A model generated the notes under the pieces. That model worked only from the letters and a program-made list of their open reading frames with translations. It made no database searches and was not told the DNA's origin. This document shows positions 1-64,000 of a stretch of 64,000 bases of DNA, one piece after another (the stretch's first letter is position 1; each line of letters begins with the position of its first letter). Made by a program: the position numbers and the translations under genes. This DNA comes from Anaerolineales bacterium (GTDB lineage Bacteria > Chloroflexota > Anaerolineae > 4572-78 > J111), in assembly GCA_020634935.1 (NCBI GenBank), contig JACKAT010000027.1, forward strand, positions 1 through 64,000, read 5' to 3'.

Positions 1-127
1 CATCAGCAAAAACAAAAAGAAGGGAATGACAAAAAATTAACACATCTAACACCCTAAATGATCTTATCCCCTATACCTCGTTACTCCTTATTCCTTCATC
101 CCTCATCCCTCATCATTCATCATTCCC

Positions 128-1216
128 ATGATCTGGCTTGGTGCTTATTCCCCCGGCGCGCTTATTTTGCCGAACGCTTCACCGACGCCGGCGCAGATGT
201 ATGCGCCGCGTGGGGTGTTTATGGATGATGACTGGCTGGTGGTGGCCGATACCGGCAATCACCGGCTGCTGATCTGGCGCGGCTGCCCGACCGAGGACCA
301 ACAACCGGCCGATGTGGTCTTGGGCCAGCCCGATTTCTTCAGCGAGGGCGCTAACGCCGGCGGGCGCGGCCCGGAGCGGGGCTTGCATTTGCCGACCGGT
401 GTGGCGATATATAATGGAAAGCTCTTTGTAGCCGACGCCTGGAACCACCGCGTTTTGGTCTGGAATGAGGTCCCGCAGCGCTCCGATACCGCGCCCGACT
501 ACGCCGTGGGCCAGCCGAACCTCAGCGCGGTGATCGAGAATCGCGGCGGCGGGGTCAGCGCCCTGGGCTTATACTGGCCGTATGGCTTGGCTTACCTCAA
601 CGGCTGGTTTTACGTGACCGACACCGGCAACCGGCGGGTGCTGGTCTGGCGCGGCTTGCCGGAGCCGGATCAAGCGCCGGAGGTGATTATGGGGCAAGAT
701 GGACCTGACCGGGGGTTGGAAAATCGGGGGACGGGCGTCGCGGCCAATACCTTTCGCTGGCCGCACGCGGTGGCCGGAAACAGCGACATCGTTTACATCG
801 CCGATGCCGGCAACCACCGTATTCTCGGCTGGCGGGGATCGCCGCCCGAAGATCGGCCGGCCGAGGTGGTCATCGGCCAGCCCGATTTTAGCCGGGCGGC
901 GGAGTGGCCCTACGGCAAGCAAGGCCCGCAGGCGCTGCGCTTTCCCTATGCCATCGCCGTTGAAAACGACACCCTGGCCGTGGCCGATACGGCCAACAAT
1001 CGGGTGCTGCTGTGGCCGGACCTGCCCCAAGCCGGCTGTTTTCAAGCGGCCAGCGCCGTGCTCGGCCAGCCCGATTTCGAGGCCAACGGCGAAAACCGCT
1101 GGCAGCGCGTTGACCGCGATACATTATGCTGGCCCTACGGCCTTCATCTGCATCGAGGCCGGTTAGCCATCGCCGACTCCGGCAACAATCGGGTGATGAT
1201 TTGGGATATCAATTAA
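128..1216 (+). CDS. NHL-repeat beta-propeller protein (six NHL blades)
   Basis: Six repeats of the type 'ADTGNHRLLIW', 'VADAWNHRVLVW', 'VTDTGNRRVLVW', 'ADAGNHRILGW', 'VADTANNRVLLW', 'ADSGNNRVMIW' each followed by 'GQPDF'. ATG at 128; no obvious RBS, so the N-terminus may be mis-set. Confidence 0.7.
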   Translation: MIWLGAYSPGALILPNASPTPAQMYAPRGVFMDDDWLVVADTGNHRLLIWRGCPTEDQQPADVVLGQPDFFSEGANAGGRGPERGLHLPTGVAIYNGKLFVADAWNHRVLVWNEVPQRSDTAPDYAVGQPNLSAVIENRGGGVSALGLYWPYGLAYLNGWFYVTDTGNRRVLVWRGLPEPDQAPEVIMGQDGPDRGLENRGTGVAANTFRWPHAVAGNSDIVYIADAGNHRILGWRGSPPEDRPAEVVIGQPDFSRAAEWPYGKQGPQALRFPYAIAVENDTLAVADTANNRVLLWPDLPQAGCFQAASAVLGQPDFEANGENRWQRVDRDTLCWPYGLHLHRGRLAIADSGNNRVMIWDIN

Positions 1217-1221
1217 AGATG

Positions 1222-1385
1222 TAGCGGAGCGACCAAGCTGGCTTTGTCATTTACAATGAAAATATAGCGGAGCGACCAAGCTTGCTTTGTCATTTACAGT
1301 CGGGTCAAAGTAAACTTTGACGCTCCAAGCCGTTATTTTCGAGGTCAAAGTAAACTTTGACGCTCCAGACCGTTATTTTCGAGGG
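1222..1385. repeat. Composite direct repeats: 34-bp unit DR1 x2 (1222-1255, 1265-1298) then 42-bp unit DR2 x2 (1302-1343, 1344-1385)
   Basis: 'tagcggagcgaccaagctggctttgtcatttaca' is repeated with 1 mismatch. 'gtcaaagtaaactttgacgctcca[ag][ga]ccgttattttcgag' is repeated. DR2 contains the palindrome 'gtcaaagt aa actttgac'. Confidence 0.85.
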
Positions 1386-1427
1386 AGTGCGACAGAACCT
1401 CGGTACAGCAACGACAATGGAAATTCC

Positions 1428-1453
1428 GTAGGACAAACTTAAGTTTGTCCTAC
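1428..1453. repeat. Perfect 26-bp palindrome 'gtaggacaaacttaagtttgtcctac', copy 1, 27 nt upstream of hypC
   Basis: 13-bp arms with no mismatch; the identical sequence recurs at 1803-1828. Confidence 0.85.
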
Positions 1454-1479
1454 AAACCATTTTCAGAGGAGAATAAACT

Positions 1480-1746
1480 ATGTGCTTAGGTGTACCTGGC
1501 AAAGTGGTTGATATTTACGAGCAGTTCGGCACGCGGATGGGCCGGGTTGATTTTGACGGCATCGTCAAAGAAGTTTGTCTGGCCTACCTGCCGGAAATCG
1601 AGGTAGGCGATTACACCATCATCCACGTCGGCTTCGCCATCTCCAAATTAGACGAAGAAGAAGCCCACAAGACGCTGGCCCTATTTAGAGAATTGGGGCT
1701 GTTAGAGGAAGAGTTGGGCGTCGATGAGCCGGAGCATGCGGTTTGA
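1480..1746 (+). CDS. hypC: Hydrogenase maturation factor HypC (HupF/HypC family)
   Basis: The N-terminus 'MCLGVPGKVVDI' has the essential Cys2 signature of HypC. Length is 88 aa. RBS 'gaggag' upstream. It is followed by hypD and hypE. Confidence 0.9.
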   Translation: MCLGVPGKVVDIYEQFGTRMGRVDFDGIVKEVCLAYLPEIEVGDYTIIHVGFAISKLDEEEAHKTLALFRELGLLEEELGVDEPEHAV

Positions 1747-1802
1747 TGTAGGATTGTCAAAGTAGCCAATTGGCTTATAATAGCTCAATAAGTCGGGGTG
1801 AC

Positions 1803-1828
1803 GTAGGACAAACTTAAGTTTGTCCTAC
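1803..1828. repeat. Perfect 26-bp palindrome 'gtaggacaaacttaagtttgtcctac', copy 2, between hypC and hypD
   Basis: Identical to 1428-1453. Confidence 0.85.
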
Positions 1829-1887
1829 CAAAGCGCCTGCTTGTTGTGCCTATAGTTCAATTATGACAGTGATGTCAAAGGGGGACG

Positions 1888-3015
1888 ATGATGAAATATT
1901 TAGACGAATTTAGAGACCCTGATCTGGCCGAAAAATTGCTCGATGATATTCATCGCTTAACCAAAGGGCATTGGGCGATTATGGAGGTGTGCGGCGGGCA
2001 GACTCACTCGATTATCCGCAACGGAATCGACCAACTCATTCCCAGCAACATCGAATTAATCCACGGTCCCGGCTGTCCGGTCTGCGTGACGCCGCTGGAG
2101 ATGATCGACCGGGCGTTGGCGGTGGCCGCCCGGCCCAATGTCATCTTCTGCTCCTTTGGCGATATGCTGCGCGTGCCGGGCAGCGAGAAGGATTTGTTCC
2201 GCATCAAAAGCGAAGGCGGCGACATCCGCATTGTGTACTCGCCGCTGGACGCCATCAAAATTGCCCGCGAAAACCCGGATCGCGAGGTGGTTTTCTTCGG
2301 CATCGGCTTTGAGACTACCGCCCCGGCCAACGCGATGGCCGTTTTTCAAGCCAAGCAGCAGGGCCTGACCAACTTCTCCATGCTGGTCTCGCACGTGTTA
2401 GTGCCTCCCGCCATTTCCGCCATTCTGGAGTCGCCGGTTAACCGGGTGCAGGGTTTTTTGGCCGCCGGTCACGTGTGCAGCGTGATGGGCTTCTGGCAGT
2501 ACGGCCCGCTGGTTGAACGATACCACGTGCCGATTGTCATCACCGGCTTCGAGCCGCTGGACGTGTTGGAAGGCATCCGTATGACCATCAAGCAGCTTGA
2601 AGAAGGCCGGGCCGAAGTGGAAAACGCCTATGCTCGCTCGGTCAATTATGAGGGCAACACGCCGGCTCAAAAGATGCTGGCCGATGTCTTTGAAGTGACC
2701 GACCGCAGTTGGCGCGGCATCGGTGAAATCCCCGGCAGCGGCTGGAAATTGAGCGCCAAATACAGCGATTTTGACGCCGAACTCAAGTACGCCGTGACCG
2801 ATATCAAAACTCACGAGTCGCCGTTGTGCCGCAGCGGCGAGGTGCTGCAAGGGCTGATCAAGCCCAACCAATGCGAGGCGTTTGGCAAAGAGTGTACCCC
2901 GCGCAAACCCCTCGGCGCGACGATGGTCTCCAGCGAGGGCGCTTGCGCCGCCTACTTCCAATATGGCCGCTTTGCCGAATTAACCCAAGACGTGATTCAC
3001 CTGGAGCAAGTTTAG
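1888..3015 (+). CDS. hypD: Hydrogenase maturation factor HypD
   Basis: Motifs 'CGGQTHS', '[10 protein letters not shown]', 'GFETTAP', and C-terminal 'CEAFGKEC...C' as in HypD. Length is 375 aa. Confidence 0.92.
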
Positions 3016-3016
3016 G

Positions 3017-4075
3017 ATGACCGAGCCGTTAAATTTCGAAGGCTGGGTTTGCCCCATGCCCCTGCGCGACCACCCCAACGTCATTATGGGCCACGGCGGC
3101 GGCGGCAAGCTGTCGGCGGAACTGGTCGAGCATCTTTTTCTGCCGGCCTTCAAAAATGAGACCCTGGCCCATCTGGGCGACTCGGCGGTGCTGCCGGTGG
3201 CGGGTGGCCGGCTGGCCTTCTCGACCGATTCCTATGTGGTGCGCCCCCTCTTTTTCCCCGGCGGCAACATCGGCGATCTGGCCGTCAACGGCACGGTCAA
3301 CGACATCGCCATGAGCGGCGGCCAACCGCTCTACCTGAGCACCGGCTTTATTATTGAAGAAGGGATGCCGCTCGACCAACTGGGCGTGATTGTGGACACG
3401 ATGGGCGCGGCGGCCAGAGCGGCGGGGGTGTCGTTAGTGACCGGCGATACCAAAGTGGTCGATAAGGGACATGGCGACGGGGTCTACATCAACACCAGCG
3501 GCTTCGGCCTGATTCCCGACGGCGTTGATATTCATCCCGCTAACGCCCGCCCCGGCGACGTGGTCATCATTAGCGGCGAGATCGGCACGCACGGTATCGC
3601 CATTATGAGTGTGCGCGAGGGGCTGGAATTCGAGACCGTCATCGAAACCGACTCGGCCCCGCTGAACGGCCTTGTAAGTGAGATGCTCAACGTCAGCCCC
3701 CATATCCACGTCCTGCGCGATCCCACGCGCGGCGGCGTCGCCTCCTCGCTGAACGAGATTGCCAAAGCCTCGAAGGTCGGCATTGTGCTGCAGGAACGCC
3801 AACTGCCGGTGGCGCAGGCCGTTCACTCCGCCTGCGAACTGCTGGGCATGGATCCCATCTACGTCGCTAACGAAGGCAAGCTGATTGCCATCGTCCCGCC
3901 CGATATCGCTGAAGCGGTGCTGGCCTGTATGCAGCAGCACCCCCTCGGCCGCCGGGCGGTCATCATCGGCCAGGTGACCGGCCAGCATCCGGGTATCGTC
4001 GTCTCCAAAACCGGCATCGGCGGCACCCGCGTGGTCGATATGCAGATCGGCGAGCAGTTGCCGAGGATTTGTTAA
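3017..4075 (+). CDS. hypE: Hydrogenase maturation factor HypE (AIR-synthase-like)
   Basis: PurM-like fold with the C-terminal 'PRIC' motif, the HypE cysteine that is carbamoylated then cyanated. It starts 2 nt after the hypD stop. Confidence 0.92.
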   Translation: MTEPLNFEGWVCPMPLRDHPNVIMGHGGGGKLSAELVEHLFLPAFKNETLAHLGDSAVLPVAGGRLAFSTDSYVVRPLFFPGGNIGDLAVNGTVNDIAMSGGQPLYLSTGFIIEEGMPLDQLGVIVDTMGAAARAAGVSLVTGDTKVVDKGHGDGVYINTSGFGLIPDGVDIHPANARPGDVVIISGEIGTHGIAIMSVREGLEFETVIETDSAPLNGLVSEMLNVSPHIHVLRDPTRGGVASSLNEIAKASKVGIVLQERQLPVAQAVHSACELLGMDPIYVANEGKLIAIVPPDIAEAVLACMQQHPLGRRAVIIGQVTGQHPGIVVSKTGIGGTRVVDMQIGEQLPRIC

Positions 4076-4188
4076 AGCCAGGCTGTTTTGTCCCGATAAA
4101 AATTTAATCCGCGTAAAAATGTAACGAACGCCAAGATAAAATAAATGCAAATCTTGGCGTTCGTTGCTTTGGGGAAGCTCAACTTATC

Positions 4189-4246
4189 GGAGCGTCAAAG
4201 TTTACTTTGACCCGGCCGTGAATGACAAAGCAAGCTTTGTCGCTCC
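4189..4246. repeat. Inverted copy of DR2 (4189-4213) and DR1 (4223-4246) downstream of hypE
   Basis: 'ggagcgtcaaagtttactttgaccc' is the reverse complement of the DR2 core. 'tgacaaagcaagctttgtcgctcc' is the reverse complement of the DR1 core with 1 mismatch. Confidence 0.8.
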
Positions 4247-4274
4247 AAACTTTTATGCTCGGAGAAGACCTTTC

Positions 4275-4700
4275 GGGTTGGTGGGAAGCCGAAAAAGCTG
4301 CCGAAAGGGCGTGCTGGGCTAGCCGGAGGTCGAAAAAGTTACTGAGACGATGTTCCGGGCTAGCGGGAGATCGAAAAAGCTGCCGAAAGGCTGTGCTGGG
4401 CTAGCCGGAGGTCGAAAAAGTTACTGAGACGATGTTCCGGGCTAGCGGCAGGTCGCAAAAGCTGCCGAGAGGATGTGCCGGGCTAGCGGCAGGTCGCAAA
4501 AGTTACCGGGATGATGTTCCGGGCTAGCCGGAGGTTGAAAAAGTTGCTGGAATGATGTTTCGGGCTAGCGGGAGGTTGAAAAAGTTGCCGGGATGATGTT
4601 CCGGGTTGGCGGGAGGTTGAAAAGGTTATTCAATAGACGTTTTGGGTTGGTGAGAGGTCAAAAAAGTTACCCGAGACTCGTTTCAAGTTGGCAAAGGGGC
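4275..4700. repeat. Tandem minisatellite, about 10 units of 41-42 bp ('gggctagc.gga.gtcgaaaaagtt.c.g.ga.gatgttcc'), with an alternating roughly 83-bp higher-order period
   Basis: Units are directly abutting with no spacers. Two unit subtypes ('gctgccgaaagg' and 'gttactgagacg') alternate over the first 6 units. Degeneration increases towards the 3' end. Confidence 0.85.
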
Positions 4701-4998
4701 AAAATTTGGCCTTGCAATTGGTCGGGGGATAAATGGAATAGGGTAGGGGAACAGGATAGACCAGATTGATAGGATTTAAGAGGTCAATTCAATAAAAGAT
4801 AGCGGATCGTGAATAAAATCGATCTATAAGCGGGCCTTGAGGCGGTTATCTTCAACAATTGGCTGTTCAGGTACCGGCGCGATGGGTATTTTAGGCGCGG
4901 CTTAGATTATATAATAGAAACCTTTAGCTGCTCTCGAAAAAAACCTTAATTTGCAGTATAATTAAGTTAAGCAATCAAGTAAGCTAAAGAGCGCTGTC

Positions 4999-6843
4999 AT
5001 GTCGCAACAAGATGAAGTTGAAAAGCTAATACACATACATCAACGACGGCTGCAGAAGCTCAAAGAGCAACAGGCTATGTTTGGCGCTTCCGTTGATCCT
5101 AAAATTCCTCTGGAAATTGAGGATATTGAAGCAAAACTTGACGAACTCAATAGTAAATTCAGCCAATCAGATATAGCCGAACAAAGCTCTACTATTGATG
5201 AAGATAGGAAGATGTCTAAAGGGCTAGGCCATCGCCTGGTTAATAAATTTTTGACAAGTAGCCTGGGAAAAAAATTAGTGGTGATTTCTGAGCTCACTGT
5301 CGCGATACTGGCCTGTGTGGCTGCCTGGTTGGTGGTTCCTCCCTTTAGCAACGTATTTATTTCCCCGACGCCGACGCCAACTGTCATCAGTTTTGATTAT
5401 CAGGTACGGGTGCAAGCGTTAAGTACGGGCGATCCTATACCTAATGCCAAGGTAATTATCGATGTTGGGAATGAAATAGCCCCTAAAGACGATATTACCG
5501 ACTCGAATGGGTTAGCGAGAGTGGTAATCGATGTCGCTCTGGTGGGAAAGCATGGCCGGTTAATGGTTCAGGCCACCGGGTACAAGAGCTATAATCAGAA
5601 TATTGATCTAACTAAAGGGGTCTTGCCGGATATTATTCCCCTTGAAAAGGAAGCGGTTCAGTTACCTGAACCTGATGGGCCCGAGGTTAGCCATACGCCG
5701 GCTGCCCCGGCTCTGCAATGTAACCGGTCAATTAGCGATGATCAAGCGGGCGTACTCAAAGTTGTCATTGCTGATTTTAATGAAAATGTTACGGGTGATA
5801 ATCTCAATATAGAGGACCGTCTGTTTGATGGTCTAAACGAATCAACTTCGGATACAGTTATTGTCTGCCGTATCTCACAGGTGATCGGAACCTCTGTTGA
5901 AGCCCGTAAAATGGGCCAAGAATTAGGGGCTGCCCTGGTTTTGTGGGGCCGGCGAGATTCGGCTGCTTTTGAAATTGGTTTGGAAGTAGCCGATTGGGAA
6001 CTTGACCGTATGGTACAAAGCCCGCCTCAGCAAGCAGAGAGTTTTTTATTTCAAACGAAATTTCTGCCGGCGTTGATAACCTTGCTTGACAATCTGACGC
6101 TAAGTGAAATTTACTATCTTGATGGCGATGTAAAGCCGGCTCGTAAGATACTTTCCTCGGCCTTATCAGACGATGCGGTTAAAGATATTACTGACGATAA
6201 TGCGGCAGAATTAGCCTCAGCTTACTGGTTTTTGGGCTTCTTATTTGATTACCCGCAACCTGAGCCTGATCTTAACCGCGCTTTAGATGCCTATGACCAG
6301 GCCTTGGCCCTCGACAAAAGTTTACAGGCCGCTCTCTTGAACAAAGGCAAAGTTTTAGAAGGGTTAGAAAAACCTAACCTGGCCATAGCCGCTTATACCC
6401 AACTGATCGAGGCTCATTCTTCGCTGGCGGCGCTAGCCTTAGTCAACCGGGCCAACTTATTTCATTTTCAGGATAATGATGAAGCGGCTATGGCCGATAT
6501 AAAAGCTGTCATTGAATTGGATCCGGTCATAGGCTACCGGCAGCGAGCGGAAGCCTATTTGACCTGGTGGGGAGATGCCGACAGCGCTCTCAAAGATTTT
6601 CAAGCAGTGATCAAGTATGAGCCTGATAATCCTGAAAATTATCATTTTCTGGGTATGACTCAACTAAAAATAGGTCAGGAAGACGAAGCAAAGCAAACTT
6701 ACCAGGCTTGCCTGCCCTACCTGGATCAAGAGATGCAAGCTTTTATGGTGGCAGAGCTGAAAGCACTCGCCCAAGCTAAACCGCAATTGGCTAATGCTAT
6801 CGACCCTATTACCGTTATGCTAGAGACAGCTTCACTCCCCTAA
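4999..6843 (+). CDS. Hypothetical membrane-anchored protein: N-terminal coiled coil, one TM helix, C-terminal TPR-like repeats
   Basis: The first ~55 aa are a heptad-rich N-terminus. A hydrophobic helix 'VVISELTVAILACVAAWLVV' follows. The C-terminal half has TPR-like 34-aa repeats ('AYDQALALDKSLQAALLNKGKVL', 'ALKDFQAVIKYEPDNPENYHFLGM'). GC is lower than in flanking genes. Confidence 0.55.
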   Translation: MSQQDEVEKLIHIHQRRLQKLKEQQAMFGASVDPKIPLEIEDIEAKLDELNSKFSQSDIAEQSSTIDEDRKMSKGLGHRLVNKFLTSSLGKKLVVISELTVAILACVAAWLVVPPFSNVFISPTPTPTVISFDYQVRVQALSTGDPIPNAKVIIDVGNEIAPKDDITDSNGLARVVIDVALVGKHGRLMVQATGYKSYNQNIDLTKGVLPDIIPLEKEAVQLPEPDGPEVSHTPAAPALQCNRSISDDQAGVLKVVIADFNENVTGDNLNIEDRLFDGLNESTSDTVIVCRISQVIGTSVEARKMGQELGAALVLWGRRDSAAFEIGLEVADWELDRMVQSPPQQAESFLFQTKFLPALITLLDNLTLSEIYYLDGDVKPARKILSSALSDDAVKDITDDNAAELASAYWFLGFLFDYPQPEPDLNRALDAYDQALALDKSLQAALLNKGKVLEGLEKPNLAIAAYTQLIEAHSSLAALALVNRANLFHFQDNDEAAMADIKAVIELDPVIGYRQRAEAYLTWWGDADSALKDFQAVIKYEPDNPENYHFLGMTQLKIGQEDEAKQTYQACLPYLDQEMQAFMVAELKALAQAKPQLANAIDPITVMLETASLP

Positions 6844-6845
6844 CT

Positions 6846-7400
6846 TTATAGGTTAGGGCAGCCCCCCCGGCAAGGCGTATGTTTGCACCTCCCATTACTT
6901 ACATACCAACGCCACCTTCTTCTACCCGCGTTAAAACAGCATTGATATCCACCACAGCGGCGATTAAAATTATAAGAATAAGTTGCCGAAAAATAGGCAG
7001 ATAGGCTGCGGCCTATCAATATATCCCCAGATGTCCGTTCTTCTAATTGGGCGGTAAATTCCGCAGCAAGTTGGTCGACCTGGTCAAAAGAGAGAGGATT
7101 TTCAGCCCGATCTAAGTCCTCTTCATTGATGTCTTCTTCAGGCAGTTCTTCAATCAAGGGCACCTCACCTGATCGGATATAATAAGCTTCCCCAAGGTCC
7201 TCACGCTCTTTTAGGGGGGCATAATAGCCCAGTTCGAGACCTGTCACCGCCACAGATTCTACATCAACACCTTCCTCTTCAGCGCTTCGCTGTAATTCTT
7301 CCAGGATTCTTTGCTCTGCGATGTAGAATACTTCAGATAAAATTTCATCAGGAATTGGTCCTGAAACCTCACTGCGAATTGGCCTATCGTTACTTTCCAT
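6846..7400 (-). CDS. Hypothetical acidic protein (the C-terminal ~50 aa of the ORF are probably non-coding read-through)
   Basis: RBS 'aaggag' lies 7 nt upstream of the ATG at 7400. The first ~130 aa are highly acidic (about 30 percent D/E). The Cys/Arg/Trp-rich tail over 6846-7000 looks like a translated GC-rich spacer. Confidence 0.4.
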   Translation of the reverse strand: MESNDRPIRSEVSGPIPDEILSEVFYIAEQRILEELQRSAEEEGVDVESVAVTGLELGYYAPLKEREDLGEAYYIRSGEVPLIEELPEEDINEEDLDRAENPLSFDQVDQLAAEFTAQLEERTSGDILIGRSLSAYFSATYSYNFNRRCGGYQCCFNAGRRRWRWYVSNGRCKHTPCRGGCPNL

Positions 7401-7465
7401 GATTTAACTCCTTTTATAATAGTGGATAATTATTGATAATAGTAGAGAAATATGGGTTTTTATCT

Positions 7466-7613
7466 CTTAGAGGCGGTTTCAAAAGTGTGCTAGGGCCCAC
7501 ACATAGACCCAGATTATCACTGATATTATCAAAATTGAGATAAAAATCGGTGACTATCAGGGTAAATTTGTGGACAACTCAGTAAACTTCCCCTTTTAAA
7601 ACAGCTTCTTAGG
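7466..7613 (+). mobile_element. MITE-like element, family B, copy 1 (TIR approximately 'ctct.aga..ctgttttaaaag')
   Basis: About 145 bp with an AT-rich core 'gataaaaatcggtgactatc...gtggacaactc'. Related copies lie at 23704-23867 (inverted) and 41862-42006. Confidence 0.7.
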
Positions 7614-7902
7614 TTCCTAACCTACAGATCTTTCTGTAGCATTTTTATTAGATGGTTTAGGACAATGGAAGAAGATTTTCAAGGGGACGTTGATGAACGC
7701 TGTGGTATTCGGAGTGGTCGAAACGATGGAGAAACCGGGGCAGTTAAGGAAGAAAGGTAATAGCAAAAAAAGATGATATTTTTAACTATATCATATTTAG
7801 GCTTAATTTAACAGGGGTGTGAGAAAAATTTTAAACAACAAGGTATATCTATTTGCTCTCGTTTATTGTAGCAGGCTCGACTCAATTTTTTCTCAAATAG
7901 GT

Positions 7903-8031
7903 AGGACTTACGCAGTTGGGGTATCGAAACAAGGTGACAGTCACTTAGCGGTGATAAATCGACCTGTTTGGGCTAACCAGACGTTCATTTTTGGCAAAAA
8001 GTGACTGTCACCTGTTGAACTGCGTAACGCC
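7903..8031. mobile_element. MITE-like element, family A, copy 1 (TIR 'ggacttacgcag'/'ctgcgtaa')
   Basis: 129 bp with an internal inverted repeat 'ggtgacagtcac...gtgactgtcacc'. It is highly similar to 10918-11045 and shares termini with 19931-20038. Confidence 0.75.
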
Positions 8032-8210
8032 TAATAGGATAGGATCATCTGACGCTGGCAACTTGGGTTATCTAAAGTAAAAAGGCCACGAATGACCCGA
8101 ATTAACGCCCGTTTGTGGCTGGACGGGTGAAAATTCGAGGCCATTCGTGGCTAAAATAGGGGATAAATTTTTTAAGAGGAGGCTATATTTCCCCTAGTAT
8201 ACCCCTATCA

Positions 8211-10667
8211 CTACCGGCTTAAATTCCAGCCGATCCGGTAATAACCGTGGTTTTCCCCGGACGGGTTATCGATGTGGTAGACGATCATATCTTGCCGGCC
8301 GTCTCGATTAACATCGGCCACGGCGATGCCGCCGCCCTGATTTTGCGAGCCGAACCAGCCCGGTATCGCTCTAACAGTGGACCAGCCGCCGGTGACATCA
8401 CCCGCCGTGTTGAGCCGCCACCCGATGCGGTAGTAGCCGTGGTTTTCCCCGGACGGGTTATCGATGTGGTAGATGATCAGTTCCGGCCGGCCATCCCGAT
8501 CCAAATCGGCAATGGCAATGCCGCCGCCTTGATCCTCCGCGCCGAACCAGCCCGGAATGGGTTTAATGGCCGACCAGCCGCCGGTGACATCGCCGGCTGT
8601 ATTCAGGTTCCAACCGATGCGATAGTAGCCGTGGTTTTCGCCGCCGGGATTGTCGATGTGGTAAACAACCAGATCCGGGGTTCCTCCGCTATTAATATTC
8701 GCCAGGGCCACGCCCGCCCCCTGATTTTCCGCGCCGAACCAACCCGGAACGGCCTTGACCGGCGACCAGCCGCCGGTGACATTGCCGGCTGTATTCAGGT
8801 TCCAACCAATGCGATAGTAGCCGTGGTTTTCGCCGCCGGGATTATCGATGTGGAAGACCAGCAAATCCACGACGCCGTTACGATTGATATCGGCCAGGGC
8901 TACCCCCGCCCCCTGGTCTTCCGCGCCGAACCAGCCCGGAACGGCCTTGACCGGCGACCATGAGGTAGGAATACCCGAAGAACTGAGGTTCCAACCAATG
9001 CGATAGTAGCCGTGGTTTTCGCCGCCGGGGTTGTCGATGTGGAAGACCAACAAATCGGCGCGCCCCTCGCGTGAAATATCAGCCACCGCAATATCGCCGC
9101 CCTGGTCTTCTGAGCCAAACCAACCGGGGATCATTCGGGGTGAGTCCCAGCGTATCCGAGCCGCATAAACCGCTTTAAGCGCATTGATTCGGCCAAAACC
9201 GGTATAAATATCATAGCCGGCTGAACCCAAGTCATCGGTTGAGTCGCGTAGGATAGCCTCAACTTCTGCCGCAGTCAGATTGGGATTGACCGAAAGGCAG
9301 AGGGCGGCTACCCCGGCCACATGCGGGGTTGCGGCTGACGTGCCGTTGAAGTTCGAAACGTAGTCGCCGCTGGGGTTGTAACCGCGAGACCCCCGGATAT
9401 CGGTGGTCGTGATATGAACGCCTGGGGCGGCAACATCAACTGAAGCGCCGAAATTGCTGCCCCACCACGTCTCGCCATCTCGACTGGTTGGGCTTTTTCG
9501 CTCACCCCATTCATTGCAGGCGGCCACGGTGATGACTTCGGACAAGGTCCCTGGATATGAAACGGCGCCATTATCATTTCCGGCAGCAAAACAGACCACA
9601 CAGCCTCGGCCGCCCCGTCCGACTGTTTTGGCCCGGCGGATAGCATTGGTAATGGTTGTGGATGGCGAGCCACCGCCCCAACTGTTGCTCAAGACATCGG
9701 CGCCGCGTGACACGGCCGTATTGATGCCGTCGGCAATCTGCGCATCCGTTGTCACCCACCGGCGCCGCCCATCGATGCCGACGACACCGTAGGCAATGCG
9801 GACGCCCATAAGCAGGCAGTTCGGGGCCACGCCGCTCACTCCGGCGCCGTTGCCCGTGGCCGCCGCGGCAATACCGGCACAGGCGGTGCCATGGGCGTCA
9901 TTCCCGCTGGGAGAGGGATCATTAATCCGGCGGACAGCATCGTAGCCTGTCACTAACTTGCCGGGCGCGTTTAAATCGGGATGGGCATAATCAACGCCTT
10001 CATCAATAATCGCGATAGTAATGTAGCCCGCTCCCCGGCTTACGTCCCAGGCGGCTACCGCTTCAATATCCTGGCCTACTATGCCGCCGCCCTGGCCAAC
10101 GTTACGGAGGGCCCACTGCTGGGTAAAAAGCGGATCATTTGGCACGTAAGATTGCTTCATCAAGCGGACGAAGTTGGGATGGGCATAGTTGACAAGATTA
10201 CTATCGTGGTAATGATTGGCCATAGTTAAGGCGTCTGTCGCCGCTTCTTCCTGGACAGCCAAAACGAACGTGTTTTGTTCCCATTCTGACTCGCTGACAA
10301 TCCGGACTTGGTTTTGCGCGTTGAACTGATCGATTTCCGCGCGAGTGACATTGGGCTTAAACTGGGCCACAAATTCCTCGTTTAGAACCATCGGTGTCCC
10401 GTCATCCGCCTCGAACACCTGAAGCTGAGAACTGTCGGCCGGCAAAGCGGCGGCGGCGGCCATTGGCGCTTGCGGCGCTGTTTCAAAAAGGACAATGCCA
10501 TTGCCCAGCTCTAAGCCCTGCGATAGCGGCGAAGAGGCTCCGACTGCCGCGCCTACAGCCCGTCTGGTGGCGGCCGACGGACTGCCCGCCACCCGGACAG
10601 CCCGTAATGTGGGCGACTCGGCCAAATCAATTTTCTTACCATCGTACCAATAATAGTTAGCCATCAC
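8211..10667 (-). CDS. Subtilisin-like S8 serine peptidase with five C-terminal FG-GAP-like repeats of about 47 aa
   Basis: Catalytic triad contexts are 'AIIDEGVDYAHPDL' (Asp), 'HGTACAGIAAA' (His) and 'GTSAATPHVAGVAALC' (Ser). Five repeats 'PGWFGAEDQGAGVALADINRNGVVDLLVFHIDNPGGENHGYYRIGWNL' follow. RBS 'ggag' lies upstream of 10667. Confidence 0.85.
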   Translation of the reverse strand: MMANYYWYDGKKIDLAESPTLRAVRVAGSPSAATRRAVGAAVGASSPLSQGLELGNGIVLFETAPQAPMAAAAALPADSSQLQVFEADDGTPMVLNEEFVAQFKPNVTRAEIDQFNAQNQVRIVSESEWEQNTFVLAVQEEAATDALTMANHYHDSNLVNYAHPNFVRLMKQSYVPNDPLFTQQWALRNVGQGGGIVGQDIEAVAAWDVSRGAGYITIAIIDEGVDYAHPDLNAPGKLVTGYDAVRRINDPSPSGNDAHGTACAGIAAAATGNGAGVSGVAPNCLLMGVRIAYGVVGIDGRRRWVTTDAQIADGINTAVSRGADVLSNSWGGGSPSTTITNAIRRAKTVGRGGRGCVVCFAAGNDNGAVSYPGTLSEVITVAACNEWGERKSPTSRDGETWWGSNFGASVDVAAPGVHITTTDIRGSRGYNPSGDYVSNFNGTSAATPHVAGVAALCLSVNPNLTAAEVEAILRDSTDDLGSAGYDIYTGFGRINALKAVYAARIRWDSPRMIPGWFGSEDQGGDIAVADISREGRADLLVFHIDNPGGENHGYYRIGWNLSSSGIPTSWSPVKAVPGWFGAEDQGAGVALADINRNGVVDLLVFHIDNPGGENHGYYRIGWNLNTAGNVTGGWSPVKAVPGWFGAENQGAGVALANINSGGTPDLVVYHIDNPGGENHGYYRIGWNLNTAGDVTGGWSAIKPIPGWFGAEDQGGGIAIADLDRDGRPELIIYHIDNPSGENHGYYRIGWRLNTAGDVTGGWSTVRAIPGWFGSQNQGGGIAVADVNRDGRQDMIVYHIDNPSGENHGYYRIGWNLSR
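8247..8960. repeat. Near-identical tandem DNA repeats of about 141 bp, x5, encoding the FG-GAP-like repeats of the S8 peptidase
   Basis: Blocks beginning 'ccgtggttttccccggacgggttatcgatgtggtag' recur at 8247, 8435, 8632 and 8823 with high identity. Confidence 0.8.
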
Positions 10668-10917
10668 TTGTCTCCATTAATCGTGTTGGGGAAGAAAAAT
10701 GAGGGAATAGCGACCCTTCCCATATGTCGCGATTCTCTATATTATGGGCAAACATAGTTTGCTAAAAACTATAGTAGCAAAATCCCCTCAAATTCCACTC
10801 AGTTTTGGCTCAACATTCCTGAGGAACGACGCCAACAACAATGACAATGGAGCGGCGCGACAAAGTTGGCTTGGTCAAGCCGATCAAAGCCGATCTTTGC
10901 TGCTCCAACTCTTTTAT

Positions 10918-11045
10918 GAGTTACGCAGTTCAAAAGGTGACAGTCACTTAGACGCGATAAATCGACTTGTTGGGGCTTAAACGGACGTTCATTTTCGGCA
11001 AAAGTGACTGTCACCTGGTTCGACACACCCAACTGCGTAAGTCCT
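10918..11045. mobile_element. MITE-like element, family A, copy 2
   Basis: 'gttacgcagttcaaaaggtgacagtcacttag...gtgactgtcacctggttcgacacacccaactgcgtaagtcc'. It overlaps the spurious 5' extension of the ORF at 10967. Confidence 0.75.
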
Positions 11046-11125
11046 ATCTTTATTTCCAAGCGATAAATCGGTGCGAAACGCCGGCAAATTTAGCCCCCCG
11101 TCGCTTCTTACAGTATACTTTAGCT

Positions 11126-13777
11126 ATGCATATCATTTACACGCACACCAATGCCGACTTTGACGCGGTCGCTTCGCTGTTAGGGGCGTGGCATCTTTAT
11201 CCTGAGGCGGCGCCGGTGTTACCGCCAACGCTCAATCGCAACGTGCGCGATTTTGTGACGCTCTATGAGAGCAAGCTGCCGTTTGTGCGCCACACCGACC
11301 TGGGCCGCGAGCCAATCGATCAATTGACGCTGGTCGATACCCAGCAGGTGCCTCGCCTCAAGAATCTAAAGGGCGAGGTCAAATTGCAAGTCATCGACCA
11401 CCACGATTTGCACCAAACTCTGCCGCCGGAGGCTAAGATTAGTTTGTCGAACACCGGGGCGAATGTGACCGTCTTGATTGAGAAAATTTGCGAGCTGGCC
11501 CTGCCGCTGACCGCGTTGGAGGCCACGCTGATGCTGCTGGGCATCTACGAAGACACCGGCTCGTTTACATACGGCAGCACCACCGCGCGCGACCTGCACG
11601 CGGCGGCCTGGCTGCTGGCCGAAGGGCATGCTCATCTCGATATCGTGCGCGATTATCTCAACTATGCCATGAGTGACGAGCAAAAGCTGCTGTTTGATCA
11701 GTTGGTGGAAAACTTGCAGACGTTGAACCTGTACGGCCATACGATTGTGATTAGTACCGCCAGGGTCGATCATTATGTGGAGGAGATTAGCGTGCTGGCC
11801 AGCCGCCTGCGCGATTTGTACCAGCCGGATGGGCTTTTTATTTTGGTAGATATGACCGACCACATTCAAATGGTGGCTCGCTCGGTGAACGATGCCATCA
11901 ATGTGGCCGAAATTGCCGAGTTTTTGGGCGGGGGCGGCCATCCGCGGGCGTCGGCCGCTTTGATCAAGAACGGCCGGTTGGCCGATGTGACGGAAAAACT
12001 GGCGCGCCTGCTGCGCCTGGAAGTGAAACCGGCGCTGACCATCGGCCAGATTATGTCCAAGGGCGCGCGCACCCTGGCCCCGACCGATACGGTGCAGCAC
12101 GCCTCGCAAATGATGGATCGCTATGGTCACGAGGGCTTTCCGGTGGTGGATCAAAACACCCAGGAGATTGTCGGCATCCTGTCGCGGCGTGAGGTCGATA
12201 AAGCGCTGCGCCATCGCCTGGAAGGGGCGGCCATCAGCCAGTTTATGACCAAGGGCCGATTTCAGGCCACACCTGTAGACAGCGTCGATACCGTGCAAAA
12301 GTTGATGACCGAGGCGAAGATCGGCCAGGTGCCGGTTATCAATCCCGCCAGCGGGCAGATTATCGGCATTGTAACCCGGACCGATCTGATTAATTTATGG
12401 CAGCTTAAAGACAAGAATCGTGCGGCGCGGTTCAGCCTGGCCGGCCAACTGGCCACCACCCTGGCCGCCGACCTGTTTGAGCTGGTCTGCGAAGCCGGCG
12501 AGATTGCCGCCCATCGAGGCGACAGCCTGTATATTGTGGGCGGCTTTGTCCGCGACTTGCTGCTGACAATGCTGGAAGACAGCCCCACAGCCAAAGCCAA
12601 GGCCAGCCCGCGCTTTGATCTTGATTTGGTGGTGGAAGGTGACGCCATCGCCCTGGCCGAGGTTCTGTGCGAGCGGCATGGGGGCCGGGTACGCAGCCAT
12701 CGCCGCTTTGGCACGGCTAAATGGATTCCGCCGGAGCCGCTCCCGTTTGTCTATGATGTCGCCGGGAAGCAAATCTATTTGTCGGCGCTCGACTTTGTTA
12801 CAGCCCGCTCCGAATTTTACCGGCACCCGTCGGCCCTGCCGGAAGTGGAACAAAGCTCCATCCGCCAAGATTTGCACCGGCGCGATTTTACCATTAATAC
12901 GCTGGCCTTGCGCCTTTCGCCCCATCATTTTGGCGAACTGCTCGATTTTTACGGCGGGCGCAACGATTTAGAGGCGCGGCTCATCCGGGTGCTGCACAGC
13001 CTCAGCTTTGTGGAAGATCCCACCCGTATGCTGCGGGCGGCGCGAATTATGGCCCGGCTTGAATTTGAATTGGAGGAACGCACGGCGGAACTGCTGGACA
13101 ACGCGCTTGATCTGCTTGAGCGGGTCAGCGGGGAGCGGATTAACCGCGAACTCGAGCTGATTTTTCGCGAACGACAGCCGGCGCTGGCCTTACAACAACT
13201 TGATCGGCTGGGTATTCTAACGGTGATTCATCACGGTCTGATGGTGGACGAATTACTGCTGACGGCGTTGGATCAGCTGCAAAGAAGCTTGGGCGACACG
13301 CCCTGGCGAGATACGCCGCCGGAAGCGGTGCATTATCTGGGGTTGATGTCGTTTTGGTTGGCCAAAGACGAGCTGGAGCACTTTATGGAGCGTCTCAATC
13401 TGCGCACCCACCAGCGCACCACGTTGAAGCAAGTTTACAAAATCAAACGGGCCGCCGCCAAAATCGCCGCTGCCGACCGGGCCAGCAGCCTGTGTCATTG
13501 GCTGGACGGCACCAGCAGCGATGCCCGTCTCATCGCCTGGCTGGCGCTCGATGACGCTGCGGCCCGCCAGCAACTGGCCTACTATGAGGCTGATTTGAAA
13601 GACGTAGCCCCGCTGATCGACGGCAATTATCTCAAAGAAGAGTTTCAACTGCGACCCGGCCCCATCTTCAAAACCATCATCGATGCCCTGCGGGATGCTC
13701 GCGTTGACGGCGAAGTGACAACGCTGGCCGACGAGCGAGCGCTGGTCGAGCGAATTTTGGCCGAAAATCACTGCTGA
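11126..13777 (+). CDS. DHH-DHHA1 phosphoesterase / CBS pair / poly(A) polymerase-CCA tRNA nucleotidyltransferase head fusion protein
   Basis: The ATG at 11126 ('MHIIYTHTNADFDAVAS') opens a DHH domain with the 'VIDHHDLH' motif. DHHA1 is 'GGGHPRASAA'. Two CBS motifs follow. The Pol-beta NT head is 'GGFVRDLLL...DLDLVVEGDA'. The C-terminal region has the 'RMLRAARI' motif of tRNA-NT/PAP. The first 53 codons of ORF 10967 lie inside a MITE and are rejected. Confidence 0.8.
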   Translation: MHIIYTHTNADFDAVASLLGAWHLYPEAAPVLPPTLNRNVRDFVTLYESKLPFVRHTDLGREPIDQLTLVDTQQVPRLKNLKGEVKLQVIDHHDLHQTLPPEAKISLSNTGANVTVLIEKICELALPLTALEATLMLLGIYEDTGSFTYGSTTARDLHAAAWLLAEGHAHLDIVRDYLNYAMSDEQKLLFDQLVENLQTLNLYGHTIVISTARVDHYVEEISVLASRLRDLYQPDGLFILVDMTDHIQMVARSVNDAINVAEIAEFLGGGGHPRASAALIKNGRLADVTEKLARLLRLEVKPALTIGQIMSKGARTLAPTDTVQHASQMMDRYGHEGFPVVDQNTQEIVGILSRREVDKALRHRLEGAAISQFMTKGRFQATPVDSVDTVQKLMTEAKIGQVPVINPASGQIIGIVTRTDLINLWQLKDKNRAARFSLAGQLATTLAADLFELVCEAGEIAAHRGDSLYIVGGFVRDLLLTMLEDSPTAKAKASPRFDLDLVVEGDAIALAEVLCERHGGRVRSHRRFGTAKWIPPEPLPFVYDVAGKQIYLSALDFVTARSEFYRHPSALPEVEQSSIRQDLHRRDFTINTLALRLSPHHFGELLDFYGGRNDLEARLIRVLHSLSFVEDPTRMLRAARIMARLEFELEERTAELLDNALDLLERVSGERINRELELIFRERQPALALQQLDRLGILTVIHHGLMVDELLLTALDQLQRSLGDTPWRDTPPEAVHYLGLMSFWLAKDELEHFMERLNLRTHQRTTLKQVYKIKRAAAKIAAADRASSLCHWLDGTSSDARLIAWLALDDAAARQQLAYYEADLKDVAPLIDGNYLKEEFQLRPGPIFKTIIDALRDARVDGEVTTLADERALVERILAENHC

Positions 13778-16194
13778 TCCAACCGCCCAATCCGCAGCCG
13801 GTAGGCTTTGTTCAAGTTCCAAATTTCTTGCCCTTGGGCGGCAATTTGGTTGACACTCTTATATTTGACTACGTATTGATAAACCCCGGACGGCGGCTCC
13901 AAAATCTGCACATCTTTAGCCGGCAGATCGAGCGATCGGCTCCACGTATCGCTGGTCACTTCTAAAATAATGTCGTTATCCAACTCATTGGACACTACCA
14001 CCAACGTCACCGGAACAGGCGTCGGCGTGGGGGTGGGGGTCGGGGTCGGCGTGGGTACAGGCGTGGCGGTGGCAAACGGCGGCCGGCCGGGCTGGTCGCT
14101 TTCTGTGACCCGGAAGACCACGGCTTCGTCGTTGACCGTCAAGGACGTGAGATCGACCGGACTTTGCCGGAAGGCTTCATCGACGCCGCTGTTGACACCA
14201 TTGGTCATGTTTTGGCCCAGCAGATAGAGCGGGTAATCGTTGAGGGTGGTTATTTCAAAATTAGGTTTGCCTGATTGCAGCGTCAGCGTGATAGGCAGTT
14301 GCACCGGCAACTGCCACAGCTCTCCCTTGACATTCACGCGGCTGGGGGGGCTGGTGTCCACCTGCAAATTGCCTAAATAAGCCCCGGCGATGCCATCCAG
14401 CTTCTCGGTCAAGAATTCTTCGGTGTAGACGTTGTCCTCTTCAACGCTAAGGGTATTGAAAGGCCAGTCTACCGTGCCGATAGAGCGCTGCAAAAACCAA
14501 CCGCCTACGTAAGAACTGCAAATTAACAGCGGTACTAAGATAATGGCGGCGATAACCCCAAATTGAGCAATAAATACCGTCACCCGAACAGCCGCTTTGC
14601 GCAGCCGGCGCAGGAATAGATTGGGCAAAATTAACCGGAGAAATTGTTCCAGGCCCTCTTTTTGATCCGTATTCTCCTTGACGGCTTGAGTGGCGGCGGC
14701 GGCCAAATCATTGCGATTAATCAGCAGAAACCAGCGTTCGAAATCGCCTTGGTAGAGATAAGCTTCAGCCTCGCGTCGATTTTTATCACACAGATCAACC
14801 AATTCAGGCACGGTTTGGGCCGATTCGCCGTTTTTGAAGGTAAACAACGCGGCACGCTGGCCACTGGAAATCAGGGCCGATAACTGTTTTTGTAGTTGGA
14901 GGGGCGTGGGGCGTTTGTCCTGATCGGCCTCGGTGGCGCTAATGATGATATCTTCCAACGCTTTGGGCAGGGAGGAATCGATCTGGCGGATGGGGGTAAA
15001 TTTGCCGTGGAGTTCCTTGATTTTGAGAATATTGGATTTGCCCTCATACGCGTCGAGCGGGCTGACGCCGGTGAGGAGATGGTGCAGCGTCGCCCCCACC
15101 GCATACACATCGGAGGACGGCTGGGCCTGGCCAAACCACTGCTCCAGCGGACTATAGCCGACGCTGCCGTAAGCGCGCGTCTCTTCCGTCGAGGTGTGGG
15201 CGTCGGTTACCGGGTTGGCTTTGGCTAAGCCGAAATCAACCAGCCAAATGCGGCCGTCGTTGCCCAGTAAAATGTTGGCCGGCTTTACATCACGGTGCAT
15301 AACCGGCTCACCGCCGTGGGTGTGCATGTAATTGAGCGCGTTGCAAACATCGATGGCGTAGCGCACGGCTTCGCGCCAGGGCAGTTGGTTATTGCTCTGC
15401 TCCAGGACATCGTGCAAGTTACGCCCTTCGATATATTTCATGACCAAATAGTTGCTGTCCGCTTCGGAGAAATAATCGTAAATCTCAGGGATGTTGGGAT
15501 GGCCGGGATGGTTGAGGGCAACCAGCAGTTGGGCTTCGCGCTCAAAATTAGCCTGGTAAAGCGCCACCTCGCGGGACGATTTGCCAAAGGTCACTAACTG
15601 CTTGATGACACAAGCCCGGTTGAGCTTGGTATCGTCAGTGAGGAAGGCGGCTCCGAATCCCCCCCGGCCTAAAATCTTGAGCCGCCGGTAGCGGTTGTGC
15701 AGAAGATGGTCTCGGTCAAAAGGCGAAACAGGCGGCGACGACTCCGCTTCGGGGTTGGCCGCAGCCTGGCTATCCAGCGTCACCGTGGCTTGATCTGGGG
15801 GTAAATCAACATCGGCTAACGCCACGGTGCCGGTTGACGGCTGTGTGGCTGCTCCTGCCGGTAATTGCTGCGTGGCCGCCTGGCTGGTATCAGGCGAGAT
15901 ATCGCCAGCTCGCGGTTGGGTCGGGCTGGCCGGTTGAACCGGCCAATCTGCCACGGCGATGGTGGAGCCGTCGCCTTCATCGACATTCTGGAGCAGCGTG
16001 GTGGCTGCCTCGTCATCGGCGGCCGGGTCATCCGGTAGAAATACGGTTTGTCCCGCCTCCTGGTCGGACGGCAAGGCGATAGTTCGCGCTTTTGTACTTT
16101 GCTCATCAGGCGTTAATCCGGTGGGCTGCCCGCATTGGTGGCAAAAGCGGGCAGTATCCAGCAGTTCAGCGCCACAGTTCGAGCACCGGGCCAT
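13768..16194 (-). CDS. Ser/Thr protein kinase with N-terminal zinc ribbon, TM helix and C-terminal extracellular domain behind a (PT)n linker
   Basis: Zinc ribbon 'CSNCGAELLDTARFCHQCG'. Hanks kinase motifs 'HRDVKPANILL' and 'DFGLAK'. TM helix 'VFIAQFGVIAAIILVPLLI'. Linker 'PTPTPTPTPTPVPV'. Confidence 0.85.
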   Translation of the reverse strand: MARCSNCGAELLDTARFCHQCGQPTGLTPDEQSTKARTIALPSDQEAGQTVFLPDDPAADDEAATTLLQNVDEGDGSTIAVADWPVQPASPTQPRAGDISPDTSQAATQQLPAGAATQPSTGTVALADVDLPPDQATVTLDSQAAANPEAESSPPVSPFDRDHLLHNRYRRLKILGRGGFGAAFLTDDTKLNRACVIKQLVTFGKSSREVALYQANFEREAQLLVALNHPGHPNIPEIYDYFSEADSNYLVMKYIEGRNLHDVLEQSNNQLPWREAVRYAIDVCNALNYMHTHGGEPVMHRDVKPANILLGNDGRIWLVDFGLAKANPVTDAHTSTEETRAYGSVGYSPLEQWFGQAQPSSDVYAVGATLHHLLTGVSPLDAYEGKSNILKIKELHGKFTPIRQIDSSLPKALEDIIISATEADQDKRPTPLQLQKQLSALISSGQRAALFTFKNGESAQTVPELVDLCDKNRREAEAYLYQGDFERWFLLINRNDLAAAATQAVKENTDQKEGLEQFLRLILPNLFLRRLRKAAVRVTVFIAQFGVIAAIILVPLLICSSYVGGWFLQRSIGTVDWPFNTLSVEEDNVYTEEFLTEKLDGIAGAYLGNLQVDTSPPSRVNVKGELWQLPVQLPITLTLQSGKPNFEITTLNDYPLYLLGQNMTNGVNSGVDEAFRQSPVDLTSLTVNDEAVVFRVTESDQPGRPPFATATPVPTPTPTPTPTPTPVPVTLVVVSNELDNDIILEVTSDTWSRSLDLPAKDVQILEPPSGVYQYVVKYKSVNQIAAQGQEIWNLNKAYRLRIGRLDQQ

Positions 16195-16215
16195 ATAATC
16201 TCCTCACCTTTTGGT

Positions 16216-19200
16216 TTAATTATTTTGCACCAGAACGGGCAAATAAATTTTATGGCTGTTGGCCGACAAGTTTAACCCGCCTACGCCGTCGCCTTCAAAC
16301 GCACCGATGTCACAGGCCCCGGCGCGGGGACGAACAACACCGCGCTGGTCAGCCGTAAACGTGGTCCCGCAGCCGTTTGACCCGATAGGAATGGCATTAA
16401 TGGCCGGACTATCCGCCAGGAGGGCGCGGGTGCTGGTACTTCCCCCGTTGTTTTGCAAGGGTCCCAGGACCGGATTGAAACCGGCAATATCGCCAACACC
16501 AGACCCGACACAGGTGTTATCACTGTCGAGGTTGAAGCCGGCGGAGCTAATCCCGCCTGACCCGCCGCAGTTGCCGCCGGTAGGACTGTTGGCGACAATC
16601 GTATTTTGCAGCAGGAGCACACCGTCGATGTCGCTGTACAGGCCGCCGCCGGTCGTAGCGGTATTATTACTGAGGGTAGCAAATATCAGGCTGCTGCTGC
16701 CCGTATTGATATTGGCGATACCGCCGCCCAAACCAGCGCCGTTACCACCAGGTAGAGCGCCTGAGGACCCGCCGTAGATTTGGCCGCCGGTCCCGCCGGT
16801 GGCCTGGTTGCCGGACAACGTACTGTTGGTAATGGTTAAACCCGAGCCGCTTGAGTTGAAGATCGCCCCACCGTAGCCGCTGCCGCCGTCACCCCCGGCC
16901 GAACTACCATTGGCCGGCGTCCCGCCGCCCCTGCCGCCCGTCGCTTGATTGTCTGACAGGGTGCTGGCCGCGATTTGGATCGTCCCGGCCAGGTTGAAAA
17001 TCGCCCCGCCCAGGCCGGCTCCGCCGCCGCCGCCGCCGCCGCCGATCCCGGCCTGCACCACGCGATGGGAGCCGCCGTTACCGGCGCCAAAGCCGCCTTG
17101 CCCGCCGGGCAGCAGGGTTGAGGTGGAATTACTGGCCGCCCCGCCGCCGCCGCCGCCAAAGCCGCCGTTACCGCCGCGCCCGCCAAAACTCCCGCCGCCG
17201 CCGCCGCCGCCGCCATAACTGCCGTTACTGCCGTTGACGATGCCGGCGGAAGCCCCGTTGCCGCCCGCGCCGCCGGCCCCGCCGCCGCCGCCGCCGCCGC
17301 CGCCGCTGCCGGGACCGCCATTATTGCCATTACCGCCAATCGCTTGATTGGCGGATAACGTACTGGCGGCGATCGTGACGTTGCCGCCGTCATTATAAAT
17401 CGCTCCACCCAGGCCGGCCCCGCCGCCGCCGCCGCCGCTGCCGAAGCTGGCATTTGCCCCGCCGTTGCCGCCCTGGGCTTTATTCGCATTGAACACTACG
17501 CCGGTTATGGATAGTTGGCCTTGGCTGTAGATGCCGCCGCCCAAGCTGCTGTACTGGCCGGCCAGGCCGCCAATCAACGGCGGTGATGTTGGCGCACCGC
17601 TGCCGTTCGCGCCGCTCGATAGATTATTGGCAATCGTGTCGCCAGTCAAGACAATGGTTCCGGAATTCCAAATACCGCCGCCCGGCCCATTGGCTACATT
17701 GTTAGTGATGGTATTGACGCTAAATTGTAAGGTGCTGGCGCTGGCGTTATAAATGCCGCCGCCTTCGCCGCCGCTGAAGGAAAAAAGAGCCTGGTTGCTG
17801 TCGATGGTGGTTCCGGTTAAGCTCAAATTTCCAAAGTTGGCGATGCCCCCACCGCTGCCACCCTGAGCAATATTACCGCTAATGGTGCTGCTGCTGGCGG
17901 TCAGCGATCCATTATTTGTAATGCCGGCTCCGCCCAAGCCGGGCGAGCCTCCTTGTGAACCATTATTACGAACGGTGCTGGCCGTCAGGGTAAGCGTCCC
18001 GTCGTTGGCGATGCCGCCGCCGGTTACATAAGCTGTATTGCTATCAACCTGGCTGTTATTGGCCAGCGTCGCCGTGCCGGTGGATAAATTATAGATACCG
18101 CCGCCGGCTCCGTCTCCGGCCGAGTTGCCAGTGATCAGGCTGTTGATGAGGCTCAGGTTCCCGGCGTTGCTAATGCCGCCGCCGTTGCCAAAGTCCGAGT
18201 TATTGGTTACGGAGCTATCGAATAGTTGCAGTATGGCTCCGGCGGCGTTAAATAGGCCGCCACCGGCCGCCGCCGAACTGTTGGCTATAACACTAGTGCT
18301 GCTGTTGAGCATAACGATGCCGGCGGCATTGAAAATACCGCCGCCTTCGCCGGGGCCAGGTAAGACCGTCCCGGTGGCCTGGTTGCCGGTGATCGTACAG
18401 GCGTTGATGGTCAGGTTGCCGCCGTTGTTGTAAATACCCCCGCCTCGGGGTGTTCCGCTGGAGGTAAAAGCGGTATTGCCGCTGATAGTGCAGTTGGCTA
18501 AGATTAAAATGCTACCGCTATTAAAAATGCCGCCGCCCTGCACAGCTACACCGTTTGTTATCGTTACCCCCGAGATGTTGACCTGCTGACTGCTTTGCAC
18601 GGCAAAGATACGATAATTCCCGCCGCTGGCCCGCTGAATGTTCAAGAGATTAGGGCCAGGCCCGTTGATAAATATTTGAGTTATTAGCGCCGGCAGCGCC
18701 GAAGACAGGCTAATAGTGCCGGTTACACTGAAATTGATCGTCGACTCATCCGGGGCGGCGTTGGCGGCCTGAATAGCTTCGCGGAGACTGCAATGGGTTA
18801 GATCGCACACGCCGTCGTCTGTATCGGTTAAGGTATTAACGGTCAGCGGCGTCGGCGTTGGGGGTGGCGAGGTTGCTGTCGGGCCGACGCGTGGGGTTGG
18901 TGTTGGTTCGGGCGATGACGTCGCCGTGGGCTGTTCAGTGGGCGGCGCTGCTGTTGGGGGCGGCGGAGTTTCTTTCTCACTATTATTATTGTCGTTATTG
19001 TTATTGTCATTGGGGGGCGAGGTCGGCTGCGCCGGGATGACGGTCACGATGGCCGTTGGTTCGATGGTGGGCAAAACGGAGGGTTCGGGGGTAATGGCTG
19101 CGGTTGGTAAGATCGGTGTTTCAACGGTGGGAACCAGCGTTGAAATCGGCGTGGGCTGCTCGGTGCTGACGCCGGTGGCCCCCACCGTTGGGGCGACCAG

Positions 19201-19551
19201 CGTTACGCCGGCAATGGGTGTTGCTGCGCCACGTTCGGCCGGTGTGCTGCTGTTCTCATCATTAGTGCTGCGGGCCGGATGGTTCGGCCCGTTGGGCGAT
19301 GAGTCAGTCGGCAAGTGAAGGGTTGAGGTCGATGAATTCGGCGGGGCGTCACCCGCCGGGAAGGGTGTTGGCGTGAAGGTGGCCAGCGGCGTCACTACAA
19401 TAAAACGTTGAACCAATTCATCTTCCTGGCGTACGGAATTAACACCAATACCTCCGCTTGAGTTTGGCCCGAACGGATTTTGAAAACCAAGTCTACAGGC
19501 TAATGTCGTTAATAGGATTATAATTAAGCTAACCCAGCGTAATCGCGTCAT
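16216..19551 (-). CDS. Large secreted parallel beta-helix repeat protein with T/P-rich linker and extreme Gly-rich segment
   Basis: Signal peptide 'MTRLRWVSLIIILLTTLAC'. Motif 'CSLREAIQAANA' typical of beta-helix proteins. More than 30 repeats of the 'GGGI(Y/F)N...N' type. Poly-Gly/Ala segment over 16990-17300. 1111 aa. Confidence 0.6.
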   Translation of the reverse strand: MTRLRWVSLIIILLTTLACRLGFQNPFGPNSSGGIGVNSVRQEDELVQRFIVVTPLATFTPTPFPAGDAPPNSSTSTLHLPTDSSPNGPNHPARSTNDENSSTPAERGAATPIAGVTLVAPTVGATGVSTEQPTPISTLVPTVETPILPTAAITPEPSVLPTIEPTAIVTVIPAQPTSPPNDNNNNDNNNSEKETPPPPTAAPPTEQPTATSSPEPTPTPRVGPTATSPPPTPTPLTVNTLTDTDDGVCDLTHCSLREAIQAANAAPDESTINFSVTGTISLSSALPALITQIFINGPGPNLLNIQRASGGNYRIFAVQSSQQVNISGVTITNGVAVQGGGIFNSGSILILANCTISGNTAFTSSGTPRGGGIYNNGGNLTINACTITGNQATGTVLPGPGEGGGIFNAAGIVMLNSSTSVIANSSAAAGGGLFNAAGAILQLFDSSVTNNSDFGNGGGISNAGNLSLINSLITGNSAGDGAGGGIYNLSTGTATLANNSQVDSNTAYVTGGGIANDGTLTLTASTVRNNGSQGGSPGLGGAGITNNGSLTASSSTISGNIAQGGSGGGIANFGNLSLTGTTIDSNQALFSFSGGEGGGIYNASASTLQFSVNTITNNVANGPGGGIWNSGTIVLTGDTIANNLSSGANGSGAPTSPPLIGGLAGQYSSLGGGIYSQGQLSITGVVFNANKAQGGNGGANASFGSGGGGGGAGLGGAIYNDGGNVTIAASTLSANQAIGGNGNNGGPGSGGGGGGGGGAGGAGGNGASAGIVNGSNGSYGGGGGGGGSFGGRGGNGGFGGGGGGAASNSTSTLLPGGQGGFGAGNGGSHRVVQAGIGGGGGGGGAGLGGAIFNLAGTIQIAASTLSDNQATGGRGGGTPANGSSAGGDGGSGYGGAIFNSSGSGLTITNSTLSGNQATGGTGGQIYGGSSGALPGGNGAGLGGGIANINTGSSSLIFATLSNNTATTGGGLYSDIDGVLLLQNTIVANSPTGGNCGGSGGISSAGFNLDSDNTCVGSGVGDIAGFNPVLGPLQNNGGSTSTRALLADSPAINAIPIGSNGCGTTFTADQRGVVRPRAGACDIGAFEGDGVGGLNLSANSHKIYLPVLVQNN

Positions 19552-19930
19552 GAATGAGGGTTTTCCCTGAGACCATAGCTGTGGAATGTCGAAACCAGTT
19601 AGGAGTTACGCAAGTGGGTATAGAAAATTAGGTGACAACCACTTAAGTTTAAGCCAAATGGATGCGCGTTTTAATCGAGCCGTGAAGCAAAGCCGCCTTT
19701 TGCAGCGCGTAAATCCTATAAGTTAATGTGAGATCGAAATTAAACTGTCAGATTGAGATGGTTTTTGGCCGTGAGGTAAATAAGTTACCGGTAGTTAGGA
19801 TAAACGAATAAATCAACTTTGTCAAAGGTTAGGATGTTTTACTTTATAAGATCGGGCGGTTAAAATGGGCTTGCCTCCCATCCGGCCCGGTGCTATACTT
19901 TGATTTGAGGCTGCGGGGAATTAATTACCA

Positions 19931-20038
19931 GGACTTACGCAAATGCCCGATTTTGTAGCGTAAATGGCCAATTTGCGCCACGCGTCTGCCCAAAATAGGG
20001 AACAATTTAGCCAATTGTTCTACACTCTGCGTAAGTCC
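19931..20038. mobile_element. MITE-like element, family A, copy 3 (shares only the 12-bp TIRs; the interior is divergent)
   Basis: Termini 'ggacttacgcaa...ctgcgtaagtcc'. A partial family-A fragment is also present at about 19605-19640. Confidence 0.55.
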
Positions 20039-20081
20039 TGATTACGAACTTGTTTAACTCCGCTAACCTTCAAGACAGAAT

Positions 20082-21320
20082 ATGACAAATCTGTTAGGTG
20101 AAACAATAAGTGAATACCATTTAAAGGAAATGGTAGGCGAAGGCGGGATGGCCACGGTTTACAAGGCCTTTCAACCCAGCTTGAACCGCTGGGTTGCCGT
20201 TAAGGTGATGCACGAGCGCTATAGTGATCTCCTGCCTCGGTTTCAACGTGAAGCCAGAGCAGTGGCGCAGTTACGCCATCGAAATATTTTGGCCATCTAC
20301 GATTATGGTGAAGAAGCAGGTTACGCCTACATTGTTATGGAGTTTGTCGAACAGGGTACTCTCAAAGATCTCCTCACCGGCCAGCCGATGGATTGGGTTA
20401 AAGCCGTGGCCTTAGCCATTGCCATCGGCGATGCCCTGCAATACGCGCACCAGCATGGGGTTGTTCACCGTGATGTTAAGCCCTCCAACATTTTGCTGCC
20501 GTCCGTCGATTGGCCGCTGCTGGCTGATTTTGGCCTGGTCAAAATCAAGAGTTCGGAGGAGCAGTTAACCGACAGCGGTATGATCATTGGGACGCCGGAG
20601 TATATTTCGCCGGAACAAGCTTCCGGTGAGTCGGTTGATCATCGCGCCGACATTTATGCGCTGGGGGTGATTTTATTCGAGATGGTCACCGGCCGCCTCC
20701 CATTCGATTACAAAAACCTGAACCAAATTATGGTGGCCCACATTGCCGAACCGCCGCCCTCGCCCATCGAGTTGAATCCCGCCTGCCCGCCGCCCTTAGA
20801 CGCGGTTATCCTCAAAACTCTGGAAAAAGCGCCTGAGGACCGTTACCCGGATATGCGAGCTATGGTTGATGCGCTAAAAGGGGTGATTGGGTCTTCAACG
20901 CTGCCGAAAGGTAAAATTTTTGGCACGCAAGAGTTATCGCCTTATATTGCCGATTTACCGCTGCCTTACCTGGACCAGCCGGAGCCGATCGTCATTCAAA
21001 TGGCCAAAATTGTCCTTGCCGAACAAAATGTCATTATTGATGTGCCTTCGGACAAGCCCGAGGTTATCATCGGTAGAACGCACGGGGAGATCCGGGTTGA
21101 TATTGATTTGGGGCCGTATGGCGCGGCGTCGGCGGGTGTATCACGCAAACATGCCCGTTTATTACCCCAGGACAATGGCTGGCAGCTTGAGGACCTGGGC
21201 AGCCTTAATGGCACGTATGTCAATGAAATTAAGTTGAAACCGCAAAGCCCGTTGGCTCTAAAAAGCGGCGATGTTATTCGTTGCGGCCACTTACCCTTAA
21301 TTTTTAGAATCACGGTTTAA
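20082..21320 (+). CDS. Ser/Thr protein kinase with C-terminal FHA domain
   Basis: Kinase motifs 'HRDVKPSNILL' and 'DFGL'. The FHA signature is 'IGRTHGEIRVDIDL...VSRKHARL...GSLNGTYVN'. Confidence 0.85.
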   Translation: MTNLLGETISEYHLKEMVGEGGMATVYKAFQPSLNRWVAVKVMHERYSDLLPRFQREARAVAQLRHRNILAIYDYGEEAGYAYIVMEFVEQGTLKDLLTGQPMDWVKAVALAIAIGDALQYAHQHGVVHRDVKPSNILLPSVDWPLLADFGLVKIKSSEEQLTDSGMIIGTPEYISPEQASGESVDHRADIYALGVILFEMVTGRLPFDYKNLNQIMVAHIAEPPPSPIELNPACPPPLDAVILKTLEKAPEDRYPDMRAMVDALKGVIGSSTLPKGKIFGTQELSPYIADLPLPYLDQPEPIVIQMAKIVLAEQNVIIDVPSDKPEVIIGRTHGEIRVDIDLGPYGAASAGVSRKHARLLPQDNGWQLEDLGSLNGTYVNEIKLKPQSPLALKSGDVIRCGHLPLIFRITV

Positions 21321-21451
21321 TTACACATGGATTAATCAGCAAACAGGTGACTGGCACTTTTCTCCGCAATGGCATAGTTGAATGCTCCCGCCCCGTCTCA
21401 ATGGGAGTTACCTGAATACAGACGACCTATCAAATAGAAAAAAGGAATATC

Positions 21452-22006
21452 ATGACTTTCACTTGGGAAAAGTATTTGCAAGAAAAACTTATAGATGAGG
21501 AAACTCTGAGTATCCGTATTAAGGAGTTGGGCCGGCAGATTTCGCAAGATTATCGCCATCGAGATTTGCTGTTGATTTGTATTTTAAAGGGAGGGGTGAT
21601 GTTTCTGACCGACCTGATGCGCCAGATCACTATCCCCCATGAAATTGATTTTTTGGCGGTGTCCAGTTACGGCAAAGGGGTTAGACGCTCGACCGGTGTC
21701 GTCCGTATCGTAAAGGATTTGGATCAGCCGATCGCTGGCCGTGATGTTTTGATTGTCGAGGATATTGTCGACAGTGGACATACCTTACAATATATTACTC
21801 GCAACCTGGCAACCCGAGGGCCGGCCAGCTTAAAAATTTGCACCCTATTAGATAAAGCCGACCGCCGAGAAGTAGATATTGAGGTTGACTATGTTGGCTT
21901 TAACATTCCCGACAAGTTTGTTTTCGGCTTTGGCCTGGATGTTGATCAAAAATTTAGAGAATTACCGTTTATCGGGGTCGTTAAACCCGATGTTGTGATT
22001 GATTAA
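21452..22006 (+). CDS. hpt: Hypoxanthine phosphoribosyltransferase
   Basis: PRPP-binding motif 'VLIVEDIVDSGHTL'. Length 184 aa. Strong RBS 'aaaaaggaa'. Confidence 0.9.
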   Translation: MTFTWEKYLQEKLIDEETLSIRIKELGRQISQDYRHRDLLLICILKGGVMFLTDLMRQITIPHEIDFLAVSSYGKGVRRSTGVVRIVKDLDQPIAGRDVLIVEDIVDSGHTLQYITRNLATRGPASLKICTLLDKADRREVDIEVDYVGFNIPDKFVFGFGLDVDQKFRELPFIGVVKPDVVID

Positions 22007-22183
22007 GCGCCCCTGGTTAATTATTAATGTAATTGTCATTTGATCTCCATATAAACCAATTTAATCCTAAGATATAATTACCTCACCAACACATTTTGTA
22101 ACTTTCAGATAACAAGCACCTTAGCTCCGATAAAGTGCCTGTTATGTGATCTATTGAACTCAATTAACCCCAGAAACTCTTTT

Positions 22184-23638
22184 ATGCCGACCTACAAAGA
22201 TTATTATGCTATCTTAGGCATTACTCAAACAGCTACTGATAAGGATATTCGGCAGCATTATCGACAGTTGGTCCGCACCTATCATCCTGATGTTAATCCT
22301 GATTCTAACGCGGCTGAGAAATTTACGGAAATTCAAGAGGCTTACGAAACATTAAGTGATCCCCTTAGACGGCGTGAGTACGAGCATTGGCGATCGCATC
22401 AAGGGCTTGACCGCTCATCGGCGCTTAGCCTCCAAGTGATTACCAGCGAAAAATCCCTTCGCCCGCTCGATACGGAACAAGCCTTTTATGTGGTATTGAA
22501 TATCATGCCGACCGCCGATCTGCCCGCCGCTCGACTGCCCATCAATCTGGCTCTAGTGATCGATCGCAGCACCTCGATGCAAGGAAGACGCTTGCAGCAA
22601 GTCAAAGAAGCCATCCGCCACGTCATCGACGCCCTCCAATCGGAAGATTCACTGAGCTTGGTGACCTTTAGTGACCGCGCTCAGGTGTTACTACCCAGTC
22701 GGCGCAATATCGACAAAGCCATGGCCAAATCGATTGTTAGTACGATCCAGCCCAACGGTGGCACCGAAATGTTGACCGGATTAACCGCCGGTTTTGAAGA
22801 AATTAAACGGTATTGGAGCAAAACATCGATCAACCATGTCATCCTTTTAACCGACGGCCGCACGTATGGTGATGAAAGAGGCTGTTTAGAACGTGCACGC
22901 TGGGCCGGAGCTAACCAAATTACGCTAAGCGCTATTGGCATTGGCACGGATTGGAATGAAGATCTGCTCGATGAAATGGCGGCTGTTTCCGGCGGTACGT
23001 CGATTTATATCGACTCGCCGGATAAGATTCAAAATATTTTTGACCAAACCTTACGCAGCTTAGAGTCGGTGGTCGCTCGCCGGTTGAAAATGACGGTTAA
23101 TCCCAGCCCATACGTTCAACTGCATGAGGTCTATCAAATTAAACCTCAAATCAGCCGCTTTGATATTCATACCGCTACAGTAATGTTGGGTGCGTTGAGT
23201 ACTCATCAAGAGAAAAGTGTCTTGCTGGAATTTCGCATTCAGAAGTTGACCTTGGGCCAGCATCGGCTGCTGCGCCTGACCGTTGAAGGCGATATGCCCG
23301 GTCAATCTAACCATCGTCCCTGGGATTGGGTAGAATTGGTGGTTCATCTGCACGATACGGCTGAGGTGGCCGGTATTCCTTCCGCGGTGACTGACGTCTT
23401 AAAAAGTGTGGCCATCTATAAAATGCAGGAAAAAGTCCATTCTGACCTGACGGCCGGTCAGGTTAAAAGAGCCACCCAGCGCCTGGAAATTATCGCCACC
23501 CGGCTGCTCGACCTGGGTGAAGTTGAACTTTCGCGAGCGGCTTTACTGGAAGCCGGTCAACTGGCCCGTACTCAAACCCTCTCGGAAGAAGGTCGCAAAA
23601 AAATACGATACGGCACTCGGGCCTTGTCGTCGAGCTAG
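22184..23638 (+). CDS. DnaJ (J-domain) / von Willebrand factor A domain fusion protein
   Basis: J-domain 'KDYYAILGITQTATDKDIRQHYRQLVRTYHPDVNP'. The vWA region carries a MIDAS-like 'LALVIDRSTSM'. The track start at 22154 is a TTG; the ATG at 22184 gives a canonical J-domain N-terminus. Confidence 0.75.
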   Translation: MPTYKDYYAILGITQTATDKDIRQHYRQLVRTYHPDVNPDSNAAEKFTEIQEAYETLSDPLRRREYEHWRSHQGLDRSSALSLQVITSEKSLRPLDTEQAFYVVLNIMPTADLPAARLPINLALVIDRSTSMQGRRLQQVKEAIRHVIDALQSEDSLSLVTFSDRAQVLLPSRRNIDKAMAKSIVSTIQPNGGTEMLTGLTAGFEEIKRYWSKTSINHVILLTDGRTYGDERGCLERARWAGANQITLSAIGIGTDWNEDLLDEMAAVSGGTSIYIDSPDKIQNIFDQTLRSLESVVARRLKMTVNPSPYVQLHEVYQIKPQISRFDIHTATVMLGALSTHQEKSVLLEFRIQKLTLGQHRLLRLTVEGDMPGQSNHRPWDWVELVVHLHDTAEVAGIPSAVTDVLKSVAIYKMQEKVHSDLTAGQVKRATQRLEIIATRLLDLGEVELSRAALLEAGQLARTQTLSEEGRKKIRYGTRALSSS

Positions 23639-23703
23639 ATGCGGGTGATATTGGCCAAGTGGGCCATTTCGAGGTGTTTTTGGCCCAGACCGCCGTTTGA
23701 CGT

Positions 23704-23867
23704 CAAGTCTCTAAGAAACTGTTTTAAAAGTGGGTGTTTACAGACTTGTTCACAGTTTTACACCGATATTCACAGATTTTTATCTAACTTTTGATCATAT
23801 CTGTGACCATCTGTGGCTATCTGTGGACCCCTAGAGGCTTTTAAAACAGTCTCTAAGAAGTTATTTC
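23704..23867 (-). mobile_element. MITE-like element, family B, copy 2 (inverted orientation, intact 22-bp TIRs)
   Basis: 'tctctaagaaactgttttaaaag ... cttttaaaacagtctctaagaag'. The interior 'cacagatttttatctaacttttgat' is the reverse complement of the family-B core. Confidence 0.75.
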
Positions 23868-23996
23868 TCCTCATAGGTTCGTCGAAATGATATCAAGGTT
23901 GAGATGGCAACACCTACCATCTGGATCGACCTCACTAAAAAAGGCGAATGGATTTTTACCATTCGCCTTTTTTAATCCGCTTCTATCGGACGCTGT

Positions 23997-25964
23997 TTAT
24001 TTGTTCCGTACTCGACTTTTTATCATGTTGTCCTTAACTACCTCGGTTAAACCGATGACCTGACCTTCTTGGGCTAATTTTTGCCAGCGCGGGTTGCGAA
24101 TAGGCGGGCATTCCCAAGCAGCCGGCGGGGTATTGGCCCGCAGCCCTTTGAATGCAGTCAAGATACCACAGTGATAACAGTGCTCGCGGCAGTCCACTTT
24201 GGTTTCCCCTTTTTCGGCGGCATACCAGTCCAGCAGCAGCCAGCGTTTTTCGACCCCCGCGTTGATGTGATCCCACGGAAAAATCTCATCAGCCGGCCGG
24301 TTGCGGTGGGCATACCAGGCCGGATCGAGCCCGTGCTCGGCAAAGGCCTCGAGCCAGGCCGCCGGGCGATGCCATTCCTTCCAGGCATCGAATTTGGCCC
24401 CTTTCTCCCAAGCCGATTGAATAACCGGCCCCAAGCGTCGATCCCCACGGGATAGGAAGGCTTCCATCAAGGTCTCTTCCGGTTCGTTCCAATTGAAGAT
24501 GATGCCGCCGGTTCGGCCAAATTCTTGGCGCATTAGGGCCTGTTTGCGGCGGATGTCGTCCAAATTGGCCAGTTCAGCCCATTGAAACGGCGTGTGCGGT
24601 TTCGGGACAAAGGTGCTGACCCCCACCCGTACTTTGGCCCGGTTGCCGTGATACTTCCGGCCGATCTCCAGTACTCGCTTAGCCAGCTTAGCAATGGCGA
24701 TGACATCCTCATCGGTTTCCGTCGGCTGGCCGATCATAAAGTAGAGTTTGATCAAGCGCCAGCCCCGGCTGAAAACGTCGTCGGCGGTCTGCAACAGGTC
24801 TTCGGTGCTGATGTATTTGTTGATGACCTGGCGCATCCGGTCGGTGGCCGCTTCTGGGGCAAAGGTAAAGCTGGCCTTGCGCGTACCTTCCAGCATCTCT
24901 AACAGATCGGCTGAAAACGACTCAATACGCAGGCTGGGCAGCGAGATACTGAGCGCTTGATCGCCATATTTTTCGGAAATAGCTTTAACCAGCGGTCCGA
25001 TCTGGGTGTAGTCGCTGCTACTGAGCGACAGCAGCCCGATCTCTTCGTGGCCGGTATGAGTGACGATGTTATCGACCGTATCGATCAACTCGACCACCGA
25101 CCGCTCCCGCACCGGCCGAAAAACCATGCCGGCCTGGCAGAAGCGACAGCCCCGAGTACAACCACGCTGAATCTCAATCGAGGCCCGGTTAAAGACAACA
25201 TCAACAAACGGCACAATGAAGCGCGTAACCGGCGGCGGCATCAGCGGGGTGATGCGCTTGACGAGGTGGCTTTCGGTCACCTCCTCCAGCGGTTCGACAT
25301 TAGAAATGGTACCGTCCGACTCATAGTAGGTGAAGCTGTAAAATCGCGGTACGTACACGCCGGGAATTTTAGCCAGCCGGCGCAACTGCGTGTCGCGATC
25401 GGCCTGCTCGACTTCACGCATGGCCAGCATGATTTCGACAATGACATCTTCGCCCTCGCCCATCACAAAGAAATCGAAAAAGTCGGCCATCGGTTCGGGG
25501 TTGAAGACCGCGTTCCCGCCCGCGCAAACCAGCGGATAAGTCGCATCGCGGTCGCGGCTGCGCAGCGGCATCTGAGCCAGATCAAGCATGGTCAGCACGT
25601 TGGTATAAAGTTGCTCGTAGGGCAAACTAACACCGATCAGATCAAAATCGCGCAGTTCGCGACGGCTCTCTAACGCGTACAGGGGCATTTGGATCGCCCG
25701 CATCTGGGCGGCCATATCCGGCCAGGGGATATAGGCTCGTTCGGCCAGACTGTCGGCCCGTTTGTTGAGCAAATCGTATAGAATGGCCAGTCCCAAGTTG
25801 CTCATGCCCAAATCGTATACATCGGGAAAGACCAGCGCGACTTTGGTCAGGATATGGGGATCGGCCCAATCTTTGGCGACGCTGTTATATTCTCCGCCGA
25901 TGTAGCGGGCCGGTTTTTGGACCTTGGCTAAGATCCGGTCAAGCTGCCGGTCATTGATTCGCAT
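23997..25964 (-). CDS. B12-binding-domain radical SAM protein (large class-B type)
   Basis: Radical SAM motif 'CTRGCRFCQAG'. The N-terminal B12-binding-like region is 'KVALVFPDVYDLGMSNLGLAILY'. The likely start is the ATG at 25964 ('MRINDRQL') with RBS 'ggaga'. Confidence 0.8.
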   Translation of the reverse strand: MRINDRQLDRILAKVQKPARYIGGEYNSVAKDWADPHILTKVALVFPDVYDLGMSNLGLAILYDLLNKRADSLAERAYIPWPDMAAQMRAIQMPLYALESRRELRDFDLIGVSLPYEQLYTNVLTMLDLAQMPLRSRDRDATYPLVCAGGNAVFNPEPMADFFDFFVMGEGEDVIVEIMLAMREVEQADRDTQLRRLAKIPGVYVPRFYSFTYYESDGTISNVEPLEEVTESHLVKRITPLMPPPVTRFIVPFVDVVFNRASIEIQRGCTRGCRFCQAGMVFRPVRERSVVELIDTVDNIVTHTGHEEIGLLSLSSSDYTQIGPLVKAISEKYGDQALSISLPSLRIESFSADLLEMLEGTRKASFTFAPEAATDRMRQVINKYISTEDLLQTADDVFSRGWRLIKLYFMIGQPTETDEDVIAIAKLAKRVLEIGRKYHGNRAKVRVGVSTFVPKPHTPFQWAELANLDDIRRKQALMRQEFGRTGGIIFNWNEPEETLMEAFLSRGDRRLGPVIQSAWEKGAKFDAWKEWHRPAAWLEAFAEHGLDPAWYAHRNRPADEIFPWDHINAGVEKRWLLLDWYAAEKGETKVDCREHCYHCGILTAFKGLRANTPPAAWECPPIRNPRWQKLAQEGQVIGLTEVVKDNMIKSRVRNK

Positions 25965-26056
25965 AGATAATCTCCTGGGCGCTGCTCCAATTAAGTTCTG
26001 GTCAGGGTAATGATGGGTAGTATCATAGCACAAAAGAGAGGGCGACTCAAACTCAA

Positions 26057-26803
26057 TTGGCTATGTTGCTAATGAGATTGACAACTCTGGGGGCAAGCAT
26101 TATAGTTCCGGGTGACGCCGAGCCTGATGGCATTAGCGGGCTTGGCTCGATCAAGAAATTAAGGAATATCCTGAGGACGATGACTTTACACTCAAAAATC
26201 AATGATCTTATTCGCCACGGGTTAAGCCTGATGGTGATCAGTTTAGTTATGGTTGGCTGCCAATCGTTGATGGGCGGCTATGAATTTAAGGGCAGCCAGT
26301 TGGACCCGCCGCTGCCGGTGCCTGAGTTTGAATTAATGAGCACCACCGGCGAACCATTTCATCTTAGCGATGCCGCCGGCCGCCTGACGCTGGTCTATTT
26401 CGGCTATACCTTCTGCCCTGATGTCTGCCCTTTGACAATGGCCGATGTTAAGCAGGCTCTGGCCCAAATGGATAACCCGGATCAGGTCAACGTGGTTTTT
26501 ATTTCCGTCGATCCGGAGCGGGATACACCGGAAGTGCTGGCCCGCTATCTTCACGCCTTTAGCCCTGATTTCATTGGCCTAACGGATGATTTTGAAAAAA
26601 CCCAAGACGTTATGGTCGCGTTCGGCGCGTTTGCCGAGAAAGAGGATGCTGCGGACTCTGCCGCGGGTTATCTGGTCAGCCACACCTCCCGGCTGTACCT
26701 GCTCGATCCGCAGGGCGAGATTATCTTGACCTATTCTTTTGGCTTTGAGCCGGATGATCTGCGAGCGGATTTGGAGTATTTGCTTGAGCAGGGGGAGGGG
26801 TGA
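26057..26803 (+). CDS. SCO1/SenC family copper chaperone (thioredoxin-like); true start probably 26180
   Basis: 'CPDVCP' motif. Lipoprotein-like leader 'LMVISLVMVGC'. The ATG at 26180 is preceded by 'gagga'. Confidence 0.75.
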   Translation: MAMLLMRLTTLGASIIVPGDAEPDGISGLGSIKKLRNILRTMTLHSKINDLIRHGLSLMVISLVMVGCQSLMGGYEFKGSQLDPPLPVPEFELMSTTGEPFHLSDAAGRLTLVYFGYTFCPDVCPLTMADVKQALAQMDNPDQVNVVFISVDPERDTPEVLARYLHAFSPDFIGLTDDFEKTQDVMVAFGAFAEKEDAADSAAGYLVSHTSRLYLLDPQGEIILTYSFGFEPDDLRADLEYLLEQGEG

Positions 26804-27337
26804 GAGATTAGGGGGTGATCGCTTCTCGTAAAAACAATGGGGTCAAAAATATCAAAGTAACTCACGGCAACCTGAGGAGAGGAAGCCAGATTAAAGGGGA
26901 ATTTTGCCGTCTACTGATAATCAATTATCCAGACGCATCGCCGGGTGGGTGGATATGGCTATTGTTTTCAAGCCTTGCGTCGGTTAGAATGGCCTAATAC
27001 CGAATATTTTTCACATCATAGAACCTTAACAATCTTAATTCCGAGCCAGAATTTTCCTGATAGTGCTTGATACTATATGATATGGAGCCGTTATCCCAGA
27101 TAAAGACGGTTTCATGCGAGACGATGCATTGTCCCAATCCAATTATACCCTATGCAACTTGACATATTATATCCTGTCATGGTACAATTAGAACATTCGT
27201 TCTGTTTAGATCAAATCGTCTGGCCATCTTTGAAGATGCGGCTCGGTATTACTTTCTCCGGCTGGCCTGGTAACCACAGTCCTCAATACTCTCAACCCCA
27301 CTTATATTTTTGATAACTTATTTATAGTGAGAAGCCA

Positions 27338-27670
27338 ATGAATTTCCCCCTCGACACGAACAATGACCAGGCCACGAGCTTATCCCCTCTCGACCACGAA
27401 GAACGTATTGTGGTATTACAACCGGTGACAATTCAAATATTTGATGGTCAAAACATCTACTCACCCAGTAAACTAAGGCCCATAAAAGAACTGCCTTATT
27501 CTGAGTTTCTTGAAAAATATGCTGACCAACCCAATCTGGTCAGAGTTTGCTTTGAGAAAACCAGTTGCTCTGACACGCTCTTTCAAAATTCAGAGGTTGT
27601 TACCGCTTATGGGGTTGGTACAGATTGTTGGTATATCGATATTACGGCTCTAAATCATAACAATGATTGA
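27338..27670 (+). CDS. Small conserved hypothetical protein (cassette 1), paralog of 31661..31981
   Basis: The shared block is 'Y.EFL..YAD.P...RVCF......S.TL...SEV.TAYGVG.DCWY' at about 50 percent identity with its paralog. It converges on the S24 gene with a 9-bp gap. Confidence 0.55.
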   Translation: MNFPLDTNNDQATSLSPLDHEERIVVLQPVTIQIFDGQNIYSPSKLRPIKELPYSEFLEKYADQPNLVRVCFEKTSCSDTLFQNSEVVTAYGVGTDCWYIDITALNHNND

Positions 27671-27679
27671 AGCTGCCTG

Positions 27680-29578
27680 TTAAATTCGCTTCACTCGAAT
27701 AAATCTTCCGGCTATAACCACCTCTGGATCAATAAAAAATTTTAATGGATTGGGAATTTCCCCGGTCCGTTTTTTTTGGTCATAGGAATCTTGGATAGCT
27801 GCGGTATCGACACCACTTTCCATAATAATAATATGTTCGCTGTTCTCATTGCCGGATTCAAGTCGTAAATGGCGTAGACTTTTATCATGTTTATTGATGG
27901 GGCGATACTTTTTTATGACCTCCAAGGGTGGTTGGTTGGCGTCTGTGTAGATGACAAAAGCCCCGATGTCACCATCATTTAGAGATGATTGCTGATGAAT
28001 CAAAACGGTATCACCGGAATAAATATGATAATCCTGCATACTATGGCCTACAATCCTCGCTCCAAAAAAATGTATAGGTTCTTGCTTCTCAGCCTGTTTG
28101 ATTATTAAATGATTCTGGACCTCGATATTTTCTCCTTGAATTAAACTTAATCCCGCCGCAACACTATTAGCCACAGGTATAGGCCAAATATAGCTTTTTA
28201 CAAACTCGTCTGATGACCCACTCCCTATGTGTAAAATAGGTTCAATAACTTCGCCACTAATGTAAACGTCATAAACATGTTTGATTTCAAAATGACGATG
28301 AGGAGTCTGATAGTAATTATTTAATCTCTCCCAATCTGTTTCATATTCCGCTAATACAATACAGGGTTGACTACTATCCAGTGGTTCTAAAAAGTAATGG
28401 TCGTCGGTTTTAGAAAATTTTCTTAAGCCTGCTTCAAGTTTGTCATTCTGTTTGGTCAAGATAAGGACGATTTTTCCATGCAGTTGGTGCGGCGAAACTT
28501 TTGCATCGATCAACAACCAATCACCCTGAGCCAAATCGGCTCCGATCGTCACTGCCGGGTCAATTTCCAAAATGTAGTCCGCATCCTCAACTGACTTTAC
28601 TTTGCCCGGATCAATCACCACCTTTTCAGGGGGAGAAGAGGTCTCAACCTCCTCGTAATCTTGTCCGGAGAGCAGATTGAGTCGGGTAATCAAGTGCCCC
28701 GTAATACAGCCTTGCCCTTTGGAAACCTCGAATAGCGGTAGCTCTCTTTCTTTAGCCGGTGTATCGGTTGATGATGGCGCTTTGGACCGCTTGCTTTTGC
28801 CCCCTTTTAGTGCTTCGATTTTATCCTGCTGTTCGCGGATTGCTTGAACCAATGCCTCTTTGTTAACTCTGGCAACGATGCTTTCTTGCAAGGCATTTCG
28901 TAGCGCTTGGTTGCAGGCATACTCGGCTTCGTCGATGTTCGATAATCTCTCGTTGATAATGGCTAGCCCTAGATAGGCTAACGATTTAAGTTGGAACCAA
29001 CTCGTGCCTTTAAATTGGTCTATGCTGTTCTCTAATAAGGTTTTTGCTTCTTGCCGGGATTGTTCATTGGTCTCAAAATTGGAGTTTAAAGCCAGGGCAG
29101 CCTGTAACAAATAAAATTTACCACAGCCGGTTTTAAGCTGATCTAGGTCGGTAATATATTCAATAACTTTTTTATCATCGGCGATTAACACTCTGTCAGT
29201 GTCCAGATCTAAATATATCTGGCTAATCAGTGAGCCAAGACGGCTCAGCTTTTTTGCAGTTACGGGATCGCTTTCCAGCCAAAATTCAGAGATTTTATAA
29301 ATATCTTGCAGATAATTATCAGAGGAAAGCGACTCATCGAGGCCGCTGTTCATCAAGCTGATTAAAAAGCTACCTGGCCGTTCAGAATTCAATGGAGGTT
29401 GATCCAAAGTATTTAGCTTAGCTCGAATCTCGGCGATTTTTTTTGTGGCTGTAATAAACTGTTCCTTAAGTTTGGCATCAGATGATATTTGAGATAACGT
29501 GTAATTCTGTTTAAGCTCAGTTAGTTGGTTAACCCCGTCAAGCGCCGCTTGTTTTAATTCATCCATCTGGTTTGTCAT
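27680..29578 (-). CDS. Giant LexA-like protein, cassette 1: helical N-region, inactive S24-like barrel, C-terminal active S24 (LexA/UmuD-type) autopeptidase domain
   Basis: The C-terminal 'IVGHSM...GDTVLI...GDIGAFVI...VIKKY' aligns with LexA 'GDSM...GDLL...VKR' (Ser/Lys dyad). The start is set at the ATG at 29578 ('MTNQMDEL', RBS 'ggtgagg') because an intrinsic terminator lies between 29605 and 29640. The track start is 29698. Confidence 0.7.
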   Translation of the reverse strand: MTNQMDELKQAALDGVNQLTELKQNYTLSQISSDAKLKEQFITATKKIAEIRAKLNTLDQPPLNSERPGSFLISLMNSGLDESLSSDNYLQDIYKISEFWLESDPVTAKKLSRLGSLISQIYLDLDTDRVLIADDKKVIEYITDLDQLKTGCGKFYLLQAALALNSNFETNEQSRQEAKTLLENSIDQFKGTSWFQLKSLAYLGLAIINERLSNIDEAEYACNQALRNALQESIVARVNKEALVQAIREQQDKIEALKGGKSKRSKAPSSTDTPAKERELPLFEVSKGQGCITGHLITRLNLLSGQDYEEVETSSPPEKVVIDPGKVKSVEDADYILEIDPAVTIGADLAQGDWLLIDAKVSPHQLHGKIVLILTKQNDKLEAGLRKFSKTDDHYFLEPLDSSQPCIVLAEYETDWERLNNYYQTPHRHFEIKHVYDVYISGEVIEPILHIGSGSSDEFVKSYIWPIPVANSVAAGLSLIQGENIEVQNHLIIKQAEKQEPIHFFGARIVGHSMQDYHIYSGDTVLIHQQSSLNDGDIGAFVIYTDANQPPLEVIKKYRPINKHDKSLRHLRLESGNENSEHIIIMESGVDTAAIQDSYDQKKRTGEIPNPLKFFIDPEVVIAGRFIRVKRI

Positions 29579-29604
29579 ATCTACCTCACCATAGTCATTG
29601 TAAA

Positions 29605-29640
29605 AAAACAGGCCGGGACCAGAAAGTGACCCCGGCTCAA
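29605..29640 (-). terminator. Intrinsic terminator-like hairpin between SPFH-1 and the S24-1 gene
   Basis: The minus-strand RNA reads 'gccgggg ucacuuucuggu cccggc cuguuuuuuua'. Confidence 0.5.
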
Positions 29641-29657
29641 TATAATTCGACCTTATG

Positions 29658-31292
29658 TTAGTCGTGCGAGGCCCCGTTGCCGTTGATTTCTTCTCCATGC
29701 CGGATCGGGATGCGTGGATAAAGCGCCGACGTTCTAACCAGACCTTCCATCTCTTTAGCCGAAGTCATCGCGCTAATCAAGCCGAGCGTGGCGTTGGAGA
29801 TTTGTTCCGGTTTCAAGGCTCCGTCTCGTTTCAATTCACGCAGTAACTCGCGGAAGAGTGCCGCTCTGGCTTCTCCTTCACCTTGACCATCGATAATGCG
29901 AGCTTGAGCTTTAGCTCTAGCAGCAATAACCGTCGCCTTGGCTTTCGACTCGGCGATCCGAGCATTGGTTTCCTCGATACGCTCTTCGATTAACGTATTG
30001 ACCTCTTTCTCAATTTTCTTCTTAATCTCATCGGGGAAAGTGATCTCGTTGAGATCGACCACCAGCAGTTTTACCCCTTTACCCAAGGCCGAGCCTTTGG
30101 TTTTCTCGGTCATATATTTTTCAAGCTCGGCAATCTTGCGCTCATTGATTTTAGCCGCCAGGTCTGCCCCTTGGCCTTCAATTTTGAACAAATCTTCGGC
30201 ATCAACGGCCATAATGGCATCCTTAACCGTGCTGGCCAGCGGGAATTTGACCGAGCCCCAAACGTCCGTGGCCCGACGAGCGGCGAGGATAGCCGTTCGC
30301 TTGTAGATTTTGTTATAGTCGTCGCCGACTTTCTCTTCTTTTTCCAATTCGGCTAATTCTTTTTTGGCCGAATTTAAGGTCTCTTCAGCGGTCTTTATTT
30401 CTTCTGGGGCGGCCCCGGTTGTTTTTAACTGATTAAAAGCTTTTTCGGCATCGGTTACAGCTTGCTGAAAACGAGCGAGCGTATCTTCGGCGGGTTCAAT
30501 TTGAGCGGCGTGCAGCACCTTAACCTCCAATGGTATTCGATCGCGGGTTAAAACATTGCTGAGCGGATTGACCGCACCCGCCGGCAGCAGCGGCAAAATG
30601 GCCTTGATCTGTTCCTGACGACCGAGCATCCACGAGCCGGCCCCAACCGCCCGGGTAATCAATCCTTGGCGCTGTAATACCACCACCTGCCCGATATGAA
30701 CCACCAGCCAGCCCGGACCACCAAAATTTTCCAACCGTTCGATATCATCCTCATTGCCTTTGAGTTTACCACCCCCATCTACCACCACCATAAAGTGACC
30801 AATCCCTAGGACGCTAAATAAGGTGTGGACAAAAGCATAAAAAAAGGCTCGATAATGAGGGCCGGTATGCCATTTGGAAACAACCACCGACGCCGCCGCA
30901 ATAACCAAGGTGAACGGTATTCCAACCGTGAGTATGGCGCCAACCACGCTAATTAAGAGGATGAGTAGAGCATCGCCCAGGGTTAGCATTCCTGTTGAGG
31001 TACCAGTTACAAACTCACGCAGCGCCGGGGTGAGGTAAATAAGGTGAATAATTAAAAATGCAGCCAAAAGATGGAGATATCCCAACAAAAACAGATTACG
31101 GCCTTGGTGTTTTTTGAAACCCCAGCCAATAAGGGCTAGAGTGGCTAAAAAGAAAAAAACGCTACCTATCACATAGTTAACGCTTGCAACTAAGCCGCTA
31201 ATGGCTAAAATAACTGCGAAAATTCCTAGTCGAATAAATGTTCCTCGCCCCGTCATGGTTTGTGGCTTTAAACGAACAAACTGTGTTGACAT
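29658..31292 (-). CDS. SPFH/band-7 (flotillin/YqiK-like) membrane protein with 4 N-terminal TM helices, cassette 1
   Basis: Four hydrophobic helices are followed by 'FGGPGWLVVHIG...VLTRDRIPLEVKVL'. The C-terminus is typical of SPFH: 'IEETNARIAESKAKATVIAARAKAQARIIDGQGEGEARAAL'. Start at ATG 31292 ('MSTQFVRLKPQTM') with a perfect RBS 'aggagg'. Confidence 0.7.
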   Translation of the reverse strand: MSTQFVRLKPQTMTGRGTFIRLGIFAVILAISGLVASVNYVIGSVFFFLATLALIGWGFKKHQGRNLFLLGYLHLLAAFLIIHLIYLTPALREFVTGTSTGMLTLGDALLILLISVVGAILTVGIPFTLVIAAASVVVSKWHTGPHYRAFFYAFVHTLFSVLGIGHFMVVVDGGGKLKGNEDDIERLENFGGPGWLVVHIGQVVVLQRQGLITRAVGAGSWMLGRQEQIKAILPLLPAGAVNPLSNVLTRDRIPLEVKVLHAAQIEPAEDTLARFQQAVTDAEKAFNQLKTTGAAPEEIKTAEETLNSAKKELAELEKEEKVGDDYNKIYKRTAILAARRATDVWGSVKFPLASTVKDAIMAVDAEDLFKIEGQGADLAAKINERKIAELEKYMTEKTKGSALGKGVKLLVVDLNEITFPDEIKKKIEKEVNTLIEERIEETNARIAESKAKATVIAARAKAQARIIDGQGEGEARAALFRELLRELKRDGALKPEQISNATLGLISAMTSAKEMEGLVRTSALYPRIPIRHGEEINGNGASHD

Positions 31293-31660
31293 ATTGCCTC
31301 CTATAGACAAAAAGTAAAAAGGCGCCGAACTCGGCAATCGCCGGTCACTGCGCTTCCTCTTAGCTTATTAATGATCTTCGGCTTTTGATTATGACAAGTT
31401 GTTATGTTAATATGATAACACATTTATTTAGAAAGGAGTCTAGTACCAAAGTACCATTAACAATCTGCGATTTCAGCGTAATGTTAAGAACTGTACGATA
31501 ACAGTACGATACCAATACGATAACTGAAGGACGCTCTTAAAAAGGTCTAAAATCTATTAGACATTTTTCAAAAATGGGCTATAATCACGTTGATCAAACA
31601 AATGTTCTAAAAACTCGTACACGTTTAACTGTTTACAACTTACCAGAAATCGGAGCAGCC

Positions 31661-31981
31661 ATGAGCCTTACCCTAAAAACCCCAGACCGTCACAGCAACC
31701 GCGCCAAATCCGGCAACCTCAGCGATCAGGTGGTCAATTTACAGCCGCTGGCGATGCGTCTGCCTAATCGCCACGGGATTTATTGCCCCAGCAAATTTGA
31801 GCCGAAGAAAACTATGACTTACCGTGAATTTTTGAAAAATTATGCCGATCATCCTCGGCGAATGCGGGTCTGTTTTGATGAGAACCCCACCTCTGAGACG
31901 CTGCTGGAGCGATCGGAAGTGATTACCGCTTATGGAGTTGGCTTGGATTGTTGGTATTGTGTGGATACACGTGGGGAATAG
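31661..31981 (+). CDS. Small conserved hypothetical protein (cassette 2), paralog of 27338..27670
   Basis: ATG at 31661 with RBS 'ggag'. It carries 'REFLKNYADHPRRMRVCFDENPTSETLLERSEVITAYGVGLDCWY'. Confidence 0.55.
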   Translation: MSLTLKTPDRHSNRAKSGNLSDQVVNLQPLAMRLPNRHGIYCPSKFEPKKTMTYREFLKNYADHPRRMRVCFDENPTSETLLERSEVITAYGVGLDCWYCVDTRGE

Positions 31982-32113
31982 CTGACGCCGCTCCTGGCGA
32001 GGGTTGCGTCTAAAGATATAAAAAGAAAACCACAAAGAACCTAAAGAAGTCGCCAAGGCCACGTAGAAATGGGGTGAACTTTGGGCTTCTTTGGGAACTC
32101 TGTGGTTAGATTA

Positions 32114-32141
32114 CAGGGGCGACCTTGGTCGCCCCTTTTGG
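32114..32141. terminator. GC-rich hairpin 'aggggcgacc tt ggtcgcccct' plus T-run between the convergent small-protein and S24-2 genes
   Basis: 10-bp perfect stem followed by 'tttggttt' on the + strand. It sits immediately 3' of the S24-2 stop. Confidence 0.5.
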
Positions 32142-32142
32142 T

Positions 32143-34287
32143 TTACAACTGAGCGACAGACACTTTCTTAATAAACTTGCCAGCAACACGCAGTTCGGCG
32201 TTAGGGTAGAAAGCTACGTTTTCCATCCGACCGGCGTAGAACCGTCTGATGCGCTCCAAACGAGCCTCGTCCGGCACAACCACCAGATGGGCGCCCGCTT
32301 GATTACTGGATTTCAAAAACCAATGCTCGTGGCCGGGCCGGTCGTAGAAATGGTAGGCTTTGATGACCTCAATGCTTTCCTCGGGTGTCTGGATGACAAT
32401 GGCGGCGATGTCGCCGTTCTCCACATGCTCTTGCTGGCGGATCAGCGCGATGTCGCCAGGCAAAATATCATCGTCAACCATGCTGTCGCCCTCGACCAGC
32501 AGACCAAAGTTGGCTCCGGCGCACTCCACCTCATCCCAATACAAATGCTCGTTGATGTCCTGAGGGGCGATGACCCCCAATCCGGCCGAGATTTGACTGA
32601 CCACCGGAATCCGGCGAATAACAGCGCTCGCTCGGCGGGCCGGTCCGGCTGCGGTCTGTTCCGGCATTAGCACCGAACCAGGTCGCACTACGCCGATCAC
32701 CGCGCCGGTCATGGCGACCTCAAAGGCCGGTTCGTGCTCGATTTTACCGCCCCATTGGCATTTCCGGTAGTAAGCCTCTATCGCTTCCACCGGCGCGCCA
32801 TAGCGATAGACAATCAATGACGCGTCCTCTGGGTGTTCGGCCCGTAAAAAGTAGTGGTCCGCTGCCTCGGTGGTTAGTGTTTTAAGCGAGGCTCGGAGCG
32901 TTTCGCCAATGATCAGAACGGCGATTTGCTTCTGACGGAGTTTAGCCGGTTTGTCCTCGGCGGCAATGAACAGCCAGTCGCCGGTCTGCAAACTGTGATC
33001 GGTTTCAACACCCGGTGGGAGCTGGACTATATAAGAGACCGCCCCCAGATCGATATCGGCTTTAGCCGCCAGCCGGTTCAAATCGAGGTTAAACTGGTCG
33101 GTGGTTAAGGGCGTCGGATCGCCGGATTCGTAATCTTTGCGGGTCAATAATTCTAGGCCCACCATACCTTGGCGGGCAGCGATCGTAGCTCCGGTCGCCA
33201 CGCTGAAGAGTTTAAAGCCGGCTTGAATTCTCGGGTTTAGACTCGTCCCGGGGTCAAACTGCCATAACTCCCCTAAGATGTCCTCTTCCAGTTCAACGGC
33301 TTGCTTTAGAGCTGTAACATCGACGCGGGCAGACATCGCTTCGTGGCGGGCGTAATCGCCGGCATCGATCAGCGCCTCAGCCGCATCATCGAGTTGGTTC
33401 AGCCGGCGCAAAGCGATAGCCTGGCCCAGGTAAGCCAACGCTAGCAGGTGAAAACAGCCCGAAGCCACATACTCATCTCTGGCTCTGAGAAAATGCTCGG
33501 CAGCCAATTCCAGATGTTCGCCTTCGTTGAGCAGAATGGCCGCCAGCAGCAGATGCAGCCGCCCTCGACTGTGTTCAAACGCCATCAAACCACCCGGATC
33601 ACTCAGGTTGGACAGTGAGACCAAGTACTCTTGTTCATCCAACTCAAGCAGCGCCTGCTCACAAACAATCGCCCCACCGCGAGGCCGGCAGACCATAAGC
33701 CGTTCAGCCTGTTCGAATGAGTCTTGCAGGTTGGCGATGACCGGCTCGGTGTCAAGTCCTTGGTCCAGTAGGTTGATAATTCGGCTGCCATCGGCTTGAC
33801 TCAAACAGTGATAGCTCTGATTTGGCACAAACCAGGCTTCCATCTGGCCCGGTTCTGGCTCAAGCAGCATGGTTTCGATACCGGGCAGCAGTGGCTCGCT
33901 GCCGGCTAAAGTTAGATGATCGTATAAGCGCTGGACGGCTGCTTCCGACAGCGTCCATTCGGTGGCTGCCCCCTCTTTGTAAACGCGCGTTTCCCGGAGG
34001 GCCTGGCGCGGTAGATCGAGCTTGGCAGCTAGGGCCTCCATCGTTATTGCGCGGCCGGCCGGGGTCAGGCCAGATCCGGCTTCTTTGGTCCAGTACAATT
34101 GAATTTGGGGTCGAAGATTTAGCTTTATCGTCGGGTCGCTAGAGACACGATCCTTGGTCTTAAGTGGTGGGTTTTTAAGCGGTAAAAAATTCTTTTCCGG
34201 CGACTCACCGAGAGAATAATACCGGCCGAATCGATGCAATTGACGGCGCTCTCGAGTCGCAACGTGATCTTGTAACATGAATCTCAC
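32143..34287 (-). CDS. Giant LexA-like protein, cassette 2: possible N-terminal HTH, TPR-like region, inactive S24-like barrel, active C-terminal S24 autopeptidase
   Basis: 'LVEGDSMVDDDILPGDIALI...NGDIAAIVI...EVIKAY' is a canonical S24 Ser/Lys dyad. The N-terminal 'GRAITMEALAAKLDLPRQALRETR' is HTH-like. It is a clear paralog of 27680..29578, sharing 'LAYLG.AI' and 'GDWL.I' blocks. RBS 'aggagag'. Confidence 0.75.
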   Translation of the reverse strand: MRFMLQDHVATRERRQLHRFGRYYSLGESPEKNFLPLKNPPLKTKDRVSSDPTIKLNLRPQIQLYWTKEAGSGLTPAGRAITMEALAAKLDLPRQALRETRVYKEGAATEWTLSEAAVQRLYDHLTLAGSEPLLPGIETMLLEPEPGQMEAWFVPNQSYHCLSQADGSRIINLLDQGLDTEPVIANLQDSFEQAERLMVCRPRGGAIVCEQALLELDEQEYLVSLSNLSDPGGLMAFEHSRGRLHLLLAAILLNEGEHLELAAEHFLRARDEYVASGCFHLLALAYLGQAIALRRLNQLDDAAEALIDAGDYARHEAMSARVDVTALKQAVELEEDILGELWQFDPGTSLNPRIQAGFKLFSVATGATIAARQGMVGLELLTRKDYESGDPTPLTTDQFNLDLNRLAAKADIDLGAVSYIVQLPPGVETDHSLQTGDWLFIAAEDKPAKLRQKQIAVLIIGETLRASLKTLTTEAADHYFLRAEHPEDASLIVYRYGAPVEAIEAYYRKCQWGGKIEHEPAFEVAMTGAVIGVVRPGSVLMPEQTAAGPARRASAVIRRIPVVSQISAGLGVIAPQDINEHLYWDEVECAGANFGLLVEGDSMVDDDILPGDIALIRQQEHVENGDIAAIVIQTPEESIEVIKAYHFYDRPGHEHWFLKSSNQAGAHLVVVPDEARLERIRRFYAGRMENVAFYPNAELRVAGKFIKKVSVAQL

Positions 34288-34564
34288 TCTCCTGGATTAC
34301 GCTTCTAAAAACAGTTGGTTGTGTGGTTGGATATAGGGTGGGGTAGGGGTTAGGTGGTTAATGGCTAACCACCTGGCCGCCTATCGTCTCATCCCTTAAT
34401 CCCACTCATATTTCTTTCTCTTCATTGCCCTAATTGGGGCTTCCGAATTTGATTGGATAATAGATTGGAGCCACAAAATTGCTTGGTGATTACCTGATTA
34501 ACTTGTTGCTTTACAAAATAGAAGCAGCCCTATATCACTATATTATCAAATGATAGCGGTAGAC

Positions 34565-36199
34565 CTATTCTTCTCCATGCCCGTTCCCATTTTCGGCCAT
34601 CAGTTCCGGGTAGCGGCGGTGTAAGAAAGACGATGATTTGAACAGGTCCTTCATTTCCTTCACCGACGTGGTAGCGCTGATTAGACCGAGCATGGCACTG
34701 GCAATTTGTTCTTGAGGTAGTCGTTCGCGTTTTAATTCACGGAGGATTTCGCGGAAGAGAGCGGCCCGAGCCTCGCCTTCACCTTTGCCAGCCATAATAG
34801 CCGCTTGCGCTTTGGCTTTGGCAGCGATGATGTTGGCTTTGGCCTTGGACTCGGCAATGCGCGCTTCGGTTTCCTGAATTTGCGCTTCAATAAGCGTTTT
34901 AACTTGTTGTTCGATTTTTTCTTTGAGTTCTGGGGGGAAAGTGATTTCAGCGATATCGACGATAAGCAGTTTGGCGCCTTTACCCAGGCCAAAAGCTGTC
35001 GATTTTCGCGTAACCAAATCTTCTATTTCTTTGATCTTACGTTGATTGATTTTAGCTTCTAAGTCGCCGTTATCTTCCCTAATTTTGAACAGATCTTCGG
35101 AGTATTCAGCCATGATGGCGTCTTTGAGATTATTGATAACGGCAAATTTGACGGCGTTGTAGGGGTCCGGCCCTCGCAGGGCAGCTACACGAGCGGTGCT
35201 TTCGTAAATCTGGAATAGTTCGTCGCCGATGATTTTGTCGGTTTCCAGCGCTTGCAGCTTCTGCCGAGCCGACTCAACGGCCTGCTGAGCGGCATCAATG
35301 GCCGCGGTTGGCATACCTTCAAGGGTCAGATTGCGCAGTTGGGCTTCGGTGCTGCTCAACTCGTGCTGTAACCGGGTTTTGGTATCAGCGGCCGGTTCTA
35401 GTCGGGCAGCATGTAAAACCGATACGTTGAGGGCAATCCGGTCTCGGGTTAGAACATTCGCAATGGCCTGGACATTGCCTTTAGGACTCAAAGGCAGTAT
35501 GGCCATGATCTTTTCGCCCCGTTTCAGCATAACCGTACCGGCTCCCACCACGCGAGTGATCTTGCCCTGAATATGGAGGGCCACCGCTTGTTGCGGGTAA
35601 ACGGTCAACCAGCCCGGCCCGCCGAACTTTTCCAACCGCTCTTTGCCGTCTTGATGGCCTTTTATCTCGCCGTCTTCAACCACAACCACAGAATGAATTA
35701 TCGCCAGAATAGTACACAGAGTATGAGTGAACGCGGACATGGAGGAACGATCCGGCCCCACGTGCCATTTAGAGACAACTGCCGCTGCCGCCGCCACAAT
35801 TAAGCAGAAGGGGATGGTTACCAGTATTACGGCGGCTACAAGTCCAATAACGGCTGCAGCAAAAATTAGCGATACCCCTTGCTCCAAGGTTAAGGTACCT
35901 GGATTAGTGCCAACGGCAAATTGACGAACGGCTGGGTTGGCTAGCGCCATTCCAAAAAAGATAAGACCAACAACCACATGAGCATATAATAACAGCAAAA
36001 GATTACGGCCCTGATAGGGCTTAAAACCGGCATATATAAAAATTAATGAAGCGGTTAAAAATAATATGGCTCCGATTAAGCCGTTAAAGGTAGCAGCTAA
36101 CCCGCTGGCCACTACGATTCCCATAAAAACTAAGACCCTCAGTACCTTACTTGTTCCCTTCATAGTTTGGGGTCTGAGCATAATGGTGTGTACCGACAT
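34565..36199 (-). CDS. SPFH/band-7 (flotillin-like) membrane protein, cassette 2
   Basis: Paralog of SPFH-1. N-terminus 'MSVHTIMLRPQTMKG'. 4 TM helices. 'FGGPGWLTVYPQQAVALHIQGKITRVVGAG'. C-terminus 'AESKAKANIIAAKAKAQAAIMAGKGEGEARAALFREIL'. Confidence 0.7.
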   Translation of the reverse strand: MSVHTIMLRPQTMKGTSKVLRVLVFMGIVVASGLAATFNGLIGAILFLTASLIFIYAGFKPYQGRNLLLLLYAHVVVGLIFFGMALANPAVRQFAVGTNPGTLTLEQGVSLIFAAAVIGLVAAVILVTIPFCLIVAAAAAVVSKWHVGPDRSSMSAFTHTLCTILAIIHSVVVVEDGEIKGHQDGKERLEKFGGPGWLTVYPQQAVALHIQGKITRVVGAGTVMLKRGEKIMAILPLSPKGNVQAIANVLTRDRIALNVSVLHAARLEPAADTKTRLQHELSSTEAQLRNLTLEGMPTAAIDAAQQAVESARQKLQALETDKIIGDELFQIYESTARVAALRGPDPYNAVKFAVINNLKDAIMAEYSEDLFKIREDNGDLEAKINQRKIKEIEDLVTRKSTAFGLGKGAKLLIVDIAEITFPPELKEKIEQQVKTLIEAQIQETEARIAESKAKANIIAAKAKAQAAIMAGKGEGEARAALFREILRELKRERLPQEQIASAMLGLISATTSVKEMKDLFKSSSFLHRRYPELMAENGNGHGEE

Positions 36200-36418
36200 T
36201 TATCCCTCCGTCTCTTCAAATAAAAGTGCGCGAGCCGGTAAACTCGCGCATAGATTGATTTGATAAAGTGCCACAACTACTATATATTACTGTTTAGATA
36301 GTAACATAAGTGGCTATAAAGTTAATTAGTACCCAGGTACTTTCTTTTATTATGGTCAAGTAAAAAACATTAAAATTTTAAATATGGTAAACGTGAAAGG
36401 AAAACGCTTTAGACTTAT

Positions 36419-37480
36419 ATGAAAAGCTTCCAATGTCAAAATTGCGGGCAGTTGCTTTTCTTTGAAAATACTCAATGTTTGCATTGTGGTTACCAGCTCG
36501 GCTATATCCCTGAGGCCCAGGTGCTGACGGCGCTAAATACCGTAGATAATCAGTATTGGCAGCCGCTTGAACCTGATATAAGCCACCAACAGTTCCGGTT
36601 GTGCACTAATTATGCTCAGGAAAATGTATGCAATTGGCTAATCCCCGCCGACGATCCTCATCCCTTCTGCCGCTCTTGCCGGCTTAATCAAACCATTCCT
36701 AATTTGGATGAAGGCAACAATCGAGAATTGTGGGCCAAACTGGAGGTGGCTAAGCGACGGTTGATTTATAGTTTGCTGGCTTTGGGGCTGCCGGTGGTGA
36801 GCAAGGAACAGGAGCCGGAACGAGGTCTGGCCTTCGATTTTTTGGCTCCGATTGGGGATGACGCCGAACCTGTAACCACCGGCCATGCCGATGGATTAAT
36901 CACCATCAATGTTTTGGAAGCGGACAGTGTAATGCGGGAGCAAATGCGGGTGGCGATGGATGAACCCTACCGGACCTTGTTGGGGCATTTCCGTCACGAA
37001 ATTGGCCACTACTACTGGATGTTGCTGGTTCAAAATAGCGGGTGGCTGGAGCCTTTTCGGGAATTATTCGGCAATGAACAGGAAGATTATGGTCAGGCTC
37101 TGGAGCGGCACTATCAAGGTGATCCGCCAGCGAATTGGCAAGAACAGTTTGTCAGTGTCTATGCCGGGGCTCACGCCTGGGAAGATTGGGCCGAAACCTG
37201 GGCCCATTATTTGCATATCACCGATGCCATCGAAACCGCTCGCGAATTTGGGGTGACGGTTCGGTTGAAAGCGGTCAGCAACCGGACCTCGCCAACCATG
37301 GCCGATCTTTACAGCCAGTCTTTCCAAAACATTGTTGATCGATGGTTACCTCTAACCTATGCCCTCAACAGCATCAACCGGAGCATGGGGCAGCCCGATA
37401 TGTATCCTTTTGTACTGTCCCCTAAAGCGATTGAAAAGTTGAGTTTTGTCCATGAAGTGATTAAGGGCAATCATTTATAA
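36419..37480 (+). CDS. Putative zinc-ribbon + HExxH zinc metallopeptidase (COG4307-like)
   Basis: N-terminal 'CQNCGQ...CLHCG' zinc ribbon. 'FRHEIGHYYW' HExxH motif. RBS 'aaagga'. Confidence 0.65.
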   Translation: MKSFQCQNCGQLLFFENTQCLHCGYQLGYIPEAQVLTALNTVDNQYWQPLEPDISHQQFRLCTNYAQENVCNWLIPADDPHPFCRSCRLNQTIPNLDEGNNRELWAKLEVAKRRLIYSLLALGLPVVSKEQEPERGLAFDFLAPIGDDAEPVTTGHADGLITINVLEADSVMREQMRVAMDEPYRTLLGHFRHEIGHYYWMLLVQNSGWLEPFRELFGNEQEDYGQALERHYQGDPPANWQEQFVSVYAGAHAWEDWAETWAHYLHITDAIETAREFGVTVRLKAVSNRTSPTMADLYSQSFQNIVDRWLPLTYALNSINRSMGQPDMYPFVLSPKAIEKLSFVHEVIKGNHL

Positions 37481-37503
37481 GAACAACTGTTATACGTCGT
37501 AAA

Positions 37504-37546
37504 AACAGGTGACAGCAGTTAGTTATCGCTGTCACCTGTTTTTATA
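37504..37546 (+). terminator. Rho-independent terminator after the metallopeptidase gene
   Basis: 'acaggtgacagc agttagttat cgctgtcacctgt ttttat' gives a 12-13 bp stem plus a U-tract. Confidence 0.7.
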
Positions 37547-37586
37547 TCGTTTACCATTTAACGATGGTTTATCGGCGGCAAAACCC

Positions 37587-38558
37587 TTATTCCAGCGACA
37601 CCCGGTGCTCGGCATGGATTGTGCGCCGGGTGCCGGTTTCACCACGGAGAACTAGTGAATAGGTTTTGGCTTGCTGGCCCCAATATTCGACTCCGTTCAG
37701 CAATGGGCCGTCGGTGATACCGGTGGCCGCTAAAAAAATCTGATTACTGGAGACCAACTCATCGCAGGTCAGGATACGCTTTGTATCAATGCCGGCGGTT
37801 TTAACGGCTTCCCATTCACCCTCGCTTTGAGGCGCCAGCCGGGCCAGCATAGCCCCGCCAATCGCCTTGACGCCACAGGCTGCGGTAACTCCCTCAGAAG
37901 CGCCGCCGATGCCCATCAGGGCATCCGGTCCGGCTCCAGGCGTGGCGGCAATCAAGGCTCCGGCGGTATCGCCGTCGGGCCGGAGCAGTACCCGCGCTCC
38001 TGCTTTACGAATTTCATCGATCAAATCTCTATGGCGGGGGCGATCCAGGACAATAATCTGCAAATCGCGAATCGATTTGCCTTTGGCCCGAGCAATGGCG
38101 GCCAGCGTCCAGCCGGCCGGAGCATCCATACACTCGGGTATCAGCGCGTCGGCGGCGTCGGCATCGACAATAATTTTGTCCATATAAGCGGCGGGTTTGC
38201 AATCCCACATCGAGTAACGCGGTGTGACACAGACCACCGAGATAGCGCCCGGCAGGCCAGTAACCACTGAATTCGTGCCGTCGATGGGATCGACCACGAC
38301 ATCTACTTCCGGACCTTTGCCGGTGCCAACCCGCCGGCCTGTATCGAGCGGGGTGTGTTCTTTCAGCCGGCCTTCTTCACCGATGACAATATAACCGTCA
38401 ATATTAATCGAGGCTAGCGCTAAACTCATCGCCTCGGTGGCCGCTCGGTGGGTCATCTCCCGATTACCTAACCCCAACCAACGGCCTGCGGTCAGGGCAG
38501 TCGCTTCAGTGACTCGTACTAAATCAAGCCCGATATTACGCGATGGTGTCTGATCCAT
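37587..38558 (-). CDS. glpX: Class II fructose-1,6-bisphosphatase / sedoheptulose bisphosphatase GlpX
   Basis: Colinear with GlpX: 'RVTEATALTAGRWLGLGN', 'VDPIDGT', 'IVLDRPRH', 'DGDTAGA', 'IGGASEGV'. Confidence 0.88.
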   Translation of the reverse strand: MDQTPSRNIGLDLVRVTEATALTAGRWLGLGNREMTHRAATEAMSLALASINIDGYIVIGEEGRLKEHTPLDTGRRVGTGKGPEVDVVVDPIDGTNSVVTGLPGAISVVCVTPRYSMWDCKPAAYMDKIIVDADAADALIPECMDAPAGWTLAAIARAKGKSIRDLQIIVLDRPRHRDLIDEIRKAGARVLLRPDGDTAGALIAATPGAGPDALMGIGGASEGVTAACGVKAIGGAMLARLAPQSEGEWEAVKTAGIDTKRILTCDELVSSNQIFLAATGITDGPLLNGVEYWGQQAKTYSLVLRGETGTRRTIHAEHRVSLE

Positions 38559-40881
38559 TATGTTCTCTCCTTGGCTCTAAATTAACCCGAAGGTCTACCG
38601 CTTCCAGTAAATCTGCAGCTTCCCAGGCCAGCAGCCCGCCTTGCAAAATCGATAAATTTTCAAATCCCTGCTGCTTTAAAATCGAGGCCGCTCGATTGCT
38701 GCGCCGGCCGCTGCGACAAACTAAAACAATCGGCTGAGTTTTGGGTAGGGATAAACTCTCGGCCATTATTTCTCCCAGAGGAATGAGTTGGGCCTCAGGA
38801 ATATGGCCTCTAGCAAATTCTCGGGGTTCCCGAACATCGATAACCAGCGGTTTATCGCCGTTGCTGCTGTGGAGTTTTTTCCACAACTGCTCAGGATTGA
38901 TGGTTGTCATATCGTTAGGGAGGATAACCGGGACAGTGGATAACTCTAATGAGTGATGGCTTTTCGGCAGGTTTTGGCACTCTTTGAAGGCTCTAAAAGG
39001 ACATTCATAAATGCAAATAGCCGGGTCAAGTACACGGTAGAATAAAAACCCAATAGCTTCTTCCTCGCTCAAAAAATGACTTTCGCCCACTTTATTAGTG
39101 AAGCCGGAAGATTTCATGATGGCCAAAACCGGATCTTGGACCTTCATGAAAAAGATATCGCCGCCCCGTTCATGGTATAAATGATGAATATTCTCTAGCA
39201 TGCGAATACCGCTAATGTCGCAGTTGTTCACCCCATGCATTCGCAGTAGGAGGAACCGCTCGGTGGGCAGGCTGGTCATATGTTGAATAATTAACTCTTC
39301 CACGTGATTGACCGCGCCGAAATAGAGATCGCCGGAAATCTTGATAATCCCCAACTGCGGACAACCCGGCTGGCCTGGTCGCCGCCGGATAAAATGTTTG
39401 TATGTTTTATCCGGTATAACGGGAAAGACTTTAGGTACGCTGGTTCGGGTGATGTAAAAGGCAAACGAGATGAGAACCCCCATTAACACCGCAAACTCAA
39501 TTTTTAAGAAGATGGTGCCGAAAAATGTGATCAACATGATGATGGCATCACTCCGGTTGCCTTTCCAGATCAGTTTCATTTCTTTAGTATCAAGTAACCC
39601 GTAAGCGGTGACCATCAGCACACCGGCCAGGGCGGCAATCGGCAAGTAAATTCCCAGTGAACCTAACGTTAACATCGCCACCAGCACAAAGACACTTGAC
39701 AACAGGCTGCTCATCCGAGTTTTAGCCCCGGCATCCATATTTACCGCTGAACGAGCGAATGAGCCGGCCCCGGCATAGCCGCTAAACAGCCCGGCCGCTA
39801 CGTTAGAAAGCCCCTGACCTACAAATTCCTGATTACTATCCAAACGCTGGCCGGTCTGGGTTGAAAAAGCGCGGGCGATAGCCGTGGTCTGAATCAGGCC
39901 AATAGCCCCAACCGCCAGCGCCCCAGCTGATAATTTGGAAATCAGTTCAAGGTCCAGCAGCGGGAGATCGGCTAGTGGGGGTAATGTTTTCGGCAATTCA
40001 CCGATAACTTTGACGCCGTTGTTACCCAGGTCAAAGGTGTAGACAAAAAACGACGCCGCGATCATAGCTAACAAAGGTCCAGGCAGTTTGGGGGCAAATT
40101 TGCGCAGCCCCACAATCAGGATAATCGTGCCGATACTGAGCGCGGTGGTAGCCGGGTGGCTAGAAGGCAGTAACAGAACGGTGTTAACAATGGTATCGAT
40201 GACGTTGCTGCTTTTAAATTCCAAACCAAAAACGTTTTTCAATTGACCGATGGCAATCAATAGACCCGCCCCACTGGCAAAACCGATGATGACCGAGTGC
40301 GAGACAAAGTTAACCAGTATCCCCAACCCGGATAGCCCCATAATTAACTGAAAAATACCGGCCATAACGGCCAACATTCCGGCCGCCAGGATAAATTCCG
40401 GCGAACCGGGAGCGGCAATAGCCAGCAGGGATGAGAGTACCAAAATTGAGATGGCGTTGGCCGGACCGGTATTCATCTGATCGCTGGAGCCCCATAGCGC
40501 CCCTACAATACCGGCCATGATCGCTCCGTATAAGCCCATTTCCGGCGGTAGTTCGGCGATGAGCGCGAAGGCGATCACTTGAGGCAAGGCAATGACCCCC
40601 ACTGTCAACCCGGCTACCAGATCAGGTCGCAGGTAGCCCAACTTGTATGATTTTAAGAAGCGGATAGGACTGGAAAGATAGACCGGCGTGTGGCTGAGGC
40701 TGTCGACAAAGGGGTTAGAGGCTGAGTCTACTTCGGCTGTTGGGTCAGTTTCCTTTATTTCTTGTTCAGAAGGGTTGATGTCATCGGCGTTATTATCCGG
40801 CGGACGGCTGCCGAGTGTGACATATTCCAGAATGTCGGCAGGGGTTTTCATTTGTGGTTTGTTTTTGAAATGGCTGGCCAT
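38536..40881 (-). CDS. SulP-family anion transporter with STAS domain fused to a C-terminal rhodanese domain
   Basis: SulP TM core ('LVAGLTVGVIALPQVIAF'), STAS ('IIKISGDLYFGAVN') and rhodanese active-site loop 'CRSGRRS'. Its 3' end overlaps the glpX start by 23 nt. Confidence 0.85.
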   Translation of the reverse strand: MASHFKNKPQMKTPADILEYVTLGSRPPDNNADDINPSEQEIKETDPTAEVDSASNPFVDSLSHTPVYLSSPIRFLKSYKLGYLRPDLVAGLTVGVIALPQVIAFALIAELPPEMGLYGAIMAGIVGALWGSSDQMNTGPANAISILVLSSLLAIAAPGSPEFILAAGMLAVMAGIFQLIMGLSGLGILVNFVSHSVIIGFASGAGLLIAIGQLKNVFGLEFKSSNVIDTIVNTVLLLPSSHPATTALSIGTIILIVGLRKFAPKLPGPLLAMIAASFFVYTFDLGNNGVKVIGELPKTLPPLADLPLLDLELISKLSAGALAVGAIGLIQTTAIARAFSTQTGQRLDSNQEFVGQGLSNVAAGLFSGYAGAGSFARSAVNMDAGAKTRMSSLLSSVFVLVAMLTLGSLGIYLPIAALAGVLMVTAYGLLDTKEMKLIWKGNRSDAIIMLITFFGTIFLKIEFAVLMGVLISFAFYITRTSVPKVFPVIPDKTYKHFIRRRPGQPGCPQLGIIKISGDLYFGAVNHVEELIIQHMTSLPTERFLLLRMHGVNNCDISGIRMLENIHHLYHERGGDIFFMKVQDPVLAIMKSSGFTNKVGESHFLSEEEAIGFLFYRVLDPAICIYECPFRAFKECQNLPKSHHSLELSTVPVILPNDMTTINPEQLWKKLHSSNGDKPLVIDVREPREFARGHIPEAQLIPLGEIMAESLSLPKTQPIVLVCRSGRRSNRAASILKQQGFENLSILQGGLLAWEAADLLEAVDLRVNLEPRREHNGSDTIA

Positions 40882-41411
40882 AATCTTGGCTCCTTCCTGT
40901 TGTCATTTTCTTGCCGTTGAATTGACCATTTCATCACTAGCGTCGTGCGCGATTATTATGACAAAATTAATTGGGTGGACTTAATAGCGCGGGAAGATTT
41001 TAATTCTTGGAGACTGATTATAATCCCAACCGGATAATAAGTGAAACGAAGCCAAGGCTTACGTTGATGAGGGGAACAATTGGCAAGAGAACAAAAAAAG
41101 ATTGAACGGAAGGGAAGTTCGATCTTTTTTGAAAATATGTAAGATAGGTTAAATTGGTGGCACAGGGGCCATAAGATGGGATCGATAGATAATGGCTGAA
41201 ATCAGCCACGAATGATCAAAGGCTTATTTTTTGGCATAACTCGTGAGTCTGCTTAATATAACTCACGTTGCCATCCATTATCCGGTCAAGCCGGTTGTAT
41301 CGCCAGGAGGCTAAGTTTCTAGAAATTCGTCGTGTTCTGGGGATCGTTGCGGTTCAAATGGATTGTTGGGGTTGAAGAGGACTTAATCTATTGGGCGAGT
41401 GGAGGTGTTTC

Positions 41412-41861
41412 ATGCGCGCTATTTTACAACGCGTCCGGCAGGGCCACGTCACAGTAAATAATCAAATTGTTGGTCAAGTGGGACATGGGTATGTCATCCT
41501 CTTGGGGATCACCCATGACGATGGACCGCCTGAGGTCAAGAAATTGGCTGAGAAAACGGCTCACCTGCGCGTATTTGAAGACGAGCAGGGCAAGATGAAT
41601 CGATCTGTCTTAGAGGTGGCTGGGGAAATATTAGTTATCTCTCAATTTACGCTGTATGCCGATGCCAAAAAAGGGCGGCGACCCAGTTTTACCCAGGCCG
41701 CCGCTCCTGATCAGGCTGAACCTCTTGTGGTCCAATTTGTTGAGACGCTGCGCCAATTAGGTCTTCAAAAGGTCGAAACCGGTGTTTTTGGCGCGCACAT
41801 GATGGTTCATATTGAAAACGACGGGCCGGTGACCATTATCCTTGACACTGCCGTGCTCTAA
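41412..41861 (+). CDS. dtd: D-aminoacyl-tRNA deacylase
   Basis: 'MRAILQRV' N-terminus, 'SQFTL' motif and C-terminal 'NDGPVT'. About 150 aa. Confidence 0.88.
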   Translation: MRAILQRVRQGHVTVNNQIVGQVGHGYVILLGITHDDGPPEVKKLAEKTAHLRVFEDEQGKMNRSVLEVAGEILVISQFTLYADAKKGRRPSFTQAAAPDQAEPLVVQFVETLRQLGLQKVETGVFGAHMMVHIENDGPVTIILDTAVL

Positions 41862-42006
41862 GAGGCTGCTTTAAAGGTCTCTTAGGGTCCACAGATAGAC
41901 CCAGATGATCACTGATATTATCAAAATTTGGATAAAAATCGGTGACTATCCGTGTAAATCTGTGGACAACTCTATAAACTCCCCCTGTTAAAACAGCTTC
42001 TAAAGA
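41862..42006 (+). mobile_element. MITE-like element, family B, copy 3
   Basis: 'ggtccacagatagacccagatgatcactgatattatcaaaatttggataaaaatcggtgactatc...gtggacaactc...ctgttaaaacagcttc' matches 7466-7613. Confidence 0.7.
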
Positions 42007-44157
42007 TTACTCCATGCTCGGTACATACAGATCATTGGTGTAATCCTTAATCATACGAGTCATACTAAATTGCGGCGCTACTGTGCGAATCGACTCTTTG
42101 ACGTATTGCACCCACTGGTGCGGAATACCGTCACCATTACGATTATAAAAGGCCGGTACAAGCTGCTGTTCGAGCGTCTCATAGATAGACGTGGCGTCGG
42201 CGTGGTTTTGATCATACTCATTGTTATATTGGGCGTTGGCATCGCCGATCGACCAGCCGTTTTTGCTATTATACGCTTCATCCCACCAACCATCTAAGAT
42301 GGAGAAGTTGGGCGAGCCGTTAAGGGCCGCTTTTTCACCGCTGGTCCCGCTGGCCTCCATGGGGCGGCGTGGGGTGTTCATCCAGACATCGACTCCGGCC
42401 AGCATATTGCGGGACACATTCATATCATAATCTTCGATAAAAATGAGATGCCCCGCCAACCCGGCTTCGTGCGAGCGATAATAGACCTCGCGGATAAAGT
42501 TTTTGCCCGGTTCGTCGCGCGGGTGGGCCTTACCCGAAAAGACAAATTGGACCGCGCCGCCGCCGCTGCCGTGGACGATACGTTTGAGACGTTCGGTATC
42601 GTGGAAAATGAGGGTCGCCCGCTTGTACGTCGCAAAGCGGCGAGCAAAGCCAATCGTCAGCGTTTTGGAGTTGAACAGATTTTTAACCGACTGAATCTCG
42701 TTAGGATGCATCCCCAGGCGGATCATCCGCTGACGGGTGCGCAGTCGAATGAAATCAACCAATCTGGCCCGCAACTGGTTCATAATCTCCCACAGTTCTT
42801 CATCAGGCACGTCCATTATCGTATTCCACATGGCCTGATCATCGATGTTCAACGGCCAGTCAGAGCCAAACTGTCTGTCATACAACGCTTTTAGCTCGGG
42901 GGCCAGCCAGGTTTCGGTGTGAATGCCGTTGGTCACGTAGGAGATCGGTACATCGTCAGTTTCGCGGTTGGGCCACAGCCAGTTCCACATTTTGCGCGAG
43001 ACTTCCCCATGCAGTTTACTAACCCCATTCGCCCGGCCGGACATTTTCAAAGCCAGTACGGTCATACTGAACGACGGTCCCCAGCTTTGATCTTGCCGGG
43101 CCAGATCCAAAAAGTCCTCCCGGCTGATCTTGAGATCATCGTGCCAGGTGGGGAAATAGCGATCCATCATATGGAACGGAAACGCATCGTGACCGGCCGG
43201 CACCGGGGTGTGGGTAGTAAAGACAGAACTTTTGCGAATAACGTCGGCTGCTTCGTTAAACGTTTTGCCGTTGGCCACCAATTCTCTGCCCCGCTCCAGC
43301 ACCATAAAGGCCGAGTGTCCTTCATTCATATGCCACACCGCCGGTTCGATGCCCAATTTTCGCAGCGCCCGCACCCCGCCAATGCCTAAGACCATCTCCT
43401 GAGCCAGGCGCATCTCTTCGTCGCCGCCGTACAGCCGGGCCGAAAGTTCGCGGTCAGGTTCGGCATTAGGATGAATATCGGTATCCATCAGATAGAGCGG
43501 CACAATGCCCACCTGAATTTTGTAAACCTTGGCATAAACCAGGCGATCCGGCAGGTTGTTGCGGGCCGGCAGCGAGACGGACACGACAATTTCTTTGCCG
43601 TCGGGGGTAAACGCCGGCTGGGCCGGCACTTCAGCGAAGCGCACTTTGGTGTAGATGGCTTCCTGATCGCCGTTAGGTGTGATAACTTGTCTAAAGTACC
43701 CCTGGGGATAAATAAACCCTACCCCAATAAAGGGCAGCCCCAAATCACTGGCTTCTTTGGTATGGTCGCCGGACAAAATCCCCAAACCGCCGGAGTAAAT
43801 GGGCAAACATTCGTGCAACCCAAACTCGGCCGAGAAGTAGGCAATTGGCTTATCGATTTTATCAGGATAGGTTTGTTTAAACCAGGTGTCTTCATACACC
43901 TGATACTTGTCGAACGCAATTAAAACCTCGTGGTAGGCTTTAATAAAATCAGCGGTATTGGCCGCTTTATCCAAATCCGACTGCCGGACTGAGGATAAAA
44001 AGAGAACAGGATTGTGGTAGACGTCTTCCCAAAGCTGGGCGTCGATCATTTTGAACAGTTCTTGCGCTTCCGGATGCCAACTCCACCATAAATTGTAGGC
44101 AACATCGATGATGCGGTTGATCCGCTCCGGGATAGGCATAAAGCCAACGGTCTTCAT
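42007..44157 (-). CDS. Alpha-glucan phosphorylase (GlgP-like, TIGR02094-type glycogen/maltodextrin phosphorylase)
   Basis: 'GGLGILSGDHTKEASDLGLPFIGVGFIYPQGYF'. The pyridoxal-phosphate region is 'GFARRFATYKR'. Start at ATG 44157 ('MKTVGFMPIP') with RBS 'aggagat'. Confidence 0.85.
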   Translation of the reverse strand: MKTVGFMPIPERINRIIDVAYNLWWSWHPEAQELFKMIDAQLWEDVYHNPVLFLSSVRQSDLDKAANTADFIKAYHEVLIAFDKYQVYEDTWFKQTYPDKIDKPIAYFSAEFGLHECLPIYSGGLGILSGDHTKEASDLGLPFIGVGFIYPQGYFRQVITPNGDQEAIYTKVRFAEVPAQPAFTPDGKEIVVSVSLPARNNLPDRLVYAKVYKIQVGIVPLYLMDTDIHPNAEPDRELSARLYGGDEEMRLAQEMVLGIGGVRALRKLGIEPAVWHMNEGHSAFMVLERGRELVANGKTFNEAADVIRKSSVFTTHTPVPAGHDAFPFHMMDRYFPTWHDDLKISREDFLDLARQDQSWGPSFSMTVLALKMSGRANGVSKLHGEVSRKMWNWLWPNRETDDVPISYVTNGIHTETWLAPELKALYDRQFGSDWPLNIDDQAMWNTIMDVPDEELWEIMNQLRARLVDFIRLRTRQRMIRLGMHPNEIQSVKNLFNSKTLTIGFARRFATYKRATLIFHDTERLKRIVHGSGGGAVQFVFSGKAHPRDEPGKNFIREVYYRSHEAGLAGHLIFIEDYDMNVSRNMLAGVDVWMNTPRRPMEASGTSGEKAALNGSPNFSILDGWWDEAYNSKNGWSIGDANAQYNNEYDQNHADATSIYETLEQQLVPAFYNRNGDGIPHQWVQYVKESIRTVAPQFSMTRMIKDYTNDLYVPSME

Positions 44158-44288
44158 TGATACTATCTCCTTCCTCTCAACAAATACTGGAATATCCCAA
44201 TAATGGCTGCTTGAACGGTACACACCTGAGCGTGATTAAATAGTGGTCAAGCTCCGGTGGAGATCACTTGGATATACGGTGTTGGTTT

Positions 44289-44840
44289 TCAAGGTCGTTC
44301 GGGACGCGACTTAAACTCAGCCAGGGCGATTATCTCATCACGGTGGCCTCGTTCGTGGCGATAGGGGATGCGCAGGATACTGGCCAGCGTCACCGGATCG
44401 CCCCAAGTTGGGTGCGCCCCCACCCGATTTAAAGATTCTTCCGAAATGTTAGCTAACAAATCCAATAAATCTTGGTGGGACTTGGTTAGAGCAGCGATAG
44501 CTTGTGGCCAGGTATAGCCAGCCCGCTCGGCTACTGCTCGATTATTCCATGCTTCTTGATTAAACGCAATTTCGTAACAGAGTGGTGAAATGGGGCAATC
44601 TTCATTAAGAATGCGGTGAGCAAAGTGGATAATCGACTCTTCCACTGCCGCCAGATGAGTTACGTGTTCCTTTACGCTCCAGGCGTCGGGCCGGGGGCGA
44701 AACGTGGCTGTTTCTTGATCGATATTACGAATAAGTTGAAGGGTGCTTTGCCGGCTTTCCCGCAGCTTTTGGCGAATCTCGGCGATCGGTGAGCGGTCCA
44801 TGAGGCGACTAACAGCCCTAGATAGCTGCCGAACGCTCAC
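44289..44840 (-). CDS. DinB/YfiT-like (DinB_2) family protein
   Basis: Four-helix-bundle His-containing motifs 'WSVKEHVTHLAAVEE' and 'HERGHRDEI'. Confidence 0.55.
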   Translation of the reverse strand: MSVRQLSRAVSRLMDRSPIAEIRQKLRESRQSTLQLIRNIDQETATFRPRPDAWSVKEHVTHLAAVEESIIHFAHRILNEDCPISPLCYEIAFNQEAWNNRAVAERAGYTWPQAIAALTKSHQDLLDLLANISEESLNRVGAHPTWGDPVTLASILRIPYRHERGHRDEIIALAEFKSRPERP

Positions 44841-45390
44841 GGCGGCGATTGCGCCACCAGAAATACATAATCGCCAGGAAGATAACCGTCAAAAAGACCA
44901 GCAGCGGCAGCAAGATGGCCATCACTGTGCCAATGAAGGCTAAAATATCTTCGATAATACTGACCGCCCAGTTGCCCATGCCACCGGTGGTCGCCGTCAC
45001 AGCCGGTCGAACCGTGGTTTTGGCGACGTGAACCCCCCCCGCCAGCAGCAGACCAGCCACCAGCGCCAACCCCGGATGAAGTTCGCCAACCACACCGGAA
45101 TTTGACGCAAACAGAATTGCGCCGGCGGCCGGGCGGCCAACCGTTTGGATGATGTCATTAAGCGTGTCCACTGCCGGAATTTTATCTACAGTCATCTCGA
45201 TCAACAGCAGCACGGCCAAAATACCGATCACCCACCAACTGGTCAACACGTTCCAGGGTTCATTCAATTGCACTAAATTGGTAAATCGAGCCGTTAGGGC
45301 CACAATCAGCAGCGGCAAATAGGCATTTAATCCGGCCGAAGTCGATAAACCAAAGGCGGTCATTACGTTTGATAAGGCTTCAACCATCAC
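44818..45390 (-). CDS. DUF4126-like integral membrane protein
   Basis: N-terminus 'GLSTSAGLNAYLPLLIVAL' and multiple TM helices. Confidence 0.5.
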   Translation of the reverse strand: MMVEALSNVMTAFGLSTSAGLNAYLPLLIVALTARFTNLVQLNEPWNVLTSWWVIGILAVLLLIEMTVDKIPAVDTLNDIIQTVGRPAAGAILFASNSGVVGELHPGLALVAGLLLAGGVHVAKTTVRPAVTATTGGMGNWAVSIIEDILAFIGTVMAILLPLLVFLTVIFLAIMYFWWRNRRRERSAAI

Positions 45391-45603
45391 TTACTCCTTC
45401 ATATCCATCCAACACTGACGCTTCATCCGCGGTATCTTACGTTATTCCTTATTGATATAGACACCTTTGCCCCGAAAAAGTCACACGGTGATTATAGCCA
45501 ATTTGTACCAACGCCCCAAAACAGTAGATCTCCCAAATTGGGAAGTAGGAAGTAAGAGGAGAACCCCCTACTAATACTCCCTACTTCCTTTTTTATTAAG
45601 CTG

Positions 45604-46272
45604 TTACATCATCGGCGATTTTCGCGCTAACTGGCCGTAGAGATTGGCCGAGACCAAATAAGACCAGAAAAAGGTGAAGAACACGCCGACTAGGCACAAA
45701 ATTATCCCAAAAGCAGCAATCACAGATGCGACCCAACTCAGCAAGACAACAATAATATAATCCCCAATGTTCGTTCTTATAAAGCTAAAGATGTCTCCAA
45801 ATTGGAAAGCCGCGCCTAATGTATCAAATTGAGCATACCGGATGACCGCAGCCGGGACAAATAAATTACAGATAAGGCTCACAATGGCCTGTAGACAATT
45901 TAAACAGACCGCGACAAGGGTCAAATTTTGGGCCGTATCGGGATCGAGTTGCGGTCCGACCCCCTGGATAATACCGGCTCCACAAGCTAGAATAATGGAA
46001 GGAATGTTATAGACAAGGGTTATGACCACCACAAATAAACCTGTCTTAAACAGGCCCCCCCAATCAGACCATTCCGGCAGTGGCCGGGACTGGCCATCTC
46101 GAACATTCTTCAAAACCTGGACCATATACCCACTTAAGGGTAAAAATAAAACAATACCTATCAGAATAGGCGACAGAATGGCCCCTACTAGCGCGACAGC
46201 ACCACCAATCGCTAGTTTTTTGATCCACTCTTCATCATCAAACATATAAGTAAATGCGGATCCAATGTCCAT
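45604..46272 (-). CDS. Hypothetical polytopic membrane protein
   Basis: 5-6 hydrophobic helices. No motif I can name with confidence. Confidence 0.45.
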   Translation of the reverse strand: MDIGSAFTYMFDDEEWIKKLAIGGAVALVGAILSPILIGIVLFLPLSGYMVQVLKNVRDGQSRPLPEWSDWGGLFKTGLFVVVITLVYNIPSIILACGAGIIQGVGPQLDPDTAQNLTLVAVCLNCLQAIVSLICNLFVPAAVIRYAQFDTLGAAFQFGDIFSFIRTNIGDYIIVVLLSWVASVIAAFGIILCLVGVFFTFFWSYLVSANLYGQLARKSPMM

Positions 46273-46899
46273 ATGTGTAGAATTGCCTCCTCAAATGAAA
46301 TTTAGAATGAACTTAAATTTTGGGGTTGTTTATTTAACCCCTTGCTGTATCTAACTGATGAGCCTTGTTGTTTTAATAGGATGAGATTTTGGGTGAAAGT
46401 GTTTGTGGGGTATTATTTATATAATCCGATTCCTCTCTCGAACATAAGATCTGTGGCATATCGGTCAGTGAACTGCCTCCCAATTATACCAAACCTCGTT
46501 CTAGCTGACAATAATTCAAAAATTTATGTCGATTTCCCACCTTAACTTAATTTTGAGAAGATGGAACGGGTGTGCTATACTATCTCGCTAACGGACATCC
46601 GTTCAATTTGATAAATATTTGGTCTCCAAAGTTGACGTTAAACCTGTAGACCGCCGACCGCTGACCGCCCATAAGAGCGGTTGTTTTTCGGCGGTCAGCT
46701 AGCGGTGGTCTACGGTCGAGGTATCGAAATTTCGATCAAATCGCAAAATATATTATTGTAAAGTCTCAGGGTAGCCGTATTGCAAAACAATCGATATGCT
46801 TAATTTTGCAACCCGGCTACCCTGCTCCTTTGTAACATCATTACGAAACAGTCGAAAAAAAGTTGCAGTCTGTAATCGTATTACACAGGAATTTATCCG

Positions 46900-48693
46900 A
46901 TGCTTGTAGAGCTAAATATTGAAGATTTCGCCATTATCGAGCAATTAAATCTTAAATTTTCTGAAGGCTTCAATGTTCTAACCGGCGAGACCGGCGCCGG
47001 CAAATCGATTATCATCGACGCCGTGACGATGCTGTTAGGCGGCCGGGGCGATTCCACTTTTATTCGAGCCGGCAGCGACCGGGCCAGAATCGAGGGCCTT
47101 TTCCGCCTGTCGCCGCCGCTGCGCACCGCCGTCGACCCCATTCTGGCCGAAGAAGGGCTGGAAGGTGATAACCCCGATATCCTTATTTTAGGCCGCGAAC
47201 TCCGCAGCACTGGCCGCAGCTTTTGCCGGGTCAACGGCAGTACCGTCAACCTGAGCTTATTGGAAAAGATTGCGGCTCAACTGGTAGACATCCACGGCCA
47301 AAATGAACATATTAGCCTCATGCAAGTCCGGCAGCATCTCACCTTTTTAGACCGGTACGCCGGCTTGTCAAGCCAGCGGAACCAGTTAGCAGCAGAGGTT
47401 CGCCAATTGCGCCGCATTCGCCAGGAACTGGCCGACCTCCAGCGCGACGAGCAGTTTCTGGCCCGCCGCATTGACCAACTCACCTTTCAGGTTGAAGAAA
47501 TCACCATGGCCAACCTGAAGCCGGGTGAAGAGATCGAACTCAACGCCGAGCGGAATCGCCTGGCCAATGCCGAACAACTCAGCCAACTCAGTGCCGAAGC
47601 CTACGCCCTCCTGGTTGAAGCCGGCAGCGATGAGCAATTCTCGATCCTCGATCTGCTGGGCCAGTTGACCCGGGTGATGAACAATCTGGCCAAGCTCGAT
47701 GAGGACTGGTCTGAAAAACGGGAAATGGTTGACAATCTAACCTATCAGGTCGAGGACGTCGCTACCTTCGTCCGTGATTATAACGAAAACATCGATTTCA
47801 ACCCGCTGCGGCTCCAGGAAATTGAAGAGCGGCTGGGCTTGATTTTCTCTTTAAAGCGAAAATACGGGGCTACGGTCGAAGATATTCTTGAATTTGGCCG
47901 CAAAGCTCAGCTTGAATTGGACAATATCAGCCACAGCGAGGAACGCATCGAGGCCTTGAAAGCCGAACAAGAGACGTTCCGGCAAAAAATTGGTCAGTTG
48001 GCCCTGGCTCTTTCGGAGGCTCGCCGGCAGGCAGGAAAAACGCTGGCCGTGGGGGTGGAAACCGAACTGGCCGACTTAAGCATGGAAAAGGCCAAATTTG
48101 CCGTTGACATTCAATGGAACGAAGCCGCCGACGGCGTCTATGTTGAAGCGAAACCGGGCGAGGTGGTAACCGTGGCCTGCGATGACACCGGCATCGATCG
48201 CGTTGAATTTTTAATCTCGCCTAACCCCGGCGAACCGCTCAAACCGTTGGCCAAAGTCGCCTCCGGCGGCGAAACCAGCCGGATTATGCTGGCCCTCAAG
48301 AACGTGCTGGCCATCGCTGACGAAACCCCTACCCTTATCTTCGACGAGATCGATCAGGGTATCGGCGGCCGTATCGGCGGTGTGGTTGGCCAAAAGTTGT
48401 GGATGCTGGCCAGTCAGGGGCATCACCAGGTTTTGTGCGTCACCCACTTGCCCCAAATTGCCGGATACGCCGAACTGCACTATCACGTTGCCAAGCAGGT
48501 CAGCGGCGGGCGTACCAAAACCGATATCCAAGCGCTGACCGGAGAAGCTCAAATCAACGAAATGGCTCAAATGTTAGGCATCCTCAGCGACAGCACCCGC
48601 CAAAGCGCTCGCGAAATCCTCAAGGAAGCCGCTGCCGCCAAATCGACCAAGCCTAACTTAGAAACTTATCTTTCGACAATAAATACACTGTAA
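46900..48693 (+). CDS. recN: DNA repair protein RecN
   Basis: N-terminal 'MLVELNIEDFAIIE...LTGETGAGKSIIIDA' Walker A. SMC-like coiled coil. C-terminal 'LIFDEIDQGIGG' Walker B. Confidence 0.92.
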   Translation: MLVELNIEDFAIIEQLNLKFSEGFNVLTGETGAGKSIIIDAVTMLLGGRGDSTFIRAGSDRARIEGLFRLSPPLRTAVDPILAEEGLEGDNPDILILGRELRSTGRSFCRVNGSTVNLSLLEKIAAQLVDIHGQNEHISLMQVRQHLTFLDRYAGLSSQRNQLAAEVRQLRRIRQELADLQRDEQFLARRIDQLTFQVEEITMANLKPGEEIELNAERNRLANAEQLSQLSAEAYALLVEAGSDEQFSILDLLGQLTRVMNNLAKLDEDWSEKREMVDNLTYQVEDVATFVRDYNENIDFNPLRLQEIEERLGLIFSLKRKYGATVEDILEFGRKAQLELDNISHSEERIEALKAEQETFRQKIGQLALALSEARRQAGKTLAVGVETELADLSMEKAKFAVDIQWNEAADGVYVEAKPGEVVTVACDDTGIDRVEFLISPNPGEPLKPLAKVASGGETSRIMLALKNVLAIADETPTLIFDEIDQGIGGRIGGVVGQKLWMLASQGHHQVLCVTHLPQIAGYAELHYHVAKQVSGGRTKTDIQALTGEAQINEMAQMLGILSDSTRQSAREILKEAAAAKSTKPNLETYLSTINTL

Positions 48694-49228
48694 ATTAAGT
48701 CATTAAGCTTTTGTCATGGCGAGCGAAGCGAAGCCATCTCCTCCTCCGAACGTGGAGATGGCTTTGTCGTTCCGCCTCGCCCTGACCATAACCCCCAAAA
48801 ACTTAATTTACGCTGTAATAAAACTACCTTAAGAACAAAACGTGGCTAAACTTCTGTCACTATGGCTGACGAGCAAACTATTCCAACCCATTGGTTTGAT
48901 CAATAAGGTGGGGCTCAAAGTTGTACGTCATCATTTTATTAATGGCATAGCGGAGATACGAGTTGCCGTCGGATTCTTTACGGTGCGTGGGTATAATTTA
49001 ATTCGTAAATCAGCAAAAGGTAAAAAACTCTTTATCCTGGTAGGCGTAAAAGAACCTGACCAGAAACGCGTAGAATTTATGTTGATTTCAACGGTATACG
49101 ACAATACCGTAATGTCTCAATGTAAAACCTGTTAGGTCTTCTTACAGGCGGAGGTCTAGCAGTAAAAGCCTAACCCCCTACGCCCCAACCTCCAGTTCGA
49201 TATCGCTAACCCCGAACAGGGCATCTTC

Positions 49229-50498
49229 CTAATTGCCGACGATCAGACTCGAACGCGCATCGAGGCGTGGGCTTAAACCCCACATTGCCACAGCCCACAC
49301 CAACCAGGCGCCGTATAAACGCGGATAAGCCAGCAGCGCCCACCACCCGACCGCCCAGCCGGTTGACTTAAACGGAATCGGCGCGATCATCAGCAGTAGG
49401 GCCGCGCCCAAGGCCAGCCAGCCTGCCCAATCAGCCGCCGTCTCAACGGGTCGGCGCAGTAGGTCGGTGATCACCACGAACATCGAACCCAATAGCAGGA
49501 CGAAATGATACTCCTCGGCCACCGGCAGCAGGACGATGGTCAGCGGCAGCAGGGCCGCAAACAGCCGGGCGGGGTCGCTGCGCCGGCCGATCCAGAGGGT
49601 GGCTCCGAGAGACACAATCCGGATTATCGACGGCAGCACACTAGCCACAACCGGCCACGGCCCGATCGGCGCGGGATTCCACTGCGGGTCGTAGCTAAAC
49701 AGGTGGGTCAGCAGGCCGGTGGTGGTTTGATAGGCGGGTACGGCCAGTGCGCCCCGCCGGCTAAAGGCGCTAACGGCGGCCGGGTAAGCTAGCCAGGTGT
49801 CGAAGCCAAGCCAGGGCAGGCTAAACACCGCCACGAGGAGTATCGTACCGCCGCCCCACAACAGCGCCCGCCAGCGGCCGTGCAGTAGCGGGACCACCCA
49901 CAAAAACAGTCCCGATGTTTTCAAAATAAAGGCCAGCCCCAGCAAGCCGCCAACCAGTCCATCGCGCCGATAAACCAGCCCCAACAGCGCCAACGCCAGC
50001 AGCCCGCCCAACACCAGGTAAGTTTGGCCGACCGCCAAATTAGCCCCCACCGCCGGCAGCAGCGCGATTAGCCCCACCAGCAATATCCAGCCGCTAGCCT
50101 CCGGCGACTGTCCCAGACCCAGTCCCACGCCCACCAACACCCCACACGTGGCCAGCAGCGCCGCCAGACTGACTACCAGCCAGGCATCACGGGCCGCCTG
50201 CGGCGGGAGGCCGGCCAGCGGCAGCGCCAGCAGCGCCACGGTCGGTAGGTTGGGTGTAAATATTTCGTACACGGCCGGGCCGGTGTACGTTTGCACTTGC
50301 CCGGCAAACCAGTCGTCGTCATACACCGCCGGTCCAAAGTCACCGCCAATCAGCAGCCGGGCCGCGGTGTAATGACCGACAAAGCCGTGGGTCACTGCTC
50401 CCCAAGATGGCCCCAACTGCCAGGCCAGGATATACCCCCACACGGCCAGCCAGCCCAGCAGCAGCCCCGCTCGTCTTAAGAATTTGCTCAAAAGAGAC
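49229..50498 (-). CDS. Polytopic membrane protein, probable DUF2029/GT87-like glycosyltransferase; start uncertain (GTG about 50498 or TTG about 50486)
   Basis: More than 10 TM helices. The 'GGDFGPAVYDDDWF' region resembles the Asp-rich loop of GT87/DUF2029. The ORF 5' extension to 50695 is translated simple sequence. Confidence 0.5.
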
Positions 50499-50687
50499 CT
50501 CACAAACCAACCAACAAACAAACTAACTAACCATCCAACAAACCATCCACCCAGTTTATTATAAACCCAAATTCGAGTATAATATTTCCCAAGCGTATTG
50601 CCCACATCGAGGTGGGCGATTTTACAAACACTGTTGTTTGCTACAGCCCGGCTCGTAGCTTCAACCTGTACACTCAGGAAGAGAGCC

Positions 50688-51920
50688 ATGCCCAACTTAA
50701 TAAAACGGTCCCCTTTACGCCAGGCGGCGGCCTTGCTGGTGCTCGCTGCCCTGCTGATCTGGGAAATCGGTTACACGATTCTGCCCAACGATATCACCCC
50801 TTGTATGTTTTCGAAAATCTATCTGGTTGTAGCCGCCGGTCGATCCGGCGACGGTCCTACATGTGGCGAGACGGTCGAGACAGCCGCACCACCCGCGCCG
50901 GCTGTACCCCAACCGCCGCCGCTGCCGACCACGGTCTATCAAGCCGCCGGGCAAGCTCAGACCTGCCCACCCACCTGCGCTGACCGACCGACGGTTGATC
51001 TACGCCGCCAAAATTTGGTCGGGGCCAGGTTCGATGCCGTCGATCTGGCCGGGGCCGATTTGAGCGGATTGGACCTGCGCGACGTCTCCTTTGTGGGCGC
51101 TTATTTGGCCGGGGTTAATTTGAGCGGGGCCGATCTGCGTTCGGCTAGCTTTGTCAAAGCCAACTTAACCGGGGCCGATCTGCGCCAGGCCAGTTTGGAT
51201 GGGGTTACGCTTTATCAGGCCAATCTGACCGGAGCCAACCTGAGCGGCCAGGATTTGGCGGCCGTCAATCGCCGGCTGGCCCACAATTTGGAGGAACTGC
51301 GCCTGGACCAGGCCGATCTCAGCCAGACCCGGCTGACCAAGCTCAAACTGCGCGGCAGCAGCCTGGTGGGCGCTAACCTGCAAGGAGCCGATTTGCGCCA
51401 GACCGACCTGCGTGGGGTCGATCTGAGCCGGGCCGATTTACGAGAGGCGCTCATCGACTCAACCACGCGGCTGGCCGGAGCTAATCTCAGCGGGGCCAAT
51501 CTGGCCGGGCTTAGTCTGGCCAACCAGGATTTACGCTCGACCCAACTAGCTGGCGCTATTCTCACCGGCAGCGATCTATCTTACGTCCAAACCGATGTTC
51601 GGACGAATTTGAGCGGTGTTGATTTACGTTTCACCCGGCTAACCGGCGTCCAACTATCGGGCGTCAACTTGAGCCGGGCCAATCTCAGCGATCTGGACTT
51701 GACCCAATTGGGCGGACTGGTCGATAGCGATCTCTCCCAAGCGCGGCTGCGCAATACCAATATGAGCGGGATCACGCTCATCCATGCCAATCTGCAACAG
51801 GCCGACCTGACCGGCGCGGACCTACAAGCCGCTAATCTCGGCAACGCCGATCTACGGGGCGCCGACTTGACCGGAGCCAATTTAACCGGGGCGCACCTCA
51901 TCGGGGCTACGTTCGATTAG
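50688..51920 (+). CDS. Pentapeptide-repeat protein with N-terminal TM anchor
   Basis: ATG at 50688 with RBS 'ggaagagag'. TM helix 'AAALLVLAALLIW'. More than 40 'A(N/D)L(S/T)G' pentapeptide repeats. Confidence 0.85.
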   Translation: MPNLIKRSPLRQAAALLVLAALLIWEIGYTILPNDITPCMFSKIYLVVAAGRSGDGPTCGETVETAAPPAPAVPQPPPLPTTVYQAAGQAQTCPPTCADRPTVDLRRQNLVGARFDAVDLAGADLSGLDLRDVSFVGAYLAGVNLSGADLRSASFVKANLTGADLRQASLDGVTLYQANLTGANLSGQDLAAVNRRLAHNLEELRLDQADLSQTRLTKLKLRGSSLVGANLQGADLRQTDLRGVDLSRADLREALIDSTTRLAGANLSGANLAGLSLANQDLRSTQLAGAILTGSDLSYVQTDVRTNLSGVDLRFTRLTGVQLSGVNLSRANLSDLDLTQLGGLVDSDLSQARLRNTNMSGITLIHANLQQADLTGADLQAANLGNADLRGADLTGANLTGAHLIGATFD

Positions 51921-52047
51921 TTGAAAAGAAAAAATCCCTCTGAAGGCCGGTAACCAGCCTGACCAGAGGGATTTGTAGAAGATTGGAGATCAGAGATTGG
52001 AGATTGAGCTTTTAATTTAATCTCAAACCCCATAAACTCCATGAACT

Positions 52048-53463
52048 CTAACTGACATCTTCAGGTTTATCAGGCTCCGGCTCAGTCTCATCCGGTGCTT
52101 CATCCAAGGCAGCCTTCTTAGCCTTAGTCTCAGCCTCGGCTTTAGGTCCATACATTTCCTCAGCCTTAGCCTTAGCCGCAGCTACCTCATCGGCCTGCGA
52201 TAGCGCCTCTCGAATTTTGGCCCGCAGTTCCTCCTCAGAGGCGGGTTTATCTTCCTCAGACACGACCGGTTCGGGGCCGGTCCAGCGAGTACGGGCGCCG
52301 GGGTAATAAGGGGTACCGGACGGCCCGCCGGAACGAGGGGCGCTTGGTTGGGCTTGCACCGGATAGGGCCGGGTTCCAAAGCGCGTCAGCAGGACCGCCC
52401 CTAAACCGGCCATGGCGATGAGCGCCCCAATCGCTTTACCGATAAACCCGATACAAGCGATAAGTCCGATCACCGGCATGTTGGTCAGCAGCGTTAAGAT
52501 CGACACCCCGACGACGCTGGACATGATCAGGCCGGGTTGAGGCCGACCGCCAGCCGCTAACAGCCGTTCCCCCAGAATGTGACCGATGACAATCCAGCCA
52601 AACAGGGTGGCAGTGCCCAAGGCAATGTAAGTCACCATCGGCACAATGGCCAGACAGATAGTAATCACCAGCAGGGCGGCCACCGGTATCAAAACAGCCG
52701 CTACGATCGAGGTGAGTAACCCCACCCCAAAACTCAGTGGCGCGGACGTGGTGAGCGTTTCACGCACATTGTACATTTGCTCTGGCATGAAGGCGGCCAC
52801 CAACCAGGTGATAACGCCTAAGACCACCAAGAGGGCTATGGTCCAGAAGATATCGGCCAAAATCGCCCCTATCCAGCTAAATATACCATCCCGATCGTGA
52901 TTAAAGGGGGAATTAAATTCAGGCGAGGCCGGGGGGACGGGTGGTTTCGGCAACGTATCGGACGAGAAGCTATCCTCATCATCGTTGTCCGATCCGAAAT
53001 CATTATGAAATTTGGTTAGCCCCTGAACATCACCGGAAACCGTGGCGCCTTCGGCTTTGTTGACCTGGCCGCCGATAAGTCCGATATCGCCATCCACCAC
53101 CGCCGTATCCGATAGATTGACATTACCGCCAATGGCCGCTAAATCGCCGTTAATCTTGCCATCGATGTTGACATTACCGCCAAATACAATCACGTCGCCG
53201 TCGATCTCAGTTCCTTTTTTGGCCGAAAAACTGCCGCCAAAAACGGCCAAATCGCCATCGAGTTCGCTATCAACTTCAAGGGTGGCGCTGCCCCCCAGTA
53301 CGGCTAAATTTCCATTATGAGTTTGTTCCGCGCCCAAAACATAGTTATCACCAAAAACCACTTGATCACCCTTTGAGTCGGGTTCCTGAGCCAGAGCGGG
53401 AGCGGCAAATACCAGCAGCAGGATCAAAGTTAAAGCTAGGGTTAATATTTTCCTATTCATCAT
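52048..53463 (-). CDS. Secreted beta-helical repeat protein (bactofilin/DUF583-like or DUF4097-like) with C-terminal TM region and acidic tail
   Basis: Signal peptide 'MMNRKILTLALTLILLLVFAAPALA'. Repeats 'GDLAVFGG...IDGDVIVFGGNVNIDGKINGDLAAIGGNVNL'. About 4 TM helices over residues 200-350. Last gene of the ECF sigma/anti-sigma operon. Confidence 0.55.
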   Translation of the reverse strand: MMNRKILTLALTLILLLVFAAPALAQEPDSKGDQVVFGDNYVLGAEQTHNGNLAVLGGSATLEVDSELDGDLAVFGGSFSAKKGTEIDGDVIVFGGNVNIDGKINGDLAAIGGNVNLSDTAVVDGDIGLIGGQVNKAEGATVSGDVQGLTKFHNDFGSDNDDEDSFSSDTLPKPPVPPASPEFNSPFNHDRDGIFSWIGAILADIFWTIALLVVLGVITWLVAAFMPEQMYNVRETLTTSAPLSFGVGLLTSIVAAVLIPVAALLVITICLAIVPMVTYIALGTATLFGWIVIGHILGERLLAAGGRPQPGLIMSSVVGVSILTLLTNMPVIGLIACIGFIGKAIGALIAMAGLGAVLLTRFGTRPYPVQAQPSAPRSGGPSGTPYYPGARTRWTGPEPVVSEEDKPASEEELRAKIREALSQADEVAAAKAKAEEMYGPKAEAETKAKKAALDEAPDETEPEPDKPEDVS

Positions 53464-53479
53464 TCTTCTCCATTACCCA

Positions 53480-54058
53480 TTAGAGGGTCAATTCGATTGA
53501 GTTGGCCGGGCGTCGAGACAGCAATTGTAGCACTCGCAGCCACAACCAGGTTGCGCAGACAGAGGTGATAATCAATAACCAAATGAGCGGCTGACTCACT
53601 AAAAAGAGACCGGTTTTCCACAGCAGCAGACAAATATTGGCAAAAGTACGCAGGCTGGCGGCCGACTCAAAAATAATCGTCACCCCTTGATATAGCACGT
53701 TTGCATCCAAGGCCGAGTCGCCGGCGTTCATTAACAGCAGCCCGCCGGAAACGGCCCAAGCGCCCCAAAAAAGCAGCGTGCCGATGAGCAGCGCCCCCAA
53801 AGCAACCCAGATGTGCCAGGGCTTGTGCGATCGACGCCAGGCCAGTTGGGCTTCAACGTGTCGGACAAAACCTTGACTGGGTGCCGCCATGTGGCCCGCC
53901 GCGTCGAGCAGCAGGGTGTGAACATGCTGCATCGATTCATAGGTTTGGCGGCAGGCTGAACAGCCGGTTAGATGGGCCTGTAGTTCGGCCACTTCATCGG
54001 GGTTGAGTTCGTTATCGAACCATTCAGAGATTTTTTCGGTGTATTGGTCGTTCATCAT
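53480..54058 (-). CDS. Anti-sigma factor (zinc-finger ZAS type, membrane-spanning)
   Basis: Start 'MMNDQY' at 54058 with RBS 'aagaaggg'. 'HLTGCSACRQ' zf-HC2 motif. One TM helix 'IWVALGALLIGTLLFWGAWAV'. Confidence 0.7.
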   Translation of the reverse strand: MMNDQYTEKISEWFDNELNPDEVAELQAHLTGCSACRQTYESMQHVHTLLLDAAGHMAAPSQGFVRHVEAQLAWRRSHKPWHIWVALGALLIGTLLFWGAWAVSGGLLLMNAGDSALDANVLYQGVTIIFESAASLRTFANICLLLWKTGLFLVSQPLIWLLIITSVCATWLWLRVLQLLSRRPANSIELTL

Positions 54059-54074
54059 TGGACCGGTTCCCTTC

Positions 54075-54710
54075 TTATGGTGCTTCCGCGGCTTCGGCCA
54101 ACATTTGCCTGGCTCTAAAGAGGCGGCTCTTGATGGCGCTGACGCTGGTGTCGAGCGTTTCAGCAATTTCATCGTAAGACATCTCATACCAGTAACGCAG
54201 AACGGTGGCCGCGCGGTAATCTTCCGGCAGCGTCTCGAGCAGTTGGTGGACGGTGTCGTGGCGCTCGTGGGTTAGGGCGGCTTCCTCCGGCTGCGGTTTT
54301 CTATCGGCCACAGCCTGCCAGGGCGGCAGCTCATCCCACGAAACCATCTGATAGCGCTTTTTCCGCAAGCGGTCGATGCAGTAGTGTGAGGCAATCGACA
54401 GCAGCCAGGACGACAATTTGCGATCGGAATTGTAAGTTTTTAGCTTGGTATAAGCCCGCAAAAATGTTTCCTGAGCCGCGTCTTCGGCCTCGGTGGCATC
54501 GCCCAGCATGCGGTAGCACAGGTTGTAGACCGGCCGCTGGTAGGCATCGACAATGTTCATAAAAGCTGCACTGTCGCCCTTCTGCGCCGCCATCGCCCAG
54601 ACCTGTTCCTGCGCCTGCATTTCCGGCGTAACGTGTTGTTCGGCTGTCTGTTTTGTTGCCACAGAACTGTTCATAAAACTCTGTTGGCTAAAGGTTAATG
54701 TATTATTCAT
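54075..54710 (-). CDS. ECF (sigma-70 family) RNA polymerase sigma factor
   Basis: Region 2 'FMNIVDAYQRPVYNLCYRMLGDATEAEDAAQETFLRAY'. Region 4 'RAATVLRYWYEMSYDEIAETLDTSVSAIKSRLFRAR'. Confidence 0.85.
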   Translation of the reverse strand: MNNTLTFSQQSFMNSSVATKQTAEQHVTPEMQAQEQVWAMAAQKGDSAAFMNIVDAYQRPVYNLCYRMLGDATEAEDAAQETFLRAYTKLKTYNSDRKLSSWLLSIASHYCIDRLRKKRYQMVSWDELPPWQAVADRKPQPEEAALTHERHDTVHQLLETLPEDYRAATVLRYWYEMSYDEIAETLDTSVSAIKSRLFRARQMLAEAAEAP

Positions 54711-54829
54711 GATGCAGTTGGGAATTCCTTCTCTGCTGTCTGCATCATGCTTTACGGATTATAGTTGTAAAAGTTGCAAAGTTGTAAAAGAGGGGGAAGT
54801 GTGAGGAAAATAAGAGGTGTAATTAATTA

Positions 54830-55165
54830 TTAAACGTATTCGATTCGGTTCCGCATCTCATCTGACTCGTAAAGAGTATGAAGTAATTCTAAAAACCTGA
54901 CCCAATCACCAATGTTGTGACGATGTTGCTGCCCAAAAACAATACCAGTATGGGCAGTACCAGTTGCAGCAAGTTCAATGTAATCAACATCATGGGTACA
55001 CAGAACATATCCCATTTCTGTAGCGCGACGCAAGTGATTCACATCACTGTCACCTAATACGCCTAGATCACGAACAGTTACAGCGTCGATATGACGTCTC
55101 TTTAACTGAACAGAGATGGCAATAGGCACATTTTCGTCAAGGTAAAAGCGAATTTTGTCCGCCAA
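54830..55165 (-). CDS. DUF5615-like (PIN/Mut7-C-like) putative toxin
   Basis: 'IRFYLDENVP...' N-terminus. It is paired with, and overlaps, an upstream DUF433-like gene. Confidence 0.55.
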   Translation of the reverse strand: MADKIRFYLDENVPIAISVQLKRRHIDAVTVRDLGVLGDSDVNHLRRATEMGYVLCTHDVDYIELAATGTAHTGIVFGQQHRHNIGDWVRFLELLHTLYESDEMRNRIEYV

Positions 55166-55445
55166 CTCGCTTATCCTTTAAGGCTTCGGCCTTCTTGATT
55201 TGATCACGAATCGTCCGGTCAATATCTTCTTTGTGTTCATAATAGTAAGCCAGTGCGCCATATACTTGGGGCAACGTTAATCCATACCAATCAGCAATAC
55301 CATCGGCATCCAGATTATGATAGTTCTTAGCCATAGCCACATCAGCCACGGTCACAGAAGTTCCTAAAATGAAGGGGCGGCTTTTACGCACATTGGGGTT
55401 AACAGCGACGACTTCCATTATCTGAATATGATTCCGCGTATCCAT
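55137..55445 (-). CDS. DUF433-like putative antitoxin
   Basis: 'RPFILGTSVTVADVAMAKNYHNLDADGIADWYGLTLPQVYGALAYY' matches the DUF433 pattern. Confidence 0.6.
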   Translation of the reverse strand: MDTRNHIQIMEVVAVNPNVRKSRPFILGTSVTVADVAMAKNYHNLDADGIADWYGLTLPQVYGALAYYYEHKEDIDRTIRDQIKKAEALKDKRVGGQNSLLP

Positions 55446-55498
55446 TGTTCAGCACCTTTTTTTGTATGGCTATCCATATTTATACTGGCACAACAGCA

Positions 55499-56872
55499 TT
55501 AACCCGCCGCCAGCGAAATCATCAGCGGTTGATCATCGGGTACCAGCGGCTGTTGTCCCGGCAGGCTGCCGCGCAGGCTCCACGGACCGGTCCAGGTAAT
55601 CTCCAAATCGACCAGCTCGCCGCGCCAATCTTTGTCGCTGTTATCCTCGAAAAAGACCAGTTTGTTGGTGCGAGTTCGACCTCGCCAGCGGCCGCGCTGC
55701 TTCTCTTCGACCAAGACTTCCAGCGTGCGGCCCAACAGCCCGGCGTTGATCTCGGCCACGATGCCTTCTTGCAGGTCGTTGACGGCGTCTAGTCGCCGCT
55801 TTTTCTCTTCGGGCGGCACATCATCGGTCATAATTTTGCCCGATACCGTCCCCGGCCGCGGTGAGTACATGGCCACGTGAACCACATCCAGCTTTAGCTC
55901 GGCCAGGGTGTCGAGGGTGCGCTGGAACTGCGCTTCGGTTTCGCCGGGAAAGCCGACGATAATATCGGTGGCGATGGAGACCTCCGGCATGCGCTCGCGA
56001 ACGCGGTGGATCAGGGCGTCGTATTGGGTCATGGTGTATTCGCGCTTCATCCGGTCGAGCACCAGGTCGTCACCGGCCTGGTTGGGTACTTCGATATGCT
56101 CGCACACTTTGGGCAGTTCGGTCACGGCGTCGAGCAAGCGGTCGTTCATGTAGTTGGGGTGGCTGGTCAGGAAGCGAATGCGGTGCAAGCCATCGATATC
56201 GTTGAGCACCCGCAGCAAATCGGGCAGGCGCGGGCCGTCGGGGACATCGTAGCCGTAGCGGTCGACAATCTGGCCGAGCAGGGTCACCTCGCGCACACCT
56301 TGCGCCACCAGGCTTTGCACCTCGGCCGCGATCTCACCCACCGGGCGGCTGCGTTCGACGCCGCGCCGGGCGGGAATAATGCAGTAGGTGCAAACATGGT
56401 TGCAGCCGTAGATAATCGGCACGTGGGCGGTCACCAGGTTGTTTTTTTCGTGCAGCGGCAGTACCAGACTCAAATCTTCATCCTGCAAGCGATAGCGGCG
56501 GGCTAGCTCCGCCTCCTCCGTTTGACGCGCCACCAAAAAATCGACCAGCGGGCCCGGTTCGCTGGGCGGCATAAAGACATCGACATGGGGGAACGTCCGG
56601 CCCAGCTTTTTGCCGCCCTTCACGCCGACCATGCAACCCATCAAAGCCAGCACCTTAGACGGGTTGCTTTCTTTATGCGGCTTGAGCGACCACAAAAACC
56701 CTGTGGCTTTATCCTCGGCGCTTTGGCGCACGACGCAGGTGTTCAGCACGATAACATCGGCCTCGCGGTAGCTGTCGCTGTGGCGGTAGCCCATTTTTTC
56801 CAATTCGGAGGCCACTCGCTGCGAGTCGGCCATGTTCATCTGACAACCGGCAGTCCAGATGTAATATTTCAT
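55499..56872 (-). CDS. miaB: tRNA-i6A37 methylthiotransferase MiaB
   Basis: N-terminus 'YIWTAGCQMNMADSQ' (MTTase N-domain). Radical SAM 'CNHVCTYC'. C-terminal TRAM domain. RBS 'ggagaa'. Confidence 0.85.
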   Translation of the reverse strand: MKYYIWTAGCQMNMADSQRVASELEKMGYRHSDSYREADVIVLNTCVVRQSAEDKATGFLWSLKPHKESNPSKVLALMGCMVGVKGGKKLGRTFPHVDVFMPPSEPGPLVDFLVARQTEEAELARRYRLQDEDLSLVLPLHEKNNLVTAHVPIIYGCNHVCTYCIIPARRGVERSRPVGEIAAEVQSLVAQGVREVTLLGQIVDRYGYDVPDGPRLPDLLRVLNDIDGLHRIRFLTSHPNYMNDRLLDAVTELPKVCEHIEVPNQAGDDLVLDRMKREYTMTQYDALIHRVRERMPEVSIATDIIVGFPGETEAQFQRTLDTLAELKLDVVHVAMYSPRPGTVSGKIMTDDVPPEEKKRRLDAVNDLQEGIVAEINAGLLGRTLEVLVEEKQRGRWRGRTRTNKLVFFEDNSDKDWRGELVDLEITWTGPWSLRGSLPGQQPLVPDDQPLMISLAAG

Positions 56873-56985
56873 AGGGTTCTCCGGATCAATTGTTTGAGAC
56901 GAATTCTAACACAAGGTCACAAGGTCGCAAGATTGTAATAAGGGAGGATATCTTTCAGACCAAAATTTCTCTCTAATCGTTAAGT

Positions 56986-57213
56986 TTAAGCTATTAGTGA
57001 CTTGGCAGTCGGTGTAATCTCAAACACTAGTCTACCGTCCTCCTGATCAAGTACTTGACTGGCATTTAAGATTTCTAGACCGGCTAATCTACCATCTGGA
57101 CCATAGTTGGCAATCAACTCATCATTAAAAGGCCGTGCCTCGGCAGTTCCATCAGCTACAGGGTGAAACTCGATATACATGGCATCGACTTCGGCATCAT
57201 AGTAAATTTTCAT
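56986..57213 (-). CDS. DUF2283-like putative antitoxin
   Basis: 'MKIYYDAEVDAMYIEF' is the DUF2283 hallmark. Confidence 0.6.
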   Translation of the reverse strand: MKIYYDAEVDAMYIEFHPVADGTAEARPFNDELIANYGPDGRLAGLEILNASQVLDQEDGRLVFEITPTAKSLIA

Positions 57214-57219
57214 TGAACT

Positions 57220-57486
57220 CTAATTCCCATAATAAACAAGAACGGTAACAATTACCACTTCGGTTGGTTCATCGGCAAATATGACATGAACCGTCCTGAA
57301 AGCATAGACTGTATTATTTACCGGCGAGGGTTGGCCAAATGGGAAGTTTTTTCGCACTTCATTCTTGCCCCGCTTGGCGGTCTGCCATGCCGTCGTCTCA
57401 ACTGCTTGAATGACTTCTGACTGGGTTGCACCCCGCAACTTCATTTGATCCAATGCATGTCGAGAAAAACGAATAGGTTTTTGCAT
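57220..57486 (-). CDS. DUF4258-like putative toxin
   Basis: 'IRFSRHALDQMKLRG...' matches the DUF4258 pattern. It lies immediately upstream of the DUF2283 gene. Confidence 0.6.
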   Translation of the reverse strand: MQKPIRFSRHALDQMKLRGATQSEVIQAVETTAWQTAKRGKNEVRKNFPFGQPSPVNNTVYAFRTVHVIFADEPTEVVIVTVLVYYGN

Positions 57487-57489
57487 TGA

Positions 57490-58257
57490 CTATCGACTGC
57501 GCAACTTGGCCAACAGCCGCAGCATCTCAATATACAGCCAGATAAGCGTAACGATTAACCCAAAAGCGCCGTACCATTCCATGTACTTTGGCGCACCCCG
57601 TTGAGCAGCGTTCGTGATGAAATCGAAATCGAGCACCAGATTGAGCGCGGCGACGGTCACCACCAACAAACTAAAGCCGATGCCGAACCAGCCATTACCG
57701 TGAATCAAGGGGATACTGATACCAAAGAAGCCCAGGATAAATGTCGCCAGATAGATCAAGAAAATGGCACCTGTCGCCGCGACGATACCGAGCTTGAATT
57801 TTTCCGACGGTCGGATTAGACCGGAACTGTAGGCCATCAGCATACAGAACATCGTCCCAAAGGTCAAGCTGACCGCTTGAAGGACAATCCCCGGAAATTG
57901 GGCTTCAAATATAGCTGACAGGCCACCTAGGACTAACCCTTCCAGCAAAGCGTAGATCGGGGCAGTGATGCCGGCCCACGTCTTTTTGAAAATAGTGATG
58001 AAGGCAAACACCAACCCACCCAGACTGCCGCCGATAATCCAGGGATAGATCGCTGCCGTATTCTCCGCCAGTTGAGTGGGTTCCAACGTGCCGCCGATGC
58101 CGTCGAAAAATCGCATCCAAATCCACAGCGCTGAGACTAAAGCCAGCAGCAGCAACAGCAGCGTTTTATTGACCGTACCCTGAATGGTCATGGTCTCGGC
58201 GGTCGGCGCGAGGCCGGTAAAAACTTTTGAATTAAGGGTTGGGTTTCCTGTACGCAT
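57490..58257 (-). CDS. Bax-inhibitor-1/YccA family membrane protein (FtsH modulator family)
   Basis: 7 TM helices. C-terminal 'KYMEWYGAFGLIVTLIWLYIEMLRLLAKL' is typical of BI-1/YccA. Start 'MRTGNP' at 58257. Confidence 0.75.
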   Translation of the reverse strand: MRTGNPTLNSKVFTGLAPTAETMTIQGTVNKTLLLLLLALVSALWIWMRFFDGIGGTLEPTQLAENTAAIYPWIIGGSLGGLVFAFITIFKKTWAGITAPIYALLEGLVLGGLSAIFEAQFPGIVLQAVSLTFGTMFCMLMAYSSGLIRPSEKFKLGIVAATGAIFLIYLATFILGFFGISIPLIHGNGWFGIGFSLLVVTVAALNLVLDFDFITNAAQRGAPKYMEWYGAFGLIVTLIWLYIEMLRLLAKLRSR

Positions 58258-59036
58258 TAATTTACCTTTCTGGCTACAATTACGACTTCCCACAAATTAA
58301 AATACATCGTCCCGTCGGCCCATCGAGGCGCAAAAAGCGGTTGCAGCAATTCCGGGATGTGGCGCATCATCTCTAGCAACTTATCTTTGTTAGCGTTGGA
58401 CACATTTTGGCGATCGGCCCATTTATGGAACTCGAGCTCTTTGGTCAAAATGTGGCTAGTCGCTTCAACATTTAGGCCGGCTTTCTCCAACATGGCTTCC
58501 AGCCGAACCTGAGGATAAACCCAGTGATGGGATGGATCGCGTAGTTTTTCGTAAGCGTTGTAGTAACCGGCCGCCTGCTTGTCGGGAACGGTCACATTGT
58601 CAGTCAGGCCAAAAATTCCGCCGGGCTTTAAGACGCGGGCAATCTCGCTAAGAGCCTGGTGTGGATTGGGGAAGTGGTGGAAGGCGATGCGGCAGGTGAC
58701 CAGATCAAAGCTGTTATCGTCAAAAGGCAGCGCCTCGGCGTCGGCCAATCGAGTTTCCAGGTTAGTCAGGCCGCGCTCGGCGGCGAGTTGGGCGGTTTTG
58801 GTCAGCATCGGCTCGGTCAGGTCGGAAGCAATGACCTGGGCCACGTAAGGGGCAAACAACATCGCCGTATGGCCTGCTCCTGTAGCCACATCGAGCGCTT
58901 GCCATTCCGGCTGTGGTTTAACCAGGTTTAGTAAAATCCCCAAGCTTTCGCCTTGGGCATGAACATCGCTGGTGGCGTAGCCATCGGCCGAAACCCCAAA
59001 CTGCGATTTTACTTTGGCTTTTAGTTCATCAGACAT
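58257..59036 (-). CDS. Class I SAM-dependent methyltransferase
   Basis: Motif I 'ALDVATGAGHTAMLFAP'. Motif 'LKPGGIFGL'. Confidence 0.75.
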   Translation of the reverse strand: MSDELKAKVKSQFGVSADGYATSDVHAQGESLGILLNLVKPQPEWQALDVATGAGHTAMLFAPYVAQVIASDLTEPMLTKTAQLAAERGLTNLETRLADAEALPFDDNSFDLVTCRIAFHHFPNPHQALSEIARVLKPGGIFGLTDNVTVPDKQAAGYYNAYEKLRDPSHHWVYPQVRLEAMLEKAGLNVEATSHILTKELEFHKWADRQNVSNANKDKLLEMMRHIPELLQPLFAPRWADGTMYFNLWEVVIVARKVN

Positions 59037-59231
59037 AAAAACACCTCGGTTAGAATAGCAGTATTGTACCGAGGTTTGATCAGAATTTCAACATGAGGAG
59101 ATGGGTTAAATGGGGATGTAATATTAAGTGATGCTTTTGGGCCTTGAGTTTAGTTGGCGATAGAGGAGGTGAGGAGATTGAAGATGATACTTTAATTGCC
59201 TTATCTCCAATCTCCCCATCTCTCATCCATT

Positions 59232-61169
59232 TTACGCCATCAGGGTCTCAAATTGAGGCCGATCGATCGTTTCAAATTCCAGCAACGCATGAGCCAGTTC
59301 CTCCAGCTTGCGCTGTTTATTGATCAGAATCTCTTTAGCGCGTTGATAAGCGTGGTCCAATATTTGGCGTATCTCTTGATCGATAGCCTGGGCCACGGCT
59401 TCGCTGTAGTCACGCATCTCGCTCAACGTGCCGAGATAGGGATTGCCTTGTTCTTCACCAAAGCAGCGTAAGCCTAAGCCTTGACTGCTGAACCCGTAGC
59501 GAGTCACCATTGCTCGAGCCAGTTTGGTTGCTCGCTCCAAATCATTGGCCGCCCCGGTAGTGATCCGCTTGAAAATAATTTCTTCGGCGGCGCGCCCCCC
59601 GAACAGGCCGGCAATTTGATCTTCGAACGCCTCGCGGCTAAGCAAGTAGCGATCATTCTCCGGTAAAGGCATGGTGTACCCCAACGCCATCCCCCGCGAA
59701 ACAATACTCACTTTATGAACCGGATCGCTGTGTTCCATATTGTGCATTACCAAGGCGTGTCCGGCTTCATGGAAAGCGATGACCTTACGCTCGTAGGCGC
59801 TCAATATCTTGCCCAGGCGTTCCGGACCGGCCACAATGCGTTCCATCGAGTCCTGGAACTCCTGCTGCCCAATCGCGTTCAAGTTACGGCGGGCGGCCAA
59901 GATAGCTGCTTCGTTGACCAGATTTTCTAAATCGGCCCCGACAAACCCCGGCGTCAGCCGAGCCAAGTCAGACAGCACAATATCTCGCGCCAAAGGTTTA
60001 CCTCGCGTATGAACCCGCAGAATAGCTTCGCGGCCTTGCACATCAGGGCGATCCAAAATCACTTTACGATCGAAACGGCCGGGACGCAGCAAAGCGGCAT
60101 CCAGAATATCGGGGCGGTTGGTCGAAGCCAACACAATAACTGTAGTAAATGAAGAAAAGCCGTCCATTTCCACCAAAATCTGGTTGAGCGTTTGCTCGCG
60201 CTCATCATTGCCAGACCCCATACTGGCCCCGCGTTGGCGGCCGACAGCGTCGATCTCATCGACAAAAACCACGCAGGGTGCGTGCTCTCTGGCCCGCTTG
60301 AATAAATCACGCACCCGCGCCGCACCGACCCCCACATACATTTCAACAAATTCCGAACCGGAGATGCTAAAGAACGGCACCCCGGCTTCACCGGCCACGG
60401 CTCTGGCCAACAAGGTTTTTCCGGTTCCCGGCGGGCCGGACATCAGCACCCCTTTGGGGATACGCGCTCCCAACCGAGCAAATTTAGCCGGTTCCTTTAA
60501 GAACTCGACCACTTCCTGTAACTCTTGCTTGGCTTGGTCGGCCCCGGCTACATCGATAAATCTAACCTGAGGTTTGACCAAATAGTTTTCATCATCTTTT
60601 TTGCCGTTCGCGGAAATTAAACGCGCGTTGCTCTGCCCCATATTACCGGGCATCCGACCGATCCCCCCATTGTTAGACCGGCGGTTACGCGCCGTGAAAA
60701 AGGCAATCATCCCCACTAGTGATACCAGCAAAATCAAGCCCCATAAGCTGGGAGAATAACTATTCGCCTCGGTCCCCTCCACAATAATCGGTAGATCGGC
60801 CAATAATTGGTCGGGGGTGCCCAGTAATTTCAGGGTCTCAATCGTACTAATGTTCGACTCCTTGTGGGCGCTAACACTGCTGCCATCTGCTTTGATGGCA
60901 GTGATAAGGTTATCTTGAACAATGAGATTTTTCACTTGGTCCGCTTTTACCAAGTTGACAATCTCCGGCAGCGAGACTAGTTTAGGTTTAGTGGTCGAAC
61001 TACGACTGCTTTGCACCGTTTCACTGATAGGTGTTCCCGAACCGGAACTGTAACCGGAAAAAAGGTAGCTTCCAACAGCGACGCCGGCGACAATTAAGCT
61101 AATAATCAACCATTTGGGATGAAACGGTAGTCGATCTTTCCATTGTTTAGGCCAGTCACCTGGGGGCAT
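59232..61169 (-). CDS. ftsH: ATP-dependent zinc metalloprotease FtsH
   Basis: Walker A '[23 protein letters not shown]'. SRH region. 'HEAGHAL' zinc site. The ATG at 61169 ('MPPGDW') has RBS 'ggagg'; the track start at 61193 is a TTG. Confidence 0.92.
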
Positions 61170-61682
61170 AAGCAAAAACCTCCATCTAAGCAAATTATAT
61201 CCTATACAAATACGGCTTATCCGTAAAAAGAAAGTGACCGGCTCTCAAATTTCAATAATCAAAGCGTTTTCATAAATATCTGCCTTGATATTGAACGAAA
61301 GTGCCAGCCACCGGGGCGATCGATATTGAGTTTGAACTTTTATTTAAAGGTCGGAAACGTTAAGCCACTATTAAAAAATCGGTCTAATCCAGAATACAAC
61401 AAAACTCCTATTTATCAATAGAGACAAAAGTCACCAGTTGGTACAACCAAAAGTACCTTATTATTTTTCCCGAAAGTCACTTTTCTCATGGTCCATAAGT
61501 CACCAGTTGATGTGACTTTCAGGCAAACCAAAAAGGTTACTAATATTATAGCCAGTAACCTGAGTTTTGTGAATTGATGCACACGCTTTTAAATAACATG
61601 GCTTTGATTGAGCCTTGCTTCGGTTGCCCTGCCCGTGGTACAATCCCGTTGTATTGAAGAGCAATTGAAGTGGAGCATCATC

Positions 61683-63950
61683 ATGGATTTTCTTGAGGGA
61701 CTAAATCCGGCCCAAAAAGAAGCCGTCACCACCATTGAAGGGCCGGTCTTAGCCCTGGCCGGTCCCGGTTCCGGCAAAACGAGAGCCTTAACCCATCGCA
61801 TTGGCTACCTGGTGCGCGATTGGGGCATCGCCCCATGGAACATTCTGGCCGTGACGTTCACCAACAAAGCCGCCCGCGAGATGAAAAACCGGCTGGAAGG
61901 GCTGCTGACCAAGCCCCAGGTCGATGCCTTGAGCGTCGGCACCTTTCATTCTTTATGCGCCCGCTGGCTCCGGCAGGATATCGAAGCCCTGGGTAATTAT
62001 GATCGCAATTACGTCATTTACGACACCAGCGATCAACAATCGGTGGTTAAACGGGCGCTGCGCGATTTAGACATCGATGAAAAGGCCTGGAAACCTAACC
62101 CCATCCACTACGCTATCTCCAAAGCCAAAAACGAGATGCTCGGCCCCGACCGATTTCCCACCCGTACTTACCAAGATGAGATCATCCAGCGCGTTTACAG
62201 CCGTTATCAAGCTATTCTGGTCCAAAATAACGCGCTCGACTTTGATGATCTATTATTGTTGACCCACCGCCTTTTTAACAATCACCCAGCGGTCCTACAA
62301 AAATACCAGCAGCGATTCCTGCACGTAATGGTCGATGAATTTCAAGACACCAATATGGTTCAGTACGAACTCTCCAAAATGCTGGCCGGCGGCTCGCACA
62401 ACATCTTTGTGGTGGGTGATCTCGACCAGGGCGTTTACTCCTGGCGCGGCGCCGACTATCGCAACGTGCTGCGCTTCCGAGACGATTATCCCGACCTCAA
62501 ACTCATTCAACTCTCCCAAAATTACCGCTCGACCGAAACCATCCTCGACGCCGCCAAACAGGTCATTCGCAAAAACAAAGAACGCATCGATAACGATCTG
62601 TTCACTAAACGGGGAACAGGCCCCAAAATCCGAGTCATCGAGGCTTACAACGACCGTGAAGAAGCCATCTACGTGGTCAACGAAATCCAGCGCCTGGAAC
62701 GCGACGGCATTTCTCCCGGTGAGATCGCCGTCATGTATCGCACCAACGCCCAGAGCCGCGCCTTGGAGGAAGCCTTTATCGCCCACAATATGCCTTATGT
62801 CCTGGTCCGCGGCACCCGCTTCTATGATCGCAAGGAAATCAAAGATGCGCTGGCCTACCTTAGATTACTCCACAATCCTGAGGACAGCGTGAGTTTAGAA
62901 CGCATCATCAACGTCCCACCGCGCGGCATCGGCAACAAAACCATCGCCGATTTAGATCGCTGGGCGTTTGAGTTAGGCGCCACGCCCTGGCAAGCCATCC
63001 GGCGGCTGGTGGTCGAGGCCGACGCCGAGCAAGAGGACAATGAGGCGACCGATATCGCTTATCCCCCGGCCGCCGTCCCGTCGCCCTTCAAAGGCCGGGC
63101 GCAGAATGCCCTGGTCCAATTCGGGCAAATGATGACGATGCTGTTGGCCGCCAAACGCAAACTCCCCCTACCCGACCTGTACGACCTGATGATTGCTCGA
63201 ACCGGTTACAAAGCCTTCATTAAAGATAATACAATGGAAGGCGAAGAGCGCTGGGAAAACTTACAGGAATTAAAGCAAGTAACTCACGACTTTGCCACCA
63301 TCGAGGGCGATGAAGCCCTGGCCCTCTTTCTCGAAAATGTGGCCCTGGTTTCCGATGTCGATGCCTTGGGCGAAGAAGGCTCGGCCCCGGCCCTGCTCAC
63401 CCTCCATACCGCCAAAGGGTTGGAATTTCCGGTGGTCTTTATGGTCGGCATGGAAGAAAACATCTTCCCCCACAGCCGCAGCCTGCAAGACCCCGAGCAA
63501 ATGGAAGAGGAGCGCCGGCTGGCTTACGTCGGCATCACCCGCGCTAAAGATCGCCTCTACCTAACCCGCGCGTTTCGCCGCACCACCTACGGCTTCGAGG
63601 AACCGACCGCCCCCTCACGCTTTTTGAATGACATCCCGCCTGAGCTGGTCGATCAAAACGGCCAGCGCTCGAGTCGCGGCTACCCCACCGGCGGCGGTCG
63701 CTTCACCGGCCGGCGTGAAGCGCAACGGGTCAGTAGCCGTTGGGATCGACCGGCGGCCCCGTCCGTCCCATCAGCCGGCAAAGCTCCTGGCTTCAAACCC
63801 GGCGACCGCGTCTACCACGGCAAATTCGGCGAAGGCACTGTTATCGCCGTCGAACTCACCGGCAGCGACGAATACGTCCAGGTGGCCTTCCCCAACCAGG
63901 GCATCAAAAAACTGGCCACCAGCATCGCCAAATTAGAGAAGCTGTCATAA
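61683..63950 (+). CDS. uvrD: UvrD/PcrA-family ATP-dependent DNA helicase
   Basis: 'LNPAQKEAV...GPGSGKT' motif I. 'VMVDEFQDTN' motif II. 'VTFTNKAAREM' motif Ia. C-terminal 'LHTAKGLEFPVVF'. ATG at 61683 with RBS 'gtggag'. Confidence 0.9.
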   Translation: MDFLEGLNPAQKEAVTTIEGPVLALAGPGSGKTRALTHRIGYLVRDWGIAPWNILAVTFTNKAAREMKNRLEGLLTKPQVDALSVGTFHSLCARWLRQDIEALGNYDRNYVIYDTSDQQSVVKRALRDLDIDEKAWKPNPIHYAISKAKNEMLGPDRFPTRTYQDEIIQRVYSRYQAILVQNNALDFDDLLLLTHRLFNNHPAVLQKYQQRFLHVMVDEFQDTNMVQYELSKMLAGGSHNIFVVGDLDQGVYSWRGADYRNVLRFRDDYPDLKLIQLSQNYRSTETILDAAKQVIRKNKERIDNDLFTKRGTGPKIRVIEAYNDREEAIYVVNEIQRLERDGISPGEIAVMYRTNAQSRALEEAFIAHNMPYVLVRGTRFYDRKEIKDALAYLRLLHNPEDSVSLERIINVPPRGIGNKTIADLDRWAFELGATPWQAIRRLVVEADAEQEDNEATDIAYPPAAVPSPFKGRAQNALVQFGQMMTMLLAAKRKLPLPDLYDLMIARTGYKAFIKDNTMEGEERWENLQELKQVTHDFATIEGDEALALFLENVALVSDVDALGEEGSAPALLTLHTAKGLEFPVVFMVGMEENIFPHSRSLQDPEQMEEERRLAYVGITRAKDRLYLTRAFRRTTYGFEEPTAPSRFLNDIPPELVDQNGQRSSRGYPTGGGRFTGRREAQRVSSRWDRPAAPSVPSAGKAPGFKPGDRVYHGKFGEGTVIAVELTGSDEYVQVAFPNQGIKKLATSIAKLEKLS

Positions 63951-64000
63951 TCCGCCGGCCGTAATGCGTCTTTCGATACGGCTTCGCCTATTCAGGCCGC

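Follow-up and report, generated by a model that had tools for sequence, protein, structure and literature searches.

A tandem SPFH-S24 autopeptidase cassette in Anaerolineae-type Chloroflexota as a candidate membrane-scaffolded conflict system

A stretch of 64,000 nucleotides from an Anaerolineales bacterium (GCA_020634935.1 JACKAT010000027.1:1-64000), here called the window, contains two adjacent cassettes (27338-31292 and 31661-36199), each composed of a gene for an SPFH membrane protein, a gene for a giant protein with a C-terminal LexA-type S24 domain, and a convergent small gene. The giant, which in relatives carries cell-killing domains, suggests an immune or cell-suicide switch of a kind not yet described. 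The balance of the evidence tips slightly towards a membrane-scaffolded, autoproteolysis-triggered conflict system, either anti-invader or programmed-death, found so far in Anaerolineae-type Chloroflexota; the best reading is that the cassette is not a transcriptional regulator.

Six ORFs were confirmed at the coordinates and strands given in an earlier note on this DNA (Table 1), and its description of a duplicated three-gene cassette holds, all three components being paralogous between the copies. The SPFH proteins are 51% identical (E 1e-164), the giants 27% over ~586 columns (E 3e-41) and the small proteins 42% (E 1e-31). The start of giant1 is backed by the homologue P0046, which starts MTNQ; the database entry for giant2 starts 9 nt later and has 711 aa. 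The stop codons of small1 and giant1 are separated by 9 nt, and the GC content of these two genes (41.5%) is atypical of the whole window (52.5%). The two copies are old or independently acquired and do not stem from a recent duplication. The hairpin upstream of giant1 may act as an attenuator fixing the SPFH:giant expression ratio, and that between small2 and giant2 is a candidate bidirectional terminator. The cassettes are surrounded by housekeeping genes with no obvious defence island.

Table 1. Genes, domains, residues and hairpins of the two cassettes (nucleotide positions are those of the window).
Feature	Position (nt)	Strand	Residues	Remarks
small1	27338..27670	+		110 aa; paralogue of small2
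giant1	27680..29578	-		632 aa; soluble; C-terminal LexA-type S24
giant1 domains (approximate)		-	1-62; ~66-258; ~280-452; 464-632	hairpin; TPR-like; pseudo-S24; S24
giant1 catalytic Lys	27911-27913	-	Lys556	
giant1 catalytic Ser	28040-28042	-	Ser513	
giant1 predicted cleavage site	28151-28156	-	Ala475-Gly476	
Terminator-like hairpin	29612..29636	-		SPFH1 stop to giant1 start; 10 pairs, then T-run; consensus scan only
SPFH1	29658..31292	-		544 aa; cassette 1
small2	31661..31981	+		106 aa; convergent to giant2
GC-rich hairpin	32115..32136	+		between the convergent small2 and giant2 stops
giant2	32143..34287	-		714 aa; soluble; C-terminal LexA-type S24
giant2 active S24 (LexA-like)	32146..32619	-	557-714	
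giant2 catalytic Lys	32359-32361	-	Lys643	
giant2 catalytic Ser	32482-32484	-	Ser602	
giant2 predicted self-cleavage site	32581..32586	-	Ala568-Gly569	just past disordered linker 540-556
giant2 pseudo-S24	32683..33213	-	359-535	Val replaces nucleophile Ser; Lys position kept
giant2 TPR-like helical domain	33253..33792	-	166-345	
giant2 N-terminal region		-	1-59; 60-165	disordered; alpha/beta domain of no recognised family; AF2 model
SPFH2	34565..36199	-		544 aa; cassette 2

Wherever the DNA upstream of a giant was readable, a gene of this SPFH family preceded it, which gives 16 cassettes from 13 independent contigs with the order SPFH then giant. The adjacency is thus not the chance juxtaposition that the earlier note had named as the outcome that would refute it. 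The hosts of all cassettes belong to the Anaerolineae or Caldilineaceae, which are filamentous Chloroflexota. None of the family members comes from a cultured organism. Related genomes carry variants at a single chromosomal site: a KAP NTPase gene in L003, the one locus with this insertion, an EAD7 giant in L021 and the SPFH gene only in L007. Differing variants also occupy a second site in the window, L002, L017 and L011; the cassette sites show hot-spot behaviour.

SPFH1 matched Pfam Band_7 (1.4e-6, 29 bits against a cut-off of 23.6). No Band_7 match above threshold was obtained for SPFH2, which was assigned to the SPFH proteins because it is 51% identical to SPFH1 and has homologues matching PF01145, a domain carried by several members of the family. 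SPFH2 comprises four N-terminal transmembrane helices, an SPFH domain into which a coiled coil is inserted, and a C-terminal helix rich in Ala and Glu that, in the SPFH proteins, aligns with the C-terminal helix of HflK. HflK/HflC is the only solved relative found by sequence, the family profile matching it weakly (E 0.036-0.14). Four hydrophobic segments are kept across 26 SPFH homologues, which supports the four transmembrane helices proposed earlier; a fifth hydrophobic stretch contains charged residues in 17 of the 26 and probably does not span the membrane. With hydropathy and charge counts as the only basis for the four-helix topology, we infer a cytoplasmic location of the SPFH/coiled-coil part. 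SPFH proteins commonly form oligomeric membrane scaffolds. The proteins end in ...EEINGNGASHD (SPFH1) and ...AENGNGHGEE (SPFH2), and an acidic-x-x-Asn-Gly tail was present in 13 of 14 giant-paired SPFH proteins examined, compared with none of five giant-less paralogues, a link that may be partly phylogenetic.

No transmembrane segment was predicted for the giants or the small proteins. The giants are built from a variable N-terminus, a TPR domain of the peptide-binding type, an S24 duplicate lacking the serine, a linker bearing Ala-Gly, and an active-type S24 domain with Ser and Lys. Domain boundaries of giant2 were taken from an AF2 model (mean pLDDT 80), and its pseudo-S24 is an internal duplicate (residues 405-545 against 556-714; hhalign probability 97.4%, E 1.6e-11). 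The earlier note had noticed neither this duplication within the giant nor its variable effector N-terminus, nor the tail conserved among the SPFH proteins. Its assignment of the C-terminus to the S24 Ser-Lys autopeptidases was borne out by matches to Pfam Peptidase_S24 (7.4e-14 for giant1, 1.8e-13 for giant2) and by the dyads S602/K643 and S513/K556. The catalytic fold, the dyad and an Ala-Gly site on its N-terminal side are present in both giants; in an alignment with T. maritima LexA (3k2z), Ala568-Gly569 of giant2 falls on the Ala-Gly site. Among 30 family members Ser was conserved in 23, Lys in 23 and Ala-Gly in 24, with all three present in 23; six of the seven Ser-less members lacked Ala-Gly as well, the three features mostly being lost together. 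Since the Ala-Gly site co-varies with Ser/Lys, self-cleavage is indicated, and autocleavage of the giants at Ala-Gly is predicted. A small number of members no longer have Ser, Lys or Ala-Gly, and catalysis is thus not needed in every case.

The proposal that the giant is a regulator in the sense of LexA was not upheld. Neither N-terminus matched an HTH family at E<=1, no DNA-binding domain was detected, and the constant part consists of the TPR and the tandem S24 pair seen in the AF2 model. Identity with the LexA repressor proper was rejected: the NCBIfam lexA model matched the C-terminal part alone, at 42-47 bits (cut-off 111), and no wHTH was found.

The N-terminus preceding the conserved giant core may be TIR_2, Trypsin_2, EAD7, a helical hairpin or nothing. 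TIR_2 was found in P0045, P0047, P0056, P0066 and L019; these cases include a relative, 80% identical, with the domain at the position orthologous to copy 1 of the window. P0045, the one checked, retains the Trp/Glu NADase motif of AbTIR. Trypsin_2 occurs in P0063 and EAD7 in at least seven members, among them L021, where the EAD7-giant (3486-5501) is followed by a 175-aa EAD7 protein (5603-6130), the one locus with a matching EAD partner. TRADD-N and HNH are found in the next-closest S24 relatives. Other giants have N-termini related to the helical hairpin of giant1 (hhalign probability 64%, E 6e-5). Roughly one member in three lacks the N-terminal extension altogether, and the effector may therefore be the SPFH/transmembrane protein or the small protein and not the N-terminus of the giant. 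Judged from the sequences, such variable effector or adaptor N-termini are the grammar of bacterial conflict systems. The TIR, trypsin and EAD7 N-termini of family members lend real weight to the anti-phage direction suggested earlier. No effector domain is recognisable in the two giants of the window. As the earlier note anticipated, comparison with PADLOC-DB 2.0 gave no significant match to a catalogued defence protein: the SPFH proteins produced only coiled-coil-type noise (LmuB 4e-4, JetC, AbiB), the giants and small proteins no hit at all. PHROG gave no support.

For scaffold formation, docking, trigger, cleavage itself and outcome, we infer the following course. Anchored by four transmembrane helices, the SPFH protein would form an oligomeric membrane scaffold and expose its SPFH/coiled-coil part to the cytoplasm, and the giant would be tethered there, the likeliest contact being that of the TPR or the S24 substrate groove with the cognate acidic-x-x-Asn-Gly tail; the TPR is similar to TPRs binding C-terminal peptides. 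The fast-evolving TPR/pseudo-S24 module would sense a signal, or the scaffold would pass one on, upon which the cleavage-site loop would enter the Ser/Lys active site for a LexA-like self-cut at A568-G569 or A475-G476. The cut would detach the catalytic S24 domain from the rest of the protein and free or activate the module at the N-terminus. In the window this module is the alpha/beta domain (copy 2) or the helical hairpin (copy 1); relatives have a TIR NADase, a trypsin-like protease or, to recruit a separately encoded effector, an EAD7 adaptor. The small protein, as the third constant component, would most likely serve as a regulator or safety catch. Sensing of membrane perturbation, as the earlier note proposed, is purely conjectural. 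More tentatively, and with considerable doubt, the cassette could represent a new class of immune or death switch in which a cytoplasmic SPFH cage tethers the autopeptidase through the Asn-Gly tail as docking peptide or pseudo-substrate, and disturbance of the scaffold, e.g. by phage entry or lysis proteins, frees the tail, licenses the Ala-Gly cut and unleashes a swappable effector (TIR NADase, protease or EAD7-recruited). If true, SPFH scaffolds would have a direct signalling role and LexA-type self-cleavage would reach past transcription factors and UmuD.

An improbable alternative is a membrane-protein housekeeping module like stomatin/NfeD (STOPP) or HflK/C-FtsH, with no invader involved, in which S24 acts in trans, trimming the SPFH tail at or near Asn-Gly or cutting other membrane substrates, and controls scaffold assembly in envelope stress. 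The precedent of a Ser-Lys protease that cuts the C-terminal region of its SPFH partner (PMC4208085; PMC2636767), the conserved tail on giant-paired SPFH proteins, the housekeeping neighbours and the effector-free copies of the window are all in its favour. TIR, trypsin, EAD7 and HNH/TRADD-N N-termini fit it poorly, however, as do the presence/absence and module swapping among close relatives and the very narrow phyletic range; NfeD domains are missing, and co-variation of the giant's own Ala-Gly with Ser/Lys argues for self-cleavage.

An SOS-type DNA-damage sensor, in which RecA-ssDNA activates S24 as in LexA, UmuD and lambda CI, the giant serves as an effector or regulator triggered by SOS, and SPFH is just co-expressed with it, is rather improbable too. 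It departs from the conflict system favoured here mainly in the trigger. To our knowledge, the RecA filament is the co-protease for all characterised S24 autopeptidases; the structures 8trg and 8gms are among the fold matches, family members are labelled 'LexA' in IMG, and the geometry of Ala-Gly, Ser and Lys is retained. A DNA-damage signal nevertheless leaves the strict SPFH coupling and the tail motif unexplained, the family-specific insertion and tandem pseudo-domain are unlike LexA, and HTH or other DNA-binding domains were not found. The resemblance of the TPR domain to RapH, RapI and PlcR would suit an RRNPP-like switch (cf. Rap/Phr, PlcR/PapR, arbitrium) with autocleavage controlled by a signalling peptide from the small gene product, and the small gene lies convergently downstream of the giant in at least 13 cassettes. 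This is very improbable: the small protein (~108 aa; no usable structure model, pLDDT 48) lacks both a signal peptide and a hydrophobic N-terminus, its conservation extends over a globular-looking core of ~75 aa (motifs LQP, YSPSKL and TAYGxGLDCWY in the small2 family) instead of a short C-terminal peptide, and its gene is missing from cassettes L013, L016 and L020.

The conflict system favoured here shares features with several known ones. With LexA, UmuD and lambda CI (MEROPS S24, PF00717) the giants have in common the S24 fold, Ser/Lys and the Ala-Gly site, whereas they are 3-4 times larger, lack the N-terminal winged-HTH and score far under the NCBIfam LexA and UmuD cut-offs. Ahead of the catalytic domain they have a variable effector/adaptor N-terminus, a TPR and a Ser-less S24 duplicate (giving an intramolecular pseudo-dimer), and a membrane SPFH protein is their obligatory partner. 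HflK and HflC face the periplasm and enclose the membrane AAA+ metalloprotease FtsH, the SPFH assembly gating the protease. The SPFH scaffold described here likewise has an Ala/Glu-rich C-terminal helix, but it would lie in the cytoplasm, and its partner is a soluble, predicted self-cleaving serine protease. Like STOPP, the cassette couples the gene of an SPFH scaffold to that of a Ser-Lys dyad serine protease. The protease NfeD, itself a membrane protein, combines a ClpP/S49 fold with a C-terminal OB-fold, whereas the giant has an S24 fold, is soluble and contains its own cleavage site; the SPFH protein has four transmembrane helices compared with one helix or a hairpin in STOPP. Membership in STOPP operons was rejected, none of the six proteins matching an NfeD or ClpP-class family. 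The earlier claim that no comparable system is known stands insofar as no description of the cassette was found in the searchable literature, but it had missed the stomatin/NfeD pair, a conserved operon (PMC2636767) in which, e.g. in Pyrococcus PH1511/PH1510, an SPFH gene adjoins a Ser-Lys dyad protease cutting the SPFH C-terminal region (PMC4208085). S24/LexA domains and SPFH pairing are unmentioned in the papers of Kaur et al. on EAD conflict systems (2020, PMC7159879; 2021), and an NTPase core (STAND, MoxR-vWA or GAP1-type GTPase) was rejected, the SPFH, giant and small proteins having no NTPase domain. The EAD-coupling rule (Kaur et al. 2020, PMC7159879) is matched by the EAD7 giant of L021 and its adjacent EAD7 partner. 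As in those systems, EACC1/EACC2 included (Kaur, Burroughs, Iyer, Aravind, eLife 2020/2021), a hypervariable effector (TIR, trypsin) or adaptor (EAD7) is set on a constant module, with TPR repeats, an autopeptidase as the proposed activation step and filamentous hosts; in contrast to the constant caspase of EACC1/EACC2, the autopeptidase of the giant is S24, and the constant partners are an SPFH membrane protein and a protein of ~108 aa.

The six open reading frames that an earlier note had assigned to two adjacent cassettes were all recovered where it had placed them and on the same strands. The paralogy claimed for all three pairs was borne out, with identities of 51% between the SPFH proteins (E 1e-164), 27% between the giants (E 3e-41) and 42% between the small proteins (E 1e-31). 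Pfam Peptidase_S24 matched giant1 and giant2 with E of about 1e-13, in agreement with the S24 assignment. The Band_7 assignment stood in part: SPFH1 alone passed the Pfam threshold, and the family assignment of SPFH2 is based on homology and on family members carrying PF01145. PADLOC and NCBIfam returned nothing decisive for the cassette proteins, and an Rfam search of the window gave no match. The contig belongs to an Anaerolineaceae MAG, as 100% matches at P0001 and P0042 show. The GC content of giant1 and small1 (27338-29578) was 41.5%, under the 5th percentile for stretches of 1.6 kb, against 49.5% for SPFH1, 56% for giant2 and a window mean of 52.5%; the deviation suggests that the giant-small part of cassette 1 was gained or exchanged separately.

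Coordinates of features in the window, in giant2 (residues of the AF2 model) and in related loci
Feature	Sequence	Position	Strand	Remark
614-aa hairpin protein	window	4999-6843	+	GC 46%
Zinc-ribbon Ser/Thr kinase	window	13768-16194		
1111-aa ORF	window	16216-19551		no Pfam match
Kinase-FHA protein	window	20082-21320		
DnaJ-vWA protein	window	22154-23638		
small1	window	27338-27670	+	cassette 1
giant1	window	27680-29578	-	cassette 1
Terminator-like hairpin	window	29612-29636	-	SPFH1-giant1 gap
SPFH1	window	29658-31292	-	cassette 1
11-nt repeats	window	31494-31531		SPFH1-small2 region
Promoter-like site	window	31558-31585		
small2	window	31661-31981	+	cassette 2
giant2	window	32143-34287	-	cassette 2
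SPFH2	window	34565-36199	-	cassette 2
Disordered	giant2	1-59		
Alpha/beta domain	giant2	60-165		matches no known family
Helical repeats	giant2	166-345		
Beta domain	giant2	359-535		
Disordered linker	giant2	540-556		
Second beta domain	giant2	557-714		
SPFH gene, disrupted	L001	8057-9680		two overlapping ORFs
SPFH gene, disrupted	L011	13016-14157		three fragments
KAP-family NTPase gene	L003	9737-10924		395 aa
133-aa and 205-aa proteins	L020	9407-10422		downstream of trypsin-type giant
conv94	L006	11330-11614		after TPR-only gene
conv94	L007	3135-3401		directly after SPFH
conv94	L011	14627-14827		after degraded SPFH
conv94	L017	3114-3395		directly after SPFH
conv94	L022	1796-2089		directly after SPFH
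conv94	L023	1684-1974		directly after SPFH
320-450-aa family	L006	12368-13333		
320-450-aa family	L009	9815-11173		
320-450-aa family	L016	3201-4172, 4349-5281		zinc ribbon in first
320-450-aa family	L020	10477-11562		zinc ribbon
320-450-aa family	L021	6790-7911, ~7945-8860		zinc ribbon

The AF2 model of giant2 (mean pLDDT 80) resolved two beta domains separated by a disordered linker. The first duplicates the S24 domain within the same protein (hhalign 97.4%, E 1.6e-11), with Val replacing the nucleophile, and the giant thus constitutes a built-in pseudo-dimer with its predicted cleavage site in the linker joining the two S24 halves. Both giant1 and giant2 retain the Ser (G-D/H-S-M) and the Lys (V-I/L-K), as do 23 of 30 aligned family members. 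Ser is lost in seven of the 30 and Lys in six, a pattern showing that some lineages use a non-catalytic giant. The Ala-Gly site is also gone in six of the seven Ser-less proteins, a joint loss consistent with cleavage in cis. The same S24 subfamily includes short relatives of 341-355 aa composed of TPR and one S24 domain, as well as stand-alone, membrane-anchored members. In L020 a 133-aa multi-TM protein, with homologues upstream of split SPFH genes in L009 and L010, is encoded together with a 205-aa protein in which one TM helix accompanies a stand-alone S24 domain (E 8e-68 to the giant subfamily) that retains Ala-Gly and GDSM.

Twenty-five related loci, gathered by exact-protein look-up and pattern scans, were scanned with HMMs of the three families. 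Sixteen cassettes, from 13 independent contigs, had an SPFH gene followed by a giant: two each in the window, L002 and L009, where the tandem doublet recurs, and one each in L001, L003, L005, L011, L012, L013, L016, L019, L020 and L021. The adjacency on which the earlier note staked its proposal is therefore conserved, which rules out chance juxtaposition of SPFH and giant. The SPFH gene precedes the giant in every case for which upstream DNA was at hand, and the intervening gaps are often 9-40 nt, indicating an operon. In at least 13 cassettes the small gene is convergent and abuts or overlaps the 3' end of the giant gene. The SPFH and giant genes of L003 are separated by a gene for a KAP-family P-loop NTPase that matches phage family phrog_8614 (E 1.7e-35); the giant there has no N-terminal extension. 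When SPFH, giant and small identities were correlated in the manner of a mirror tree, close orthologues dominated the result. Only 59 giant-family proteins at E<=1e-30 emerged when 1.84 billion representative proteins were searched exhaustively with HMMER, indicating that the family is rare, and collection scans with narrower alignments found only six genome and three metagenome loci. Every source with a name is a Chloroflexota MAG (Anaerolineae, Anaerolineales or Caldilineaceae), and the system is so far restricted to uncultured Anaerolineae. The small protein had no match among viral contigs and SPFH1 none in the phage collection, while the plasmid collection searched with giant2 gave LexA-like fragments only. 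A prophage or mobile element was rejected on the absence of viral matches and the syntenic chromosomal context.

In 26 homologues, four hydrophobic segments of the SPFH protein (22-40, 43-60, 67-86 and 109-137) stay conserved and free of charges, and by the positive-inside rule the loops point to an N-in topology. A further stretch, 152-171, is charged in 17 of the 26 and probably belongs to the soluble domain; on account of these charges, a five-TM topology that would place the SPFH domain outside was rejected. The SPFH domain is thus predicted to face the cytoplasm, where the giant also lies. The family profile matches HflK and HflC weakly through an Ala/Glu-rich C-terminal helix. SPFH proteins preceding giants carry an acidic-x-x-Asn-Gly motif 3-12 residues before the C-terminus (tails EEINGNGASHD, AENGNGHGEE, EETNGVKKN, EKTNGARE, EETNGSQR and QSNGKAV), found in 13 of 14 giant-paired proteins, with one partial, and in none of five giant-less paralogues with conv94 directly after (L006, L007, L017b, L022, L023). 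Since the motif tracks giants and the TPR domain of the giant is of a peptide-binding type, the tail is suggested to be a docking peptide for the giant; it could instead serve the S24 groove as substrate or pseudo-substrate. Part of the association between tail and giant may be phylogenetic. The 79-nt gap between SPFH1 and giant1 contains a strong terminator-like hairpin (10-bp stem with 7 GC pairs, T-run) that could lower the level of giant relative to scaffold.

The N-terminus of the giant is variable. The conserved core begins at position 2-19 in about one-third of representatives and the rest have 40-270 extra residues, which Pfam identified as TIR_2 (P0045, P0047, P0056, P0066, L019), Trypsin_2 (P0063) or EAD7 (P0050, P0054, P0055, P0057, P0061, P0072 and a cassette of L009); P0049, P0068, P0070 and P0078 have a helical hairpin. 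Aligned to the AbTIR NADase, the TIR domain of P0045 retains the Trp and the catalytic Glu. TRADD-N combined with HNH or EAD7 occurs in the next-closest S24 proteins; these domains are discussed in PMC8195603. In L021 the gene after the EAD7-giant encodes a 175-aa protein that also has EAD7, an instance of the 'EAD coupling' known from conflict systems in multicellular bacteria (PMC7159879). The N-termini of giant1 and giant2 matched no family in Pfam, NCBIfam, PADLOC or PHROGs, and neither giant has a recognisable effector. That of giant1 is a helical hairpin, divergent but matched by the hairpin class (hhalign 64%, E 6e-5); an EAD7 identity was rejected (hhalign probability 0.3%). Elsewhere in the window a 614-aa protein begins with the same hairpin module as the four hairpin-type giants (MSQQDEVEKLIHIHQRRLQKLKEQQAMFGASVDPKIPLEIEDIEAKLDEL; hairpin HMM E 3.5e-20) and continues with a TM segment and TPRs at the C-terminus. 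By analogy with EAD pairs, it could pair homotypically with hairpin-type giants such as giant1.

The contents of the cassette site differ among relatives. Cassette 2 of L002 is 84-89% identical to that of the window, and a TIR-giant cassette occupies the position of cassette 1; contents also differ in L011 and L017. Likewise, the site between Lactamase_B and seryl-tRNA synthetase holds the KAP NTPase variant in L003, the EAD7 variant in L021 and SPFH only in L007. Such diversification is typical of conflict loci, which is an argument by analogy. A second cassette type combines an SPFH paralogue lacking the Asn-Gly tail with conv94, a helical convergent protein of ~95 aa, and has no S24 giant; in L017 and L011 it lies at the position of cassette 1. 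Homology of conv94 to the small family was rejected (hhalign probability 0.4%). The SPFH genes disrupted in L001 and L011 indicate that cassette decay or turnover is ongoing. Several lineages have, downstream of their cassettes and at times as tandem copies, genes for 320-450-aa proteins with several TM helices and a C-terminal domain, in some cases with an N-terminal zinc ribbon; this family, which does not occur in the window, may be an accessory membrane effector.

The small family has about 75 conserved core residues with the motifs LQP, YSPSKL, YAD-P and TAYGxGLDCWY, two conserved Cys, no TM segment and no family in Pfam, NCBIfam, PADLOC or PHROGs. Its AF2 model had a pLDDT of 48 from an alignment of four sequences, and a role as regulator or safety catch is a guess. 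In consensus scans, the two best sigma-70-like matches of the region (11 of 12 positions) each lay upstream of a small gene and hairpins were found between the convergent stops of small and giant genes. The intergenic regions, searched for shared operators, yielded only a local repeat of 3 x 11 nt, arranged head to tail (TACGATAACAG, TACGATACCAA, TACGATAACTG) in the divergent SPFH1-small2 region; it precedes a strong promoter-like site by ~30 nt and is present in none of the related loci.

The best-supported reading, which is judged somewhat better than an even chance, is that the cassette belongs to a class of membrane-scaffolded conflict systems triggered by autoproteolysis; the specific mechanism of tether and release is considerably more doubtful and rather unlikely. 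The interpretation of the earlier note is upheld in part and refined: its conflict-switch direction gains support from the death-type N-termini and module swapping, whereas the obligatory membrane partner and the absent DNA-binding domain argue against its LexA-like regulator. An SOS-type sensor triggered by RecA is one of three rival readings, and a RecA filament may still be the trigger. A housekeeping protease resembling NfeD and working on the SPFH tail has a precedent in PH1510/PH1511, in which a Ser-Lys dyad protease cuts the C-terminal region of stomatin (PMC4208085), but the variable death-type N-termini, the swapping of modules and the co-variation of Ala-Gly with Ser/Lys all argue against it. 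A peptide sensor of the RRNPP kind would give the small protein the part of signal, to which its size, lack of a signal peptide and globular pattern of conservation are opposed.

If a conflict system triggered by autoproteolysis is correct, LexA-type self-cleavage would be a general release route for toxic effectors, beyond repressor inactivation and UmuD activation. The SPFH scaffold would also gain a concrete signalling client, whereas for most prokaryotic SPFH proteins the molecular role is still vague. Effector/adaptor conflict systems are linked to multicellular bacteria, and filamentous Chloroflexota would acquire a lineage-specific one. The system is compact, with three genes, and giants that are catalytically dead or bear TIR, SPFH cassettes lacking a giant, and SPFH proteins both with and without the tail provide natural controls; it is thus directly testable by heterologous expression.

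The window also contains a signalling-type gene cluster (13768-23638), and vWA and kinase/FHA modules are common in conflict systems too. The giant shares fold, dyad and cleavage site with the S24 family and is a member of it. Although IMG automatically labels family members 'LexA', the giant has no HTH and scores far under the cut-off of the LexA model, and is therefore not LexA. The membrane protein is a divergent member of the SPFH family. The cassette, like stomatin/NfeD, pairs a scaffold with a Ser-Lys protease, but falls outside that operon family since it has no NfeD or ClpP fold. Full-text searches of open-access papers found nothing relevant on SPFH/Band_7 with S24, anti-phage, or TIR and defence, and S24, LexA and this SPFH pairing are not mentioned in PMC7159879 or PMC8195603. 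The cassette shares the effector/EAD grammar of the systems of Kaur et al. without their NTPase core, and its autopeptidase is S24 in place of the caspase of their EACC systems. Swappable-effector conflict systems are known, as are pairs of SPFH protein and protease, and the cassette is a variant of these.

Follow-up and report, generated by a model that had tools for sequence, protein, structure and literature searches.

Self-cleavage by S24 domains is known almost only as a means of inactivating DNA-binding repressors (LexA and cI) or of maturing UmuD. The C-terminal domain (CTD) of phage 186 CI, which has the same fold, is non-cleaving. SPFH proteins are found paired with proteases, as in PH1510/PH1511 and HflKC-FtsH, and the STOPP protease uses a Ser-Lys dyad. 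The SPFH-protease pairing was described by Tavernarakis et al. 1999, as cited in PMC7159879. Multicellular bacteria have EAD-coupled, effector-bearing conflict systems with an NTPase of the STAND, MoxR-vWA, or GTPase kind at their core (Kaur, Burroughs, Iyer & Aravind 2020, PMC7159879), and the TRADD-N and Death-like adaptors have been described in PMC8195603. Neither PMC7159879 nor PMC8195603 mentions S24, LexA, or an SPFH-S24 pair, and a literature search yielded no description of an SPFH+S24, S24+TIR, or tandem-S24 system.

Here, we report on two such proteins, referred to as giants, that are encoded in a window of 64,000 nucleotides (contig JACKAT010000027.1, positions 1 to 64,000) from a filamentous Chloroflexi bacterium of the Anaerolineales. 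Each combines a degenerate and a catalytic-type S24 barrel in one chain. Judged from their sequences, the giants and their membrane-scaffold partners have the appearance of a self-cleaving switch, for alarm or defence, of a kind not described before, and not that of giant repressors.

Results

Both cassettes consist of an SPFH/Band-7 gene, a giant, and a small convergent ORF (Table 1). The interval given with the original prediction, which spoke of two giants, is that of giant 1 alone. Database protein P0001 (711 aa) corresponds to giant 1 read from the Met codon at 34278. Giant 2 likely starts at Met41 or Met45; the 5' extension of its 672-aa ORF is lacking in homologues P0007 and P0008, and the second hairpin in Table 1 falls within it. 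The homologues of the cassette 2 SPFH protein begin, by alignment, at the Met at about 31292.

Table 1. Features of the two cassettes in the window
Feature	Position	Strand	Basis
Cassette 1, gene 1: SPFH/Band-7-like membrane protein, 544 aa	34565..36199	-	
Cassette 1, gene 2: giant 1, 714-aa ORF	32143..34287	-	
Giant 1, alpha/beta N-terminal domain, aa 55-160	33808..34125	-	AF2 secondary structure
Giant 1, alleged HTH string GRAITMEALAAKLDLPRQALRETR, aa 78-101	33985-34056	-	
Giant 1, all-helical TPR-like region, aa 163-345	33253..33801	-	AF2, Foldseek, family TPR matches
Giant 1, degenerate S24-like barrel (pseudo-peptidase), aa 354-540	32668..33228	-	
Giant 1, predicted LexA-type self-cleavage bond, Ala568-Gly569 (ISA/GLG)	32581..32586	-	Alignment to LexA cleavage-site region
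Giant 1, catalytic-type S24 barrel, aa 557-714	32146..32619	-	Pfam PF00717, PDB LexA matches
Giant 1, Ser602	32482-32484	-	
Giant 1, Lys643	32359-32361	-	
GC-rich hairpin and T-run, terminator-like, between small convergent ORF and giant 1	32115..32136	+	Consensus scan only
Cassette 1, gene 3: small convergent ORF, about 106 aa	31664..31981	+	
Cassette 2, gene 1: SPFH/Band-7 membrane protein, 559-aa ORF	29658..31337	-	
10-bp GC-rich hairpin and T7, between SPFH stop and likely giant 2 start	29612..29636	-	Consensus scan only
Cassette 2, gene 2: giant 2, 672-aa ORF	27680-29698; likely 27680..29578	-	
Giant 2, coiled-coil N-terminus, aa 41-103			
Giant 2, TPR-like region, aa 104-300	28799-29389	-	
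Giant 2, pseudo-S24 barrel, aa 316-490	28229-28753	-	
Giant 2, predicted cleavage bond, Ala515-Gly516	28151-28156	-	
Giant 2, S24 barrel, aa 502-672		-	
Giant 2, Ser553	28040-28042	-	
Giant 2, Lys596	27911-27913	-	
Cassette 2, gene 3: paralogue of small convergent ORF, 110 aa	27338..27670	+	

A hydropathy scan found no TM segment in the giants and a hydrophobic N-terminal region of about 180 aa in both SPFH proteins, which in the cassette 1 protein comprised about 5-6 TM segments. The cassette 2 protein passed the PF01145 (Band_7) cut-off (E 1.5e-6; 28.8 bits versus 23.6); the cassette 1 protein remained under this threshold (12.4 bits), yet the two are 51% identical. The giants share 28% identity; by this measure they evolve fast and their SPFH partners are conserved. 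The small convergent ORF had no match in a Pfam search and belongs to no known family. The promoter scan gave a signal no higher than that of shuffled controls. The neighbourhood consists of ordinary chromosomal genes (sulfate permease, glpX FBPase, radical SAM, and SCO1) and is not a defence island; among the PADLOC-DB 2.0 models, no family matched either giant, and the SPFH proteins gave weak coiled-coil-type matches only.

The family is tiny, with about 45 clusters among 1.84 billion representatives, and all located or named members come from Chloroflexota, the setting being filamentous Chloroflexota; GTDB genomes searched with one motif alone (AxDHYFLKA) yielded no relative. In every locus read, an SPFH/Band-7 gene lies immediately upstream of the family member: the window (twice), L001 (twice), L003, L004, L005 (twice), L006, L007/8, L009, L010 (twice), L011, L012, L013, L016, L017, and L018. 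In one clade the small convergent ORF (about 107 aa) is conserved after the giant, with homologues in the same position in L001, L004, L005 (twice), L010 (twice), L011, and L012 and with 15 invariant residues. No NTPase gene lies inside the cassette in any locus read; the KAP NTPase encoded near it in L004 and L011 is outside the cassette.

Every string quoted in the original prediction was found in the window proteins, and its central claim, that each chain holds two S24-type barrels of which the upstream one is degenerate and the downstream one carries catalytic residues, is borne out by profile-profile comparison, fold comparison, and residue counts. The C-terminal barrels match PF00717 (Peptidase_S24) above the gathering score (E 1.8e-13 for giant 1 and 9.4e-14 for giant 2), and their best Foldseek matches are LexA, UmuD', and cI. 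Both giants retain the Ser nucleophile in a G-x-S-M motif and the Lys general base (GDSM at aa 600-603 and VIKAY at aa 641-645 in giant 1; GHSM at aa 551-554 and VIKKY at aa 594-598 in giant 2). The Ala of the predicted cleavage site precedes the Ser by 34 (giant 1) or 38 (giant 2) residues, and the Ser precedes the Lys by 41-43, a spacing that is, by sequence, LexA-like. Ser, Lys, and Ala-Gly are all kept in 37 of 45 members, all lost in 5, and mixed in 3; Ala-Gly is gone in seven of the eight members with a broken dyad. This joint retention or loss (Fisher p 1.8e-7 for 45 members, with kinship ignored) fits a self-cleaving unit.

The middle segments (GDWLFIAAEDKPAKLRQKQIAVLII, aa 436-460 of giant 1; GDWLLIDAKVSPHQLHGKIVLIL, aa 392-414 of giant 2) precede the G(D/H)SM motif by 164 and 159 residues, respectively, which is less than the roughly 180 first given. 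Their resemblance to S24 goes well beyond what chance would produce. Comparison of the middle with the family's own C-terminal barrel gave a profile-profile probability of 90.6% (E 1.3e-6) with 10 sequences, which rose to 97.9% (E 4.7e-13; 119 columns) when alignments of 39 and 45 sequences were compared, and the Pfam S24 model by itself recognized 2 of 10 middle domains (E 4.7e-4). Searched against the PDB as a sequence profile, the middle domain returned noise only; its assignment to the S24 fold comes from the profile-profile and fold comparisons. Its structural neighbours include the 186 CI CTD and SipA, an inactive homologue of signal peptidase. The nucleophile position is occupied by Val in both giants, and across the family by Val or Ile in 31 of 40 members (36 of 40 when Ala and Leu are counted) and by Ser in only 2; the absence of this Ser makes the middle domain a pseudo-peptidase. 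Giant 1 retains the Lys equivalent there (SLKTL) and has the DHYFL motif at aa 477-481. By these comparisons, the pseudo-barrel is a duplicate of the family's own S24 domain that has since lost its Ser nucleophile. At three loci [TPR + pseudo-barrel] and [TPR + S24 barrel] occur as split forms in adjacent genes, which indicates that the two barrels work together. These loci also lend support, of an indirect kind only, to the suggestion that the pseudo-barrel may imitate a LexA dimer partner within one chain.

Both barrels could instead serve oligomerization or ligand binding, with signalling through TPR-mediated assembly and no proteolysis. The middle barrel is certainly non-catalytic, the C-terminal barrel is also dead in 8 of 45 members, so that the family can apparently function without proteolysis, and non-cleaving domains stand among the structural neighbours. 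Such a scaffold is nevertheless unlikely in our estimation, because the remaining members, including both window giants, keep Ser, Lys, and Ala-Gly at LexA-like spacing, and these would not persist without catalysis.

Upstream of the barrels, the AF2 helices of giant 1 (aa 166-343; pLDDT 70-90) match TPR-like proteins in Foldseek, and of the 49 family members 19 matched TPR_1 and 8 matched TPR_12. The full-length AF2 model of giant 1 was poor (pLDDT 62.7; pTM 0.43). Its N-terminal domain, part of which had been read as a helix-turn-helix, has a predicted b-a-b-b-a-b(-b) topology at a pLDDT of only 55-69, and the string in question covers a helix (aa 76-89) followed by a strand (aa 98-103) at the same confidence. 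At a threshold as loose as E<=10 the N-terminus still gave no match to an HTH family, and a PDB search with a profile of this domain returned coiled-coil noise only and no DNA-binding protein. A homologue search with the domain alignment recovered nothing, its own family included.

A segment homologous to this domain stands between TIR and TPR regions in P0011 and P0014, and only these two segments matched TRADD-like_N and NCOA6_TRADD-N, at E values of 0.03-0.045, below the cut-off. TRADD-N folds as a b-a-b-b-a-b sandwich of the RRM type, in which the turn from b2 to b3 carries a conserved "uS" (PMC8195603). The low-confidence topology predicted for giant 1 agrees with this order; the residues at the turn are G-A in giant 1 and G-S in P0011. 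The N-terminal domain of giant 1 is possibly a TRADD-N/RRM-like adaptor, as far as the model allows. Giant 2 and the majority of relatives lack it; across the family, the N-terminal position holds TIR (4 members), Trypsin_2 (1 member), EAD7 (8 of 49), or a coiled coil, or is missing in many members (0-9 residues). Since this position is missing or variable, the conserved core has no DNA-binding module.

These data bear on the proposal that the giants are oversized LexA/cI-type repressors, bound to operators through an HTH and derepressing by self-cleavage, with the pseudo-barrel mimicking a dimer partner. The C-terminal half is indeed a true autoprotease module of the LexA type, Ala-Gly site included, and the alleged HTH string is helix-rich and conserved among close orthologues. 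However, the N-terminus resembles no HTH family or DNA-binding structure, its predicted topology (at low confidence) is alpha/beta, its place is taken by TIR, trypsin, or EAD7 elsewhere, and with the TIGR00498 LexA equivalog, whose cut-off is 110.95 bits, the giants reached 47.4 and 42.1 bits, over the C-terminal part only. In our reading the giants are not transcription factors, and we consider the repressor proposal highly improbable.

Discussion

We give about an even chance to the explanation that these loci are SPFH-linked conflict or stress cassettes, with LexA-like self-cleavage as the gate on an adaptor or effector at the N-terminus. Each cassette would comprise a multi-pass SPFH/Band-7 scaffold, the giant as its soluble cytoplasmic component, and the convergent protein of about 107 aa. 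The giant would be ordered as a variable N-terminal output module, a TPR-like region, the pseudo-S24 barrel, an Ala-Gly linker, and the catalytic S24 barrel. At rest, both barrels and the TPR region would keep the N-terminal module inactive, and the giant might sit on the membrane-bound SPFH assembly. Upon a trigger, for example, a disturbance of the membrane passed on through the SPFH protein or the binding of a ligand to the TPR region, the Ser602/Lys643 dyad of giant 1 would cut Ala568-Gly569 as in LexA, and the Ser553/Lys596 dyad of giant 2 would cut Ala515-Gly516. The cut would detach the catalytic barrel and free or reorganize the N-terminal part. In the window giants this part would be of the adaptor type, with an alpha/beta fold in giant 1 and a coiled coil in giant 2. 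Relatives carry a TIR or trypsin-like protease domain there, or else an EAD7 adaptor, whose partner would be the EAD7 protein of the neighbouring gene.

The strict presence of an upstream SPFH gene counts for this explanation, as do the duplicated architecture, the joint retention or loss of Ser, Lys, and Ala-Gly, the fast divergence of the giants beside conserved SPFH partners, the split forms, and the pairing of a giant that has no TM segment with a hydrophobic SPFH N-terminus. The variable terminus, with TIR, Trypsin_2, EAD7, a coiled coil, or nothing, resembles the way effectors and adaptors are placed in the systems of PMC7159879, and in L007/L008 a stand-alone EAD7 gene follows the EAD7-bearing giant, in keeping with the "EAD-coupling" rule of that study. 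Against it count the window giants themselves, which have putative adaptor modules only and no recognizable enzymatic effector, the ordinary chromosomal surroundings, the lack of a PADLOC model for the giants, the lack of an NTPase, which is the hallmark of the Kaur et al. systems, the eight of 45 members in which the dyad or the site is broken, and the poor full-length model.

The same gene linkage, together with the classical pairing of SPFH proteins with proteases and the ordinary surroundings, would also suit a membrane-proteostasis pair in which the S24 barrel cuts its SPFH partner or membrane clients in trans as housekeeping quality control. In our judgement this is improbable: Ala-Gly within the giant tracks the catalytic dyad, as expected of cis cleavage, the giants are soluble, the family is extremely rare and patchy, and neither the TIR, trypsin, and EAD7 fusions nor the EAD7 partner gene fits easily with a housekeeping role. 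A cleavage site in the SPFH C-terminus was considered and rejected, the alignment having no conserved Ala-Gly there.

It can also be envisioned that the switch is a self-cleaving one with a LexA-like trigger, with RecA*-ssDNA, from DNA damage or phage replication, stimulating cleavage and the SPFH protein acting only as an anchor. The nearest solved relatives, LexA and UmuD, are RecA-responsive; however, the loci show no link to recA or DNA repair, and the strictly linked partner is a membrane protein. We consider this trigger very unlikely.

A more specific form of the SPFH-linked cassette explanation, which we put forward tentatively as a possibility, is an undescribed immune or programmed-cell-death system of filamentous Chloroflexota in which self-cleavage replaces the NTPase switch. 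The dead twin would restrain the live S24 barrel as an intramolecular pseudo-dimer; an SPFH membrane cage would sense envelope damage or phage entry and trigger the live barrel to cut the Ala-Gly linker; the cut would release TIR, trypsin, or adaptor modules; and the convergent protein might be a regulator or antidote.

The S24 chemistry appears here to be wired to TIR, protease, and adaptor modules, to a membrane SPFH scaffold, and to a built-in dead paralogue. If cleavage occurs, it would represent a new type of switch in bacterial immunity and cell-death systems, a new class of partner for SPFH proteins, and a natural pair of pseudo-enzyme and enzyme within one chain. Database labels are corrected as well, for example, the LexA repressor annotation on at least one relative ("SOS-response transcriptional repressor LexA").

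With the CTDs of LexA, UmuD, and lambda cI, the C-terminal barrel of the giants shares the S24 fold, the G-x-S-M Ser, the Lys base, and an Ala-Gly about 35 residues upstream, and the middle barrel shares the fold. Unlike LexA and cI, the giants have no winged-HTH or other DNA-binding domain. Unlike all three, they hold two barrels per chain, one of them dead, both with a family-specific helical insert and an (E/D)H(W/Y)FL motif; they add a TPR region and variable effector or adaptor modules N-terminally; and their genes are linked to that of an SPFH membrane protein. The 186 CI CTD and Streptococcus pyogenes SipA, non-cleaving S24/S26-like proteins, are single domains in other contexts, whereas the dead barrel of the giants is fused to a live paralogue or encoded in a gene adjacent to it.

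With the EAD-coupled conflict systems (PMC7159879), the family shares TIR, trypsin-like, and EAD7 modules at a variable terminus, TPR "superstructure" repeats, Band7-like scaffolding, in L007/L008 a cognate EAD on an adjacent stand-alone protein, and a home in filamentous Chloroflexota; in contrast, the giant cassette has no NTPase and the window giants themselves have no recognizable EAD. Likewise, stomatin-STOPP/NfeD and HflK/C-FtsH join a membrane SPFH scaffold to a protease that is encoded beside it or cooperates with it, as in the cassette. The protease fold is ClpP-like or that of an AAA+ metalloprotease in those pairs but S24 in the giants, which are soluble, multidomain proteins with a self-cleavage motif and belong to a family with effector fusions.

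Results

The minus strand of the window carries two tandem cassettes, each encoding a multi-pass SPFH/Band-7 membrane protein, hydrophobic over its N-terminal ~180 aa, and then a giant S24-bearing protein (giants 1 and 2) in which no transmembrane segment was found. Identity is 51 % between the two membrane proteins but only 28 % between the giants. GC content is 0.38-0.48 for giant 2 (window 27200-29600) versus 0.53-0.59 for giant 1 (32000-34400), and this strong difference in base composition suggests that the cassettes were acquired separately rather than by recent local duplication. Giant 2 probably starts at Met41 or Met45: homologues start there, and the putative 5' extension contains a strong hairpin and T-run. 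The hairpin may also limit read-through out of the SPFH gene. No full-length giant 2 is present in the protein collection, only the 312-aa P0038, so the source annotation appears to give a truncated version of the gene, though its ORF is intact in the window. By eye, P0038 matches the C-terminal part of giant 2 (window 27680-28618).

Coordinates of cassette features in the window and in related loci
Feature	Locus	Position	Strand	Remark
SPFH/Band-7 protein, cassette 1	Window	34565-36199	-	544 aa
Giant 1	Window	32143-34287	-	714-aa ORF, after 544-aa protein
SPFH/Band-7 protein, cassette 2 (SPFH-2)	Window	29658-31337	-	559 aa
Giant 2	Window	27680-29698	-	672-aa ORF, after 559-aa protein
10-bp GC-rich hairpin + T7	Window	29612-29636	-	SPFH-2 stop to giant 2 Met41/Met45; within 5' extension of 672-aa ORF
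~107-aa convergent ORF	Window	31664-31981	+	3' of giant 1
~107-aa convergent ORF	Window	27338-27670	+	3' of giant 2
~107-aa convergent ORF	L001	7663-7983		
~107-aa convergent ORF	L004	3941-4261		
~107-aa convergent ORFs	L005	12402-12722; 16830-17156		
~107-aa convergent ORFs	L010	2603-2926; 6635-6964		
~107-aa convergent ORF	L011	3339-3662		
~107-aa convergent ORF	L012	11229-11549		
Split giant	L011	1038-3282		TPR + pseudo-S24 barrel part 368-390 aa in the three split giants
Split giant	L017	1861-3240		
Split giant	L018	1827-3865		
EAD7 protein, short helical tail	L007	5603-6130		175 aa, directly after EAD7-bearing giant
EAD7 protein, short helical tail	L008	5557-6084		175 aa, directly after EAD7-bearing giant

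The genes around the cassettes have ordinary chromosomal functions, and PADLOC has no model for either giant. Among the upstream neighbours (window 13768-23638) are two Ser/Thr kinases, of which one carries FHA, as well as a DnaJ-vWA protein and a 1111-aa protein without a Pfam match; this stretch could be a further cluster of signalling or conflict type.

When 1.84 billion representatives were searched exhaustively with the TPR-plus-middle HMM, only 64 proteins matched, of which 40 had E<=1e-30. Pfam recognized S24 in 43 of 49 aligned members, TPR in about 19, EAD7 in 8, TIR in 4 and Trypsin_2 in 1. N-terminal extensions span 0 to about 270 aa. The middle barrel is missing from short forms, and further members comprise only TPR and pseudo-barrel. 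Organism-named sources are Anaerolineae MAGs, and the five loci found when GTDB was scanned with the SPFH alignment are all Chloroflexota. The trypsin-fused member P0028 (JGI) carries the source label 'SOS-response transcriptional repressor LexA', likely a misannotation driven by the S24 domain.

Peptidase_S24 matched both giants at the C-terminus only (E about 1e-13), and both the sequence and the fold of these barrels matched PDB chains of LexA; the score against the LexA equivalog model was far too low (47 bits versus a cutoff of 111). The dyads aligned to that of LexA are Ser602/Lys643 (giant 1) and Ser553/Lys596 (giant 2), preceded by Ala568-Gly569 at 34 residues and Ala515-Gly516 at 38 residues from the serine, respectively; in E. 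coli LexA, Ala84 and Ser119 are 35 residues apart. Among the 45 family members with a C-terminal barrel, Ser, Lys and Ala-Gly are all present in 37, all lost in 5 and mixed in 3 (Fisher P = 1.8e-7 for co-occurrence, uncorrected for phylogeny). In the dead barrels, all outside the window (P0010, P0016, P0022, P0031-P0034 and P0045), Ser is replaced by G/D/P/I/R/A, Lys by Arg, and Ala-Gly is lost, mostly all together. As read from sequence, the joint pattern appears to be the hallmark of a unit that cleaves in cis, dead derivatives being in the minority; that the giants are purely noncatalytic scaffolds is unlikely.

Every motif quoted in the original prediction is present in the giants. The second, 'GDW' segment does lie upstream of G(D/H)SM, although at offsets of 164 and 159 aa instead of about 180, and its reading as a degenerate S24-type barrel is borne out. 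An hhalign comparison of 10 middle segments with the family's C-terminal domain gave 90.6 % (E 1.3e-6), rising to 97.9 % (E 4.7e-13, 119 columns) with 39 and 45 sequences; the match covers the (D/E)H(Y/W)FL strand as well as a helical insert specific to the family. Taken alone, 2 of 10 middle domains matched Pfam S24, and the segment modelled alone from a deep alignment has a confident fold (pLDDT 87.7, pTM 0.85). Of 40 members, 31 have Val/Ile at the nucleophile position and 37 have K or R at the Lys equivalent; DHYFL keeps Asp in 37 and His in all 40. Together, the hhalign, Pfam, model and residue data identify the middle barrel as a pseudopeptidase that arose by internal duplication.

The proposed N-terminal helix-turn-helix found no support: no HTH family matched at E<=10, and a PDB search with the N-terminal domain profile gave no DNA-binding match. 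In the full-length model of giant 1 (pLDDT 62.7 overall), residues 61-153 form b-a-b-b-a-b-b (pLDDT 55-69), and the proposed HTH string falls, at this low confidence, on helix 1 and strand 2. An oversized cI/LexA-type repressor is poorly supported. In P0011 and P0014 the N-terminal domain of giant 1 recurs, flanked by TIR and TPR, and there gives subthreshold matches to TRADD-N-type families (E 0.03-0.045); tentatively, it may be of TRADD-N type, an RRM-like adaptor fold (PMC8195603). Giant 2 has a short coiled coil in its place.

Discussion

An SPFH/Band-7 orthologue lies directly upstream of the family member in every locus read. This linkage might point to a housekeeping protease directed at the SPFH protein, a reading to which we give a low probability; the giants also occur as effector-type fusions, with an N-terminal TIR domain in the second-cassette giant of L005, a trypsin domain in L009 and EAD7 in L007 and L008, where the adjacent stand-alone EAD7 protein agrees with the rule of EAD coupling set out by Kaur et al. 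(PMC7159879). In L011, L017 and L018 the giant is split after the SPFH gene into adjoining [TPR + pseudo-barrel] and [TPR + S24 barrel] genes, the latter barrel being dead in L011 (P0045). This Rosetta-stone relation, fused in giants and adjacent in three loci, suggests that dead and live barrels act together.

Both window cassettes and L001, L004, L005, L010, L011 and L012 carry a ~107-aa ORF that runs convergently toward the giant's 3' end; it is absent beside the giants of L006, L007 and L009. It has 15 invariant residues (LQP..MR.PN..Y.PSK...EFL..YAD.P...CFD...VTAYG.GLDCWY) and matched no Pfam family; its product is probably a third cassette component in its clade.

Some loci have further neighbours. 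In L009 (7407-8422) the trypsin-fused giant is followed by a multi-TM protein of 133 aa and by a 205-aa protein that is a stand-alone S24 barrel of this family and carries an AAG site, GDSM and Lys behind a TM helix at its N-terminus. KAP-family NTPase genes adjoin cassettes at L004 6461-6745 and L011 4173-5501; in L004 the second SPFH gene is followed not by the expected giant but by a KAP fragment and a transposase-like HTH.

The most economical reading, to which we would give about an even chance, is that the giants belong to an SPFH-linked signalling or conflict cassette. Beyond the architecture, the duplication, the residue patterns, the gene linkage and the effector-type fusions, which the data show, we infer a triggered cleavage with a possible immune role: LexA-type self-cleavage at the inter-barrel linker would gate the N-terminal adaptor or effector, with the TPR region and pseudo-barrel as putative regulatory or partner surfaces. 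A variant of this switch triggered by RecA*, as the likeness to LexA might invite, seems quite improbable.

Neither Kaur et al. 2020 (PMC7159879) nor Kaur et al. 2021 (PMC8195603) mentions S24, LexA or an SPFH+S24 pair, and a full-text literature search found no description of an SPFH+S24, S24+TIR or tandem-S24 system. Every domain is already known, as are S24 autoproteolytic switches and effector-adaptor conflict systems; the tandem of dead and live S24 barrels, its fusion to TIR, trypsin and EAD7 modules, and its obligatory SPFH partner appear to be previously undescribed.
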